Shown here one piece after another: positions 1 to 64,000 of a DNA stretch of 64,000 nucleotides (positions within the stretch are counted from its first letter, which is position 1; each line of letters begins with the position of its first letter). Position numbers and translations under genes: made by a program. This DNA is from Tubulanus polymorphus (lineage: Eukaryota; Animalia; Nemertea), in the NCBI RefSeq assembly GCF_964204645.1, contig NC_134028.1, positions 18,235,653 through 18,299,652 of the forward strand. The letters are read 5' to 3'. The notes under the pieces were generated by a model. That model had not been told where the DNA came from. It searched no databases and worked only from the letters and a program-made list of their open reading frames with translations.

Positions 1-550
1 AATTCATATTGGAAATATAGATAAATGGTTTCATATAATTTTAAAACCAGGATTATATAATTTAGAAACATTAGCTCAAGAAATTAATCGAAGAGCACGG
101 TTGAAAATTAGAAGAGATGATACATTTTTAATTAGATTTATAAAAAGTGATAGCACAAATAAAATTAAAATAAAGGTATATGATGAAAGTCAACATGCAT
201 TTATGGTAAAAAAACCTATAGCTAAACTGTTAGGAATTGCACCAGATACTGTTACAGGAAACATAGATGGTAAATCAAATATAATACCTTTTACACACTT
301 TTATATTTATTGCAATTTAATCGAGCCTACAAAAACATTCGAAGCAACTAAAGAAACAATTTGTAATTCTAGTATATTAAATATTTTACCATTAAAGAAT
401 GTTAAACAATTTGGAACGCAAATAAATTATAATTTAACAGAATGTGATTTCAAACCATGCATTTCTCAATTTAATAATTTTAGATTAGAAATAAGAAATC
501 ACAATGGATATTTAATTGATTTGAATAACTTTCCTGTAATTTATGACTAG
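1..550 (+). CDS. Putative minor capsid (penton) protein, 5'-truncated by the window edge
   Basis: FYIYCNLIE...ILNILPL...FRLEIRNHNGYLIDLNNFPV resembles the C-terminal pattern of Polinton/adintovirus pentons; genomic context. Confidence 0.6.
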   Translation, partial: IHIGNIDKWFHIILKPGLYNLETLAQEINRRARLKIRRDDTFLIRFIKSDSTNKIKIKVYDESQHAFMVKKPIAKLLGIAPDTVTGNIDGKSNIIPFTHFYIYCNLIEPTKTFEATKETICNSSILNILPLKNVKQFGTQINYNLTECDFKPCISQFNNFRLEIRNHNGYLIDLNNFPVIYD

Positions 551-587
551 TTATAAGATGTAGAGAGTAATTTTTTTCACTATATAA

Positions 588-944
588 ATGAATATAACTG
601 TTGGGCCGAGTATATGTTTTGGGTTTGATTTTAAACATGAGAAAGAAATGAAATTTAACATTAATGATGTAATTACACATATCAAAAATATTGCATTTTC
701 TAATGAAACAACATTTGAGTATGAAACAACAATAGATAAAGAAACTTTAAATGTAGAAAAGATTACTAATTTAATTAGAGAATCTTTAAGATTTTATGAA
801 TTAGATGAAGATTTTATCATCGATGATATTAAAAAAATAATAATTGAAATATATACAAATGAAACTAGTAATGAAATAAATGTTGAATTAATCATAAATA
901 AGATAACTAAATATTTTGATGATAGTAATTTTTTTGATAAATAA
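588..944 (+). CDS. Polinton hypothetical protein (118 aa)
   Basis: Intact ORF with ATG inside TAAATG, preceded by a T7 run. Confidence 0.6.
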   Translation: MNITVGPSICFGFDFKHEKEMKFNINDVITHIKNIAFSNETTFEYETTIDKETLNVEKITNLIRESLRFYELDEDFIIDDIKKIIIEIYTNETSNEINVELIINKITKYFDDSNFFDK

Positions 945-1166
945 ATGAGTGATAATAAGTGGATAATAACTGGATTATATAATGGAGCATTACTATCAGT
1001 TGGAACTGTTGGTTATTCAATGGTATTAAAAAAAGTATTTAAAATGGGAAGTGTTAATATTGATAGATTTGATATAAATGATATTTTAAAATCAACATTA
1101 GCAGTTACTTTATCTAATTTAACTATTGATTATTTGGAAAAACAAAAAGATATTCCTCCCATATAA
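945..1166 (+). CDS. Polinton small hydrophobic protein (73 aa)
   Basis: TAAATG start; two hydrophobic/amphipathic segments. Confidence 0.65.
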   Translation: MSDNKWIITGLYNGALLSVGTVGYSMVLKKVFKMGSVNIDRFDINDILKSTLAVTLSNLTIDYLEKQKDIPPI

Positions 1167-1190
1167 ATACATAATTATTTTACTAAATAA

Positions 1191-1613
1191 ATGGCTTCTG
1201 CAGTTATAACTATTATAGGATCAGCAATTGTTAACGCTTTAGCATTTACTGGTGGTGGATATTTATTCAAGCATATTGATAAAAATGGTTCATTAACAGA
1301 ACAAAAAAGACATAACTTAGCATTAGAGAAATATAATAAAGCAGCAGAAGAATATAGAGAAAAACGACGAAACTATATGGGTTACATCAATAAAGAATTA
1401 TATGATCAGAAGATTTCACATAGAGATTTTGAATCAGTTGATGATGCAATGAGTTTATATAACGCGGTAACAAATAAAGAAAAATTACATCTACATAAAC
1501 CTACAATATCAGATTATTATACCCCAAGTAATGAACAACAGAAATATGAAATAATATGGATTTTAGGCGGAACTGTTATTGTTATATTTGTTGCTTATAA
1601 GTTTACTAATTAG
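1191..1613 (+). CDS. Polinton membrane protein (N- and C-terminal hydrophobic helices, central coiled coil)
   Basis: TAAATG start; MASAVITIIGSAIVNALAFTGGGYLF and IIWILGGTVIVIFVAYKF. Confidence 0.7.
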   Translation: MASAVITIIGSAIVNALAFTGGGYLFKHIDKNGSLTEQKRHNLALEKYNKAAEEYREKRRNYMGYINKELYDQKISHRDFESVDDAMSLYNAVTNKEKLHLHKPTISDYYTPSNEQQKYEIIWILGGTVIVIFVAYKFTN

Positions 1614-1632
1614 TAATTTTTTTGCTAAATTA

Positions 1633-2067
1633 ATGGAAGATAAAGTTGATAATATTGATATTATTCCTCACGATATAAATAAAACTAAATTAAAAATATA
1701 TTTAGAAAAACAAATATTAGAATTTGAAAGTGACTTAAAGATAAGAAAGATAAAATATTTAAAAAGTAAAATTATATATTATTTGATTATAAGTGGTTCG
1801 GTTACAATTAGTTCTGTAATAACATTTCTAGCAATATTCAGTCCATTAACACCTTTAGCTATATCAATTGGTGTATTAGGATTAAGTTCAAGTGTTTTAA
1901 CTGGTATAAGTTCAAAATTAAATATAAAAATTAATAAAGAAAAAATTAAAACTAATATAAAAGAAATTAATAAATTAAAGAATACACTAGATTATATAAT
2001 AAGTTTAAATGGCCATATAACAGTTGAAGAACAAGATAAATTATTAAAAGAATTAATAAATTATTAA
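1633..2067 (+). CDS. Polinton two-TM membrane protein (true start probably MEDKVD at 1633)
   Basis: The in-frame ATG at 1633 follows the shared T7-N6 promoter motif; hydrophobic hairpin IIYYLIISG...LGLSSSVLTGI. Confidence 0.65.
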   Translation: MEDKVDNIDIIPHDINKTKLKIYLEKQILEFESDLKIRKIKYLKSKIIYYLIISGSVTISSVITFLAIFSPLTPLAISIGVLGLSSSVLTGISSKLNIKINKEKIKTNIKEINKLKNTLDYIISLNGHITVEEQDKLLKELINY

Positions 2068-2083
2068 TTTTTTAGTTATATAA

Positions 2084-3154
2084 ATGGCAGATAGTTTTCC
2101 AAAAGCTTTCCAATACAATAAATCAATTAAATATAATATTCCTGCAATAGATTTTAAGAAAAATATTACATAAAGAAATGAAGTTTTAAATTCATTAATT
2201 GATTTATATATTTATGTTACTGAAAGTAATAGTTTTCATGTAAAGATGGAAAATATATTTCATGTGTATACAATTAATTTTGAAAATTTAAATGAGGCAA
2301 AACAATGGTTATTAAAATCTAATATGAAGTATTGGCAGAACCAATTAAATTTTGCTGTTTATTGTGCAACAACAGGATGTGGAATTAGTTGGAATGATCA
2401 TTTGAATAAACCAAGTTTACCATTGATGTTATCACTTTTTAGATTTCATACTTATTTTCAAATAAAATTAATATTAGATGAATTAGAATGTCCTTTACCA
2501 GGTTCAAAATATTTTAAAGAATTGAATAATAATATTAATTTTTCTAAGTTTTATAAAATATGTAATGAATTTAATATTAATTCAAATAACGATTTTAGAG
2601 CAAAAATTGGAACAATACATTGGAACAACACTTCATTCGATGCGCAGAAACAATTTAAAGTATTATTTGAAGATTCAATTCATAATGATAAAAATAGATC
2701 GATTCCAGAAAACATTGTAAGATATCAAAATTATTTAGATAAATCACATATTAGATTAAATTATTGTATAGGCCCTTATCTATTCATTATTTCTAATGAT
2801 TTGGTATTAAAGATGGGAAACATAATTGGTTACAATAATCTAATTAAAACTGCCACAATAAATAATTCATTTTGATTAAATGATATAAATAAAAAGATTA
2901 TTACTGCTCCAAACTTAATGGAAGGTGAAAAAAATAAAAAACATTTTCAATCAACTGAAACTAAAACTAATAATATTAAATTAAATAATGATTCTAAAAT
3001 AAAAGATTACAATACATCAGAAAATATTAGAACCGATAATATTCAACATGATATAATTAAAAATAATGATGATAATAAATCCCATGAAAATGCTAAATTA
3101 GCTTTAACTTGTATAGGAATTGTAATCGGAGGAATATTATATTTTAAATTTTAA
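2084..3154 (+). pseudogene. Polinton protein with C-terminal TM; two premature stops
   Basis: TAAATG start at 2084; one frame joins ORFs 2246-2875 and 2918-3154 across TAA 2171 and TGA 2873; motif WQNQLNFAVYCATTGCGIS. Confidence 0.7.
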
Positions 3155-3170
3155 TTTTTTTATTATGTAA

Positions 3171-4595
3171 ATGGCAGAAGGCGGAGAAGATATTGGAATT
3201 GATACTTTTGGTGACGCTCCCGGTATAAGTGATGAACAACCACCTGATTTTGATGAAACAAGTTTTAGGATTGATAATAAAACAGCATATAATTCTAATT
3301 TAACTACACCTGAATATATTGATAAAACACGTTCAAAGATAAGTACTGAAAATGAAGTACCAGAATTAACAGGAAAAGTATTTAAATATAATAAAATTGC
3401 TAGTGATTTTAAACCAATGTTAAAAAGATCTGGTTTCAATATAACAAATAAAGGTATGGATTATTTAGTAGAAGGTTTAAAATATTTTAATGGTGATTAT
3501 TATTAGGAATTGAAAGGCGACTATTATTTTAAGATTTCAAATCTTAAAAGTACCGATAAAATAATAAAACAATCAACTTTTAATTTATTAAAACAATCAA
3601 AAATTAAGAAAATCATTAATGATGTTATAACTGATGTTACACAAAAAGAAAGGGATGATAATATAAAAGAATTTAAACAAAGAAATGATTATTTTTTTAA
3701 GATAATTAATGAAAATTTAGAACCAGAAACAATTACTAAAGAAGTTATAAATTCCAAAACTAGTAAACTTAAATCAAATAAAGTTCCAATTGAAAAACTT
3801 TTACCGTATGGATTACTTGATGCAACAGATCAAGAATTAGAAGATTTAGATATATTTTCTGATAAAGCAATTAGAGAAATTATTAGTATAAGAAATGAAA
3901 CTGATAAAATTGCACATAATAAAAGTATAAGAGATATTAAAATTAACAATTTAGAAAAAGAATTAACTGATAAAAATGAAGAAATAGAACAACTAAAGTC
4001 TGATCAAGTAATTGATGAAATAGAATATAGGCAAAAAGAATTACGTTTAGAAAAAGAAAAAGATGATTTAGAATATAACATAGAAAAAGAAGAAATTAAA
4101 TTATTATTAAAATCATATGATTATAATATTAATAGATTAAAAGATGTTTTTAAAAGATATCTAATAAAACCAGATTCTAAAATATCATTGAAAGATAGAA
4201 TAAAATTATTATTTAAGTTTGAAGGAATAACAATTCTTTCAATTCTAACAGCTGTAACTATGGTATTTACAACAATTGGTTTAGCAATGTCAAATGCTTT
4301 AAAATCTACTCCTACTCCTACTCCCAATAAACCAGATAAACCCCCGAATGATAATAATTCTATACAAGATAAAGTTAAGGATGGTTTAAAGAAATTAGCA
4401 AAATATTTATGGGAACTATCTAAAAAATCTGCTGCAGCATTGCCAGGAGTTATTGCATCAATTGTTGGTTTTATATTGAAATCTGCAGGAAACATTATTA
4501 ACTTTGCTGCGGAACATATTATTTTATTTCTAATTACAGTTGTAAGTGCTATTATTTTTGGGTTAGTGAATATGATATCAAAAAATATCAAGTAA
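3171..4595 (+). pseudogene. Polinton long coiled-coil protein with C-terminal hydrophobic helices; premature TAG at 3504
   Basis: ORFs 3171-3506 and 3510-4595 are in the same frame; TAAATG start; coiled coil followed by ITILSILTAV... and ALPGVIASIVGFIL... helices. Confidence 0.7.
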
Positions 4596-4635
4596 ACATG
4601 ATCAAAAATAAATAATTAATTTTTTTGTTAAATAA

Positions 4636-5884
4636 ATGAGTGGGAGTTATATCAATCCTTCTAAGAATCATAGAATATCTAATGCTATTAAAGCAGAAAG
4701 ATCACATCATATAATCACTCATAACCCTTCTAACATTAATCCTGATGAAACTTTATATGTTTGAATCCCTCGATTAACACAAAATACTTTTTATGTTCCA
4801 AATAGTATTTATTTATCAGCCGATATAAAAGTAATCGGTAATAATAATAATTATGTTGTTGATAATGTTGGAAGATATTTGATTAAAAAATTAACTATAA
4901 AGATTGGTCCAGAAACAGTTTTCTCATTAGATGATTATAATTTATTTATGCATTATAAAGATTTATGGTTAACTAAAGAAAATAGGAATAATATGATATT
5001 TCAAGGCATCCAATCAGAAAACCAAAATAAATTAAGATCAGAAGCTAATGACGCAATAGTAACTCGTACCGCAGATAATTTGATAAAAAAGATTTATGGA
5101 AGCAAATATAAAATTCCATTAGACTTTGAATTCATAAATAATAATGCGCCTTCATATAGATATGCAATTCAAGAAGACGTTATATTCGAAATAACATTTG
5201 CTCCTGTTAATGAAATTGTAATATCTAGCGTTGTTAAAGATATGAGTTATAAATTATCGAATATATGTTTAGAATATGATACAGTAACTGATGAAAATAT
5301 TTCAAGTATAATTCAAACCAAATACAATCAAGGATTTACATTATTATATGATTATATTGATAAATTTAAAACTGTAACTATCAATGCAAATGATGAAATT
5401 ATTAATGAGAATATTAACTTCCCAAGGAGATCTATTAAAGGTATATTAATATTTTTTTACCATTGCAACATATTCTAATGGTGCAATACAGGTTGATAAG
5501 TATTATAATCCTGAAATAACAAAAGTAGAAATAACTATCGAAGGAATAGCAAATAAAATATTTTGTCAAGGAATGAGAATGATAGATCAATGGCCAGAAA
5601 TTAGAAAACATTTTATGAATGAAAAAGTAAAATCATCTGAAAATTGTAACATTAATCAAATTGATTATTATACTGGTAATAAATACGCATTATGGTTAGA
5701 TTTTAGAACAACAGAGGATAATTCATTACATGGTTCTGGAAAAAAATTACAAAACACTAAAGATGGAATACAATTATTCATGACAAAGAAAAAAGGAAGC
5801 CTAAATTTCAAAATGCATATTTATATTATATCTGACGCACAATTAAATATTGTAAATTCACAATTAGATAGTGTTATGTATTAA
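4636..5884 (+). pseudogene. Major capsid protein (double jelly-roll), disrupted by TGA at 4762 and a frameshift in the T-run near 5452
   Basis: TAAATG start; ~415 codons when rejoined; HNPSNINPDETLYV*IP, LSNICLEYDTV, RSIKGIL, YALWLDFRT and YIISDAQLNI are Polinton MCP-type motifs. Confidence 0.75.
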
Positions 5885-5933
5885 GTTTTATGAAATATTA
5901 AAATTTTAACTTTAATAAAAAATCTTATATTAA

Positions 5934-7070
5934 ATGGAAGGAGGTAAAGTATATAAACATATTCCATACATCGATACACATGAAAATAATGATGGTTTAT
6001 ATTATGTAATACCTTGTAATATAGCTTTGATATTTGATCCTATTTTCAAAATTTATAAAACTCAACTAATAGAAATCGATAATAATAAAAGTGAAGTTGT
6101 TGATAATTTAAGTAATGTAATTGATAATAATGTAATACCTTCTACATCTAATAATGTAATACCTACTACATCTAATAATGATAAGATTGAACCTGATATC
6201 AAAACCAAAACGAGAAATGAAAAATATTGTGATGTATGTAAGAAATATATATCATATAAAAATTGGGCATCACATAAGAAATCAAATAAACATATAGAAA
6301 AAGAAAAGAATAATAATGATAATAATATATCTGATAATAATATAATAGATAATATCATAGATAATGTTAATACAATTGAAACAAATGATACAATAGATAA
6401 TATAACAGATAATGTTGATACAATTGAAACTAACGATAATGAAACAATTGATGATTCTAAAAAACATTGTAACATTTGTGATTTAGATATTTCTAAAAGT
6501 AATTTTTCTAAACATAAAAAATCTCAAGCGCATATCGAAAATGAAAGGAAGTTAGAAGAACATGAAAAGAAATTAAAAGAAATAGAAAGAAATAAAATGT
6601 GCCAATATTGTAATAAAAAAATTGAACCTGTTGATGAAAATACTCATTATAAATCAAAGTTACATCTAATTAATGTTTATAAAATGGTGAGTATGATACC
6701 ATTGTTAAATAACCCAAATAAATATATCAAATATTTTAATCCTAAAACTAACCAATATTATATATTCTATAAGTTGTTATTTGATAAATTATTAGCTTAT
6801 GCAGAAGATAATCCTAAACAAATATATAAATTATTATATTTTAGAAAAATAGATTTAAGTTATCTGATAAATAATTTTGGACATCATTTTGATTTTGATT
6901 ATGATGATTTTGATGAATACTTAGAAAAATTAAGAGAAAAAGCTAATATACCTACTAATTATTATGTTAAGACGGCTCAATTAAAATTAATACATCTACC
7001 TAAGACTTTTGGTGAATTAGATATAAACAGAGATGATTTTATAAATATATTAGAAACAAAATTAGAATAA
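5934..7070 (+). CDS. C2H2 (matrin/Met-type) zinc-finger protein with Asn/Asp-rich tandem repeats
   Basis: Three CxxC...H...H fingers (CDVC..HKKSNKH, CNIC..HKKSQAH, CQYC..HYKSKLH); 24- and 48-bp internal repeats. Confidence 0.8.
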   Translation: MEGGKVYKHIPYIDTHENNDGLYYVIPCNIALIFDPIFKIYKTQLIEIDNNKSEVVDNLSNVIDNNVIPSTSNNVIPTTSNNDKIEPDIKTKTRNEKYCDVCKKYISYKNWASHKKSNKHIEKEKNNNDNNISDNNIIDNIIDNVNTIETNDTIDNITDNVDTIETNDNETIDDSKKHCNICDLDISKSNFSKHKKSQAHIENERKLEEHEKKLKEIERNKMCQYCNKKIEPVDENTHYKSKLHLINVYKMVSMIPLLNNPNKYIKYFNPKTNQYYIFYKLLFDKLLAYAEDNPKQIYKLLYFRKIDLSYLINNFGHHFDFDYDDFDEYLEKLREKANIPTNYYVKTAQLKLIHLPKTFGELDINRDDFINILETKLE

Positions 7071-7072
7071 TT

Positions 7073-7441
7073 ATTATAAAACTAATTTATATAATTATAT
7101 ACTAGACGTACGTAAGAATCGTAAAAATCCAAGAATCCAAGAAATCTTACTTTCTTACTCGTACGTCTAGTACATAGTTAAATATAATAGTTTTCATAAA
7201 AATTAAAAACATAAAATTATTAATCTAAGTATAGAAATAGTTATAATATAATCTGTTTTTATTTTTATTAAGAGAAAACATATAATTTATTCATTTTTAT
7301 ATAATTCATTTAATAATTTATATATCTATGTACTAGACGTACGTAAGAATCTAAGAATCTTACTTTCTTACTTTCTTGGCAAGAATCTTACTTTCTTACT
7401 CGTACGTCTAGTATATAGATATATAAATTAGTTTCTATAAT
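7073..7441. terminator. Paired hairpins between convergent gene blocks
   Basis: TACTAGACGTACG...CGTACGTCTAGTA at 7100-7172 and again at 7331-7413, with longer imperfect AT-rich arms; terminator role is inferred. Confidence 0.55.
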
Positions 7442-7458
7442 ATTCCAAATTATAAATT

Positions 7459-8070
7459 TTATTTTATAAATTTATATTCATAGGGAAATTGTAGTCTCAG
7501 TAATAATTTTGAACCTTTATTATTCTTTAATTTATTCATATATTCATCATGTAATTCAGTAGGTATAATTTGATTTTCTTCCAATGATTGTTGTATGGAT
7601 TTTTTATCTTTGTTATAAAATAAAACTAGAAATCTTATATTCTCTCTAAAGTCTTTAACAATTGAATTATATTTTTGATTTAAAACCCATGTTGTTATCC
7701 CGAAATGTCTTCCAGAGAAAGCTAAGTAACATAACTCACTTTCTCTCACTTTTGAATCATGTAGATTAGCGCAATCATCTATAATGAATAATGTATTTGA
7801 TCCTTTATAAGTATCAATTGCTATTTTTATACAATTATCTAAATTTTCTTTTACTGTTTTAGGATTTAATATAATAAACTTTTCTATCTTAACTAAATCT
7901 CTATTATATGTTTTATTCATTTCATAAGTAGGGCAGAATAATATTATATTATCAAAATGATTCTTATAAATAGTTTCTAACAAGTCTAATATGAAATGAG
8001 TTTTACCACAGTTGGTTACTCCAGTAACTAACATATTATGCGGTTCAAATATAAATAAATCTTTATTCAT
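7459..8070 (-). CDS. A32/FtsK-like DNA packaging ATPase
   Basis: Walker A GVTNCGKT, Walker B LFIIDD, SGRH motif; intact. Confidence 0.9.
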   Translation of the reverse strand: MNKDLFIFEPHNMLVTGVTNCGKTHFILDLLETIYKNHFDNIILFCPTYEMNKTYNRDLVKIEKFIILNPKTVKENLDNCIKIAIDTYKGSNTLFIIDDCANLHDSKVRESELCYLAFSGRHFGITTWVLNQKYNSIVKDFRENIRFLVLFYNKDKKSIQQSLEENQIIPTELHDEYMNKLKNNKGSKLLLRLQFPYEYKFIK

Positions 8071-9148
8071 TTATTCTTTTAATTTTACTAGATAAAATCC
8101 ATTCATTAAATTTATCATCGTATCCTTTATATTTCACCAGAGAATACTTTTTTCCTTTAAGAGTTTTTGTTTTCAATACTTTTTCTATTTTGTATTCTAT
8201 TTCATCTGGATTTGGTACAAGTAATAATTCTTGTTCATAGAAATAACCTAATATTTCTTCATCTTTTATATCTTCTAATTTATAAACAAATGGTTTAGTT
8301 AATATTATCTTTTTAATCTTAAATATTTCTTCTGTAAAATTTGGGGTATAACCTTTATAAAATGTTTGTCTATATTTAGATATTCTTACGTGTTGTCCTA
8401 TTTTAGATTTAGGTTCTCCGAAATCATGTGTAACAAACGCTCCATATAGATTATTCCAAACTATTTCTGAATTATCTTCTTTTCTAGCTTGTATAGGTTT
8501 CATATTTATAGAACTATGGTTAGAATTATTATAACCTTTCACTAAATCATCTAATACATCGATATATTTATATGTTTCGTTAGCAGTAAAATATTTCCAC
8601 ATTCTAGTTTTCAATGTTTTATTAAATCTTTCTATAATAGATGCTTTTTTATCTGAGTGTGTTGAAAAATATTTTACATCGTTATCAGATAATAGTTTTT
8701 TGAAATGTTTGTTATAAAATTCCTTACCTTCATCAAATTGTATCTTATCTGGAATAGCTTCTTTAAATATAGATTTAAAAGCATTTGTTACTTCTATACC
8801 AGTTTTATTTTTGATTGGAATTGACCATGCGTATCTACTGAATATGTCTATAACATTCAATATCCAGAAATATCCTTTGTTGTATTCTTCTAAGTTCTTC
8901 ATGTCAATTAAATCTGCTTGCCATTGTTGATCGATATATGAAACCATAACTTTTCTTGTTCAAAAAGTTTTATCCATTTTCTTGTGGATTTGATATGTTG
9001 GTTGATTTTGTAACCATGATTTCAATTCACTATATTTTATATCACCATTATCAGATTTAATTTTATTCCATAATTCTGAAACGTTAGAATATGATACTTC
9101 ACTTTCTGGGTTATAATATAAATCTCTTAAATATTGTTCTTTTTTCAT
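8063..9148 (-). pseudogene. Retroviral-like (rve) integrase with C-terminal chromodomain; premature TGA at 8960-8962
   Basis: ORFs 8960-9148 and 8063-8947 are in frame; WQADLIDM, QFDEGKEF, IERFNKTLK; chromodomain YKIEKVL...LVKYKGYDDKFNEWI. Confidence 0.92.
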
Positions 9149-9154
9149 TCTATT

Positions 9155-9544
9155 TTAATCCATTAATAATAATCTAGATTTAGTTTCAATGGCTTTATGA
9201 TTTGACTTATTTTCTGGTATAATAGGTTTATTGTCTGTACACGGATAACTAAGTTTCCGATTATCATTGGAATCATCTTTATCATCAGATTTGAATTTTG
9301 ATTTATATATTACAACAGATAATATAATAACTGTTACTAATCCAATTGTAATATATAAGTAATTATTACTTCCAGCATTAGAAGAATTAGATGGATTATT
9401 ATTTGAATCAATATCAGGTGATTCATTTATATCAGTTAATTTCTTTTTCTTAGCTTTTTTTAATTCTGAAGATCTTTTACCTAATTCTCTTGCCCATTTA
9501 ATTTGTTTTTCAGATCTAACCTTTTTCTTAACGCCATCACTCAT
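9155..9544 (-). CDS. Polinton protein with basic N-terminus and single TM
   Basis: TAAATG start; KKAKKKK; YLYITIGLVTVIILSVVIY. Confidence 0.65.
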   Translation of the reverse strand: MSDGVKKKVRSEKQIKWARELGKRSSELKKAKKKKLTDINESPDIDSNNNPSNSSNAGSNNYLYITIGLVTVIILSVVIYKSKFKSDDKDDSNDNRKLSYPCTDNKPIIPENKSNHKAIETKSRLLLMD

Positions 9545-10145
9545 TTATTTTAGTTAATTTTTGTTCTGATTCATTTTCTGTTTCGACGTTTGGTTGTAGT
9601 ACAGCGTCATCTGTTTCGTTCTTACCTGATTTATATTCCATAGGCTTGATATTCGAAAATGTTATGACGCCAGTAGAAATTAATGTCATAACCGATCCTA
9701 ATTGGAATGAAGCATAACCGACCCATTTTTGTAATTCAGTCATAACTAAGTAGTCATTTTTCAAATCACTATATAATTTATTTTCATCATTAATTGGTAT
9801 TAACTGGTTACATAATTTTGAATAACATTTGACAATACCATCTGAAATAGAATCATTTATTCGGGCTAATCTAGCTTCTTCATAAATCTTAAAATATTTT
9901 ATTACTTTATCTGGTTTCATAGAGTCTAGTTCTTGAAAAGTAATGATTCTATTTAAAAACTCCTTAGTTTTTTCACCGGCAATCAATAGTTCTAGATGAT
10001 GCTTACAATATAAATAGTATTCATAATCTATATTACAATTAACTTGAATAGAATTAGAAACAACTGTATCTTTATTATCACTAATGCCCAAATCATCTAA
10101 TGTCTTTTCAATATCAATACTATTCTTACTCGATTTCTTTGACAT
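9537..10145 (-). CDS. Polinton hypothetical protein (202 aa)
   Basis: Intact ORF; TAAATG start; 8-nt overlap with the next gene. Confidence 0.65.
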   Translation of the reverse strand: MSKKSSKNSIDIEKTLDDLGISDNKDTVVSNSIQVNCNIDYEYYLYCKHHLELLIAGEKTKEFLNRIITFQELDSMKPDKVIKYFKIYEEARLARINDSISDGIVKCYSKLCNQLIPINDENKLYSDLKNDYLVMTELQKWVGYASFQLGSVMTLISTGVITFSNIKPMEYKSGKNETDDAVLQPNVETENESEQKLTKINE

Positions 10146-10244
10146 TTATATTAGAGAAATTTAATAAGAAAAATATCATAAGTATTATAAAATGATACTC
10201 GTATCTCTTTGGGTTAATACTAGTTAGTTAAAGGTAAAGAATTT

Positions 10245-10336
10245 TAGTATTAGTTATTGTTTTTTGGAGTTTTTTTATTTGTGATATAAAGTATTCTTTT
10301 GAAAAGAAAGTATTAAAAAAACAATAACTAATACTA
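10245..10336. terminator. 21-bp perfect inverted repeat downstream of the HNH gene
   Basis: TAGTATTAGTTATTGTTTTTT (10245-10265) / AAAAAACAATAACTAATACTA (10316-10336). Confidence 0.5.
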
Positions 10337-10389
10337 GCTAGTTGAAGATATGTAATTTTTAATACTTTTTATTTAAAATCTATTATTCT

Positions 10390-11058
10390 TTAACCACTCA
10401 TTAAAGACTCAACGTATTGTTCATTATTTGGATCATTGTTCCATTGATCAATAAATTTCTTTGCCTTTGTTAACTGTTCTAAATATAACTGTAAATCTAG
10501 TTTATTAGATTTAATTATGTTTTCCTTCTTTTCTAAAGGTCTTAGATTCTTCCAATTCCAAATAAGTTTTTTATTGTATTCATCATTCATGTTAAATTTA
10601 GATATTGGTAACAGGTGATCAATATGGTAATAATCCCCATAATTATCTATATTCATTTTATCATCGAATTGAAATATAATCCATGATTTGAGAAATTCAT
10701 CTGAACAACCCAATAAATTAGATAATGTTTCTGAATGTGTTTCTTTGTTGAATAATTGTGTTAATCTAGTCCTTAAACATTGTTTCAATCTAAAATTAAG
10801 ATCTGTTTGATATCTTTCTCTCATATATTCTGCCATATAATAATTATAATGTTCTATATTATCTTCTCGGTATTGTTTGGTATATAGTTTAAAACAAGTT
10901 TTACAGCAATATTGAAAACCATCTTTGCTAATCTTACGCTTACTAAATTCTGTTAAAGCTAATTTATCTAATTCACATTTAGAACACTTCTTGTAATATA
11001 TATTTATAACACCAGCGTTATTTGTAATATTGATGGTTTGTGGTTGTTCTGATTCCAT
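10390..11058 (-). CDS. HNH endonuclease with N-terminal Cys4 zinc ribbon (type common in large DNA viruses)
   Basis: CSKC...CKTC; YHIDHLLP...WKNLRPLEKKENIIKSNK. Confidence 0.8.
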   Translation of the reverse strand: MESEQPQTINITNNAGVINIYYKKCSKCELDKLALTEFSKRKISKDGFQYCCKTCFKLYTKQYREDNIEHYNYYMAEYMRERYQTDLNFRLKQCLRTRLTQLFNKETHSETLSNLLGCSDEFLKSWIIFQFDDKMNIDNYGDYYHIDHLLPISKFNMNDEYNKKLIWNWKNLRPLEKKENIIKSNKLDLQLYLEQLTKAKKFIDQWNNDPNNEQYVESLMSG

Positions 11059-11264
11059 TTATTATACATATTTTTTTACTAAATTGATTTTAGAAGTTCA
11101 ATGATTTATATCATGCATTATTTCAATCACACTTTACTAACACTTTTAATGTTTAAAAATCTAACTCACACAAATATGAATATTGAAATAATGTTGTAAA
11201 TATATACTTTTGTATTGAATAATCTGTCAATTTAAATGTTATTCATGTATATGAATATTTTAAG

Positions 11265-11674
11265 AGTAATAGGGGTAATGGGCTTTCAGGTTAAAGGTTG
11301 AATGGTCGAGTTCATTAAAAACAAATATTAAAAGTAATTTAAAACTATAATATATTTTCATAACCGTGTGTATTTCAGTTGAATAATAGAATAATTATTA
11401 TTATTAAAATATATTTGATTATATGAATTTGTGTATTGTAAATAAATCAATTGGTCGCGGAGCGGAGCGGTAGCGAAGTGGAGCGACCAATTGATTTAAT
11501 ACAATATGCTTTTTAAATTTAAATTATTGATATCTTAGAATAAATATTTAGTTATAATATAAAATGCACACGGTTATGAAAATATATTATAGTTTTAAAT
11601 TACTTTTAATGTTTTGTTTTTTAATGAGCTCGACCGTTCGACCTTTGATCTGAAAGCCCATTACCCCTATTACT
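11265..11674. repeat. 410-bp imperfect terminal palindrome of the Polinton
   Basis: ~110-bp outer arms (AGTAATAGGGGTAATGGGCTTTCAG / CTGAAAGCCCATTACCCCTATTACT) and an inner 16-bp stem TAAATCAATTGGTCGC/GCGACCAATTGATTTA around a GA-rich loop. Confidence 0.92.
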
Positions 11675-14600
11675 GCTAACCTCATTTCTTCAAACATAAC
11701 TCTGCCTTCAGAATCATCCTCAAAGCCACTGCCCATCTCTGACTCTACTGCCGAATCTGGGTGATAGTCATCATCCTCACTGTCACTCCCAAAATCTGAT
11801 TCTTCTCCAATACAAATGGCTTTTGAGGTATTCGTAAGTTCTTCAGCAGGTCGCTTACATTGAATACCAATGTTTCGGGCTAAAACAGACCGATCACAGT
11901 AGTTGGATTTAAAAGATAGGGAGAATAGATGATATCATAAAAAACCCACTCTATGTTATAGTTTAAAACATTTAAAAGCATGATTTATCATTGAAAAAAT
12001 TTTAAAAAGGACAAACAATTGTGTATCTTATCAAAATTTTTTTGAGATAATTGTCTTGCTTCGTTATTTTCAAGCGCGTAGCTATCATCAGACCACATTT
12101 AATCATCACAGGAATAAAAATGAGATTAATACAAGATGTACCATCATACGATATAGACTGAATGAAAAATACTCACTCAATGCATTTTCCTGGATTCCAA
12201 CTGAACACCTGGCCTTAAATCGTGTTCTGTAGATAATTTTAGGCTTGATGCGGTACACAATTTAGGTCTTCACCTGTGCAGTTTCTTTCAGCATTTGCAT
12301 CCCTAGAAAAAATCATTAAATTACAAAAAAATTCAATGATTACAGTGATATATTCAAAACTGAATGACAATGATACACCATCCCATCATGAAAATCCCAC
12401 CTCGAGATTTACAATCCGGTTCAGCCTGCATAGCAAATTCTCTTGTCCTCTCGATCTCTGGTTTAATACAGGGTTCCGTATACACTTCCCCGCCTTGATC
12501 TTCACCAGGTTTTGCATAATCATCAACCAAATTTGGTTGAAGATTATACAGTGTGAATCGATGGCATGGCTCCTTGTTTCAGCAAAAATCTATTTCAAGC
12601 AACAGGCAACTGTTAATTCACAAAACTTCTGAAATATTCATTTTGTAAGTGTTTTTAGTGAAGTAAGGCACTCACAATAATGACAATAAAAGCCTATTGT
12701 ACAGTGCGCTGTGGCCTAGTAGTAGTTCAATGAAAAGATGTTTCTATTGCCAGACAATGTGAGCTGACCTTGTCACGACGTACCTACGTGAATTGTATTG
12801 ATCGTTCGCCTATTGGTTCATTTGAATTTGGCACTATTCTTTGTACTGAAATCCTATATATATGTGTGAAGTCCTGTAATAAAGGTTCACTTCATATTGG
12901 AAAACCAGTCGAGTTTATCTCTGCTTTCGAGTCGTTTTTGGGTCGTCAATGTCGACATTTTAGGATTCTGTCTTTCGTCTGGACAGAAGTTGGTCCCTCG
13001 AGCCGAGGGAATCATGGAACAAATGGAAAAATTGAAACAGTCAAGGAGAGCCCAAAGAGGGCAGGTTAAGAAATTACGTGGAAATTGCGAGAAACATTTG
13101 GAGGAAAAAAATGTGCCAAAAGGTATGTCAACCTTAAAGACTCTTTATTCTAAAATTGAATTGTTGGAATTGCCCGACAATCAAATTCTAGAATCCTCAG
13201 AATTATCAGGAGACGAATATGGTGATTTGGTAGCGGAATTCGATGATTATATATGCGAAAGGAAACAAGAGATCGATTTGCTTGAAATGGCATTCCAGGA
13301 ATTAGCTGTTCAAGAGAAAATCGGAGCGATTCGAACCGTGCTCAGAAATCCGCGAGAACTGCAAATCTACCAAAAATTAATAAACCGATATACGATGGTA
13401 ATTTACTCAATTGGCAAACGTTCATAGATTTGTTTAATACTTCCGTCCATAATCAGCCTTATCTATCAGATGAGAAATTCACGCATTTAAAATGTTATTT
13501 GTCGGGAGAGGCTAAGTCAGCTATCGAAGGGTTATCTCTAACCAAAGCAAACTACGGTATCGCTAGACAACTCATAGAGGAGCGTTTTGGGCAGCCTCAT
13601 AAGATTGCAGACGCGCATTTGCAAGTTCTTGCGAATTTGGAAAATCCAACTCCTGAGTTGAAATCGCTTCGTAAATTTCACGATAAGATCGAAATAAATA
13701 TTAGAGCTCTGAGTTCTTTAGGCCATCAGCCTGAAAGTTATGGCGCCTTACTCGTACCGGTCATCATTTCGAAATTACCACAGATCGTCAAATTGAATAT
13801 TTTGCGCAACCATGGCAATTGTGAGTGGGTTTTGGATTAATTGCGTGCCGCTATACTTAGTGAAATTCATATTTTAGAATCTTGTGGAAGTTCGTTTTCT
13901 TCGCCAGTGTATGTCGGCACCGGAAACGAGTTCGTGAAAACAACTGAAGATTTTGTTACGCTTCACACTCGACAGTTCGCGTCCGGTGGTCATTCACGCC
14001 CTGCAAGAAAGTGCTTGTTTTGCCAATCCGATACGCATTACGCAACGGAGTGTGATATTATCACATCTAGAGATGCTTGTCTTAGCATTATCGGAAACTT
14101 GCGTTTGTGTTTCAATTGCCTTGGGAAACACAAGGCAAGCGACTGCACTTCGAAGTCGCGGTTTAGAGCCTGCAAAAAGAAGCACCATTCTAGTCTTTGT
14201 GGTGCGACCTTCACACGTCGAAAAGTCAACGTTGTAGTCAACACCGGTCAACATAATGCGGGAATTGCACTCAATTCTGCACGTTCGAGTTCTGTCAGCA
14301 ACGCGGTCGTCGCTGAATCGACCGAGAATTCAACCGAGAATTCATATTCTACAACAAAATGAGATCAGCACTCGTGCGCCTGCTGTTAAAAGCCTCTATT
14401 CGAGAGTCACAACAGAACACGCTACAGTTCTTCTCAAAAAACTGCTATAAGTCTCTATTCGAGAGTCACAACAGAACACGCTACAGTTCTTCTGAAAACT
14501 GCTATGGCTTCTATAGATCATAACAGTAATAGATTGTCACTATTTTTATTGTTAGATGATGGTTCACAGCGTACTTTTGTAACGCAAAGTTTGATTGACG

Positions 14601-16800
14601 AATTAGGTATTAAACCTCATAGAAAGGAGACCATAAACTTAGCCTGTTTTGGGGCCACAACTCCTAGCAGTCGCGAGTTAGACTGTGTTTATTTAGATAT
14701 TAATTGTAATAACGGTCAACTTTCTATTGAGGCATTGGTAGTTCCAACCATTACGCAACCGTTATCTATTCCATGCAGGGCTACAGCCAATATTCCTGAA
14801 TTCAAAACGTTACAACTAGCTTGTCCGTTGTATGAAGATAACGTTCAGATTGTTAGTGTATCTCTTAATTGGATCAGACTACTATTACAATTTTGTTAAT
14901 TCCGATCTACCAACGATCAAGTCTAAAAGTCGTCCTATAGCGGTACCTACGTCATTAGGTTACATGATTACAGGTCCCATGTATCAGAGAAATTGTATCA
15001 GTAATCAAACAACATCAATCTTGCATGTTCTTGCTGAAGCTGATTCCTTGGACTTAAAAAACTATTGGTCTTTAGAAAACATTGGTATTGAGTCTCCTAT
15101 CGCTGATTCAAAATCATCTTTTTTGGAAGAATATTTTGCGAATTCCATTTCCAAGATAGAGGGGATTTATTATGCCAGACTTCCGTGGAAAGTTAACCAC
15201 AGTCCCTTGCCTAGCAATTACCGGATAGCAATGTGTAGAACTAGAAGTTTAGTGCGTAGACTAGGGAACACACCAAATTTACTAGAGAAATATCACAGAT
15301 TTATAAAATACCAATTGGAAAGGGAATTCATAGAAAAAGTACCCGAACCATACATGATCAGGGGAAAAGAGCATTATATTCCACATCACACGGTCTTTAG
15401 ACAGTTGGCTACGACCCCAATTCATATCGTATTTGACTGTAGCTGCCGGCAGTCTAAAGATTCGCTTAGTTTGAACGATTGTCTGGAGTCGGGTCCAGCA
15501 CTGTTCAATGATATAACTTCTATTATCCGCCTGTTCAAATATGGGGTTATAACCGATATAAAAAAACCTTTTTTACGTGTCGGTCTACATCCTGATGATC
15601 GCCATGTAACCCGGTTCTTTTGGTTAAGTGACCCCACGAACCAAGATAGCGCATTCGACGTCTATAGGTTTGAAGGGTATTATTTGGTGCATCGTGCTCC
15701 CCTTTTATGCTAAACAGCACACTACTTTTTCTTTTGACTCACACTGATGGGTTATTTTTTTATCAGATAGCACGTGATTGTTACATGGATAATGTAGTTA
15801 CAAGTCTCAACAATGAGCGAGATTTAGCCTTATTTTACGAATCATGCAGATCTTTAAAAGCCGATGCTAATTTTAACTTCAGAAGTTGGACTTCTAATTC
15901 TCAGGTACTTAAACAATTAGGTACGTGCTACGAGATTTGTGACGATTCTAAACTCGTTAAGGTCTTAGGGTTAATATGGAACCCCGAATCTGATACTCTG
16001 AGTTTTTCTGACCGTCGTATTTCAAACGAGTGTCCTATCACGAAACGTCATATCTTGCAAAGGTCAGCTTCAATTTTTGATCCCCTAGACCTAGAAGGCA
16101 TGGTTTCACAATCACGCTTAGCAAACAAAAGTTAAGCGGCATTTTGACATAAAAAAATGGATACTGCGCTTGGAAAAATAAATTTTATTGATTTGAATTG
16201 GACTTGAAAAATGCGACCTTTTTAACAGTGATTTTCAAGCCCTTACAACAATAATTCTTAAACCATGTCTCAAATAAATGTTAAGATGACTGAATGAAAC
16301 TTACCTCTTTGCAAATTGTGCATCATACTGCATTTTATCAACGAAATCATCGTTGGTAAAATGCCGGTAACACACGACGCTGTACAACGTTGGGCCCCTC
16401 CAATTCAATCGCTTTAAACCTACAATAGAAGCCCATTTTTCTCGAAGAACAGGATTCTTCGGAAAAAGAAATATTCACCCATCCGAATAATCGCACCCAA
16501 AGACAACGATTTGGTATTGAGAAAAAGCAGTGAAAACACGCCGAGTAGTAAAAATGCAAAGTTATCTCATAGAAGAGAATTTTCAGTGCTGCCTTTATTG
16601 ACGTCACAGCGCCGGAGATTGACGGAAATTGCCGATGATTTCTAACGCCATGTATACAACGAAATGAGTTCAAAAATTGTCTTACAAAATCATGATTTTC
16701 GTGGAAACTACACATCTTTGAACATTACTATATCAAAATCTTCCTTAGTTCGATAGAACTTATCGAATTTTGATGTAAAAATGAAAATGTCAGTTACCCT
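11675..16800 (-). mobile_element. Degenerate THAP-domain DNA transposon (Kolobok-like), interrupted by the BEL element and the Polinton
   Basis: Minus-strand terminus TTAA|AGGG at 16804-16797; spliced THAP remnants VCYRHFTNDDF...FAKR|gtaag (~16305-16510) joined to ag|FLLKQGAMPSIH (~12590); acidic exon RNIGIQC...SDSEDDDYHPDS running up to the Polinton end. Confidence 0.6.
12771..16087 (+). mobile_element. BEL/Pao LTR retrotransposon, 3'-truncated and pseudogenised
   Basis: 5' LTR TG...CA at 12771-12985; PBS TGGTCCCTCGAGCCG at 12991 (tRNA-Tyr-like); gag (DUF1759-like, Cys/His knuckles), protease LLDDGSQRTF, RT with YMDN, ends at IFDPL; 60-bp tandem duplication near 14389-14505. Confidence 0.9.
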
Positions 16801-16866
16801 TTAAAGCTTTTTTAGATATTTAGACCCATGAGGGTAGTAACCGTAATAGATGTTGTTTCTCTTCAG

Positions 16867-19800
16867 CTACCGTCTTAGTGTCATTGTTCCCTCCCACTGA
16901 TGACTACCCATACTTCAACAGTCCCTGGACTTTGGCGAATCCAACAATTACAATAAACATGCCCGAAGAGGAACCGATTGCACCTAGAGAAACCCTTGTA
17001 ACTACTCTAGTAGCTCGAGATGCAATTACAAATCAGAAACTGTCAAACTACACAGTTGTACCAGATTCTAATGCTGATGGATATTTCCGGTTAGATAGGC
17101 TAAATGGTAAATTTTTGACTATTATGATAAGCATTATATTCTTAATCTCATTATGAATTGTCCCATTCTTTATAATTTGATCTCTTTATTTCAGCATCTG
17201 GATTCTGTAAGAATTTAACCATAGTTTGTTTCTCTTTGTATGCAATAGAACTTTCGTTTTTCTGTCTTGTTTTTGTGTGTGGGTTTCAGCATAGACGTTG
17301 TTGATGCAGTGATGTTCTTTGCTTGAAGTGCTTATTTCTTCTAAATGGTAGATTATATTTAATCATCGTTTAGAATAAGTATAGGAACATTGATTTCTTT
17401 TTGTTTGCAGGTCACGTATATTTGAATAAACGTGTGGACTACGAGACTTTAAGTAAGAAATCCATTGGCTTTGAGGTAGAAGTTAATACCATAAGAACTC
17501 CAGTGCGAACATCAAAAGCTTACATTGTTTTGCAAGTTCAGGATTTGAATGATAACAATCCTCAGTTCTATCGTCCAAATGTGAGTCATCATGTAATGTT
17601 GTGTCTCCTGTAATCGCAACCTCACATTAACTTTAAAGACCAAGTAGGACTTGATTTGTCAAAATGCTTATGATCTTGATCTTATTCAATAGTAACTTAA
17701 CCCCACTACCGTAGGCGTAATAGAAAAAGGAATTCACCTTTTGACCTTAATTCGCGCACCTGCGAGCACCTGGGGAGCACCTGTGGATGGCAGGTCGTTC
17801 ACGTTAGCATTATCGTTGACTGGTCTTTTTTGCAATATACCCGCTAAAGTCGATTAATTTTTCTATCAATTGATAAATAAGCCATATATTTTCTATCAAA
17901 ATGATAAAATAATTGAAAAACAATTTATTTGCATAAGAAAATAAACACGACACTACGTCGTCAACCGGTCGCATGTAGAAAAACATGTCAGTCAGCTGAT
18001 TAGAAGTGTGTTAATTTCGCAAAGTTCTTGGCACAGTAATAGCTTTCAACCCGGTTCCACCAAGTAATTCACATATATTCTATAAGAGAACATCAATAAC
18101 TAAAGATGGGGCCAACGATGAAAGGTGAGTTTCCGTATTTAGGCTTCAAAAAATTAAAAATTTCATGTGCAATAGTGATGTGCGCCGTCAATTCAAATCA
18201 ATCAATTCGACTTCCAATTAAAGTATCAATCGACAGCCACCTCAAACCGCATCATAAGTCGGCCAAGGGAATCTTGGCTGTGGTTTGGGTTGTCTATAAG
18301 CCCATTATGACATCAAAAAAGATAAGAATCATAGAACGATTAAGAGTTAAAAGGCCTTAACATCTAGTTTCCTGACTGGAGAGTATCTAGGGTAGTTTTA
18401 CAAGACTATGAATGATTTCAGATATATCCTTTCATTTCAGTTGATTGATGATCCTTACTTCATTGAAGTATAGAGCAAAAGTCTGTTGACGATAAGCAAA
18501 TTTGGATGATAAGATTGTCAATAACTACGTTTAGCATCAACGTTACTAGTAAGTGCCATCTAGAATGCTGGGCTGTCGGCCTTTCATTGTTGCCGCCTTG
18601 ACTTATAAAATCCTGATTCGAAATAGATTGATTTGGGGCATAGTGCATCATTTGAAAAAAGATTTGAAATTCATGACATATTTTCACACAGTTAATGTGT
18701 CCGTTCACTTCTGTACACATATTCACGTTTCAGGATCTCATATGTCTTTTTGCTGATCAATTTTTAGAGATTTATAGAAAAGCTTACCACATATTTCAAG
18801 GTAATTGAAAAAAAAAAATATCAAAATTTCACATGTATGGAGAAACAGGTGATTTACTCAAATACTTCAAGTAACATCAAAATTATTCGGCATTCTTTTT
18901 TATACGATTTACATTTATTTTACAGAGATTCCATCAGAGTTTCCATTGGAAAACCATTGCAACTGCATCTACGTGGAACAGACACCAGTTGCTCTAATGT
19001 TTTCGTTGAATACAGGGCCTGGTTTTGGAAAAGACTTACAGTCTTTACATTGCTCCCTTGTAAATAGAACAATTTTGTAATTTTGTAGGGCAAAATAGAT
19101 ATTCTCGTACACGTATACACTATCTATGGTTATTCTGGTTTTGTATTTTCACTCCAGGCTAGTCTGTGTTCCTCTTGAATCGGCGAAAAAGTGGATCTGC
19201 TTACTGGGGTGGGGGTGGGGGATCATTTATCCTATGAAATTGTTCCAGTTTGTATTAAAGAATATCAGGATCGAATGAATCGAATCATGTTGCAGCCATT
19301 TTTGGCCCTGTCACAAAAAATTCAGTAGCTTACGTGATTTCCTGGATCTGGGTGCCGACACATTTGCTATGCAGTTGAATTTGCCTTTTCCTTCAATTGT
19401 TACATGAAAACTGTTCACTTTGCATGATTACCTGCATTTTGACCTCGGTAGTAAAGTGCTGCTGTACTTCTGGATGCGACTTACTGCCTTTGCATCATGC
19501 ATACTTCATACTGTGGTATGAAAAAATATTTCCACTAATGGCTATCCACCTGTTTCATCCGCTAAAGGTAAGAACCACCCTGTATTGACTCAAGTTTTTA
19601 CTTTTTTCAGGGATATTCATTTGAAATATCAGAACTGATGAGATTCCCAGCTCAGGTTGGGCAGGTGTTCGCAAATGATTTGGATAGCGGTAGCTTTGGA
19701 ACTGTTAGATATTCACTAAGTGGTAGTGGCCATCAAGCTTTTACAATTGATCCCATCATGGTAAGCTATATATGATATGATAAGCTTTTCTTTGTTACTT

Positions 19801-22800
19801 CATTTTTGAAAAATTTCTTTCCGAGTTAAGTACGCAGTCTCAAATGTTTTGTGACTTTCTCAAAATGAATAAAAAATGGAACTAATTTCTAGTCCCCAAA
19901 TCCTCAAAAACAACTTGAAACATACCGACTATGCCATAAAATCAACCTATTATCAGCCCCATTTGTGCTATTGTCTTTAGAATACATAATACTTAATAAA
20001 TAATAATTTGGCTTCAGAATACATAATACCTTCACATTTACAGATTACATTACGTTAGTAATTATATAGAATTCCGAGCTGCGTCTTCCTTGATTATCAC
20101 CAAATGACGGGACCGATATATTAGTAATAGTAATAGTTATTTGTGGTAATGTATTGGGTTCGAACTGCAGCCTGGCTTCCGGGAGTTGAACCTTCTAACC
20201 ACTCACCTGCTGCACTCATTCAATTATTATAAACATTGACAGCAGAGAAATATTCCTCCTAAGGTGTTTCGTGTCGTCTGTGATGGGGAACAGACCCATA
20301 AAACCAGAACTATAACGACTTCTTAGATGCAACGGGACTTTATTAATCAGCCATCTTAGAGTACACACTATAGTCCGGATACGGACTCAGGATAAATCAC
20401 GGAACATCTCCCTCTTTATATGAATTTATTTATTTATTTTTTTTAATGTTTGTTTTTGAATACTTATACTAATTCACGACTAAAAACCACCACCATTATA
20501 GTCTGATTGTCTAATTAAAGTTCCTTTGATTTATGCTGTGCTTATAATGACACTTTATTTTGAGGCTTGACCACCCGACCAGCATGCTTGACATAAGAAG
20601 ACGGCTGTGGATCGGTGACCACAGGTAACGACGCAGACGGAGGAGGAGGTATGTCATCTGCCTTTGACGGGACCAGCGGTTGGTCAACAATGGTCTTATC
20701 ATTCGCAACGGAAATTCCGGGAGATGCCATCGGAGGATCGGTACCACTTCTACTTGGAGCTTCGCGGACTCCATGTGGTTTCAATCGCAACTGTTGCCTA
20801 TTTCGTCGCAAACGCGTACCATTGGGTGTTTGAATCTCAAATGTTCTCTCTTTCAACCGTTTCACAACACTAGCGGGTTGCCACGCTCTGTCGCCATGTT
20901 GTGTTGGTTGCACGCGCACTACGTCTCCACGTTGAAGGGGTTTTAACTCTTTCCGATTAGCATACAATCTGGCAGCCGTTTCTATTTTCATATGTTGTTT
21001 CTTTCGGATCTCCCCCTCAATGGAGGATGCAGAATTCGGTTTAGGGAATTTGGCTGTGGTGGGTATTTGAGTCTTAGTGCGACGTCCGAAGAGTATCTGC
21101 GCCAGGCTACTCTTCAATCCTTCGGACGGAGTACTTTGCACATTAAGAAGACCAATGTAGGGGTCTTCATTACACAGAAACGACTTACGCATTAACCGTT
21201 TAGCTTGTTTTACGGCAGCTTCCGAAACTCCATTAGCTTTGGAATTTCCGGGACTCGAGAACTCATGTGAGAATCCCCAACTTTTCCCAAAGGTTTTAAA
21301 CTCTGAGGAAGTATATTGAGGACCACCATCACTCACAAATGTGTCTAGTATTCCGTGCAAAGTGATGCTTGATCTTGGCGATAACAGTCTTGGCATCAGT
21401 CAACGGGAGATAATCAAGTTCAAAGAAACCGCTCACTAGATAATGTCTATCTTTATAAATGAAAAGGTCCGAACCGACCTTTTGTCATGGCCTGCAAGGA
21501 ACATCATGCATATACAACCGTTCTTCCGGTTGACGGCCAGCGTAGGTAGAACATGTGCTTCATGATTCGATGAACTGTCAGACTTCTGCAGACATCCTTG
21601 GCCAGTATATCAACTCCCTAGCGCGACGAAGACAGGAGTTGATGCCAAGATGTCCAGCGTGTAACAGATCTTTCATCTCTGCGCGCATGCTTTTTGGGAT
21701 TACGACCCTTTCACCACGCAACACTATTCCATCTTGGACAGTGTATTCATCCCGACAGTGATAGTACGGGACTAGATCCGCCGATAGATTGACCTTCGAA
21801 TCAGGCCAACCCTTGATAACGGTCTGTTTTAACGAGGTAAGGGTCTCATCCAGCGCAGTAGCATCCCTTATCTGTTGCAAGCGATCTGGCTTGATTGGTG
21901 AGAAGTTAATCAAGTTCACAGATACGAGTTCATGATCCGGTTTCTCGGAGCAGCAAGGCCTGTAGTCGTTTTGGATCCTTATGAAGTGGTTTGTCTACTA
22001 TCGCAACGAGTGGTTTGTGATCGGTCACAATATCGATATCACGTCCGTACGTGTAGTGATGGAATTTCTCTAAACCGTAGACGATCACGAGCATCTCTTT
22101 TTCGATTTGTGCCCATCGAGTTTCGGTGTCAGCTAGGGCACGACTCGCGTACGCAACAGGACGATCACCCTGTATTAACACTGATCCAATCCCGTATTCA
22201 GATGCGTCATTTTCGAGTATCAGTTCCTTATTAGGATCATACATGGCTAACACAGGCGTTTCGGATATCAATCCTTTCACCTTTTCAAAAGATTCGATTT
22301 GCGACTGAGACCATACGAACGGCACATCCTTCTTTAGTAGGTTTCGCAAAGGAAAGGTCAGGGAGTTCAGATTCGGTATAAAACGAGTCAGGTAGTTAGC
22401 GATACCGAGAAAACGGCAGAGTTCTTCAACATTGTTTGGAGTGTTGATTTCTTTCACGGCACGAGTATTTCCGTCGAGTACAGTTCCCTTTCCTATGGTT
22501 TTTGCTAATATTTTCTAAATTTGGATTGATCGCCAATGGTTTTTCTATACGACCCGGCCCTGCGGTATTGCATTTAGCCACCGGTTCGTATCGAGGCAAG
22601 GGGAAGGCTCCAAAAAGGGGCTCTTCCTTTGGGAAAAACTCGAAATGAATTCTTGGGACCAGTGGGAGGTTGTCTGCAGCAGGCAGCAACCCATTGGTCC
22701 GACCTTTTTGGAGACGGTTGGCCCTCCCGGGTCGTCTCTCGTGGCTACCGTCTCCTTTTCCTAAGGCGACCGTGCCTGATGAGGTCACCTCCTGACATGC

Positions 22801-25800
22801 GGCCAAAACCAGGTCGGGAGGCCTTAATCTCTCCGGCTCTCAAGGAATTGGCCGAGAAGAGAGCGATAGAACCAGTTTGCAACAAAACTTCTCCTGGCTG
22901 GTTTTCTCGAATATTCATGGTACCAAAGGCCACAGGGGGTCAATGGACAGTGATAGATCTGTCATCCCTCAATCGGCACCTAGACATTCCAAGGTTCCAG
23001 ATAACCAAGGACGTGATTCAAGGGCTCCGTCCGGGTCAATGGGCGGCTTCGTTGGACCTGAAAGATGCTTACTTTCAGGTTCCAATTCACCCAAAATCTC
23101 GGCGATTTCTCAGGATAAAGTGGAAAGGCCGCCAGTTCCAATTCAGGTCTCTTCCATTTGGCCTCAGTACGGCCCCGTGGGTTTTCACCAAGTTGGTCAA
23201 GTCAGTTCAGAAGGTACTTCAGTCAAGGGGTGTTCGACTGTTCGTTTACCTCGACGACTGGTTAAAAGTCGCGAATTCGGCTCAGGAATGTCGGGAGGCA
23301 ATGAACTCAGTCTTGGACTTAGTCCAACAGCTTGTTACTGGTCACGGCTTCTAGGCTCCATCAGCTGCATGGGTCTGGTGGTGCCCTTAGGCCGCCTCAA
23401 AAGCAGGCGCTTGCAACAATATTGGAAGGTCTTCTGGTCTCAGTCGAAGGGCAACTGGGAGGCCTTGATTCCCGTACCTCGAACCGATCCGGATCTTCAG
23501 TGGTGGGCGGCAACTACGAATCTTCGGCTCGGGGTGTCACTAGCCCCGTTAGAGGCTCCAGTTCGTGTATTCACGGATGCCAGTCACCAAGGATGGGGGG
23601 CACATCTGGAGAACCGAGTCAAAGCCGGGAGATGGTCTCGCTACGAGGCGACCAACCACATAAATTTCCTAGAAATGCTGGCCGTGCGGAAGGCCCTGAA
23701 GTACTTTCACAGGAGAGTGGAGGGCAACCACGTTTGGTTAGCCACAGACAATTCAACAGTGAGGGCTTACCTTCAGAACCAAGGGGGCACTCACTCAGAA
23801 ACCCTCACAGGTCTGTCGGCCAAAATTCTTCTTCGGTGCCAGACAAAGGGCGTGTCCCTGACTGTGGCACATTTAGCAGGGAAAAGGAACGTGATGGCCG
23901 ATGCTCTGTCTCGTCGAGGTCAGGCTATTGCGACAGAATCGGTTCTCCACCAAGAAGTAGGCGATCGGGTTCGGGGCATGTTTGGCAATCCGCTGCTGGA
24001 TCTGTTTGCCACCCGGTTCAATCGGAGGTGTCCTCTGTTTGTGTCCCCGTTTCCAGACGCGGAAGCGTGGGGGGTCGTTGGCTTCTCTCTGGACTGGTCG
24101 GGGATGCATGCGTATGCGTTCCCGCCCACACCAGTCCTGCCGCGCTTACTGGATCAAATAGAGAGATCAGTCAATTGCAACATAGTTCTGGTAGCACCAT
24201 GTAGGCCGGCTCAGAAATGGTTCCTACCACTTCTCAACCTACTGTGCGACAACCCCAGGATTCTTCCGAATTTCCCATCGCTTCTGTCTCAGGGGAACTT
24301 TCGGCATCATCCAAACAGCCAGAGGTTAAATCTGCTTGCCTGGCCATTGTCCAGCGATCCTTGTCAGCTTCAGGCTTTTCAGAACAGGCTGCCTCCTTTA
24401 TCGCAGGATCTAAGCGGCCATCAACAAGTACCATTTACGATGCCAAATGGAGTCATTTTGCGGATTGGTGTGCTGCAGGGGAAATTGATCCATGCTCACC
24501 CTCTGAAGCTCAATTGGCAGATTTTTTACTGCACCTATTTGTAGTAAAAGGTTAGCAGGTCATAACTATTAAAGGTTACCGCTCCGCGATTTCTCATACA
24601 TTGCGTGCTTCTGGATGGCCAAATGTAGCAGGGGATCATCGGATATCCCAGCTGGTTGCAGGGTTTTCTATTTCCCGGCCTCGGGTACCAAGGACAGTTC
24701 CGCCATGGGATCTGTCTGTAATTTTGAAGAAGTTAATGGAGGCTCCATTTGAACCTCTTTCGGCAGCGTCATTTGCAAATTTGTCAAAAAAGACTGTATT
24801 TTTGCTGTTCTTGGCTTGCTCGGCCCGTCGCTCTGAGATTCATGCGCTTTCAGTCCGACAAGGTCATATTGTCTTTGGGCCAGCGAAGGAATTTGTTTCG
24901 CTGCGGCCTGCTTTGGAATTTTTGGCAAAGAACCAACGACCAGGCTCAGTTGGGCGTCAATGGCGAATTGAAGCCCTAAAACATCGAGTGGAACCGGCAT
25001 CCCGGACAGGTCTTTATGTCCTGTGCGGGCGTTGTGTTTCTATTTAGATCGCTCTGCTTCACGGAGGGGTTCATGGGAGCGGTTATTTATTCCGCTGCTG
25101 GATCACCTAAAGGGTGATATTTCACGGGACACAGTGGCCCGATGGGTCTCTTCACTGATCAAGGACATTTTATTGAAGGAGAATCTTTCCTCGGAGGGAG
25201 TGGTTTCTCATCAAGTGAGGTCTATGGCTACTTCCTGCGCAGCCTTTTCGGGTGCTCCGTTGGAGGAAGTCTGTCGGGCCGCCTTTTGGAATTCTCCATC
25301 GACATTCACGTCATTTTATTTACGGGATGTTTCAGAAGAGGTAGGCTCATTAGCTTCACTTGGTCCTGTTGTCATGGCTCAAGGTGTCCGTTCTTTCCGA
25401 TCGGACCCTTTAGTGTAGAATAATTATGTTGCATTATCAGGATCACAGGGGGTGTATCCTTGTACATAGTTTGGGCTCATATCTGCAAGTTTTAATTTCA
25501 CAAAATTCTGGGGGGGCCCTGAGCTGGACGGACTCACTGTGGCCAACCGGTCTTCCCTGTGCTACAGTGCTCCATTCCGTGCTTGGGTAAGTGCTCTCTT
25601 TTTCCCTCTTACCTTGCGTTTGAGCGGTGGTTTTTCTATCTACCTTTCCCACCATCCTTGTGCTAGGCTAGTCTAGCAAAAACCATAGGAAAGGGTACAG
25701 TACTCGACGGAAATATTACAATTTTTGGAACTAAAATTTGTATTTCCGAGTAGTACTTACCCTTTCCTATGGTGGGAATCCCGCCCACCTGCCCCGCATA

Positions 25801-28800
25801 GCTGTTTTTTTTTTGGTCTGCTATGACGTAAAAAGATGGCGGATTTCGCCGGTGGCTTAATGCAATACCGCAGGGCCGGGCCGTATAGAAAGACCATTGG
25901 CGATCAATCCAAATTTAGAAAATATTGGCAAAAACCATAGGAAAGGGTAAGTCCTACTCGGAAATACAAATTTTAGTTCCAAAAATTGTAATTTTTTTTG
26001 GATCCAGTTCGAACCCAGAGTCAGAGATACAGTGTCCCATGAACGTGATTCTTGGTAGCCTAAGTTCGAGTTTGTCTACGTTCAACTGGATACCTTTATC
26101 ACGACAACGTTTCAGTAATGCTTCAAGGTTTCGATCATGCGTTTCAGTATCCTTTCCGTGTACTACGATGTCATCAGCTATGCATTCGACCCCTCCTAGG
26201 CCATCGATTGCTTCAAGAATCTCTTCTGGAAGATCTCTGATGACACTGATAATCCAAAAGCTAAACGACGCCATTTATATCTCCCGAATGGCGTCTGAAA
26301 AGTGGTAAGTAGACTCGAAGGTTCATCCAACTCAACATGCCAGTAGGCAGAGCTGACATCTAATTTAGAGAACACCTTCGACCCAGCCATATTGTGAAGT
26401 GTGTCTTCCAACACCGGCAGTTGGTAATGTTTATGTTTTAGTGCGCGATTTAGGTTTCGAGGGTCTAGACATATACATAGAGATCCGTTCTTCTTCTCCG
26501 CGACGACCATCTGATTCACCCACAGGGTGGGTTCATTGACCGGTTCAATTACGCCCATTTTAGAGAGGCGTTGCAATTCATCTGAGGACGAAGGGCTACA
26601 GGTATTCGCCGTGACGGAGAAACGACTGGTTCCACCGCTTCATCAACCTTCAGATGGACGGGCCCTGGCAGTTTGCCCAGTTTCTCCTCAAACACATCTG
26701 AATATTTATGGGTTACCCCGACACAGGCTACTCGTTCCATAAGGCTGTTGTTAACCATTACAAGTTTCATCCCTTCAGCGGCCTTCAGACCCAGTAAGGG
26801 TGATAGGTCTTCTTTTATTACGACAAATTCGACGGAGTAGCATTTCCGGTTCTTAGGGTTCTTAACAACAACACGGGATACACCGAGCGGTGTGACGACT
26901 TCCTCATCATACATCTTCAATTTGCGTATAGTAGGCTTCAGCTCACTAGCATATAGTATATAGTATACAGCACACTGTATAGCATAACGTAATGGTAGAA
27001 TATTTACAGCAGCCCCGGTGTCCACTTGGAAAATGACCGGCTGTGTCCCTACCATCATATGACATCGCACTTCACTCGAGGATTTACAAGTCGAGGAAAC
27101 ACTGTTGATCCACTCATCGTGTTGTCCGAACAAGAATTAGTATCAACTACGTTCACTTGTTTCGGCTTCGGACATTTTGCCGCAAAATGATTTTCTCCTT
27201 TACAGTTATTGCAAGATTTTCCCCATGCTGGACAGTCTGTCTTCTTCATTGCGTGTCGTTGATCACAAAACTTACACGTCCGGATCGAACCAGTTTTCGA
27301 TTGTCTCTCACCTGACTGTGGTAGGGCGCTGTGGTGATCGACCGCTGTTATATTGAATTACTTTCGGTTTTGGTCTCAAGTAGGACGATACATGATTTAT
27401 CGGCTCATTTCGGAATTCTTTCCCATGTGCCTCAGCAGTTTCAGCAGACTCGACTATATCTATAGCCTTCGACAAAGTAAGATGCCGTTCTTTCAGGAGC
27501 GCTTTCTGAGTATCAGAGTCTTGTATGCCAGGAACGACGCGATCACGGAGTATAGAATCAACGCTGTCAACATGATAGTTACACGTTTCTATCATCGATC
27601 GAATTGCAGACAGGAACACCCCAAACGATTCATCCGGAAGTTGGTCCCTCTTATTAAATAGGAATCTTTCGTACGTTTCGTTAGTTTCACCCACTGCAAA
27701 GTTACGAAATTTCTCTAGAATCTCGGATTCTGTTCGCTGGGCTTCCTGAGTGGCAAAGGTAAACCCATTATATACCTTTAGTAACTCATCTCCAAGGGTG
27801 TGTAGCAATAGTGCTACTTTATATTCGCTATTCTGATCATAAAGTCTGGTGATTATGGAATAATTTCGCCATTTCTGGTGGAAAACCTTCCAGTTTTGCG
27901 CTGCATTGCAAGTCAGATCTGGAGGCTGAGGTGGTTTAATGCCTGGTATGGGACGAGGAATTGGATCACTCTCATCACGATGAGGTATCGTATTACTACC
28001 GTTCTCAGCCATCTTCGGAGAGAGTCAGTTCACACGTCACACAAACAACAGGTGATGACGTGGCGCAGTAGAGGTAGTATAGTATACACAGTACGATGTT
28101 GGTAGCTGATAGTTTTTCACTCACTGGCTATTATCGGATCCCACCGCTGCCACCATGTTTCGTGTCATCTGTGATGGAGAACAGACCCATAAAACCGGAA
28201 CTATAACGACTTCTTAGATGCAACGGGACTTTATTAATCAGCCATCTTAGAGTACATACTATAGTCCGGATACGGACTCAGGATAAATCACGGAACATAA
28301 AGTAAAACGATGGAAATTTGACCTATGGGTCTGAAATTCAATTGACTTTCCTCCCAAATATTACCATAAAGGTCTGTCTGATATTCAAATTATTGACTTT
28401 GAGAGAAATATTCCCACTTCTTTATTATCATATTCTGAGGTTGGCATTAAAATCAAATATGCTATTGAACCAGCCAATAAGGAAAAAATTTGGGTTTTGG
28501 TTCCAGACATCTCAGCTAATGCAAAATCTGATTGATGTTTGAGAAGGAGCTCCATAGCAACTCACTGACCATTGCTACAATTGCCAGCAGAATTATGTAA
28601 ATATACCAGCTGGATGCTTTTTATCGTATACCGTATTTTCCGGTGTATAAGTCGAGTTTTTGAGACCAAAAATCATGTCCAAAAAACGTAGGTCGACTTA
28701 TACACCGGCTACACTTTCGATATCGTTTTAAACTGACGATGTTTAGAGTTCAAGGTCGCCACGATGAAATGGAATATTAATTTATGTTAGGCTACACTCA

Positions 28801-31800
28801 TATACCAATTAGAATTTAGGATGTTGATAAAAATAGTTTCCTATAGTTTGGAAATGTTTCAAAATTAACTAATGTTAAAAATCAAAAGAGAAAGAAAACC
28901 GCGTATATTCATTGTACAGTGTTTATATTAGCTGCGATGCTGTGGCAGCGTGCCAATAATCAATACACAGTCAGTCTAATACTAGACTACAGGCGCGCGG
29001 CATTCAACGTATACACTATATACATTCAACACGTGGATACAAACAATGAGCACTAATCCGGTAATTTGATATCACAGAAACAACAGATCCCAATGATCTA
29101 ATAATGCAAACATTGGTAAAGACTCTCAACTACTATGAGAATGACATCGGCACTGTTTTCAATGTGACATATGTAAACACATGAAGAAGCGACTCGACTT
29201 ACACCGACTATAGCCCTAGCACAACTTTTTAAACTGAAAATTTGACCTCGACTTATACACCGGGTCAACTTGTACACCGGAAAATACGGTAAGCTGTTAA
29301 GTAATTGTCTTCACTGGGAATGGTTTTACTTGGAACAAAACGTTTTTCTGGATAAAATTTGTAATTACTTTCTATTTATTTTTACATTGCATTTACTTTG
29401 TACATCTTGTTATAATTTACAGGAAATAAACATATATGAAACAGTTTCAAATAGATTTGTTATAATAAGGTACACTGTCCCCCAAAATTCGAAGAAAATT
29501 GGACCACAAAGAAGAAAGTTACAAAAAAGTATTTTCTTGATTTTTTATGGGTTTTGTCGTCAGACGAACCCATCTATGGCATCGTCGTGATGTCTGTCTG
29601 TCTGTCTGTGGATGTTTCTATATGACACGATTTTAGCTGTTTGTGTCGACCAATTTTTCTGTAAATTGGCACATATATTTTCTACATGGTGTACACAGTG
29701 CAGCTTGGTTTATATTTGATTCTGATGTTTATAAATGCTCAAATTTGGTTATAAAATAATCAACGTTACTCATTAGTTCAAGCCGCTGTAGCGCGTTGCT
29801 ACAGTGATGCTCAATACACTCGCTGTACCTGTAACACAGAACAAGTATATAATAGTACATAGCTGATCAAGTCTAACGCCTCGCGATATTCAACTTTAAT
29901 GCTGAGAGACTCGGGAGTGCTCCGTACACAATAACACAGTGTAGAACTTGTGGTTTTCGAATAAGGTTGGATCATCCGTTGCAGTTCCAGACAGTCACTA
30001 CTCATTACCGTCAAAACCAGCGTAAATTATTTAGCCTGCTGAGATTTCAGTCGCAATTATATCCGACTTTAATGAGTACGGGAGCTTCAATCACAGTCGC
30101 AAGAAATATTGATAACGAAGTCAAAGTTTTATTACATATTCCACGAAACAAATGCCTTTATGATGAAATCTGTTTATTTCATAGTTTAGAAAAACTTACT
30201 ATTTAAACACCGAAATAATGTCAGCGCACCAGGGCCCACCAGCCTTATTCCGCAGTAAAAACCTCACGCAGTTAATGCGGAGATCTGTAGTCTGAGCAAC
30301 GCTGAAAACTGTTCTTAAGTGATTAGATATGGTATAAAGTGTCATCAGTTGAACTTGTTTCTATGTCCTTACGTTATGTCCTACGTTAGCAATAGTGTTT
30401 GGAGCCCCATTATCTGTACGTAGGCCTATCTTGTTTGCAACACTGACGATTTTGATTCTTTTTTCTAGTGCACGACGCGAAGCAATAGCATTGTCATTGT
30501 ATCAATTTTTAGTAATAAGTAACGTTTCCCACGGAGCAGATTAGTGTATTTGCATGCATCAACAGATCCACATTTGAATTGTCGAATGGTTTTGCGAAGA
30601 TGTGGTGTCACATTTAAAAACGTTTTTAGCTTAGACCTAAATTGCTTTACTATTAAAAATTATCCTACTTAAAAACTATTGAAAGCCACATTCACTTGAT
30701 GGACTTGACAACAGTAACCGGCCGGCCTGGTTTAATATGTACTGCTATCAAACAGATCATCTATTCTTCTATGGTAAGATGTAACATTGATCAAAGAGCA
30801 CAGTGTTTTCTCCTTGTTGACTATGCTTGACATAATTTTACATCATGTGTTTGACACTTGAATCACCATGACTGGTTTGAGCTGGAAATTATGTAAAAAT
30901 ATTTGAAGCCTATAATTTAGATTTTCATTGATTGTTTCTTGATTCATGTATTTTAAAGTACTTGAAAGATTTTAAACCAGGAAATAATAAGCTTAGATTA
31001 ATTCCATAGGCTAGATTAACCTTATAATCTACAAGTACTCAATCTGGTATTGAACCCCTTACAAAAAATCACACATGTGATTTTTTTAAAAACACGTGTG
31101 ATTCACATGTTTAAAAATGGGACATTATCACACGTTGTGATTTTGTCCCATTTTTACACATGTGAATCACACTTGTGATACAGCCCTGAACACATGTGAT
31201 CTGCAGTCATCCTCATTGTTCCAGCTCCGCACGACTGTATTCAAGAAGAAGTATAAGTACACATTCATAATGGTCAAAATTTGACCACTTCTTTCATTGG
31301 ACATGATGTTTCATCCATACTTCACAATTTTCTAAAAACTCATTGCCTGAAAGGAGATCCCCATAGAGGCAAAACAAAATAAAGTTTCAAAATTACCAAC
31401 GAAATGTAATAACTCACTTGTGTAAGCTTACATATTAATGGGAATTTTATTTTCAAATATTTACAGATTTACTTCGTCAATTTATACTGTTTCAGCATTT
31501 GTCCAATCTTCTTTCTAATTTGGGCCGCCGTAACCCCCAATCTACAATTCAGAACATGATCTGGAATGAGACAAAATTATAAAACACTTAAATACTACAC
31601 ACAATTCCAAACAATTCCAATCAATAAATCAATAACCCTAATATCAATCATTTGATAAAAACATTATTAAGTGAAACATGACAAAAATAAACGGCGCTAT
31701 TGTAACACTAGCTTATAACTTTTTTCAATCAACACTTACCATAACAGGACTCAAAACCTCTTTTTCAGTAATTTGTTCCGGCTGAGTGTATACGTTTCAT

Positions 31801-34800
31801 TCTCCATGTAGATAAATTACTACTCGAGGAAATGTACTGACTCCATAGATTAATAACGGAAAATTCCATTGTAAATGATTCATTCAAATGTAGAAAGAAT
31901 TGGCAAATACTGTTCAATACCGGCTGATCATTCAGTTTAGGAATTATACAGTAGGCTTATAGTATGCAAACGAGTGTCTTTTTCCTGGACATATCGTGAT
32001 TTAAAAATAGTTCATGGTGTAATCTAGGCCTACTTGTAAGCATGGACATGTTGTACTTTGCATGCATCAATAAATGAAATATTTGTAATGCATCAATCAT
32101 GTCCATGAAATAAAGTTTGGATGAATTTGATTTAATTGATTGATTGGTACACGCCACTGATTTTACCGATTACAGTACATTCAATTAACATCATCGACGA
32201 TAAATATTTGATGAAACACAATAATACTTGCTTTTGAGCTTGGATTCAAACACCAGACTTTTCGAACTAAGATATTAACCATGAAAATTGATTAAAAACA
32301 GCAACGACTATCCTCGAAATAATTGCAAATGGCGCCGTGCGTGCCTGCACGCTCATTCCTGTTCCTTTGCTAGCCGTCGTCAACGGTTCGAATCCCGTAA
32401 ATACCTGCTGATTTTTCGAAGTCGTTTTTGAATATTTATATTTTTTTAAGAACTCAACAGAGAGTGTAAAAACATATCATAACCTTATTTTATTTATTAA
32501 GCCGAATGAAAATACAAACTCGATAGTCCGTGGACATTCGTACTTGGTTTTTGCACAGTAGGGGCGCCAGTGTTAGATAAAATCTAACCATGTGTTGAAA
32601 ATGTTGAAATAATGAGTTCAGTTATGGAAATATTCTTATTCCAACATGGATTCTATGACAAAAATGCAGATGTTCATAATTTGGAACCAACATGGGAATG
32701 GTTCATATCCGAAATATTCACACTGTGTTGCAGATTGGAATAACTGATGTTAATCACATGTGTTATTCTAATGACATGTGTGATCCTAGCGGTTACACAT
32801 GTGATCTGTGTTGTTGAGCCAATCACATGTATGAATCACACATGTATTTCTCAATCACACATGTATTTCAGAATCGCACATGTGATCATGTGTTATTCAC
32901 ACATGTGATATGCTCCACAACACAGATCACACATGTGATAGCTGGAATCACATGTGTTTTCTGTGTCTTTCACACCCTTCACACATGTTATGTGTGTTAT
33001 TCACACACATAACATGTGTGAATTTTTTGTAAGGGACGATTCATCATCATAAAAGCACTGAACAAAGGGAAACATTGTAAATTTATCAGCACTGAACTGT
33101 CCACCTATGTAAGAATGGGGGAATCTTCCTGTGATTACATGTACCGGTATAGAAAAATGGCAGCTTGATTTAGTTCTACATAATTTATAGATGGAGGCTG
33201 CGGATAAGCTGAGTCGGACAGATCAATTCAAAAAGGATTTATTACTTCCATGTAATAGAATAAAATGCGTTGCCAATAATAACAATGTCTACTAGAAATC
33301 TTGTACTGCTGCAATCATAGGCTACAGTTCAGACCGATTAGATAAATAAGGAGTTATGACTTCCATATAACAGTATAATGAATGAAGACTACCTATTATC
33401 GCTACTTTGTAGCTGTATATAAACAGGGCCGTAGCAGCCATAGTGGCCAAAGCGCCCATGACTTCTACACTTTTTTGGCCGATTAAGATAATAACATAAT
33501 TGTACAAGCCATTGAGGGCCCATCGACGTAGGCCCTATTGCTGTTGATGGCACATTTCATTGATTTTCATTGGCGCGGATGGTATAAAAAGTAAAAAGTA
33601 GACGCACTAAGTTCGTATAAGGTACTGTTTAAAAGTAACAAGCTGTTGAATTAGGAGGGGTAATTGAATAGAGCTATAGTCCAGATGTCATGTTTTTCAC
33701 CTTACATATGTTGTATACATTCCTTGGGCTGCAGAGGTTTTGTCTTCTTAACAGATTGTGCTATTCTTTTCTAGGGCCGTATTAACATCGCTGATGGAGC
33801 TGTTTTAGATTTTGAGCAGATGAAAATGTACAATCTCCGAGTAACTGCCACTGATAATCCGAATAATGCTGGTACAAACAACAGACGACAAACATCAGTG
33901 CCGGTAATTTCAAATCCTCAATATCTGAAGGAATTTTTATGAAATGCCGGTCTATGAAGCCATCATAAATCCATTTATTGTGCATGTATGACATGTTGTC
34001 GGATCACGTAGGAAGAATCCATTTGCCTTTGGAGAATCCACCTTACAACATTGGTTATTGGTGGCCATGATTATTCTTTAAAATACCTATTTAGGCAACT
34101 ATCTTATGTACAAATCGTTGGTGAGATTTTTTAGTTATGTAGGGGAACCCAATTGATTAAGGAGATTAAGAACTGGCCACCAGTCAACCATCGTGTAGGG
34201 TGGCCACCCTACACCCTACACGATTGTTGACTGGTGGCCAGTTCTTCAAGGTTACTATGCATTTTGTGTGATTGTTTTGATAAGTTACTGACAATAAAAA
34301 TGGACTGTAGGTTTTGCTGATTAGATGTTATTGTTATCTCCTGTATATGTTCAAAGGCAAGGTCTCAGAAAGTTTTTTCCTGACTAAAGAGCAAAAACGG
34401 TTTCGAAATAACTGAGTGAAATTTGAGGAACTGAGGGTAACTGATAGGATTTCGGGTTCTTTTGGTCAAAGGTCAAGGTCACAGAAAGCCATTTTGTATT
34501 ATTTGGATCATATACCAAGGGTTTATTTTACACACGGACAGTTCATGCGATGTACCATAGAAGCGATAATAAAATACTAATTTTCTAATAAATGAAAAAA
34601 GTTTATTAACACAAATGTTTTCGGGATTACATCCCCTCATCAGGTGAAATACAAGTGAATCAAATGATTTTTATTGTTATCGCTTCCATGGTAATTATAG
34701 AATGATTTCCCTACCTTCCAATCCAAAAAAAAAATTAGCGGATTGTAACCATACATATATTTAGTTTTGGCCTTATAACAAAGACAGATTGTGATGCCTG

Positions 34801-37800
34801 GAACTTTAACAATTCATAATAACATTGACTCAGATATGAGATCATTTTATAATGAAGATTTGGTCTTCGTGTAAAGTAGTTTGCATTTCTTTCAGGTAAA
34901 TATTAGAGTGATTGATTTCAATGACGTCACTCCTCATTTTGAGGAATCTGAATATACAATGCGTACATTAGAGACGGTAAAAGCTCAGACTTCAATTGGA
35001 CGTGTTTTGGCGTTAGACGAAGATGGTGGATTGAACGGACAGATCATGTACTACATTTTAAATAGAGATGACAAGAGTAAGTTGATGTGTTCTGTCACTG
35101 TTAGTCAGGTCAATATAACTCAAAATTGGGCTTAACGGGGAATAAATTGCAATAAAAGGTTTTTTAGGATCAACTGTGTCGATCCTTATAGAATGGTCCT
35201 GAGAGTAACTCTCCGTTAGCTCTTGGTTGCACAAATTGTAAGCAATGGATATGCACAACTGTTATATAATGCGCAAAACTTCACAGAATTTTTCCCCATT
35301 CTACTAATCAATGCTTGTCCTTGTTTCCTGACATCACAGGGAAAGCCCTTCAGAAGGGTATCACTTAGAAATCCCTCTGGAAGGGCCTTCCCAGCAGTGA
35401 CATCATTATCACGAACTGTTCTACCATGTACTTGTGACTCAAAGGGAAAACCTGTTACTATGTTTTATCATCATAGTTGAACATGCTTACTACACAGACT
35501 ACTATAATTTCATCTTTATCGGCTGTTTATACGTTATTGCAAATCCAAGAACAAATCGATTTTAGTGCTCAAAACTGTCACTAGCCATAGCTAGCTAAGT
35601 CGTGTGAGAAAAGAATGACCTTGAAGCCTTGACTTCCGTATTACAACTGCTTATATATTTTATTCTACACTAAAAAGATACATTATTTAACTGCGCATGC
35701 GCTGGGGGATAGAGACGTGGATGACACCGGGTTATCTAGAGTTTGCGTTAAAGGATTGAATAACCGCAATGCCTGACTGAAAGTGAACTGATAAGGAGAG
35801 TTGAGAGATAAGGATAAGGAGATCCTACATTTCCTACATCTTGCCCTACATTTCCCATTGCCTGTTTTCACATGGGCGGCTCTTATGAAACCATCCAGCC
35901 CCAGTAGTAATGATGTTATAATGCCAAGTTTCCATTTTTGACGGGGTAGATCCCTGTCATATATGACCACGATATCGCTGATTTTGTTTTTGTGTTTGCC
36001 GTAGAATTTCGTTTTTTTATTTCTTGGCTATGCCATTCTCTTAGAGCGGGTAAGTACTCATTTCCGAACCTTCGTTGAAAGTGACAGAGTAATTGTGATC
36101 TACGGTGTGCCATTTTCTGTAGTTGTTCGTTAGTTTGACCAAATTCTGGATCAAATACCGTAAAAACCGGCATATAAATCTATGCGGCATATAGGTCGAG
36201 GTCGATTTTTAGACCTACATTTCATGATTTTAACATATATCCGGCTTATAAGTCGAGTCCCTTCTCTTAGAAGAATAATTACTTGTATCATTATGTTGAA
36301 TAGTTTGTTTTGATAACGATGTGCACCTTCACGCACGCCGCTGCGCGTCAGCCTGATTGCTGCTGTGTGTTAATCAATAGACTGTTACACACGCACTCAG
36401 GTATGATACACTACCATACAGTGATATAGTAGTGTGAGTCACACGCTATATATATCCTAATGTATTAAGCGCTGCTATGAGCGCGCATATATGAATACAT
36501 CGTTTTAAATGAAGCTGTGTCAAAATGAAAGAAGTTTTTTTCATTAAATTACTTTATTTTTCATGAATAATTATTCAAACTGTTATAGCTGTGAGAAGAT
36601 GAACACTGTCTTTTTTGTCTGGTAGAATCAATATTTCTTGTGACCTGAAAATACTTAGTAGAAATCTGTACTCGGCGTATGAGTCGAGGTCAATAATTTA
36701 GTGGTAAAATCAAGGATTAAAAACTCGACTTATACGCCGGTTTTTACGGTATATCTTTTTGGTCTAATTCTTCATTAGGTATTAATGAAATTTCACGACC
36801 AAACAATAGCTGGTTTGGTGTAAGGGGCTGGAGGTTGTTTACCTATTTTTCTTATAGCTATCTTGATGATTCCAACACACCTTTTTATGGTCTCTGAGAT
36901 CTATAAAGATTTGATGTAAAATTAAGGGGGTTATGATGGGTTATGATCTACCGTTTTACTTCCGGGTTTTATTTAATAATCTAAAATGGTATTTCAATAT
37001 CGATTTCTGTGAAATCTTCAGTTGATTTGGTTTTTGGGAGGAATATTTTCATTTGCACTACAGAAAATATTTCTCAAATAGGTAGGATGATCTTGATATG
37101 CTAATTAGCCATGTGCTCAAACTGCAAATTTAATCAAATGTTATTCTGCAAAAAAATATCAAATCCAATTCAATTTTACTGTATTGAATTGTTTTATTGA
37201 GCAAATTACAGAAAATTCAATTCTATTCCGCATTCAAATCAATTAGACCAAGGGAAAAGATTTATCTGAGGTATTTGTTCCTGCCAGCTCCAGTCGCTGT
37301 CTGTGCTACTCATGAAAACATGATTGAATTGTGTTAGCCAGGTATTGACTAGTCTATGAGCTGGGAGTGTATTTGGACAAATTTAACCCACAGAATGCAT
37401 CATTTGCCATTTTATGAAAAGCTAACAGGCTGGCCATAGTGCCCTTGGGGCTCTTGTTTTATATTCGAATGAAATTAATTATAACTATTGACAAATCTTT
37501 TTGCCGAGAAAATAGCTGCTGCTTCAAGGATTCGAAACCACTTTAAATCGTTTGTTAGAAGATTTCAGCCACCAATCAGAATCTTCGCTACATTTGTTAT
37601 AAATCAAACATGGCTTCCACATCAAACTGATTGATTAATTTTTGCTAGATTCTAGTCCCAAGAATTTCCCAGATGCCTTGGAAATTGCCTCAAATTTTAG
37701 AGGCAATTTGAAACCCCTCTTCGGCTTTGCACGGCACGGTGCTTGCAAGGGCAGAATGAGGTCAAATTGATTTCCGACTTTTTGGTTACTACTGGTGGGA

Positions 37801-40800
37801 TCCCTGAATCTCAAATAAAAGTTTAATCTCAGCCTCCCCCGCCAGGACGGTCAGGGTGTTGTAGGTGTATACCATATATGGCAACGATTATGTACTGCAG
37901 AACCTGCGAAAGGCCCAGAGTCAGCTGTCATATTGCTGACAATCTCGATAAATGGCGCTAGTTCCACAGCACATGAACAAACATATTTACACATTTTGGG
38001 TTGTTTGTTGCCTTCTTTGAAAAATGGATGGCCCGTAAAGTCGATTGCAACGGGTGAAAATGGCCTGATGACATCTAAGCGTATTTCCGGCAATGGTGGC
38101 AGGTCTGGTGCCAGGTACGGTTTACCAAACAATCTTTTGCACGTGACACATTTATGTAGCACCTTTTTAACCAACGATCTGAGAGATGGTAACCAAAAGC
38201 GCCTGTGAACTTGGCTCACAGTCAGACCTGGGCCATGAAAGATGGGCATTTCTCACAATGAGTGTAGCTAAGTAGGAATCTTTCGGTACGAGAATAGGAT
38301 TTCTGTGGGCCTTTCACACATCTGCTTTTTGCAGTTGGCCTGAGACAGCCATGTCTGTCTCTAGATATGACCATTTGTGTAATTATGGCAGGCCCTTTGG
38401 TGGATTTATTGGAGTCAATATGCTCCATGACATCAGGGAAGTGAAAGGTTTGAGCATCTTGCACCCACAATTTTTCTGCTTCGAAGATCTCGACGGCAGA
38501 GACCTCGCATCTAGCATTGTTGGGACTTGGTTTGAAAGCTTGTTTCACTATCGCTATCACGTGTAGAAGTCTCCTATATTCGTTAAACTGGTGCATGTCA
38601 ATAGCATTGCTGATACGAGGCTTGGCCTCCGTGATATCTTGTGATATTTTTGTGAACGCAACCAGTGTAAAGCTACCTGTGAGTCTGTAAAGTATTGTGT
38701 GGTAATCTTGGTGTTCCTGTCTTTGTATGCTTTGTATGCTTCGATATATTGGCCGTAGCCAGCAGCTTAGACCATGGCATCCAACTGAAGCTTAGGAGTC
38801 ATCCAGCAATTTTTTGCTTTGGATACAATATTCCCGTCGAGTACTATACCCGTATTTGCCAATATTTTCTATTGAATTTGGATTGATCGCCAATGGTTTT
38901 TCTATACGACCCGACCCTGCGGTATTGCATTTAGCCACCAGCAAAATCCGCCATATTTTTTCTTGGCGTTCTTGCTTATGAACGTGTTGGATTTTTTGCC
39001 AAAAAATAAAGGGATTTACCAAGTTAAGGGAGTTGTCACTCTCGTAATGGTGAGTCCGTTCGGTTTGGGGGCTATCCCTTGTTTCTTTTTTCCCAAAATA
39101 ATTTAACTAATTTAATAGTAGAGATTTGTTGGTTTTCAGCCGATGTGCCCACTGACGTCTCTAATTCTATTTCAAATTGTATAGCGGAGCGGTTGTCGGC
39201 TGTACTTGCATGGTCGGCTTCCCAACTCCGTTCACCGGGGAGGAACACTAGGTCCTCCGGTCAATTGCCGGTCGCTGGTCGGTCAGCGGTTCGGCCAGTT
39301 CAGACTACAGTATCTGAACCAAGCGTGTGCGGCCACGGTAGCCGAGATACCGGCACAAGCCACCCGGCACCAGTCGGTACCGGTCCGGTCCAGTTCGGGC
39401 ACCGGTCCGGTCAAGAATTCACCTCGTTCTGATATTCTGGTTCGTTCATCGGTGTGCAGTTTGTCTGATTCTGACATTCGTCGCTCCTGGGATAGAGCTC
39501 GCTCTCCCCAAGGTCCAGACGCTGTGAATGCAATAAACACGCAAGGTCTCCTCACACATCAAGGATAGATCGCGAGAGGGATAACGATTGTTATTGCAGA
39601 AAGTCAGTTGACTCATCATTCGTCGACCAGCAAAGAGATTCTAGATTCTTCTAGCAGGTCTCGATCCGGTTCGAGGGACCGTCACGGAAGTTGTCATGAT
39701 CGTCGGGATACGGGAAAATTCCTGACTCAGAAGGATATCCATGTATTCGAAGAAACAGGGGACATGCCATTTAGAGCAATGATTAGTGAGTTCCACATGA
39801 GATCTCTTCCATTTATCCTCAGAACAGCCCCGTGGGTTTTCACCAAGTAGGTACTTTAGTCCAGGGGTGTTTGACTGTTCGTTTACCCAGACGACTAGTT
39901 AATAGGCACTCACATCAGGCACCTACTCAGAAACCCACACGGATGCGTTCCCGCCCACACCAGTCCTCTCGCGCTTTCTGGATCAAATAGAGAGTTCAGT
40001 CAATTGCAACTTAGTTCTGGTTGCACCATGTTGCCTGGTGCAGAAATGGTTCCTACTACTTCTCAACCTTCTGTGTGACAACCCCAGAGGATTCTTCCGA
40101 ATTTCCCATCGATTCTATCTCAGGGGAACTTATGGCATCATCCGAACAGCCAGTGGGTTAATCTGCTCGCCTGGCCATTGTCCAGCGATCCTTGTCAGCT
40201 TCGGGCTTTTCAGAACAGGCTGCCTCCTTTATCGCAGGATCTAAGGGGCCATCGACTAGTACCATTTACGACGCCAAATGGGGTCATTTTGCAGATTGGT
40301 GTGCTACAGGGGAAATTGATCCATTCTCACCCTCTGTAGCTCAAATGGCAGATGTTTTACTGCATCTATTTGTAGTAAAAGGTCTGCAGGTAATGACTAT
40401 TAAAGGTTACCGCTCCGCGATTTCCCATACATAGCGTGCTTCTGGATGGCCAAATGTAATAGCGGATCATCGGATATCCCAGCTAATTGCAGGGATTTCA
40501 GTTTTCTGGCCTCGGGTACCGAGGGTAGTTCCACCATGGGATCTGTCAGTAATTTTGAAGAAGTTAATGGAGGCTCCATTTTAACCACTTTCCACAGCAT
40601 CATTTTGCAAATTTGTCAAAAAAGACTGTATTCTTGCTGCTCTTGGCTTGCTCGGCCCATCGTTCTGAGATTCTTGAACTTTCAGTTCGACAAGGTCATA
40701 TTGTCTTCGGGCCAGCGAGGGAATTTTTTCGCTGGGGGCTGTTTTAGAGTTTTTGGCAAAGAACCAACAGCCAGGCTCGGTCGGTCATCAATGGCGAATT

Positions 40801-43800
40801 GAAGCCCTAAAACATCGAGTGGAACCGGGTCTTCCAAACCGTTATGTCCTTCCAAATGTTATGTCCTGTACCGGCGTTGTGTTTCTATTTAGATCACTCT
40901 GCTCCACGAAGGGGTACGTTTGAACGGTTATTTATTCTGATGTTGGATCACCTGAAGGGTGATATTTCTCGGGACACAGTGGCCAGATGGGTCTTTTCAC
41001 TGATCAAGGACATTTTGTTGAAAGAGAATCTTTCCTCGGAGGGAGTTGTTTCTCATCAAGTGAGGTCTATGGCTACTTCCTGCGCAGTCTTTTCAGGTGC
41101 TCCGTTGGAAGAAGTCTGTCAGGCCGCCTTTTGGAATCTCCATTAACGTCCTTTTATTTACGAGATGTGTCAGGCCAATTAGGCTCATTAGTGTAGCTCG
41201 GGCCTGTTGTTATGGCTCAAAGTGTCCGTTCTTTCAGATCGGACTCTTTAGTAAGTAATAATTTTAGCAAGTAATAATTTTGCAAAATTCAGGGATGGGG
41301 GCCTCGAGCTGGACAGACTCACTGTGGCCAACCGGTCTTCCCTGTGCTACAGTGCTCCATTCCGTGCTTTGGTAAGTACTCTCTTTTTTGCGTTTGAGCG
41401 GTGGTTTTTCCATCTACCATTCCCACCATCCTTGTGCTAGGCTAGCCTAGCAAAAACCATAGAAGAGGGTACAATACTCGACGGAAATATTACAATGTTT
41501 TGGAACTAAAATTGTATTTCCGAGTTGTACTTAGTACCCTTTCCTATGGTGGGAATCCCGCCCAATTGACCCGCATAGCTGCATTTTTGGTTCTGTTATG
41601 CCGTAAAAAGATGGCGGATTTCCCCGGTGGCAAAATACAATACCACAGGACCGGCTCGTAGAGAAAAACCATTGGCGATCAAACCAAATTTAGAAAATAT
41701 TGGCAAAAACCATAGGAAAGGGTAAGTACTACACAGAAATTTAAGTTCCAAAAATTGTAATTTTGTTCTTTGAACCGAGAATTTCTATGTTTTGGTTTTG
41801 CTTTGCGTATGCCACACACCCAAGTGCCGTTTTAGGCGTGGCATCGGAGAATATCATGAGTTGTATGGGCGGTTATGCATCGAATCCCAGCCATCTGGAG
41901 AATTCGATCTTGTGGGTTTGCATAAGTGTTATTTGGATTTTTCTCCATTCCTGCCAGTTTAGAGTCAGTGAGTATATCGTCCCACTCTGTGGCTGATTGC
42001 CATAGTTTATTTACGAATGCTTTTGCTATTACCACAACTGGAGCGATGAGATCTAATGGGTTGAATATTGAGGCCATTTGAGAGATTACAGTACGCTTTG
42101 TTATTTCATCACTGAGCGTTTTCTCGGATACTGACATCTTGTCTGTGTTTACGTCCCAGGTCATTTCTAGAGCCGGCACAGTTTCTGCACTTGTCCCTAC
42201 AGCATCTAGTTCTGCTTGTCCCCTGCACGGCGTAGGCCGCGAGCGGGGGACCTTGTATCCACCTCCGTCCGTCCGTCTGTCATAGCGTCCGTTCGTCCGC
42301 ATGAGCTTGTGAATGTGATTCAAGAAGAACCGTTGATCGCAGGACCATGATATTACATCGTATGATTACCCCTAGGGAGAGGATGTGCCCTATTGATTTT
42401 GGGGACCAAAGGTCAAGGTCACTACAGGTCATTCATGTGAAAGCTTGTGAACGTCATTCCCTGTAAACTCAATTCTTAAATAACCATTCATAGCAGGAAA
42501 ATGATATTTCATAGTATGGTTATCCCTGGATACACTCATCATTTTTCTATACCAAAGATCAGTATCTTCAGGGGTCATTCATTCCCTACTGGCTATAGCA
42601 GGGGACATAGATACGTAGTATCGAATTGCCTTGTTTGGTTATGGTTTCGGAGTTTGAAGACCATTGTCTCGATGTAAAATTTGCTTTTGCAAGTACTTCT
42701 CGAAATTCCTTGTAGTACTGCATCTCGTCGTGTACACTGTACACGGACATCAGAAGATTGTTAACGTAGAATTTAGAATTCATATCAGAAGTAACCCACA
42801 CAATCTGGACGTATCGGCCCCACTCCGCGCGGTTGCGCCACCGCGCGGGATTTACGTGAAGCAGCAAACACAAACATGGCTACTCTCTCAATTTTCAATG
42901 ATAGAAATCGTGTGTGCATTTCAATTAGTTTGGCTGTTAGGGTTATAAGGCACAATATAAGTTGACGATGTGATATGACGATGTTAATTAATGATAATTC
43001 CGCAGTGAAGCTAGTCACGAACGGTGCCGATTGAGTGTACAGCTGCCAAAAACACTGAAATGTTATGAGTTGCGTAACTATTTGCAGTGAATTGCAGACG
43101 AAACATGAAGCCTTAATGGCCGTTTAAAAAAAAAATTATACCAATTGCAATTGTAAAATAAAAATGAGATAGAACCTAAGTTAAAATTCTGGCCATTTTT
43201 AAAATGTTATTACTAATTTTTCGTCAGTGCCGAACGTTTAGTTTTCCAACAATAATGAGGGGTGGTAGGTAGTCATGCAATTCAAGTCATCATTTATTAC
43301 ACGTTACTTCCGTGTTGTTGAAAATCTCGCGAGTCATGGACCAAACCCCATTGAACAATGTGATCTGTGTGCTGGCCACAACTGCACACAGATCACACTA
43401 CACTACCCATTACACACTCAAGTACCCACAGCTTTCATATATCCATCCAAATATTTAGAGTGTCTTTCTTCCTGGGTGCATGTTTAGGTGTTCAAAGAGC
43501 ACAGCAGCAAGAGTAAAGGGGCTAGATGTTGAGCCGAAAATTATCGTGATATGTTGTCCTTAAACCAGAGAAATCTTACGAAGCATCTATCTTGTTCCTG
43601 TAGTTTGATGGATAGAAATGCGATCTTGCTCGTTCTGAATTGTATTATTAGCATTGGTTGACGTCTATGACGTCATGTCAATGCTAGTAAAATGGATCAA
43701 AATTTAAAAGTCTCCAGCCTATTACAACCTAAGTACTTTTGGTGGACGTTCATTTACTGTAGTTGCTGCTTCCCTTTGGAATAACATTGATGACCACCTG

Positions 43801-46800
43801 CGTAGTATTCACAATGTCAACCAGTTTAAACGTTCACTAAAACGTCTACTCTTTCAACGTGCCTATACTTATTGACTATGAACCATTGCAGTGCGCCGGT
43901 GAACTTATCTTTTAAGAAACAGGCGCCTTATAAATGTTTATTATTATTATTATTATTAAAGTGTTAGTAAAAGAAAAAAGCGCTGACTCTTCTCATTTTC
44001 ATAGTAATAGATAAAACAGTAGACACAGCTGAAAATGACTTAAAATAATGTTTCAATTATTCCCTACAAGATAGCATCACCAGATTTCTGATTTAACCCT
44101 TTTAAGTTCATGCTCGACCCTGGGTCGAGACGGAAAAACATTGGCTTCACATTCATGCTAGACCGAAGGTTGAGTCCCGGCGTGCGCTGTAAAAGTGTTA
44201 ATAATCGTCGTTTCACCTACAGGTTTTCATCATAGCACATCATTAGACAGTAGATGGCGTTTCTGTTGATTATTCGCCGAGAAAATTTTTGGTGGTAGCA
44301 ATTCATTGTTTTTGAGCAATTTTGAGTCAAAATCTGTCATTTTTTCGAAATAAATAAGGTAAAATCATGAAAACAGATGAAGTTTTATTATAAATCTTTG
44401 CTTATGATGAGTTTGGAGACAATGATTTAGAGCTAATAGACAGTGAATCCAGTGACTTTATAAAACAGTTCAGATGATATTTATGATAAAGACGACGAAA
44501 ATCAAATATGAGTTTTCGAAAAGCGCAACAATGGCTGAAAATAATTGAATTCCTAGGGTAGTTACAGAGTAAAAAACTTGAACTTAAAAGGGTTAATGGC
44601 CCAAAAAGTTGTTCTATCGTATTTTTCTCGTTAGTTATCTTGTGGATGAGAGGGGGTTAAGCAATCGCCCAGTGATATGTCCACATTGACATTGGCAGTA
44701 AAGAATGGGGAATGGCCTCTTCTGAATAGAAAAATGTAAAATTATGTACCTCCGATTTATAAATATCATAGTGTTTGAATATCATTTATTCCAACTATTA
44801 GTAGCCATGGGATTAATTGGGATTAGTTCTCAGCGTCAGAATATGTATTTCTACAGCAGTGGTAGGAAGGCCTACTCGTGACTTAAACCCGTACAGGTAA
44901 GTTATATAATGGTGCGGGAACGCCTTTACTAAAGTTAAAACCATTTCATGATGTCACAAAACATTAAAAGGTAAACGTTAGGCTACCACCATGATACAAT
45001 TTCGCCAATAAAGACGGATTATTTTATTCAATTTTACCAGAGTTGTTTATTGGAGGAATATCATTGTTAAGTATGCAGAGAACTATCAATAGCCATGGGA
45101 TTAATTGTGATTAATTGCAGATGTTGTATCATCATTCAGTTGACTGACAGTTTATCGTAAAATTCCATCGGTTCGGCTATATTCTACGATAAGTTTTCAC
45201 TTAAAGGTGCCCTGCTCGCCTCCTGCCCACTCACAAGGCGGTAGCAGCCCCTTACGCACTCGGCAGATAGATATGCTTTGTAATGCGCGCCGGGAAAAAT
45301 TACTTTTATCTTTTCGATGCGATGAACACCACAACAGTGATTAAATTTACACGTTTTTTGTCATAGATTGCAATATGGCGATGGTTATTTGCCACTACTG
45401 TAGTTTTTTGGAATTGAATCGAGCGGCCTCGGTAGCTCAGTGAGATAAGGCATGATGCTGTTGCATCCACTATCAGTGCTGAGTGACAAGTGGGTTTGAG
45501 TCCTGCTGACTGCTTACAATGTGCTGGCAACACTTCAAAGGCTGTCCCGTCGTGAGGTTAAGTGAGCAATCCTATAGAATGAAAACCAAGGTCCGAACGA
45601 CGTAAACAAACAAAAAGACAAACAAGCACCAACGCCGGCATCGCTCTCTGTGCGTTGTTTTGATGCGTACGTTTGTCCGGTTGATTTACCTTTTATGCAT
45701 CAGTATTTTGCATTCAGAAAAATCGTTCTGTTTTTGTTTTCATTATTCAGCAATGGGGCCTAACATCGTCATAGAACATTTTCCCGCAGATGTAAAGCAT
45801 TAATCACTTAATACCTTACCACAGTACATGGGCCTCTTGTTAGTTTTACTAAGTCTACCAACAGGTTCGGTCCTGGAATAGACAATCATTTGATGATGGC
45901 CTGCACTGGCGTCAAATACAATTCGTAATGGTGTAGTAGAGCTCTTTTTCAATACGGAAAAATGAGGCAAATATTAGCAATCTGTATCATCTAATACTGC
46001 CTCCAGATCTTTTAATTCCGATACTGTTTGATTTTCGATGTGCTTTTGCATGACCTTTGTATACGAGTTCATAAGCTCGATACGGTTCAAACGATTTATA
46101 ACTTGTCGCAATCTTTGTTGAGACTGATGTAGGTTGTTTGGGAGTTCCTTCCAGTCGTTCCTCCAAGGCAATGGTGCCCAGCAGCAACCATCCTTGTACT
46201 GATCGAATGTTGGACTGGTATTCTTATGCAAATGAATCAGATGTTTTCGTCGAATTGCGTTGGGAATTCAGCCACGCTGTGATTCATGTAGTCGTTGAGG
46301 GTTGTGTTGTAGAAAATTAGATTATCAATGTGATTTTCTGTTTGGGATGCAGCCAAACAGTGCGTGTTGGAAGAATCATTTCTAATGTTCTAAAAACAAA
46401 ACAGCCTTAGTTTCAATGTTGTACAAGTGGACCTCCTGTAATTTTATCTATCGGTTTTCCAAGAATAATAGTACAGATGGCAACAACCGATCAGAATGTC
46501 TACAATAAATCTATTCGATTCAAATTTATCTGCAAATGCCAGATTAGCTATTTCTACATAATCTAAACATTCTGACCAATGGTCGCAATGTATGGGTTTG
46601 ACAATTTCGTCTGAAATTGCAACATTGATGTATTTCACACCCTCGGTAGTATTAACCCCGACTGGCGATATCGTAGATACGTTTAGTGGAGTGACCCCCG
46701 AATCCTTGGACCGTCATTGAATGCTGGCTGTCGGGTTTAAGCCCTAGTTTGTTAGCTACATCTGTTCTAATGTAACTGATCATTGACCCGTGGTCTAACA

Positions 46801-49800
46801 GGACGTTTGCCTGTTCAAATAATTTTTTGCTTGCATTTTCGAGAGAGATCTGACTGGTTTCTAGCAAAATAACCTCATTACGAGCAGCAACTGTATATAC
46901 CACCTCACGAATTCTGGGTTGAGTGTTCACATAAGTCCGATTTTCGTTTCGCAAATGTTTGTATTGGTTCCACCAGGCGGGACGATTTTCCGATTTCAAG
47001 GTAACGCAGTTTCGACGTAGTTCCCTTTCGTGTTGACTCTCGATGACCATGCATCAGGTTGTCAGTTTCGTTGATTGTTGATCTTGATGCAGCGCGGTGT
47101 GGTGCGCTCTATCACAGACCTGACAATGGCTTGAGTTGCGGCATCTTTAGGCATAGTGCCCCGTTTTCAAACAATTTGTACATAAGTTCTTTTCCGTTTG
47201 ATTTTTTCGCGTTCGTCAACTGATTTTGGACATTTCGTGGCCGTATGTTGTTGATCGTAGTATGGACATGTCGTCTCCCAGGCCGCACCTACGAAATTGC
47301 CTGTTGTTGAACTGCTCTGGTGTAGAGGTTTTCGATGAAACCGTTCTGACGTGTTCTCTCCGATGTTTTTGAGGTTTTGCCTGAATGATCTTAGGAATTT
47401 TTCTAACTCGAAGCCATCACCCTATCCTGAGGGACCTAGCTTTTCAAGGAAGCTACTAATTGGCAACTTTCTCTCTAAAGCTGTGATGATGAACAGTGCA
47501 CAGGATTCAGTGTCGACACCGAGGTGAGACAGCAATGTATATTCCCATTCATTGGGTTCATGAATTGTGTTAACGCGATATAGTTCATTGTTGTTGGTGG
47601 TAAATGGTAGATATCGCGATAGTTTACAGTGTAGTTTCTTGCGCTTGCTTCTCGGTTTCGTATGTGTTTATTTTTCTAGTTTCAATTAAGCATTTGAGTT
47701 TAAGTAGATGTTTTCGTTCATGGCTTCTTCTTTCATTAGATGTTTTGATTTTGGCTGTGATCCCGTGGTCTTTTAAAATGTCTTGAATTTTCTCTGCGAT
47801 GTCATTTCGTGTTTGTTGATGTAGTCGGATTTCTTCTAGGCGTCTTCAATTTCGATTATTTCTTCCTCAGACGGCGCTTCTTTTTCGGCGCTTGTATTTA
47901 TTTCTTTCAGTTTTTGATCAAACGAGTGGATTGCTGCTTCGCATTTCTAGCTTCATCATGATATTTTGATGAGTTTTCTTCGTGTATTGTCTTAGAGTTG
48001 TGTGGACATTGCGTTGTGCATAAATCCTGGTCCAGTCGGCACCAGGATGTTAGCCATAGCTAGCTAAGTGGTGTGAGAAAAGAATGAACTTGAAGCCTTG
48101 ACTTCCGTATTACAACTACATATATATTTTATTCTACTCTAAAAATACACATTATTTAAATGTGCATGCAGACGTGGATGATGCCAGGTTATCTAGAGAT
48201 TGCGTTAAAAGATTGAATTACCGTGATGCCTGAAAGTGAAGGAGAGTTGAAGCAATAAATCAGTAGAATTTTAACCTAAAAAGTTGTTATTGTGAATAAA
48301 GTTGGCAGTGACCTGTAAAATCCGCGGTATTTTTCTTGAGTTACTCACTTACAATTTTTTGTATTTATAGATATATTTGTAATCGACATGAATAGTGGAG
48401 TGATTAGTACTCGTGTGAATTTAATCGATAAAGCACGAGATGTACCTTATAACTTAACAATAAGAGCTCGAGATCAAGGAAGTCCTCGATTGTTTGGTGA
48501 TGTACAAGTTAAGATATTTATTGATGATTTGCAAGCATTTGATGGTCGTCCGAGATTCTCACATCCATTTGTGGGAGAATCAATCTGGATTCCTGAGGTA
48601 AACCTTTTATCTTTTATGTTTTTAGTGAACCAATGGTTCGCTTCTTACACCAACGGGCCAGTTGGCCTTGTGCCAATATTGCTAGAAAGAGATGTTAACA
48701 AGCCATATTTTTAAAGGGTGATAGACCCAGTTGTATTTCTTTATGCATATGATTCAAATAGCCGAACACTCGCTATTGTGCGAATTTCAGTGCGATGTGA
48801 CCGATCTAAGCTGTAAAATTTTAGATAATTTGTAAAAATTTCCTCAGCTTTTATATAATTTGTCCTGACCTGGAATGACCTAAGTCTAGAATAATCATTA
48901 GCAGACGCGCATTCACTTAACACTTTGTAAAATGACAGGTGAATCCTTCCTAAAATAGATCCGGAATTATGCCATTTTGTAAAATATCAAGCTGTGTATT
49001 GACAATTACTGTTAGGAAAACAAAAGCATGTTACATTTTTAGATTCAGCTCAGCTGAATCTATTAGTATAAAACGGAGTGCTGAATTCGTGTTGACCGCT
49101 ATCTCCTCCGAGTGTGAAATGATTCACGGGCTAAGGTCTGCATTATGTTGGCTGTTATAATGGCAGCTAAGTAGCAACTGACTTTGAAGGCTATTGATGA
49201 AGCCTAAATTGGCAATTCAATGCCATTTTGGGGATTTTTAGCAATGTAGGGTGACGTCATCTTAATCTACTAACGTTAACAACACGAGCAGAATTGTACA
49301 ACATTTGCTGTCGAATTTACTAGTAGGCTTTTTATATATTACTGATACAACATATAATTCTTCAATAAGAAAACTACAGTACTAAGTAACACAAAGTACT
49401 ACTAAGTAATAAAATTGACGAGGATTTTTCATTTACTGTGCAAAAAATTGCATGTCAATGCACGGCGTAGTTCGGAGTATTTACCGCGGAGCTGTGATGA
49501 TAGCACCCTCGTTTTAGTAACACAGGAAGTTCACCAAAATCGATGAAGCCGTTAAATCTTTAGATAAAGGATATTCTCTAAATAAAAAAAGATTTGTTTG
49601 TAAATACTCAAACTAAAATTAATTATGCATATGCCCGGGGTTATCTTGACAAAAAAACGTTTGTATTGACATGCAGATGAATTTTAAACAATTCTTATTG
49701 CCATTAAAAACACCATACAGGTAGACCAATATTGTGTAGTATATAGTTGAATTCGAGCTCACTCGCTACGATCTTGCCGATGCATGGGATATGTCTTGTT

Positions 49801-52800
49801 GACCTCTGCATCTCTTTTGCACTACTGCATTTGATGCCAAGGTCTATAATGAGACAGTTGCGTTGCGTTGAAGTGTAGCCGCGATCCGCACACATTCTCA
49901 TATGGCATGATTTAAAATTGTATCGCCGTTAGAATGATACTAGGAGGGAATGTGGACTGTTGCTTCTGTTCGGTGAATTAAAATTGCTCACACGTGTATG
50001 TCAAACTGATCTACTATAGTTAGAGAATAGATAGAGAATTCATTAGAATCTCGAACATGAAAATTTCTTTTTAGGAAGAAGAAATTGGATATCCAGTTAC
50101 CAGAGTAAGGGCTTCTGATGCTGATGAACCTATTCATTATCGATTCTTGAATAATGGAAACAAAGATCATGATAAATTCAAAATCGATCCAAACACAGGA
50201 AATGTTACTACAACCCAAGTTCTCGATAGGGAAACGCAAGCTGTCTTTCAGGTAATCAAATCATATAGTTCAAGTTAAAAACTGAATGCCCTTATTTGAT
50301 AAAACACTACATTGTATTACCTAATATCAGGGGTTACAAGGTTTTGTTCTTTTCCCAGTTGATGATTTTCATAACTGATAGCAGTAATCCGCAGAAAGCT
50401 AACCAGATGCATTTCTTCGTAAAACTTTCCGATAAGAATGATCAAATACCAACATTTGAATTTTGTGGAAGAGAGGTAAATGAAACTGATCCAGAACTTT
50501 AGATGTGCATCAATTCCATGGCTGCCAATGATTTTCATTGAATTAACAAAATATTTTCATTACATGTATTCATTGCAAGTTAGTGAATCCAGGCCATTAT
50601 ACATCTCTTTATTATATCCCCCGGGCAAAGTGGCTGGGGATATATTGGTTTGCACAGCGCCACGTCCGCATGAACTTCCTGTGTATGGGATTAATCAAAA
50701 AACCATTTGAGATAATTTCATGACATGCATATGGTATGTGTATGATAGTATGAACAGAAACCCTATTGTTTTGGGGGAATTCTTCAATTCAAGATTGCCA
50801 GGTTATGACTGACTTTCAGGTCAAAATGGTGTATTTTGAACTCTTTGAAGATACTTTGTCATAAAAAAATGCTATTCTTGGTTATAGATTATTGAGCCAT
50901 TGCGGTCATCAGTGATGGAAAACCAACCTTTGTCTACTTACGTTACAACTGTTGAGGGGTGTGATAAAGATGAATATCCTAATAACATTGTGTTTTACCA
51001 TATTACATGTAAGTAAATTATCAACAAATCCAAAGGTATGTCATCGAGCAGTTTACTGTCAGCAAACATATTCATTTCATGTTTCAGTCTGACTGATTAA
51101 ACTGAATTTTAACTGAATCTAACCCAGTATCCAGTTACAAACGGGGCAGAGTTGGGTCGTGTTCAAGTCCCCGTTCATTGGCTACGTGTATGTAGATTGT
51201 AACTCCTTAACTCTATCAGTACTGACTAATCAATACCCTATAGTGCTGGAGATAATTTGAAATATTTGAAAAATTCCACCCTAGTGTGTTGAATAACACT
51301 ACCATATAGTAGTGTTATATAGAATAACAGTACCACTATATTGCATCTACATCTACACTGGGGCGCAGTGTATCGTTAGTTACTAATATTTCACTATGTT
51401 TGAAAGGTGCAACCATCTTTCGATAGAGATAAAAACCAATAACTATTCTCATCAATACACCGCAGTGCGGTGTACTAGCAAAATCCATCACCGATTCATG
51501 CACCGCACTGAAAGAGTGATAGTGTTGACAAATGATTTATGACTTGTTCCTTGAAACCCAATCGGGGAACTGCAGCAGAATTTTTTATATCCATATGTTT
51601 TCAAAACCTTCATGACTTCATTTTCCTAAAGGCAAAAAGTTTTATCTTTAAAGACAAGGCTGTTGAAGAGTCACTTGCCAGCGCCATTATCTACATGTAG
51701 TGTAGCTGCTGTGACCCACTGTGGCCTCGTGCGCTACTTGTTCCTCCTGTATAATGCACTTTTTGTGATTTGATGTCCAACAACAGTTCTAAAATGAAGC
51801 ATAATCTTGCAGCAGCAATTATTTGGATGTGTTTTGAGTGGATATAAGAAGCAATGACCACAATGAAAGCCCTGCGGGAGTATTTTTGTCAGGATTATCG
51901 ACCAAGATTTTTATGAGTGTATTTATTTGTGTACACATGCGGGTTGGGTTGTTTCAACTAGCACTCAGCTGAACGCCAACAAGAAATGAAATGAATGGCA
52001 AATTTTAGACGTAGTGCTGCAGTTCCTCTTTTATTTTAGATATGAATGTATAGAACGGAACAGAACAAGAATTTTGTGATAAGGTCCCTGTTCGGTTTCA
52101 TTCCTCTTCGTTCTGTTCCGTTCCCTTCCTTGAAGTATCATAAGCCAACTAAGATGGTTCAAGTTTCTACCTCTTTCTGTCAAAAGTTCCTCTTATGTGT
52201 GATTTTAGGCCAGCCATACGCTTAGCCTAATACTGTACAAATGGAGTGAAAATGACATGGTTTCCAGATGAAAGGCTTTTTCATCGTATAACTGAGCATA
52301 TATTCATGCACATTCAAGTGTTTTCCATTCTCCAATGCTTAGGAAGCCGAAAAGAGTCCCGTAACAATTCACATTCACCGCAATGGTGTAAGCTAGTCAA
52401 GGTCAAATTTTACAGATCTTTTGTTTTTGATATTAAATTATTGGATTAGTACTCATTTGTTCGAAGCCTATCCACTTTTTGAATGTACTGTGTATATATT
52501 AAATGCCGCGTGCCGGTAGTGTCTATTAGACTGTTGTGTATTGATTATTGGTATGCTGCTACTGTAGCGTGACTTATATGAAGACTGTAAAATGAATACA
52601 AGCCGTTCTCTTTCTCCTTTGATTTTTAAGATTTGTTAATTTTGAAACATTTCCAAACTACATGTATGAGAAACTATTTTATCAACATCCTAAATTCTAA
52701 TTGGTAAATGAGTGTAGCCGAACATAAATCAATATCTTGAACTCTAATCATCATCCATTTAAAACCATATCGAAAGTGAAGCCGGTGTTCGTTTTTTGTT

Positions 52801-55800
52801 CTCAGAAACTTGACTTATACACTGGAAAATACGGTAAGGTTATTCGCAAAAATGTGAACGTAAAAATATCAGTTTCGAAAAACCAATTAGAAAGCAATGT
52901 CTCCTCTGATTGGCAAAGCCGCAGAAATCAGCAGGTGTTCAAGTGAACTCACGATATTGTCTACTCTCTAGACTTCTGGGTTTTATTTTAAAATTTAAAA
53001 TTGTATTTTAAGATCGATTTTTAGGGAAAAATTCATCCTATTACTCAAATTGAACTGATGACATGCAAATTAGACATGTGCTCGAATTGCAAGTTTATTG
53101 AAATTTTTATTCTGCGAAATCACATCAAATCCAACTAAATTTGGTTTTTTTGACCAAAGAAAATTATCCAATTCAAATCTATCTGCCCTAGTACACCTTG
53201 GTCTCTTTGTTATTCAATAGGATTTAGACAATTCAACATTATCTATTCAATTGTACAGTAGCTTTTGCGTATCATACACCAAGGTTAATATTTTCCAATG
53301 AATCAATTGGTCATGTCAATGATTCGGTTTTGTATTATGTAAAACGATTTTTTGTTCCAAAAAACTGAAATTTAATGAAACAAAATTAAAATCCTAAATA
53401 CATTTTATGTCATGTTTCAGGTGGAAATGATGGTGGATATTTCATTATTGAAAAGAGTACTGGTATTGTACGCACTGCTAAAATGATTGATCGAGAAGCC
53501 ACCCCTGATTTCAATCTCTGTGTGCGCATCACTAATGAAAGCATGTATTCTGGACCCAAAGACTACAGGCGTCGTCGGGCTATACCATTGAGAGAGAAGC
53601 GCGCTGTCCTGCGTGACCATGCTCTTATTCATCTGTATATACTAATTCTAGATGAGGATGACAATGGACCTCGATATTCACATCTACCAAATAAATCATT
53701 CACTACAGGTACATCCATTTCTGAAAGGATTCCACTAATTCTAATGTATGAGGCCTAAAATAATTGTTATGTACATCCAGTGCTACCACCTAATTTTAAT
53801 AATGCTCGACTGGAGATCAAAACATCATAGTTATTTTCCAAAAATTACATTTGCTTGAAAGTATAGCCATCACCTTTGAAAATATGGTTGTCATTCATGT
53901 GTTGATAATTGCAAAAGCGGAAAACGCCTCTTTATTTTCTTAAAAGCTACAGTACTAAATGTGAGGTTACATTCAAACCATTTCAGGTATTCTGATGACA
54001 GCACCAAATGGAAATCCTATTATCAACGTAAATTCCTATGATCCAGATACAGCCGTTTATAATACTACGTTCTATAGAATTTTGAGTCAAGAATTCTACC
54101 AAAATGACCGTGACCCAATCCAACTTGCCTTATTTACATTTAACATTGAGCCTAAAACAGGATTGTTAACAACTGGTCTACCAAGCTATCAGGATTATGT
54201 AAGGGGTTACTTCGTTGTCACGGTTGAAGCTTATGATTACAAGAACCGTAAAGATCTTGCCCGAGTTGTGGTATGTACGATTTTTAATTGAAATTTGTGT
54301 AGAAAAGAATGTTGCCTATCTGTGAGTTCAACATATCTTTGCAAACATTATTTTCTTGTTAAAGGTGTCTTTATAAATAAACATGCAAATATTTTCCTTG
54401 ATTAAGTAATTATAGTATACAGTGTTGTCTAAATTAAATGGCTCAGATGTTATGTATAGATTTTGGGAAGTTAACCAAGTAAACATTATTTATTGGGCCT
54501 ACGTCCGCATTTAGTCGGTCGGCATACCTTTTCCTCGACCAAATATTGACTGACTGACAGCATCTGCTGACCTTGAGCCATCAGTAATCCACCTAAAACC
54601 CAACCTTCATTGAAATAAATCACCCAGACTGTAATCCAACTTAATTTCGACCTGAATCCAAATAACTCGCAAAACAAGAACGTGTCAATTATTGCAAATG
54701 TCAAATTTATTTTACACAAAAAAATGCATGTTAATCATGTTAAAATGTACAATCTCATAAAAAAAACTAATTCAATAGCCAGTAAAAATATTCGAATAAA
54801 GGAATATTTGCTTAATTGACAGAGAAAACATTGATTTAATGTACACTGTACATTTCTATTTCTGTGTTATATTATTTGTTAAACATACAAACTAAAGTTA
54901 GATTGCATTATACTGTGACACAATCCATCTAAATGGTAATGAAAAACGTATAATCAGTCAAATTCAATACATTTTCCTTTCAAAAATATTTCTTTTATTA
55001 CAGTGCATTAAAAGCTAGAATTAAATATTTTCAATATTGTGAAAAATATTTTTTCATGGTGAAATATTTTCCCTACCTACCTGTACCCTACCAAATTTTG
55101 GACATAGACCATAATCAAATGTAAATTTTTTGCCTTATTCGACATCAAAATAATTCTTTGAAAAAGATAGAATACAATATGAAATAGAACTTTGAACTTA
55201 AGATTTAAACAGATTCTTCATTGCCCTTGCCAAAGAAGCTCCGGTTTTCAAGATAAATAACCACTTTGCTTATGGACAATTTATTATTTTGTTTTAAGAA
55301 AGTTAAAGTATATAGGCCCTATTCGTATTTGTGTATCCTGCATAAGCCTTAAAGTTAAGACACAACAACCATCAGTACTGGGTGTAAATAATGTAAAGCA
55401 TTCCACTGCCTCTCACAGTTTACAGTTTCAAAGCACTTCTGCTATTCTCGTTGATCACCTATATATCTTCTGATTGTTTTTTGAAAGTGACCATTTCCTC
55501 ATCCACCTGCCAATTCTCAACACATTAGTCTTGGACCATATGGATTTAATCATCCTCTAATTCTAGTTTTCCCAAGTGGGCTTAGTGCAGGAACTTAGTC
55601 AGTCATTTTGATTCAATTAAAAAAACACCGTTCCATGTTGATGTAGTTTGGATGCCATCAAGTTAAAATTCTTTAAGAAAGGTAATGGGTGGAAAGTTTT
55701 TTTTGTATATATTCTAGATCTACATACTTAACCAAAGCCAGCAGTTGAAGTTTACTTTTAAAGCTACAAAAGAGAAAGTACGCAGGATCATTGGACTATA

Positions 55801-58800
55801 TACCGCGTAAGTATTACTATTACATCCGTTCTGCTTTCGTGTAACACATACTTTCTATACCCTGCTCTGAGATTAACCACATAATTATATCCATCTATAT
55901 CTACTGAGGTATTTCAACAAAGGTCATCAAATTTTATGACGATATAGAGTAGGGCTGGCAAATTTTGTTGAACATGAAATTAGGTTGCTGTTAAATAAAT
56001 TGTGGCCACCAAAGAGTTGGATTTGAAAACGATGCAAGTGCAATAGTCTACATTTCTAGACAAATTTTCTTACGACTTAGTACACATGAAGGAAATGGGA
56101 TGAGCTACATTCCCATCTACATTCAGGTTGATGTAGTTAAGATTGTTGCCACCAGGGGCCGCATTGAAAAATGACATTAGCGTGATAGACCTTTCATTTC
56201 TCGAGCAAGCTTGGTACATTGGTGGGACATGGTCCTAGGTTCATTTCTATTATTCCCCCGCTCTAACTGTAGTGTCCCAGAATTAAATGCACTGACACTA
56301 AGAATGTAATAGAATATATCTGCTTAAAAATGACAGGTTAGAACGATGATGAAGCCTTCATTTTGTCACCAATTTTTCTGAAATTTGGTACACAGGATTG
56401 ACAGAGTATGAGGTCCATTCCTATTAACCAAATAATATCTACCTAGGTACATTACCCAAATGTTTTGAATTGGGGTAGACAGCTTTACCAGATTGTTACC
56501 TAAGGAATCAGTCTAGTATAGACAAAGCTTATAAGCGATCAGAGGTGTATCGCCTCATCTAGTTTACTTATCCATCAGTGAAATCTAGTTTATTCATTAA
56601 CCTTGCGTTATATTTAAGATATGTTACGTAGCTATAAAGGCGGCAGGCCATCTAGCCCCAAGAGTTCTTATCATTATCATTATTATTATGTTCATAACAG
56701 CCTGACTCCCTCACATAAAATATCCAACACCATATTTACATATAGGACATATCTTATACAAAAATATCTTAACACCTTGGTTGGGACCCCTGACTTTTGA
56801 CGTGGGATCATTATGCGAGAAATGCCTTTTTTTTCTTCTGGACCAGGCTTTCCACAATTTTCTTTGATCTGCCCCTGGGTTTGTATGGAGAGAACTAAAT
56901 TCATCATCATTTTACAGGAAATTATCAGAATTAACAGCATCGCAGATCTCATCTGACGAGCGAAGTATCAGCCCAGCTACGAACGATGAAGCTATTGTTG
57001 ACTTTACACAGACTGATATCTGTTTCCAAATGGTTCGGCAACATAGAATACTTGCCTTTTATGATGCTGAGGAAATATTAAAAGGCAAAAATGATCCGAA
57101 TATAGCAGCACTTAACAGGAAATATAACATGACAAACATAGGGGTATGTATATAGCGGTCAAATGTCATCAGAAAATACAAATGCAAATTTCACATATGT
57201 AGCCTATTTTCATGAGGTGGCCTTGGCATGCATAAGTACCAATTATTTGTATGAGGTGTGGAATCTTTGAATTTTGTGAGGGCCTTCAGTATCACTCAGT
57301 TATAATGTACTTAATTCGACAGCTGATTTGTTTTTTCATACTTAAAGTGCCTTATGAATATTGAAATCAATGGTGGGTAACAATGACTTTTTAGCCCACT
57401 TGGGACTTTAGTCCCAGCGGTCAATGGTTTATGTATATGGCCACCAGGGGGCATTGAATAATACAATATCTTAGTATTTCTATATTATATTTGAACCAAT
57501 GCATGTTTTGTTACCACAATGTGCAAATTGTGCAAAGTCTGGGAAAAATAGCTTTTTCGCAAATCGGATGGATGACCTTGATATGCTAATGAACCGTGTG
57601 CTCAAATTGCTAATTCAATAAAATTCTATTCTGCAAAAAAATATCAAATCCAATTCAATTTTACTTTATTGACCAAGGTTAAGCAGCAAATCCAATTCAA
57701 TTTAGTTTTATTGAGCAAATTTCAGAAAATTCTATTCTATTCCGCATTCAAATCAATAAGACCGAGGGAAAAGATTTATCTGAGGTATTTGTTCCTGCCA
57801 GCTGTGCTACTTATGACCACACGATTTAATTGTGTAAATTATTAGCCTGCGAATAACTAGTCTATGAGCTGGAAGTGTATTAGGACAAATTTAACCCACA
57901 GAATGCACCATTTGCCATTTTTAAAAAAGCTGACAGACTGGCCATAGTGCCGCTTGGGGCTCTTGTTATACACTATTGGTAGCATAACTTGCATATATGT
58001 TTGAGCTTAAAAGTGGGGTAGACATGTTCTTGGATTGAGCCATCAAAATATTTTATTAGAAAATGACGCATGGAAGATGTTTTTCAAAAACTGATTGTAC
58101 TGACCAGGTTTGCAATGATCCATATGATTTTGAAACATTTTAATTTTTGAGTAATTTGGCTGTGGACGCAGCTTTTTATGTTTACGCAAAAATAGAAGAT
58201 TTTATCTAGGGAGAGCTTGTGAGATAATATGTGCAACATTTGTGGCTTTATTTTCAGTTGTGTGCATTGAATCTGAAAACATACACATGGTGGGGTAAAG
58301 TGGCTTTCTGGTGGGTGTTGATTGCTATAGCTGTCCTGTTGATTGTCATTGTTCTGATAATGATACTGGTTGTTTGTTGTTTGTGGGCTCGTTACAAGAT
58401 CTATTTAAAACGTAATGTTACTTGTAAGTATAAGTATTTATGATACACCTCTGTACGGTTTTCATTATTCTGTACTGGTTATCTTTGGTCGCAGCGTTTA
58501 AGTAAACAAATTTTGCTGAATCCAGTGCTATGGCCACCAAAAATTCATCCCTGTGACATATAATCCGTACTCATAGCGCTGAAGGTGTGGATACCCAAAC
58601 AAGCCCCAAAGATGTGACACCATGACAGGGATGACCTAATTGGCTATAAGAACTAATATTTGAGTGGTTTTCCTGTAGATAATATCTTCCAAAGGTTAAG
58701 TCTATGGACAGGTCAAGATATTCTCTCCATGAGGGTGGATAGGTTTCTGAGTACGGCTGAACTGGAAGGGCACCTATATCATAGCCCGATTAGGCAAAAA

Positions 58801-61800
58801 ATATATTCTGCTTTTTAGCCCACTTGGGACTTAAGTCCCAGCGGGCTATTGTGTTCACTTTTTGTCCGTCGTCCGTCCGTCCGTAGACGGAATCCAGTTA
58901 TTTTGGGAAGTTTTGAAGACCCTTCAAGGTAATATCTTGATATTTGGTTCATACAAGTATCTACCCTAGACACATCTTCAGCCCAAAAACTGGCCCTGTC
59001 AGATTCAAGATGGCCGACTTGCAGCCATTGTTGTTCGTCAAAATCAGCACTTTTTACACATTTTCGAAGTTTTCGAGGGAAATTTTAAGACGCTTGGATC
59101 AATTACCTTGATCTTTCGTTTATATTTGAATCTACCAAGAGCCCATCAGCATAACAAAAATTTGGTCGATCTGACTCAAGATGGCCGTCCTATACCCTTT
59201 TTGGTGCCCAAAAATCTCAATTTTGGCCAGAATTCTAGGTCCTGTAGCTTCCTACTGGTTTGCCATTTCTCATTGCAATTTGTGATGGGTATTCTTTGGA
59301 AAGGGATGTTTTATAGCTAAGACAGGTATTTTTGATCAGCCAATTATGACGCAATTGGCGGCCATCTTGGTGTCATCAGTACTCATTCGTAGGTGGAAAA
59401 AAGTTTTTCCACATTAAATTGATACCTAAACATATTGTGTTACTATATTCAATTGGAAAGTTGTAGCCCATAACGTGTTTTTTATGATTTTGGTGAGTTT
59501 TAAGGTCATTGGTTTTTGTATGTGGCCACCAGGGGGCATTGAATAATACAATAACTAAGTATTTCTATATTATATTTGTACCTATGCATATTTTGTTACC
59601 ACAATCAATTGCAAAGTTGTAGCTCATGACATCTTCCATGATTTTGGTGAGTTTTAAGGACATTAGTTATTCTATATGATCACCAGGGGGCGTTGAATAG
59701 TAGAATAACTTAGTATTTCCTTATTAAATTGGTATCAGGGCATATTTTGTTACCATGATCAATTGCAAAGTTGTTGTTCATGACATCGTCCATGATTGTG
59801 GTGAGTTTTTAAGGACATTAGTTATTCCATATAATCACCAGGGGGTGTTGAATAGTAGAATAGCTTAGTATTTCCTTATTAGATTGGTACCTAGGTATAT
59901 TTTGTTACCATGATCAATTGCAAAGTTGTATTTCATTACATGTACTACGATTGTGGTGAGTTTTAAGGTCATTGGGTTTTGCATATGGTCACCAGGGGGC
60001 GTTGAATAGTAGAATAACTTAGTATTTCCATATTAAATTGGTAACAAGGCTTATTGTGTTATCACAATCAATTACAAAATCATAGCTGCTGACATGTTCT
60101 ATGATTGTGGTGGGTTTCTAGGTCATGGTCACTAGGGGGCGTTATGTATTGAAATTGTTAGGGTGGGCATGGTGTCACTGGACCCCTAGTTTTTTTCCTC
60201 AACCCACTGAGCGCCATGCAGGGCATTATTAGCGGCTATATACTGTTTCTGGTCACCATGCGTGTCGATCTAGGACCCTCGCGTCGAATTTTTCGCATCT
60301 AGTCGCCGGTGTCAGGGAAGTTTAATCCATCTATTTATTGCTATTGTCTGACTGTGAATGAATACTGGTTTTAAAGGGCATATGCCATCAAAATTGTACT
60401 TTCCGTGATTTCTTAACCAGAAGAATCTTAAGCATTCATAAAACGACCTGAGATGTAACTTATTGAAAAAAGGAGCATGAATTAGCCGTAATAGTTAGCG
60501 GGATAGTCATCTATTTATCCTTCATTCCGTGCGTGTAGTTCATATTCAACCCACAGGTGGCGCTTTTTATGATGTTTACTATGACAATCAACACAAGCAC
60601 GTGTGCGCGCTAGCGCTATTTATGATGTTTACTATGACAATCAACATAAGCATGTGTAGCCTATGTATAATCGATAAAATAAACATCATTTGTTCACGGT
60701 AATCACTGACCTACAGCACTATACAATGGTAATAGTTTATTAATTCAAGTCACTCCCAAAATGATAAAATATCGCATGAAATGTCTAGTGAAATGACTGG
60801 AAGCCGCGAGCCATTGAGATGACGTCAGAAACACGCGCCTGCTAAGATAAACAATAACAGTGAGCATGTGCTGAAATTGCTGATTTAAAAATCATATTTC
60901 TCAGTGATGGCTGAACTAAAATTTAAATCATTTCCATATTTGATATTTGTGAATACATCACATTTGAAAATGAATTTTACAAAATATTCTTTTGATGGCA
61001 TATGCTCTTTAAAAACACAAAAGCATGTTGATATTGTTATCAAGTGTGAAAGGTCCGGCTACTATACGTCCATTCAGATTTGTTGTGTACGCATTTTCAG
61101 AAAACCCCTCACTCCCCTTTTTAGCATACACAATAAATTGATGATGCCTAGTCAAATTTAGGAACATTTAAAAAAAACCGTATCACGACATAATTTTGTG
61201 CAGAAGGCCCTGACCGGAAACAGAAAATTTTTTGGGCTTATATGAGGGGGTTCTGTACTCCCCCAGAAAATTTTGAATTTTAAGACCCTAAGATGCAATC
61301 TTTAAGGACATTTGGGGCATCAAATCTATCCTTATTTACCCACAAACTATGGAAAGAAACTATACTCATGAAAGCAATGGAAGTTAATACTTTCGATTGT
61401 TCGAATTGACCATTTTAATTATTACTTCCAGAATACTTGCCCGGCATAAAACATATGTCATTACAAGTCAATATGGTGAAAAATAAAATAACACTTCTAC
61501 AAACCTGAGTACCCCTCGATACTAATGGTAGGCTGGATCTGCCTCTGACCACTTATTGATAAAGAAAGCAGAACTAATGATCTCTAATTGTCAGCTTATT
61601 GCATTTCAATCCGAAGAAATACTGTTTTTCAATCAGAGTAAATACTTTGTCAATTTTCTGGGTTTTCATCTCTCGGCAGGAGAGCAGGGATTCTTTGGTC
61701 AAATCCTTTATTTTGGTCCATTTTTAATGAGGAAAACACAGAATCAGTGACTTGAAGGATACTTTGTTCCAAATCGTGCTAAAGAAATATGAAAAAAGTT

Positions 61801-63840
61801 TTCTGAATTTGGTAACTTTGATACTGTGAATGCTGTAAACACTATAAACAAAACTTGCTGAAGTTACTGGTTTGATGTCTTACTCTTATCTCAAGTGCTT
61901 TACCAATAAATTCAAGGTGCCTCCGAATAAAATACTGTTGTACCGCTTTTATTATTATTTTATTATTATAGTCATTTCATCATCAAAATTAAATTTTGTA
62001 TAATATTTTACATAATATTTACGAAAAAGCCATCTTCACCCGTCAAGGGATTCGAACCCACTACGCTAAAGCTGTTCCCCGAACCCCTTGATCTCACGAG
62101 TCGTTGGAGTCGTTACTAGCCGACCAGAATCCAGTCGTACCAATCACAGCGCTTGTAACAAACCGACAGTAGACTTCTGTTGGTTTTCCCGTTAAATGGA
62201 CCAATCTGCGAACGTTTTACCGAAGAAGGAAGTATTTCGCAAATCGATATATGACGTCATGCGCAACAGCGCTAATGAAATCACGCTTCGTGAGGCCAGG
62301 GGGCTGGTGGAAGCGAGTTCGGGAGTGATACTGGACCCCTGGCAAGCGAGGATGCGAAAAAGCCAGCATTGATGACAGGTGCCTGGATGTCCCATGTGGA
62401 TGTACAGCCTTTATGGCTTTGTCCAGGTTCCTGTTATCTTCAAAACAGCATGATACCACCCCCCCCCCCTCTGTGAAATAACGTTTTTCATGACGTATAA
62501 GCATAATGGATCTTTCAATTATTGGTTCAACATAGTATGAAGTCTTTGGTCTATATCCGATTCCATCCCAAATCTACCCTTAGTTATCCCTCTCCATCAC
62601 GCTTTGCTTTGCTTTGAGCAATAGTGGTGCACTTAACCCTTTCAATACCACATAGTGTCTCCGCTGCTGTACCGGAGGGAATTTAGGGGTTTATAGGGGT
62701 ATATTTTGATGCTAGGGGTATATTTGAGGCTTCATACACAGAAAAATTATATAGCATGTTGTTGATAACTTTTGGGCCAACAATGTAGACATCAATAATT
62801 TGGATATAAGCAAACTTGAGGTAAAGGTCACATACTCAAAGATGGCCGCCATGAAAAAAATTCAAGAAAAAGTTTCAGATAAACTGCTCTGTCTCCCAGG
62901 AAAATGAACTGATCTATTCAATTTCAACTGTATGTCAAAGCAATAGAACAACAATTAATCTATTTTTCCACTCATTTACCCACTTTTCCACCGACATATC
63001 TGAAGGCCGGATGTAAGTGGTTTCATTGGGGTATAATTTCAGGCCTCAGAAAATTGTTACCTATGTATTTGACACTGATATACTATATACCATGGTGTTG
63101 ATAACCTTTGGGCTTACAAATAAGGCACATAATTTGGATATATGTGACCTTGAGGTAGACAGTTTCTGGTTCTTCATTATTGTTATTGGTGTCCGTTGCC
63201 ATGACAACTGGATCAGGGTCTAAAAAAATTGTCACTGATTGTTTTTTCCTGGCTGCTACCATCTTGGATTCTATGCAGATGGCAGCACCGGCTGATACTG
63301 ATAGGTGATAGATATGCCCTTCTAGAAGAAGGGTTAGGCGATACTATATCACATACAGTACGGGTATGCTAGCTTGCCAATTTGTACCGTATGCCATACG
63401 GTAGTGGTATAAGGGTTAACACCTTGATTTGACAAAGCATTTGTTTTGTGAAATTTAGAATGTGGACATAAATAATGACTAGATGACATTATCATTTAAG
63501 CAGGCAAGCAATATTATTAATTATGTGCTATTGAATTGTTTGATGCTGGGGCACAATTAACTTCCCTTTTAATTAATTTGATAAATTGGAGATAATGCGC
63601 CAGGGATTTGGCTTGATTGAGATAACAAGAATATTTCTGAAAGGTGTTGATGTTTCTAGCCCCAAAATGCATGTTTGAAAGTAACTTTCCTGTACAATGG
63701 TTCCCAGTAAGACATCTAGCTTCATTGTATGTGAATGATAGTATTCTTATTGTAGATATTGTACCACCTGAAGATTTGACACGTATAACTAAAACTGCTT
63801 CTCCGGTTGCCAGATCTGAGGATGTTCATCTACATGTCAA
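16867..63840 (+). CDS. Host cadherin-23/Cad88C-like non-classical cadherin (partial). Exons: 16867-17106, 17411-17580, 19611-19760, 33775-33903, 34896-35076, 48371-48597, 50075-50251, 50359-50475, 50888-51008, 53421-53708, 53987-54270, 55718-55806, 56918-57143, 58258-58423 (TM), 63756-63840
   Basis: All exons have AG/GT ends and compatible phases, giving one open frame. Cadherin motifs VDYE, DLNDNNPQF, ANDLD, LDFE, DFNDVTPHF, LDRE, DEDDNGP. GYFVVTVEAYD...IYILNQSQQLKFTF resembles the last-EC/MAD junction of CDH23. TM FWWVLIAIAVLLIVIVLIMILVVCCLW. Confidence 0.9.
20265..28297 (-). mobile_element. Gypsy (Mag-like) LTR retrotransposon, full-length but frameshifted
   Basis: 142-bp LTRs at 20265-20406 and 28156-28297 (4 differences); tRNA-Leu PBS TGGTGGCAGCGGTGGGATCCG; PPT; near-TSD TAAGG/TAAAG; gag with CCHC, protease VDTGA, RT ADDI, RNase H DASEYG, integrase. 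Confidence 0.95.
22466..25991 (+). mobile_element. DIRS1-like tyrosine-recombinase retrotransposon, copy 1 (gag deleted), nested in the Gypsy pol
   Basis: Inverted terminal repeats, internal complementary region at 25674-25773, RT YLDD, RNase H FTDAS/ADALSR, MT-like DLFA...YAFPP, YR RRSEIHAL/HQVRSMATS/FYLRD; no TSD. Confidence 0.95.
28631..29289. mobile_element. Tc1/mariner (pogo-like) MITE
   Basis: TA|CCGTATTTTCCGGTGTA...TACACCGGAAAATACGG|TA; partial inverted copy near 52620-52835. Confidence 0.8.
29543..30480 (+). mobile_element. Probable Helentron-associated (HINE/DINE-like) element; 3' boundary approximate
   Basis: T-run, short IR ATGGGTT...AACCCAT, then (TGTC)n microsatellite. Confidence 0.4.
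31056..33035. mobile_element. Non-autonomous CMC/EnSpm-like DNA transposon
   Basis: TIR CCCTTACAAAAAA...TTTTTTGTAAGGG, 2-bp TSD AC, dense subterminal CACATGTG repeats at both ends. Confidence 0.8.
34168..34246. repeat. 34-bp-arm palindrome (1 mismatch)
   Basis: AAGAACTGGCCACCAGTCAACCATCGTGTAGGGT / ACCCTACACGATTGTTGACTGGTGGCCAGTTCTT. Confidence 0.85.
34610..34646 (-). ncRNA. Degenerate minimal type I hammerhead ribozyme (Penelope pLTR-like remnant)
   Basis: Minus strand CAC-CTGATGA-GGGGATGTAATCCC-GAAA-ACATTT-GTG followed by AATAAA. Confidence 0.45.
36158..36749. mobile_element. Tc1/mariner (pogo-like) MITE nested in BEL
   Basis: TA|CCGTAAAAACCGGC...GCCGGTTTTTACGG|TA. Confidence 0.8.
37060..37460 (+). 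repeat. Interspersed HINE-like 3' fragment; related copies at ~57540-57967 and ~53040-53210
   Basis: Shared CTTGATATGCTAAT...AAATCCAATTCAATT...GGCCATAGTGCC..TTGGGGCTCTTGTT. Confidence 0.6.
38829..41760 (+). mobile_element. DIRS1-like retrotransposon, copy 2 (same family; 5'/gag region kept, most of RT/RH deleted), nested in BEL
   Basis: ITRs, ICR (~41447-41550) and YR remnants are clearly homologous to 22466-25991; removing it restores the BEL frame GSKNK-I-VSKAK. Confidence 0.92.
42216..42637 (+). mobile_element. HINE/DINE-like element
   Basis: subTIR TGTCCCCTGC / GCAGGGGACA, (GTCC)n microsatellite, AAGGTCAAGGTCA core, 3' hairpin before a T-run. Confidence 0.7.
43710..43957 (+). mobile_element. 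3' end of an L2/CR1-type LINE
   Basis: Translates to FGGRSFTVVAASLWNNIDDHLRSIHNVNQFKRSLKRLLF; ends in a (TTA)n tail. Confidence 0.75.
44097..44592. mobile_element. piggyBac-like MITE
   Basis: TTAA|CCCTTTTAAGTTCA...TGAACTTAAAAGGG|TTAA. Confidence 0.8.
45425..45625 (+). mobile_element. tRNA-derived SINE
   Basis: Box A TAGCTCAGTG, box B-like GGTTTGAGTCC, (ACAA)n tail. Confidence 0.6.
58812..60195 (+). mobile_element. HINE/DINE-like element with a ~154-bp internal tandem repeat; deleted copy at 57389-57520
   Basis: TTTTTAGCCCACTTGGGAC...GTCCCAGCGGGCTA 5' IR, (GTCC)n, 4-5 core repeats at 59420-60145, 3' GTGGGC subTIR and T-run. Confidence 0.75.
60375..61008. mobile_element. Kolobok-like MITE
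   Basis: TTAA|AGGGCATATGCCATCAAAA...TTTTGATGGCATATGCTCT|TTAA. Confidence 0.8.
62637..63415. mobile_element. piggyBac-like MITE
   Basis: TTAA|CCCTTTCAATACCAC...GTGGTATAAGGG|TTAA. Confidence 0.65.
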
Positions 63841-64000
63841 GTAAGCTAAACTTTATGATAAACTATGCATAAGTTGGATGTATTAGGAAGGGAAGATTTT
63901 GTCCAACTTCCATAGGATTTATAAGATTATCTGTAGTATGAATCCAAGACAATTAAGAAGTAGCATTTAACAGTCAAACTTAATTGTTATGAATTGTTGG

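Follow-up and report, generated by a model that had tools for sequence, protein, structure and literature searches.

A decayed Polinton-like virus in a nemertean genome with a conserved TAAATG gene-start signal resembling poxvirus promoters

The small, capsid-encoding animal elements AHEV_PLV1/2, CBEV_PLV1, and Ca_PLV1 have been proposed to be parasites of poxviruses (Barth et al., 2024, PMC11296320), and these are the entomopoxvirus-associated elements to which the original prediction had referred. Their link to poxviruses is physical, through occlusion bodies, and the main text of that report contains no promoter analysis (PMC11296320), nor did we find a comparable one in the literature. The element described here lies in a 64,000-nucleotide stretch of the Tubulanus polymorphus genome (NC_134028.1, positions 18,235,653 to 18,299,652, forward strand; hereafter the window) and has in common with these elements a double jelly-roll capsid protein and an A32 ATPase. 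However, those elements come from insects and encode a protease, with either a tyrosine recombinase or no integrase, whereas the window element is from a nemertean and has an rve integrase. Three capsid motifs were absent from the supplement of PMC11296320 in a text search, as distinct from a sequence comparison.

Mavirus and the EMALEs of Cafeteria and the pacmanvirus transpoviron are integrated or satellite elements that carry their helper's late promoter, with clades differing in motif, and mavirus encodes an rve integrase and pPolB. Virophage reactivation in EMALEs is reported to be decided by promoter matching (10.1101/2025.10.09.676808). These systems have protist hosts, TCTA or TATATA/AAAATTGA motifs, and helpers that are known and tested, whereas the window element has an animal host, TAAATG in two classes and a putative helper, and its capsid lineage is 9-11% identical to virophage capsids. 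Maverick-Polintons and adintoviruses (Polintoviricetes) have, as here, an rve integrase, an A32 ATPase, a double jelly-roll capsid protein and a location in an animal chromosome, but the window element has several extra membrane-protein genes relative to Maverick-Polintons, and adintovirus and MELD capsids rank 24th and 39th in our capsid comparison (10-12% identity). In vaccinia virus late promoters, as in the element, TAAAT(G) overlaps the start codon and a T occupies the 10th base before TAAAT, and vaccinia intermediate genes have an A-rich core, of which the A-rich stretch before many of the element's genes may be a counterpart. The element differs from poxviruses in its use of TAAATG (~90% of starts vs. 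400/850 in central poxvirus stretches), a stronger T-run, more A at -4, and hairpins at its 3' ends.

The GC content of the element is 21-26%, as opposed to 32-54% in the flank beyond position 12000. Its features are as follows:

1..11100, no strand: right-hand portion of an endogenous Polinton-like virus, whose left end lies beyond the window
2..550, + strand: candidate minor-capsid-like gene (39% to L002:565-1326; L002 is a related locus)
568..590, + strand: late-like promoter (TAA, T7, 7 nt, TAAATG)
588..944, + strand: ORF of 118 aa, N-terminus common to L002
945..1166, + strand: conserved 73-aa ORF with late-like promoter (86% to L002)
1191..1613, + strand: conserved 140-aa ORF with two hydrophobic segments (hydropathy) and late-like promoter (76% to L002)
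1633..2067, + strand: 144-aa membrane protein; weak SLATT-like match, below cut-off
2084..3154, + strand: conserved gene, broken (two in-frame stops and ~88 codons missing relative to L002)
3171..4595, + strand: long coiled/membrane protein gene, broken (one in-frame stop)
4616-4638, + strand: late-like promoter of the major capsid protein gene
4636..5884, + strand: major capsid protein gene, double jelly roll, broken (one stop, one frameshift)
5913..5936, + strand: intermediate-like promoter (TTTAATAAAAAA, spacer, TAAATG)
5934..7070, + strand: 378-aa protein with C2H2-like zinc-finger motifs, identified by sequence; Pfam matches sub-cut-off only
7074..7199, + strand: hairpin directly 3' of the stop of the + strand block (-35.9 kcal/mol, z -7.9)
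7314..7430, - strand: second, related hairpin directly 3' of the ATPase stop (-53.8 kcal/mol, z -10.4)
7459..8070, - strand: A32-like packaging ATPase, intact, Walker A GVTNCGKT (PF04665, E 4.8e-12)
8063..9148, - strand: rve integrase with chromodomain (PF00665, E 9.9e-10; PF00385 below cut-off)
9155..9544, - strand: 129-aa membrane protein, A-rich core
9537..10145, - strand: conserved 202-aa protein (60% to related locus L005)
10390..11058, - strand: zinc-ribbon/HNH-like endonuclease gene, A-rich core (16 homologues)

We identify the element as an integrated, now decayed Polinton-like virus; its double jelly-roll capsid, A32 ATPase and rve integrase genes bear out the original prediction of its identity. 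The window major capsid protein matches the intact L005 protein at 76%, and the model of the latter (pLDDT 69.7) retrieved iridovirus, PBCV-1, Sputnik, and mavirus capsids in Foldseek (E 3.5e-15 to 2e-10); it is through this homologue's predicted structure that the double jelly-roll fold is assigned. The 2..550 frame extends leftward beyond the window, which hides its start; we take its product to be minor-capsid-like from its position and the Polinton penton pattern, although this single jelly-roll candidate had no Pfam or NCBIfam match and the predicted fold of a relative has a pLDDT of 35. For the endonuclease gene, the HNH match was obtained on the L005 homologue only (E 0.0055, below cut-off). 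The 202-aa protein follows the ATPase in most relatives.

Four genes of the window copy are broken (2084, 3171, 4636, and 8063..9148, the last by one in-frame stop) and the copy is no longer able to make particles. No pPolB, protease or terminal repeats were seen in its right-hand part. Fragments of protein-primed DNA polymerase B (PF03175) are present in one of 33 related partial loci (L024), an adenovirus-type protease was absent from the ORFs scanned in the window and the related loci, all partial, and tRNA and Rfam searches gave no match. The two convergent gene blocks are each closed by a strong hairpin; for each, none of 200 shuffles was as strong, and the region of the second carries repeats D4, D11, and I9. 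A weak palindrome at 10297-10378 was rejected as a hairpin (z -0.5, not significant).

Eleven of the 13 gene starts are TAAATG, as had been stated (ATG at 588, 945, 1191, 2084, 3171, 4636, and 5934 on the + strand and 8070, 9544, 10145, and 11058 on the - strand), compared to 14 of the 422 remaining ATGs when both strands of window positions 1-11300 are counted (Fisher p 1.4e-13); the seven T-run and spacer strings reported for the structural block were also letter-exact on rechecking. The exceptions are TTAATG at 1633, which retains a T7 core and is TAAATG in its L002 homologue, and AGAATG at 9148, the integrase start, which is TAAATG in 7/8 listed homologues. When starts were assigned by homology only, TAAATG was found at 38/42 starts in 15 related loci and at 0/50 starts in 15 sister loci. 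The motif-bearing loci include L011 and L012, at 45% and 40% GC, and the motif-free sisters include L016, at 20% GC. Across the lineage, then, the TAAATG start signal is conserved; it may have arisen once or more than once, as the backbone of the ATPase tree is open and 8/33 loci, having no long enough ATPase ORF, were omitted. AT richness is insufficient to account for the signal, as only 103/982 non-start ATGs with only A/T at -3..-1 (window and related loci) have TAA, and it is not stop-start coupling, since in only 4/75 TAAATG starts does the TAA terminate, in frame, an open frame of at least 40 codons. Of 78 hand-picked starts, 96% have T at -3, where T is the least likely base under an animal Kozak context.

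Before the starts, a TAA usually stands ahead of the T-run (repeat families D1/D2), and TTTT occurs in -17..-9 at 32/70 element sites vs. 11/88 TAAATG sites in these loci that are not gene starts (p 4e-6). We rejected the T-run as a terminator of the upstream gene, as its distance is constant from the ATG rather than from the upstream stop. Promoters overlap the 3' coding ends of preceding genes (KINE*, RINE*): that of the ATPase sits within the last codons of the integrase gene (…INE*), that of 9155..9544 within those of its upstream gene (…INE*), and that of ORF 945 within those of ORF 588..944. A T-rich core at -15..-12, centred 13 nt before the ATG, was found at 16/17 capsid-block starts vs. 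9/29 elsewhere and an A-core at 1/17 vs. 13/29, although the p-values for this split are inflated because the starts were hand-picked and the genes are related. The promoter shape at 5913..5936 recurs in L005 and L001 and ahead of the L002 minor-capsid-like gene. At the sequence level, the two classes echo poxvirus late and intermediate promoters; the counterpart of the A-core in the published intermediate promoter, an A/T-rich core ~12 bp before TAAA without a T-run, has no consensus. T at -13 is a hallmark of vaccinia late promoters (PMC11980589), and the corresponding 10th base before TAAAT is T at 8/11 window sites and 49/70 sites overall.

To place these promoters we compared them with three sets of sites: poxvirus, iridovirus-like and other. 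T at -13 is present at 198/278 poxvirus, 10/21 iridovirus-like and 40/81 other sites, and AATAA at 29/70 element, 44/278 poxvirus and 21/21 iridovirus-like sites, the iridovirus-like sample being 21 sites from 10 families. With family weighting, AATAA stood at 0.44 in the element, 0.22 in poxviruses and 1.00 in iridovirus-like loci, and T at -15..-12 at 0.74, 0.58, and 0.31, respectively; the weighted T-minus-A profile of the element correlated with that of poxviruses at r 0.62, compared to 0.22 for iridovirus-like and 0.24 for other sites. The poxvirus profile was closer than the iridovirus-like one in 477/500 bootstraps (449/500 for -20..-8). The iridovirus-like figures here use only the iridovirus-like loci, because L190, L177, and L238, which were included in the "pimasco" set of a naive Bayes classifier, had been labelled by eye. 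That classifier did not separate pox from iridovirus: it called 6/11 window sites and 39/59 relative sites pox-like, and also 60/88 non-start sites. The upstream profile thus fits poxviruses better than iridovirus-like viruses, while the -5/-4 bases lean iridovirus-like. Of the proposal that the promoters are of poxvirus type, the late-like architecture with T at -13 stands, but TAAATG itself is not specific to poxviruses, reaching 30% of starts in 7/71 sampled RNA-polymerase-bearing viral loci.

Our best reading, to which we give a probability of about 0.55, is that the element depended, in virophage-like fashion, on the RNA polymerase of a large cytoplasmic DNA virus that was probably pox-like. 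Nearly every gene start carries a signal of poxvirus late-gene form, and so switching-on by an as yet undescribed large DNA virus of such animals, probably pox-like, is likely. The vaccinia polymerase reads TAAA directly (PMC12917281). The integrase would insert the element into a host chromosome; lacking Pol II promoters, it would stay silent there until infection by the helper, whose polymerase would read TAAA as the initiator and start inside it, with slippage adding a poly(A) leader directly ahead of the AUG. Genes with an A-core (zinc-finger protein, ATPase, HNH) would be expressed first, in intermediate-like fashion, and the T-core genes of the capsid block later, with transcription of both convergent blocks stopping at the hairpins. 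Packaging into the element's own capsid would follow, at a cost to the helper, in the manner of mavirus and CroV; any antiviral benefit for the host would be a further step.

A helper of another kind, iridovirus-like or some other non-pox nucleocytovirus with late genes starting (A)ATAAATG and 3' hairpins, would leave that dependence unchanged and is unlikely, though it is the best of the alternatives. TAAATG is found at 35-44% of starts in iridovirus-like records (7/16, 6/16, and 7/20) and at 7/13 in L190, and the AATAA flank of the element's sites points the same way. Strong 3' hairpins are known from mimiviruses and iridoviruses rather than from poxviruses, so those of the element fit the 3'-end rules of the former, and iridoviruses of marine invertebrates exist. 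Against such a helper are the weak T-core and low profile correlation of the iridovirus-like sites given above, and the fact that while all of these have AATAA, 41/70 element sites do not.

Less probable still is an autonomous element, transcribed by the host polymerase with a factor of its own (e.g., the zinc-finger protein) or by its own RNA polymerase encoded in the left part, which lies outside the window. There are precedents, as yeast cytoplasmic linear virus-like elements have their own polymerase and use TAAAN as initiator (PMC6211774) and the Polinton-like virus TsV-N1 is autonomous (PMC11296320). However, neither the window nor the 33 related loci, all partial (L002 is 11.5 kb), showed an RNA polymerase gene, TATAAA acting as a Pol II TATA box (-25 to -30) would have transcription begin 3' of the ATG, and the position of the core matches that in poxviruses. 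That TAAATG serves translation only, or merely follows from high AT content and closely packed genes, is very improbable and largely refuted already: the element is 77% AT and the window start at 945 comes immediately after the stop of the gene before it, but the motif is kept at 40-45% GC and absent from the 20% GC sister, in-frame stop coupling is rare, the fixed T-core is enriched over non-start sites, and T at -3 runs contrary to the Kozak context.

Returning to the pox-like helper, 38 records with the poxvirus-form polymerase motif yielded no marine pox-like virus, as all 38 have isolate-style identifiers, and our searches found no pox-like viruses in Nemertea. An IMG/VR motif scan gave at least 120 matches, those listed being mostly chance phage with one poxvirus and one iridovirus-like gene. 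IMG/VR searched with the ATPase and prokaryote genomes yielded no relatives, the single IMG/VR capsid match (L034) was an unrelated phage and was dropped, and the helper could not be traced through the deoxynucleoside kinase of L002.

More tentatively, this lineage of marine-animal Polinton-like elements may represent virophages of an undiscovered lophotrochozoan pox-like virus whose intermediate and late promoters they copied, with the TATA-start sisters having switched helper, perhaps to an asfarvirus-like one. If so, the promoters of endogenous Polintons would be a fossil record from which large invertebrate viruses could be predicted, and a pox-like helper would point to such viruses in Nemertea and bear on the entry of poxviruses into animals. 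Helper dependence of animal Polintons is an open question (PMC11296320), which a near-universal, two-class viral promoter makes testable, and the split between TAAATG and TATA-type sisters suggests that promoter motifs could assign helpers across animal genomes.

Two features lie to the right of the element:

11265..11674, no strand: 410-bp palindrome at the right edge with 77% similarity between its arms, present once in the window, repeats I1/I2
16860..63841, + strand: exons of a host cadherin-23-like gene, 15 collinear pieces vs. Tubulanus polymorphus P0137

The palindrome may be a host MITE or an end of the element. An undescribed pox-like virus had been predicted should the host not be an insect, and the host is indeed a nemertean, its cadherin exons matching Tubulanus polymorphus. 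The cadherin pieces are 77-100% identical to P0137 and span its residues 512-1397; the window has no comparable match to residues 1-511, and the element is probably located in an intron upstream of these exons.

The TAAATG start signal of the Polinton-like element at the left of the window is a real and strong feature. All 13 gene starts listed in the original prediction agreed on re-reading, and the T-run with a 6–7 nt spacer that it claimed for seven capsid-block starts (+ strand, ATGs at 588–4636) is present at all seven. TAAATG occurs at 11/13 element starts vs. 14/422 other ATGs (window 1-11300, p = 1.4e-13), and a gene-blind repeat search returned the element promoters as its two largest repeat families. 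When starts were picked by protein homology only, without reference to the motif, the window scored 6/12, because inner ATGs of broken genes were counted.

The promoters form two classes. In a hand-picked set of starts (window plus six close loci), T4 runs between -17 and -9 precede 16/17 capsid-block starts vs. 9/29 others, and A4 runs in that interval precede 1/17 and 13/29, respectively. T at -3 is disfavored in the animal Kozak context; its presence would be explained if a poly(A) leader were added, because the T would then be absent from the message. According to the available portions of the respective papers, the 10th base before TAAAT is a T in vaccinia late promoters, a T that the A-rich intermediate promoters lack (PMC11980589; PMC5294985), TAAA is read by the vaccinia polymerase itself (PMC12917281), and slippage at TAAA adds a poly(A) leader (PMC6211774). 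At window 5905-5936 the 11-mer TTTAACTTTAA lies 26 nt before TAAA, and it also lies 27 nt before TAAA in the vaccinia G8R scaffold (available portion of PMC12917281); the match may be chance, since the 11-mer is not conserved in the homolog of L005, a close relative.

The poxvirus-type promoters of the original proposal are not pox-specific by the hexamer; the core is the better guide. TAAATG stands at 400/850 starts in 40 poxvirus stretches and at 83/921 starts in 71 viral loci (those with at least six ORFs among 80 sampled RNA-polymerase-motif loci, a few resembling jumbo phages), 7/71 of which reach 30%. The hexamer is also frequent in L155, L156, and L160 (7/16, 6/16, and 7/20 starts), three loci labeled iridovirus-like from gene content, without a named database match. 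These have AATAAATG at 35–44% of starts and AATAAA directly before many others, and no description of such starts in iridovirus-like records was found in the literature searched. For the core, T is present at -13 in 49/70 element, 198/278 poxvirus, 10/21 iridovirus-like, and 40/81 other sites. The upstream profile of the element, with gene families weighted once, correlates with that of poxviruses at r = 0.62, vs. 0.22 for iridovirus-like and 0.24 for other sites, and poxviruses were closer in 477/500 bootstraps. The core separates poxvirus from iridovirus-like sites better than the hexamer does; a naive Bayes classifier did not separate these two groups.

We put the probability that the helper, the large DNA virus assumed to supply RNA polymerase to the element, is a pox-like virus at roughly 0.55. 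Scanning for the polymerase motif in its poxvirus form gave 38 records; none of these has a metagenome-style identifier, so no helper candidate was found. A non-pox nucleocytovirus is a tentative second candidate; the upstream profile speaks against it, while the AATAA before the ATG at element starts leans iridovirus-like and the 3′ ends of the element blocks are also in its favor. The two blocks converge on window 7071-7458, where a strong hairpin follows each convergent stop (z = -7.9 and -10.4) and would act as a transcription terminator. Hairpins of unrelated sequence follow the ATPase at the same place in the relatives L001 (3015-3130) and L005 (3530-3650), with z = -8.2 and -9.4, and tandem inverted repeats occupy it in L002 (9081-9410); at this post-ATPase site structure is conserved across relatives and sequence is not. 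Mimiviruses and iridoviruses have 3′ ends defined by hairpins, and such ends are also reported for yeast linear elements (available portion of PMC6211774); a non-pox helper thereby keeps some probability.

In the proposed mechanism, the integrated element would be silent in the nucleus until the helper's cytoplasmic polymerase switched it on, in two waves, and element DNA would be packaged in its own capsid at a cost to the helper, a mode that would resemble promoter mimicry by a virophage. We doubt that the element is instead autonomous. For nemerteans no pox-like virus was found in the literature searched. In that literature, which is mostly open-access and without bioRxiv supplements, neither an animal Polinton with poxvirus-type promoters nor a nemertean Polinton was described, although a prior mention may have been missed. 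The main text of PMC11296320 does not mention promoter, motif, TAAAT, or transcription, nor do the available portions of 10.64898/2026.06.19.733378 and 10.64898/2026.10.13.758929 mention promoters.

A metagenome scan matched at least 601 stretches, with 33 related loci among the matches listed. Under the homology-only rule, 41/102 starts among these matches have TAAATG and the loci fall into two groups, which were defined after counting, the two-way split being itself the result: 38/42 starts in 15 loci, and 0/50 in 15 sister loci (L014–L019, L021, L022, L026–L030, L032, and L033, including the near-duplicates L018/L019 and L014/L022). Outside both groups, L024 has 2/5, L025 has 1/5, and L031 has no countable start. 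A translation signal or bias is a highly improbable explanation of TAAATG, which is held at 45% GC (L011) and 40% GC (L012) and missing at 20% GC (L016). In a tree of 26 rows (8 loci left out) the window joins L001–L005 (support 100/99) and the backbone is left open. The sister loci carry the same genes, and at 33/50 of their starts a TATA lies no more than 12 nt from the ATG, vs. 16/42 in the TAAATG group. This TATA resembles the TATATA late motif of ASFV and pacmanvirus (available portions of PMC11788076 and PMC5294985), and by that analogy a helper switch is possible.

The element occupies window 1 to about 11100 (GC 21–26%), its left end falling outside the window; among its genes are those for an A32-like ATPase and for an rve integrase that carries a putative chromodomain. 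We class it as a Polinton-like virus (PLV), rather than as a strict Maverick or an entomopoxvirus-associated PLV; animal PLVs exist outside the main Maverick groups (available portion of 10.64898/2026.06.19.733378). Its capsid protein is 76% identical to that of an intact relative, whose modeled structure (pLDDT 69.7) is similar to capsid proteins of the double jelly-roll type in iridoviruses, PBCV-1, Sputnik, and mavirus. With an E cut-off of 1e-10 the capsid family is large, at 1191 representatives, and a named family may exist in literature outside that covered. One cluster of capsid relatives, P0170 (135 members, many on contigs of 0.1–1 Mb), probably reflects recent multiplication within the genome of some eukaryote. 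The window copy is decayed and bounded on the right by a palindrome:

Lesions and right edge of the window element
ORF with ATG at 2084, + strand: two in-frame stops, about 88 codons missing
ORF with ATG at 3171, + strand: in-frame stop
Capsid gene: in-frame stop and frameshift
Integrase gene: in-frame stop
11265-11674: 410-bp palindrome at the right edge, TAA flanks on both sides

The element genes were under selection before decay, since differences from L005 fall mostly at third codon positions (33/23/68 by position in the ATPase, 40/23/86 in the integrase). The palindrome may be a Harbinger-type MITE, whose pattern it fits, or a resolved terminal hairpin. The close relative L002 carries a deoxynucleoside kinase gene (10343-10981, PF01712, E = 1.7e-31) with a T-core TAAATG start; the portion of the element that lies in the window includes an HNH-like gene but lacks a kinase. 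Among the related partial loci listed, pPolB fragments occur in L024 only. A weak Pox_VLTF3-like match in sister locus L018 (6543-7049, E = 0.00064, below cut-off), in a gene positioned as window ORF 1633, is probably an effect of hydrophobic stretches.

The element probably sits in an intron of a cadherin gene. Fifteen collinear pieces in window 16860-63841 correspond to residues 512-1397 of Tubulanus polymorphus cadherin-23-like (77–100% identity), the exon at 53405 having this protein as its single match (97%), and the intron placement follows from residues 1-511 having no such match within the window. By these matches the host is T. polymorphus itself or a nemertean very closely related to it. 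The cadherin introns also hold decayed retroelements, labeled by eye from ORFs (DIRS-like denoting reverse transcriptase plus tyrosine recombinase):

Decayed retroelements in the cadherin introns (BEL/Pao-like, Gypsy-like, and DIRS-like)
12900-16135
20500-28000
37800-42400

Follow-up and report, generated by a model that had tools for sequence, protein, structure and literature searches.

Strand-polar G·T pairing in a fold-back terminus of a Polinton/Maverick-type element from Tubulanus polymorphus

The element that fills the first 11,674 positions of the window (the whole stretch of 64,000 nucleotides of Tubulanus polymorphus DNA analysed here) terminates in a 410-bp imperfect palindrome at 11265–11674, the outer limit of which is exactly the element–host junction. 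In the outer arms of the palindrome, 102 of the 109 pairs are Watson–Crick pairs, and the remaining seven are all G·T pairs on the + strand. The strand with its 3' end at 11674 is, from the sequence itself, the + strand, and it is therefore the wobble-bearing strand that ends at the terminus. We favour, tentatively and as somewhat short of probable, a reading of this right end as a + strand 3' snap-back hairpin that would prime or protect the end during linear DNA copying.

The element and its terminal palindrome

The GC content is ~23% in the first 11,674 bases and 35–50% in the remainder of the window, and the rise from ~0.23 to 0.35–0.5 falls at 11674/11675. The features of the element are collected in Table 1. 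The two pieces of the broken capsid gene share 76% (residues 45–275) and 70% (residues 274–415) identity with an intact 415-aa ORF of the metagenome contig L003. A structural model of the intact L003 protein (pLDDT 85) matched iridovirus and PBCV-1 capsid proteins with a Foldseek E value of 1e-15, and mavirus with 3e-11. The predicted capsid fold is a double jelly-roll, assigned via this intact relative and not via the broken window copy. The integrase has 1,379 relatives, which mostly combine rve and chromo domains; the few named ones are from animals and include 'transposon-derived protein F54H12.3'. All genes beside the palindrome (7459–11058) lie on the − strand and read away from the end. 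Past the junction, the host flank carries retroelement genes (DUF1759, RT, RNase H, and rve). The flanking repeats are of animal type.

Table 1. Features of the element and its right end, in window coordinates.
Feature	Position	Strand	Evidence or remark
Double jelly-roll major capsid gene (predicted fold), broken here	4765..5884	+	Frames 4765–5478 and 5450–5884; first ~44 residues out of frame
A32-type packaging ATPase	7459..8070	−	PF04665, 4.8e-12
rve integrase with C-terminal chromodomain	8063..8947	−	PF00665, 9.9e-10; PF00385, 6.1e-5 (below cut-off)
Putative His-Me (HNH) finger nuclease, final gene ahead of the palindrome, pointing away from the terminus	10390..11058	−	phrog_1035, HNH families
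126-bp segment between nuclease gene and palindrome	11104..11229		Lacking in many copies
Inner arm, in which the terminal repeat recurs internally and inverted, inward from 11265	11265..11374	+	T at six wobble sites, G at one
Left half of AT-rich spacer	11375..11442		Fold and arm alignment
Central stem-loop, 16-bp stem and 24-nt G-rich loop	11443..11498		100% complementary; read depth ~1,400–1,490
Right half of spacer	11499..11562		6-bp stretch at 11512 missing in 608 of 1,331 reads
Outer arm, the terminal repeat of the element, inward from 11674	11563..11674	−	Arm alignment, 25-nt word
Probable core terminal inverted repeat, last ~50–57 bp	11618..11674	−	~2x the depth of the rest of the palindrome
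Element–host junction	11674..11675		Reads into unlike flanks; depth and GC change

No polymerase, primase-helicase, or protease family was detected in the visible ORFs (1–11264). Specifically, neither the visible 11.3 kb nor L003, a relative of 11.5 kb, yielded a polymerase family such as pPolB, and neither an adenain-like maturation protease nor an HUH Rep/NS1 nickase was found among the visible ORFs of this element, which lies only partly in the window. Because the window starts inside the element, the missing polymerase, primase-helicase, and protease are not evidence of absence. With its broken capsid gene, the window copy is decayed, and nothing in it therefore shows present-day activity.

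The nuclease gene that adjoins the palindrome matched phrog_1035, a phage family labelled 'endonuclease VII', at 7e-15, as well as HNH families. The residues D147, H148, P151, N171, and N180 are invariant across 16 relatives. In Pfam, the protein gave a weak HNH_4 match (E 0.07) and no Endonuclease_7 match at E values up to 10. A profile search against the PDB returned no solved relative, and the best Foldseek matches, the Cas9 HNH domain and Hpy99I, had non-significant E values above 0.1. Membership in the T4 endonuclease VII family was thus pointed to by the PHROG label alone and was upheld by neither Pfam, the PDB profile, nor Foldseek. On its sequence, we file the protein as a putative HNH-finger nuclease.

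The 25-nt terminal word was absent from viral contigs and, with two positions degenerate, from metagenome contigs. A search of the viral contigs with the ATPase alone returned no relative. The integrase query retrieved 67 metagenome loci, among which L001, L002, L003, and L007 showed 69–81% DNA identity. None of these four covers window positions 10390–11674, and the 25-mer was present in 0 of the 67 loci at up to 6 mismatches. A self-complementary stretch of L003 (9082–9359) was rejected as a counterpart of the palindrome, as it is an unrelated AT-rich tandem repeat between genes.

The terminal word itself occurs in exact copies at 11265–11289 (+) and 11650–11674 (−), with no third copy in the window and 0 matches expected from 100 shuffles. 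In register, the two outer arms form 109 pairs, comprising 74 A-T, 28 G-C, and 7 G·T. The T residues at 11292, 11299, 11303, 11311, 11326, and 11371 face G at 11647, 11640, 11636, 11628, 11611, and 11566, respectively, while 11290G/11649T is the only wobble pair with G on the inner arm. Neither a transversion, an A·C pair, nor any mismatch other than G·T occurs among the 109 pairs. The arm lengths differ by two 1-nt indels in the A runs around 11317–11325 and 11612–11622. At the centre, the 16-bp stem (11443–11458 with 11483–11498) encloses a loop (11459–11482) with a GC content of 67%, and 11446–11490 is the sole place in 1–11674 where a 24-nt window reaches at least 60% GC. The AT-rich spacer between the outer arms and this stem is poorly symmetric (~65% alike, in an uncertain alignment). 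The hexamers flanking the palindrome, TTTAAG (11259–11264) and GCTAAC (11675–11680), differ from each other, so that no duplication flanks it.

Folded as single-stranded DNA, the + strand reached −125.8 kcal/mol (z −23.0), which none of 100 shuffles equalled, compared with −113.5 kcal/mol (z −22.3) for the − strand. With RNA parameters, the values were −212.2 and −171.6 kcal/mol, respectively. The + strand is thus favoured by 12 kcal/mol in the DNA fold and by 41 kcal/mol under RNA parameters. Each of the seven arm differences retains a pair on the + strand and breaks it on the − strand. This shared polarity (7 of 7) has a two-sided P of 0.016, a post hoc value that assumes both polarities to be equally likely. 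No Rfam family was found in 10900–11900 at E values up to 1.

A preliminary description, made from the letters alone, had outlined much of this architecture. Its fold-back terminus, with the inverted terminal sequence, the 16-bp stem, and the loop, was recovered at 11265–11674. The 109-pair register reproduced its seven G·T substitutions and two small A-run indels, the loop was indeed a rare GC-rich patch, and no target-site duplication (TSD) surrounds the palindrome. Folding of both strands, which it had proposed, favoured the + strand. Its assignment of the palindrome as the true end of a Polinton/Maverick-type element is supported by the capsid fold, the A32 ATPase, the rve integrase, and the ~2,046 reads that leave the element at 11674/11675.

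The terminus among family copies

We assessed the family in a raw-read Illumina run bearing the same species label, from which 7,868 reads of 150 nt were placed at 90% likeness; four runs of one study contain part of the stretch. Summed over both orientations, the read depth, which is a rough guide and not a copy count, was ~550–900 in the element interior and ~1,100–1,900 in the palindrome (~1,640–1,780 at 11268–11301 and ~1,500–1,770 at 11523–11607). It rose to ~3,090–3,200 in the last ~50 bp (11625–11658) and was ~3–12 in the least repeated part of the host flank, the family depth being several hundred times the unique depth. The reads were mostly 90–99% alike (469, 3,122, and 4,277 in three identity bands), and most copies are dead repeats, 1–10% diverged. 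The high depth together with the 90–99% likeness indicates a diverged family of roughly hundreds of copies. The depth over the central stem-loop places it in most of them.

At 11674/11675, 1,483 + 563 (~2,046) reads run on into unlike sequence with a mutual agreement of 0.34, and the depth falls from ~2,384 to ~31. These observations indicate that 11674 is a real terminus shared by copies at many different insertion sites. An assembly artefact was rejected, since the palindrome is covered over its full length, and deeply, by independent reads from a different sample. A high-copy free virus was likewise rejected: most reads are only 90–99% alike, ~2,046 of them enter different flanks, and molecule ends do not pile up. 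Neither free linear nor hairpin-ended molecules were seen in the reads.

The inner limit of the palindrome behaves differently from the outer one. Reads cross 11265 into 11230–11264 without a depth step, the sequence to the left equalling the palindrome in abundance. The six best loose ends, each of at least 221 reads, do not include one at this position. It follows that the inner arm is embedded in the conserved element and that the palindrome is mainly not a solo MITE. Further left, 11104–11229 is absent from many copies, in which 11098 or 11103 is joined to 11230 (the loose end before 11230 comprises 533 reads). Another loose end, before 11618, comprises 378 reads that share only 11618–11674. 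From these reads and the extra depth over the last ~50–57 bp, we infer that this stretch forms a short core terminal repeat, which would most simply also be present at the left end, outside the window. Leftward across 11265 the depth is not halved, and no consistent second context emerges there among the six best loose ends. For the left end, which lies outside the window, this pattern speaks against an identical palindrome, and the palindrome appears to be at one end only.

The orientation of the palindrome was likewise uniform. Among the 15 listed of 25 joints in the 7,868 reads, opposite-strand joints within the palindrome numbered three, with 22 reads, and the full outer-arm letter set was not seen on the inner arm at any listed frequency. 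Because strand-changing reads are so few in the listed joints, the copies do not exist in flip and flop forms, and the orientation is fixed.

The comparison across copies that the preliminary description had proposed, made here with reads, shows the wobble positions to be common to the family: the window base is the majority base at all 14 G·T positions in the 7,868 reads. The asymmetry was therefore inherited family-wide from a founder and is not a recent mutation of the window copy. Copies share changes by descent, and such conservation among them reflects inheritance, not selection. At 11648, the majority base (1754/3107) is G, which would add a further + strand G·T pair opposite 11291.

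Minority variants restore Watson–Crick pairing at five of the seven wobble pairs. Both sides are affected in 11290/11649 (11290 G>A, 276/1535; 11649 T>C, 1133/2991) and in 11371/11566 (11371 T>C, 299/1253; 11566 G>A, 657/1607), and one side in 11292 T>C (280/1570) and 11611 G>A (527/1749). The pair 11303/11636 is restored jointly by 11303 T>G (251/1336) and 11636 G>C (533/3203). Positions 11299, 11311, 11326, 11628, 11640, and 11647 do not occur among the 40 listed of 57 variants. In addition, four Watson–Crick pairs show two-sided changes, at comparable frequencies in the two arms: 11275 G>A (438/1602) and 11664 C>T (460/2481); 11280 G>A (547/1571) and 11659 C>T (798/2573); 11340 T>A (238/1107) and 11597 A>T (544/1651); and 11367 T>C (253/1255) and 11570 A>G (398/1624). 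Reads of 150 nt cannot link both arms of one copy, which limits these counts of pair-preserving variants, and reads cross-placed from the other arm or from other ends could mimic two-sided changes. The inner part of the right arm is ~27% deeper than that of the left, although only 51 of the 7,868 reads had two possible placements.

One sub-lineage is divergent beyond 11302/11311 in the inner arm and ahead of 11618 in the outer one. Judged by eye from the loose ends, it may keep the inverted symmetry with different letters, a weak indication.

Explanations for the fold-back end

A stem maintained on a single DNA strand would be expected to give this arm pattern. In a snap-back hairpin, the outer arm would be held constant as the terminal repeat recognised by the integrase, and the inner arm would drift only by + strand C-to-T changes, by which a T·G pair is kept on the folding strand. 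G-to-A changes, giving A·C mismatches, would not survive. Beyond the terminal ~57 bp, some sub-lineages appear to have carried this change through to T-A. Once the + strand is folded, its 3'-OH at 11674 would be paired opposite 11265, available for inward extension by a polymerase along 11264 and beyond. We infer such folding and priming, and any role of the nuclease, for the situation in vivo. The snap-back reading draws on the fold (z −23), the 7-of-7 polarity, the match with the 3'-end strand, the majority at 14 of 14 positions, the restoring and two-sided variants, the weak sub-lineage indication, and the published hairpin-priming precedent (bioRxiv 10.64898/2026.07.28.741278). It also draws on the inner arm: if this arm is taken as derived, 6 of 6 GC-to-AT changes fell at C, despite 15 C versus 21 G (P 0.005, post hoc). 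Against it stand the facts that the polarity is carried by only seven founder events, counted post hoc, and that there is no flip/flop, which classical hairpin transfer would give. Moreover, a palindrome at seemingly one end only requires a second mechanism for the other end, and neither a replication gene in the visible 11.3 kb nor free linear or hairpin-ended molecules were found. Of the three roles suggested in the preliminary description, self-priming fits best, because the wobble strand has its 3' end at the terminus, whereas an internal second end was not supported.

A bolder version, which we regard as a long shot, is that the family gave up protein priming at one end: the + strand 3' terminus would self-prime on a 110-bp wobble-tolerant stem, and the HNH nuclease would nick the turn-around in one fixed orientation. 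Such a nick would explain the absent flip/flop. If this were true, the one-strand G·T code would be the first sequence-level signature of terminal palindromes working as single-stranded DNA.

The main competitor to the snap-back hairpin, a strong rival although in itself somewhat unlikely, is a neutral relic of end formation, either a captured adjacent two-ended mini-element or an end-copying error, with founder transitions, a polarity due to chance, and no function. Transitions are the commonest substitutions, the 410-bp unit is laid out like a two-ended mini-element, and most copies are the dead, 1–10% diverged repeats described above. The state common to all copies is shared by descent, and the polarity comprises only seven events (P ~0.016, post hoc). 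However, the polarity coincides with the 3'-end strand, and the 109 pairs include no transversion and no A·C. Sub-lineages also show apparent pair-preserving variation, in arms that are not linked by reads. In the available part of a recent preprint, moreover, fold-back ends recur in unrelated Maverick/PLV lineages (bioRxiv 10.64898/2026.07.28.741278).

An unselected mutational asymmetry, which we consider distinctly unlikely, would arise if the + strand had been single-stranded in the founder, for example as a displaced strand, and cytosine deamination had then created the G·T pairs. All seven arm differences can be written as C-to-T on the + strand, and the + strand of the palindrome has an excess of G and T (G 67 vs C 42; T 155 vs A 146). 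However, six of the seven changes lie in the arm with fewer + strand C (15, compared with ~21 in the outer arm, which has one change), which deamination does not explain. A deaminase or RIP-like context was also rejected, as no context common to the six inner-arm changes was apparent by eye (5' neighbours T, T, A, G, A, and G), and the GC skew across the element tracks gene direction, not one strand. Selection on a single-strand fold and one-strand deamination in a founder may both fit the same data, and chance may also account for seven events.

Enzymes named endonuclease VII cut branched DNA, and the adjoining HNH-finger nuclease gene, with its 7e-15 match to the phage family of that label, brings to mind a duplex cruciform or replication junction cut by this nuclease, as in telomere or concatemer resolution. 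We consider this very unlikely. The endonuclease VII kinship was not upheld by Pfam, Foldseek, or the PDB profile, a duplex form gives no reason for a wobble polarity on one strand, and flip/flop was not seen. That the HNH nuclease acts on the palindrome at all would be a guess. In the available part of another report, nucleases of this type located next to PLV ends have also been interpreted as homing genes (PMC11296320).

An RNA hairpin with G·U pairs, feeding small-RNA silencing or regulating the neighbouring gene, appears highly improbable. The + strand folds 41 kcal/mol better with RNA parameters, but transcripts of the adjacent − strand genes would carry the A·C version, any transcript of the + strand would need to proceed outward, into host DNA, and Rfam gave no match. 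The RNA structure proposed in the preliminary description is accordingly disfavoured, since the adjacent genes read on the other strand. Finally, it is barely credible that a separate fold-back transposon or MITE integrated next to the large element or at its end, and this reading is largely refuted. Two inward-facing ends 410 bp apart do resemble a miniature element, but the unit lacks a TSD of its own (TTTAAG vs GCTAAC), the depth is continuous across 11265, and this position is not represented in the six best loose ends (each of at least 221 reads), compared with 2,046 reads at the outer end.

Comparison with known systems

Canonical Polinton/Maverick ends, reportedly described by Kapitonov and Jurka in 2006, typically read ...CT at the end and AG... 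from the end inward. The present element likewise ends in ...CT, and its inward-reading end starts with AG.... It further resembles the canonical elements in its rve integrase, A32 ATPase, double jelly-roll capsid protein (as predicted), and unrelated host insertion sites. To our knowledge, the copying of a linear Maverick/Polinton genome has never been shown experimentally, and protein priming in these elements is assumed from the polymerase gene. In the available text of two reports, canonical elements are 13–25 kb long, with terminal inverted repeats of 100–1,500 bp, TSDs of 5–8 bp, and a pPolB gene besides the rve integrase (PMC10748475, PMC12747079). In contrast, the repeat partner of the Tubulanus end lies 410 bp inside the same end and not at the other end, the shared terminal core is seemingly only ~50–57 bp, and pPolB and the protease were not found in the visible part.

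Parvoviruses have terminal hairpins and replicate by a rolling-hairpin mechanism, in which the 3' end of an imperfect palindrome folds back as a primer. Here, too, the 3' end of an imperfect terminal palindrome could prime, and the extended duplex would carry the whole palindrome at its end. Unlike parvoviruses, the family shows no flip/flop among its copies and no HUH Rep gene among its visible ORFs, and it is of the dsDNA capsid–ATPase–integrase type. The likeness would only be one of working, not of membership.

Integron attC sites are recombination sites made of a folded single strand, of which one strand is active. They are also imperfect palindromes, and in both cases the kind of mismatch would tell which strand folds. 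The attC sites are short, are used by tyrosine recombinases, and belong to bacteria and phages; they have no relation to the Tubulanus end in sequence, enzyme, or host, and only the logic would be shared.

The closest published case is the protist Halocafeteria seosinensis. The available part of a preprint describes terminal palindromes in endogenous virophages (subtypes 1, 2, 5, and 6) as well as PLV subtype 4, lying next to TSDs in elements with RVE integrases, and proposes hairpin-primed replication as opposed to protein priming, with parvovirus rolling-hairpin replication as the model (bioRxiv 10.64898/2026.07.28.741278). As far as described there, these are integrated elements of the same supergroup that share with ours an RVE integrase and a palindrome at the extremity beside host DNA. 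Since terminal palindromes are thus already published for a protist, the fold-back as such is of a known kind. The Halocafeteria palindromes are given there as ~52 nt long and within both terminal inverted repeats, whereas the Tubulanus fold-back, which spans 410 bp, combines arms of ~110 bp with a stem-loop of its own at the centre; it appears to occur at one end only and belongs to a family numbering hundreds of copies, next to retroelements of animal type. The available part of the preprint contains no mention of a one-strand wobble signature (bioRxiv 10.64898/2026.07.28.741278). Our literature search, conducted at less than full text, found no publication on strand-polar wobble at Polinton/Maverick ends.

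The Tubulanus family adds a much larger fold-back end, in hundreds of copies and with flanking repeats of animal type. The reads show the fold-back to be an embedded, orientation-fixed part of the end and not its parasite, and the strand-polar wobble, which is family-wide, falls on exactly the strand able to prime. If compensated changes were confirmed in linked arms, the hairpin model would become testable from sequence alone; otherwise, the end would be an ordinary relic of end formation. What sets the Tubulanus end apart from the known fold-back ends is its size, its two-tier build, its apparent one-endedness, its very high copy number, its nuclease neighbour, and, above all, its wobble pattern.

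Decay of the window copy and its intact relatives

The split of the capsid gene over two frames, together with a start region that is not in frame, indicates that the window copy of the Maverick/Polinton-type element (window 1-11674) has decayed. Further ORFs in the capsid-side block appear fragmented in comparison with the intact ORFs of L003, an 11,483-nt metagenome contig. This contig and three others (L001, L002, and L007) share 69-81% DNA identity with the element, and their genes are intact at a GC content of 20-22%. The gene order of L003 is unlike that of the window element, with the capsid block being followed by the integrase and ATPase genes on the same strand.

The ORF following the capsid gene encodes several zinc-finger-like units of the form C-x2-C...H-x-H and long low-complexity runs rich in N, D, and I. 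This region could not be aligned with L001 or L002 at the DNA level. For the HNH-finger nuclease gene, only 16 relatives were found, all of them unnamed. Its match to a phage family that carries the label endonuclease VII was supported neither by Pfam nor by a fold search.

Features of the element, its relative L003, and the host flank
Feature	Location	Strand	Remarks
Capsid gene	window 4765-5884	+	split over two frames, without in-frame start region
378-aa ORF	window 5934-7070	+	between capsid gene and ATPase
HNH-finger nuclease gene	window 10390-11058	-	directly adjoins terminal palindrome
Retroelement genes (DUF1759 gag-like, reverse transcriptase, RNase H, rve)	window 13286-28024	both	densely packed
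AT-rich tandem repeat	L003 9082-9359
Deoxynucleoside kinase gene	L003 10340-10981		PF01712, 1.7e-31

Variation near the right end

Of the sequence lying between the nuclease gene and palindrome, a 126-bp stretch (11104-11229; joints 11098/11103 to 11230) is lacking in many family members, observed as diverged genomic copies in raw Illumina reads; several alternative breakpoints fall within 11098-11254. In the AT-rich spacer of the palindrome, six bases at 11512 are absent in 608 of 1,331 reads, and the majority base differs from that of the window copy at 11406 (A>T) and 11407 (A>G); the spacer form of the window copy is therefore not the commonest.

Host flank

Another repeat, which itself reaches tens of times the unique depth, contains an open frame (window 11675-11934, - strand) that the element interrupts. 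Other copies of this repeat skip a 179-bp stretch (11948-12126). The flank GC content climbs to 0.54 near 23-24 kb of the window.

Composition and copy number

The GC content of the element is ~23%, versus 35-50% in the flank. Read depth gave a family size of roughly hundreds of copies, with a divergence of 1-10%. This copy number is high for elements of such type; the top pPolB2 copy number detected in one paper is the 388 polymerase copies of Trichomonas vaginalis.
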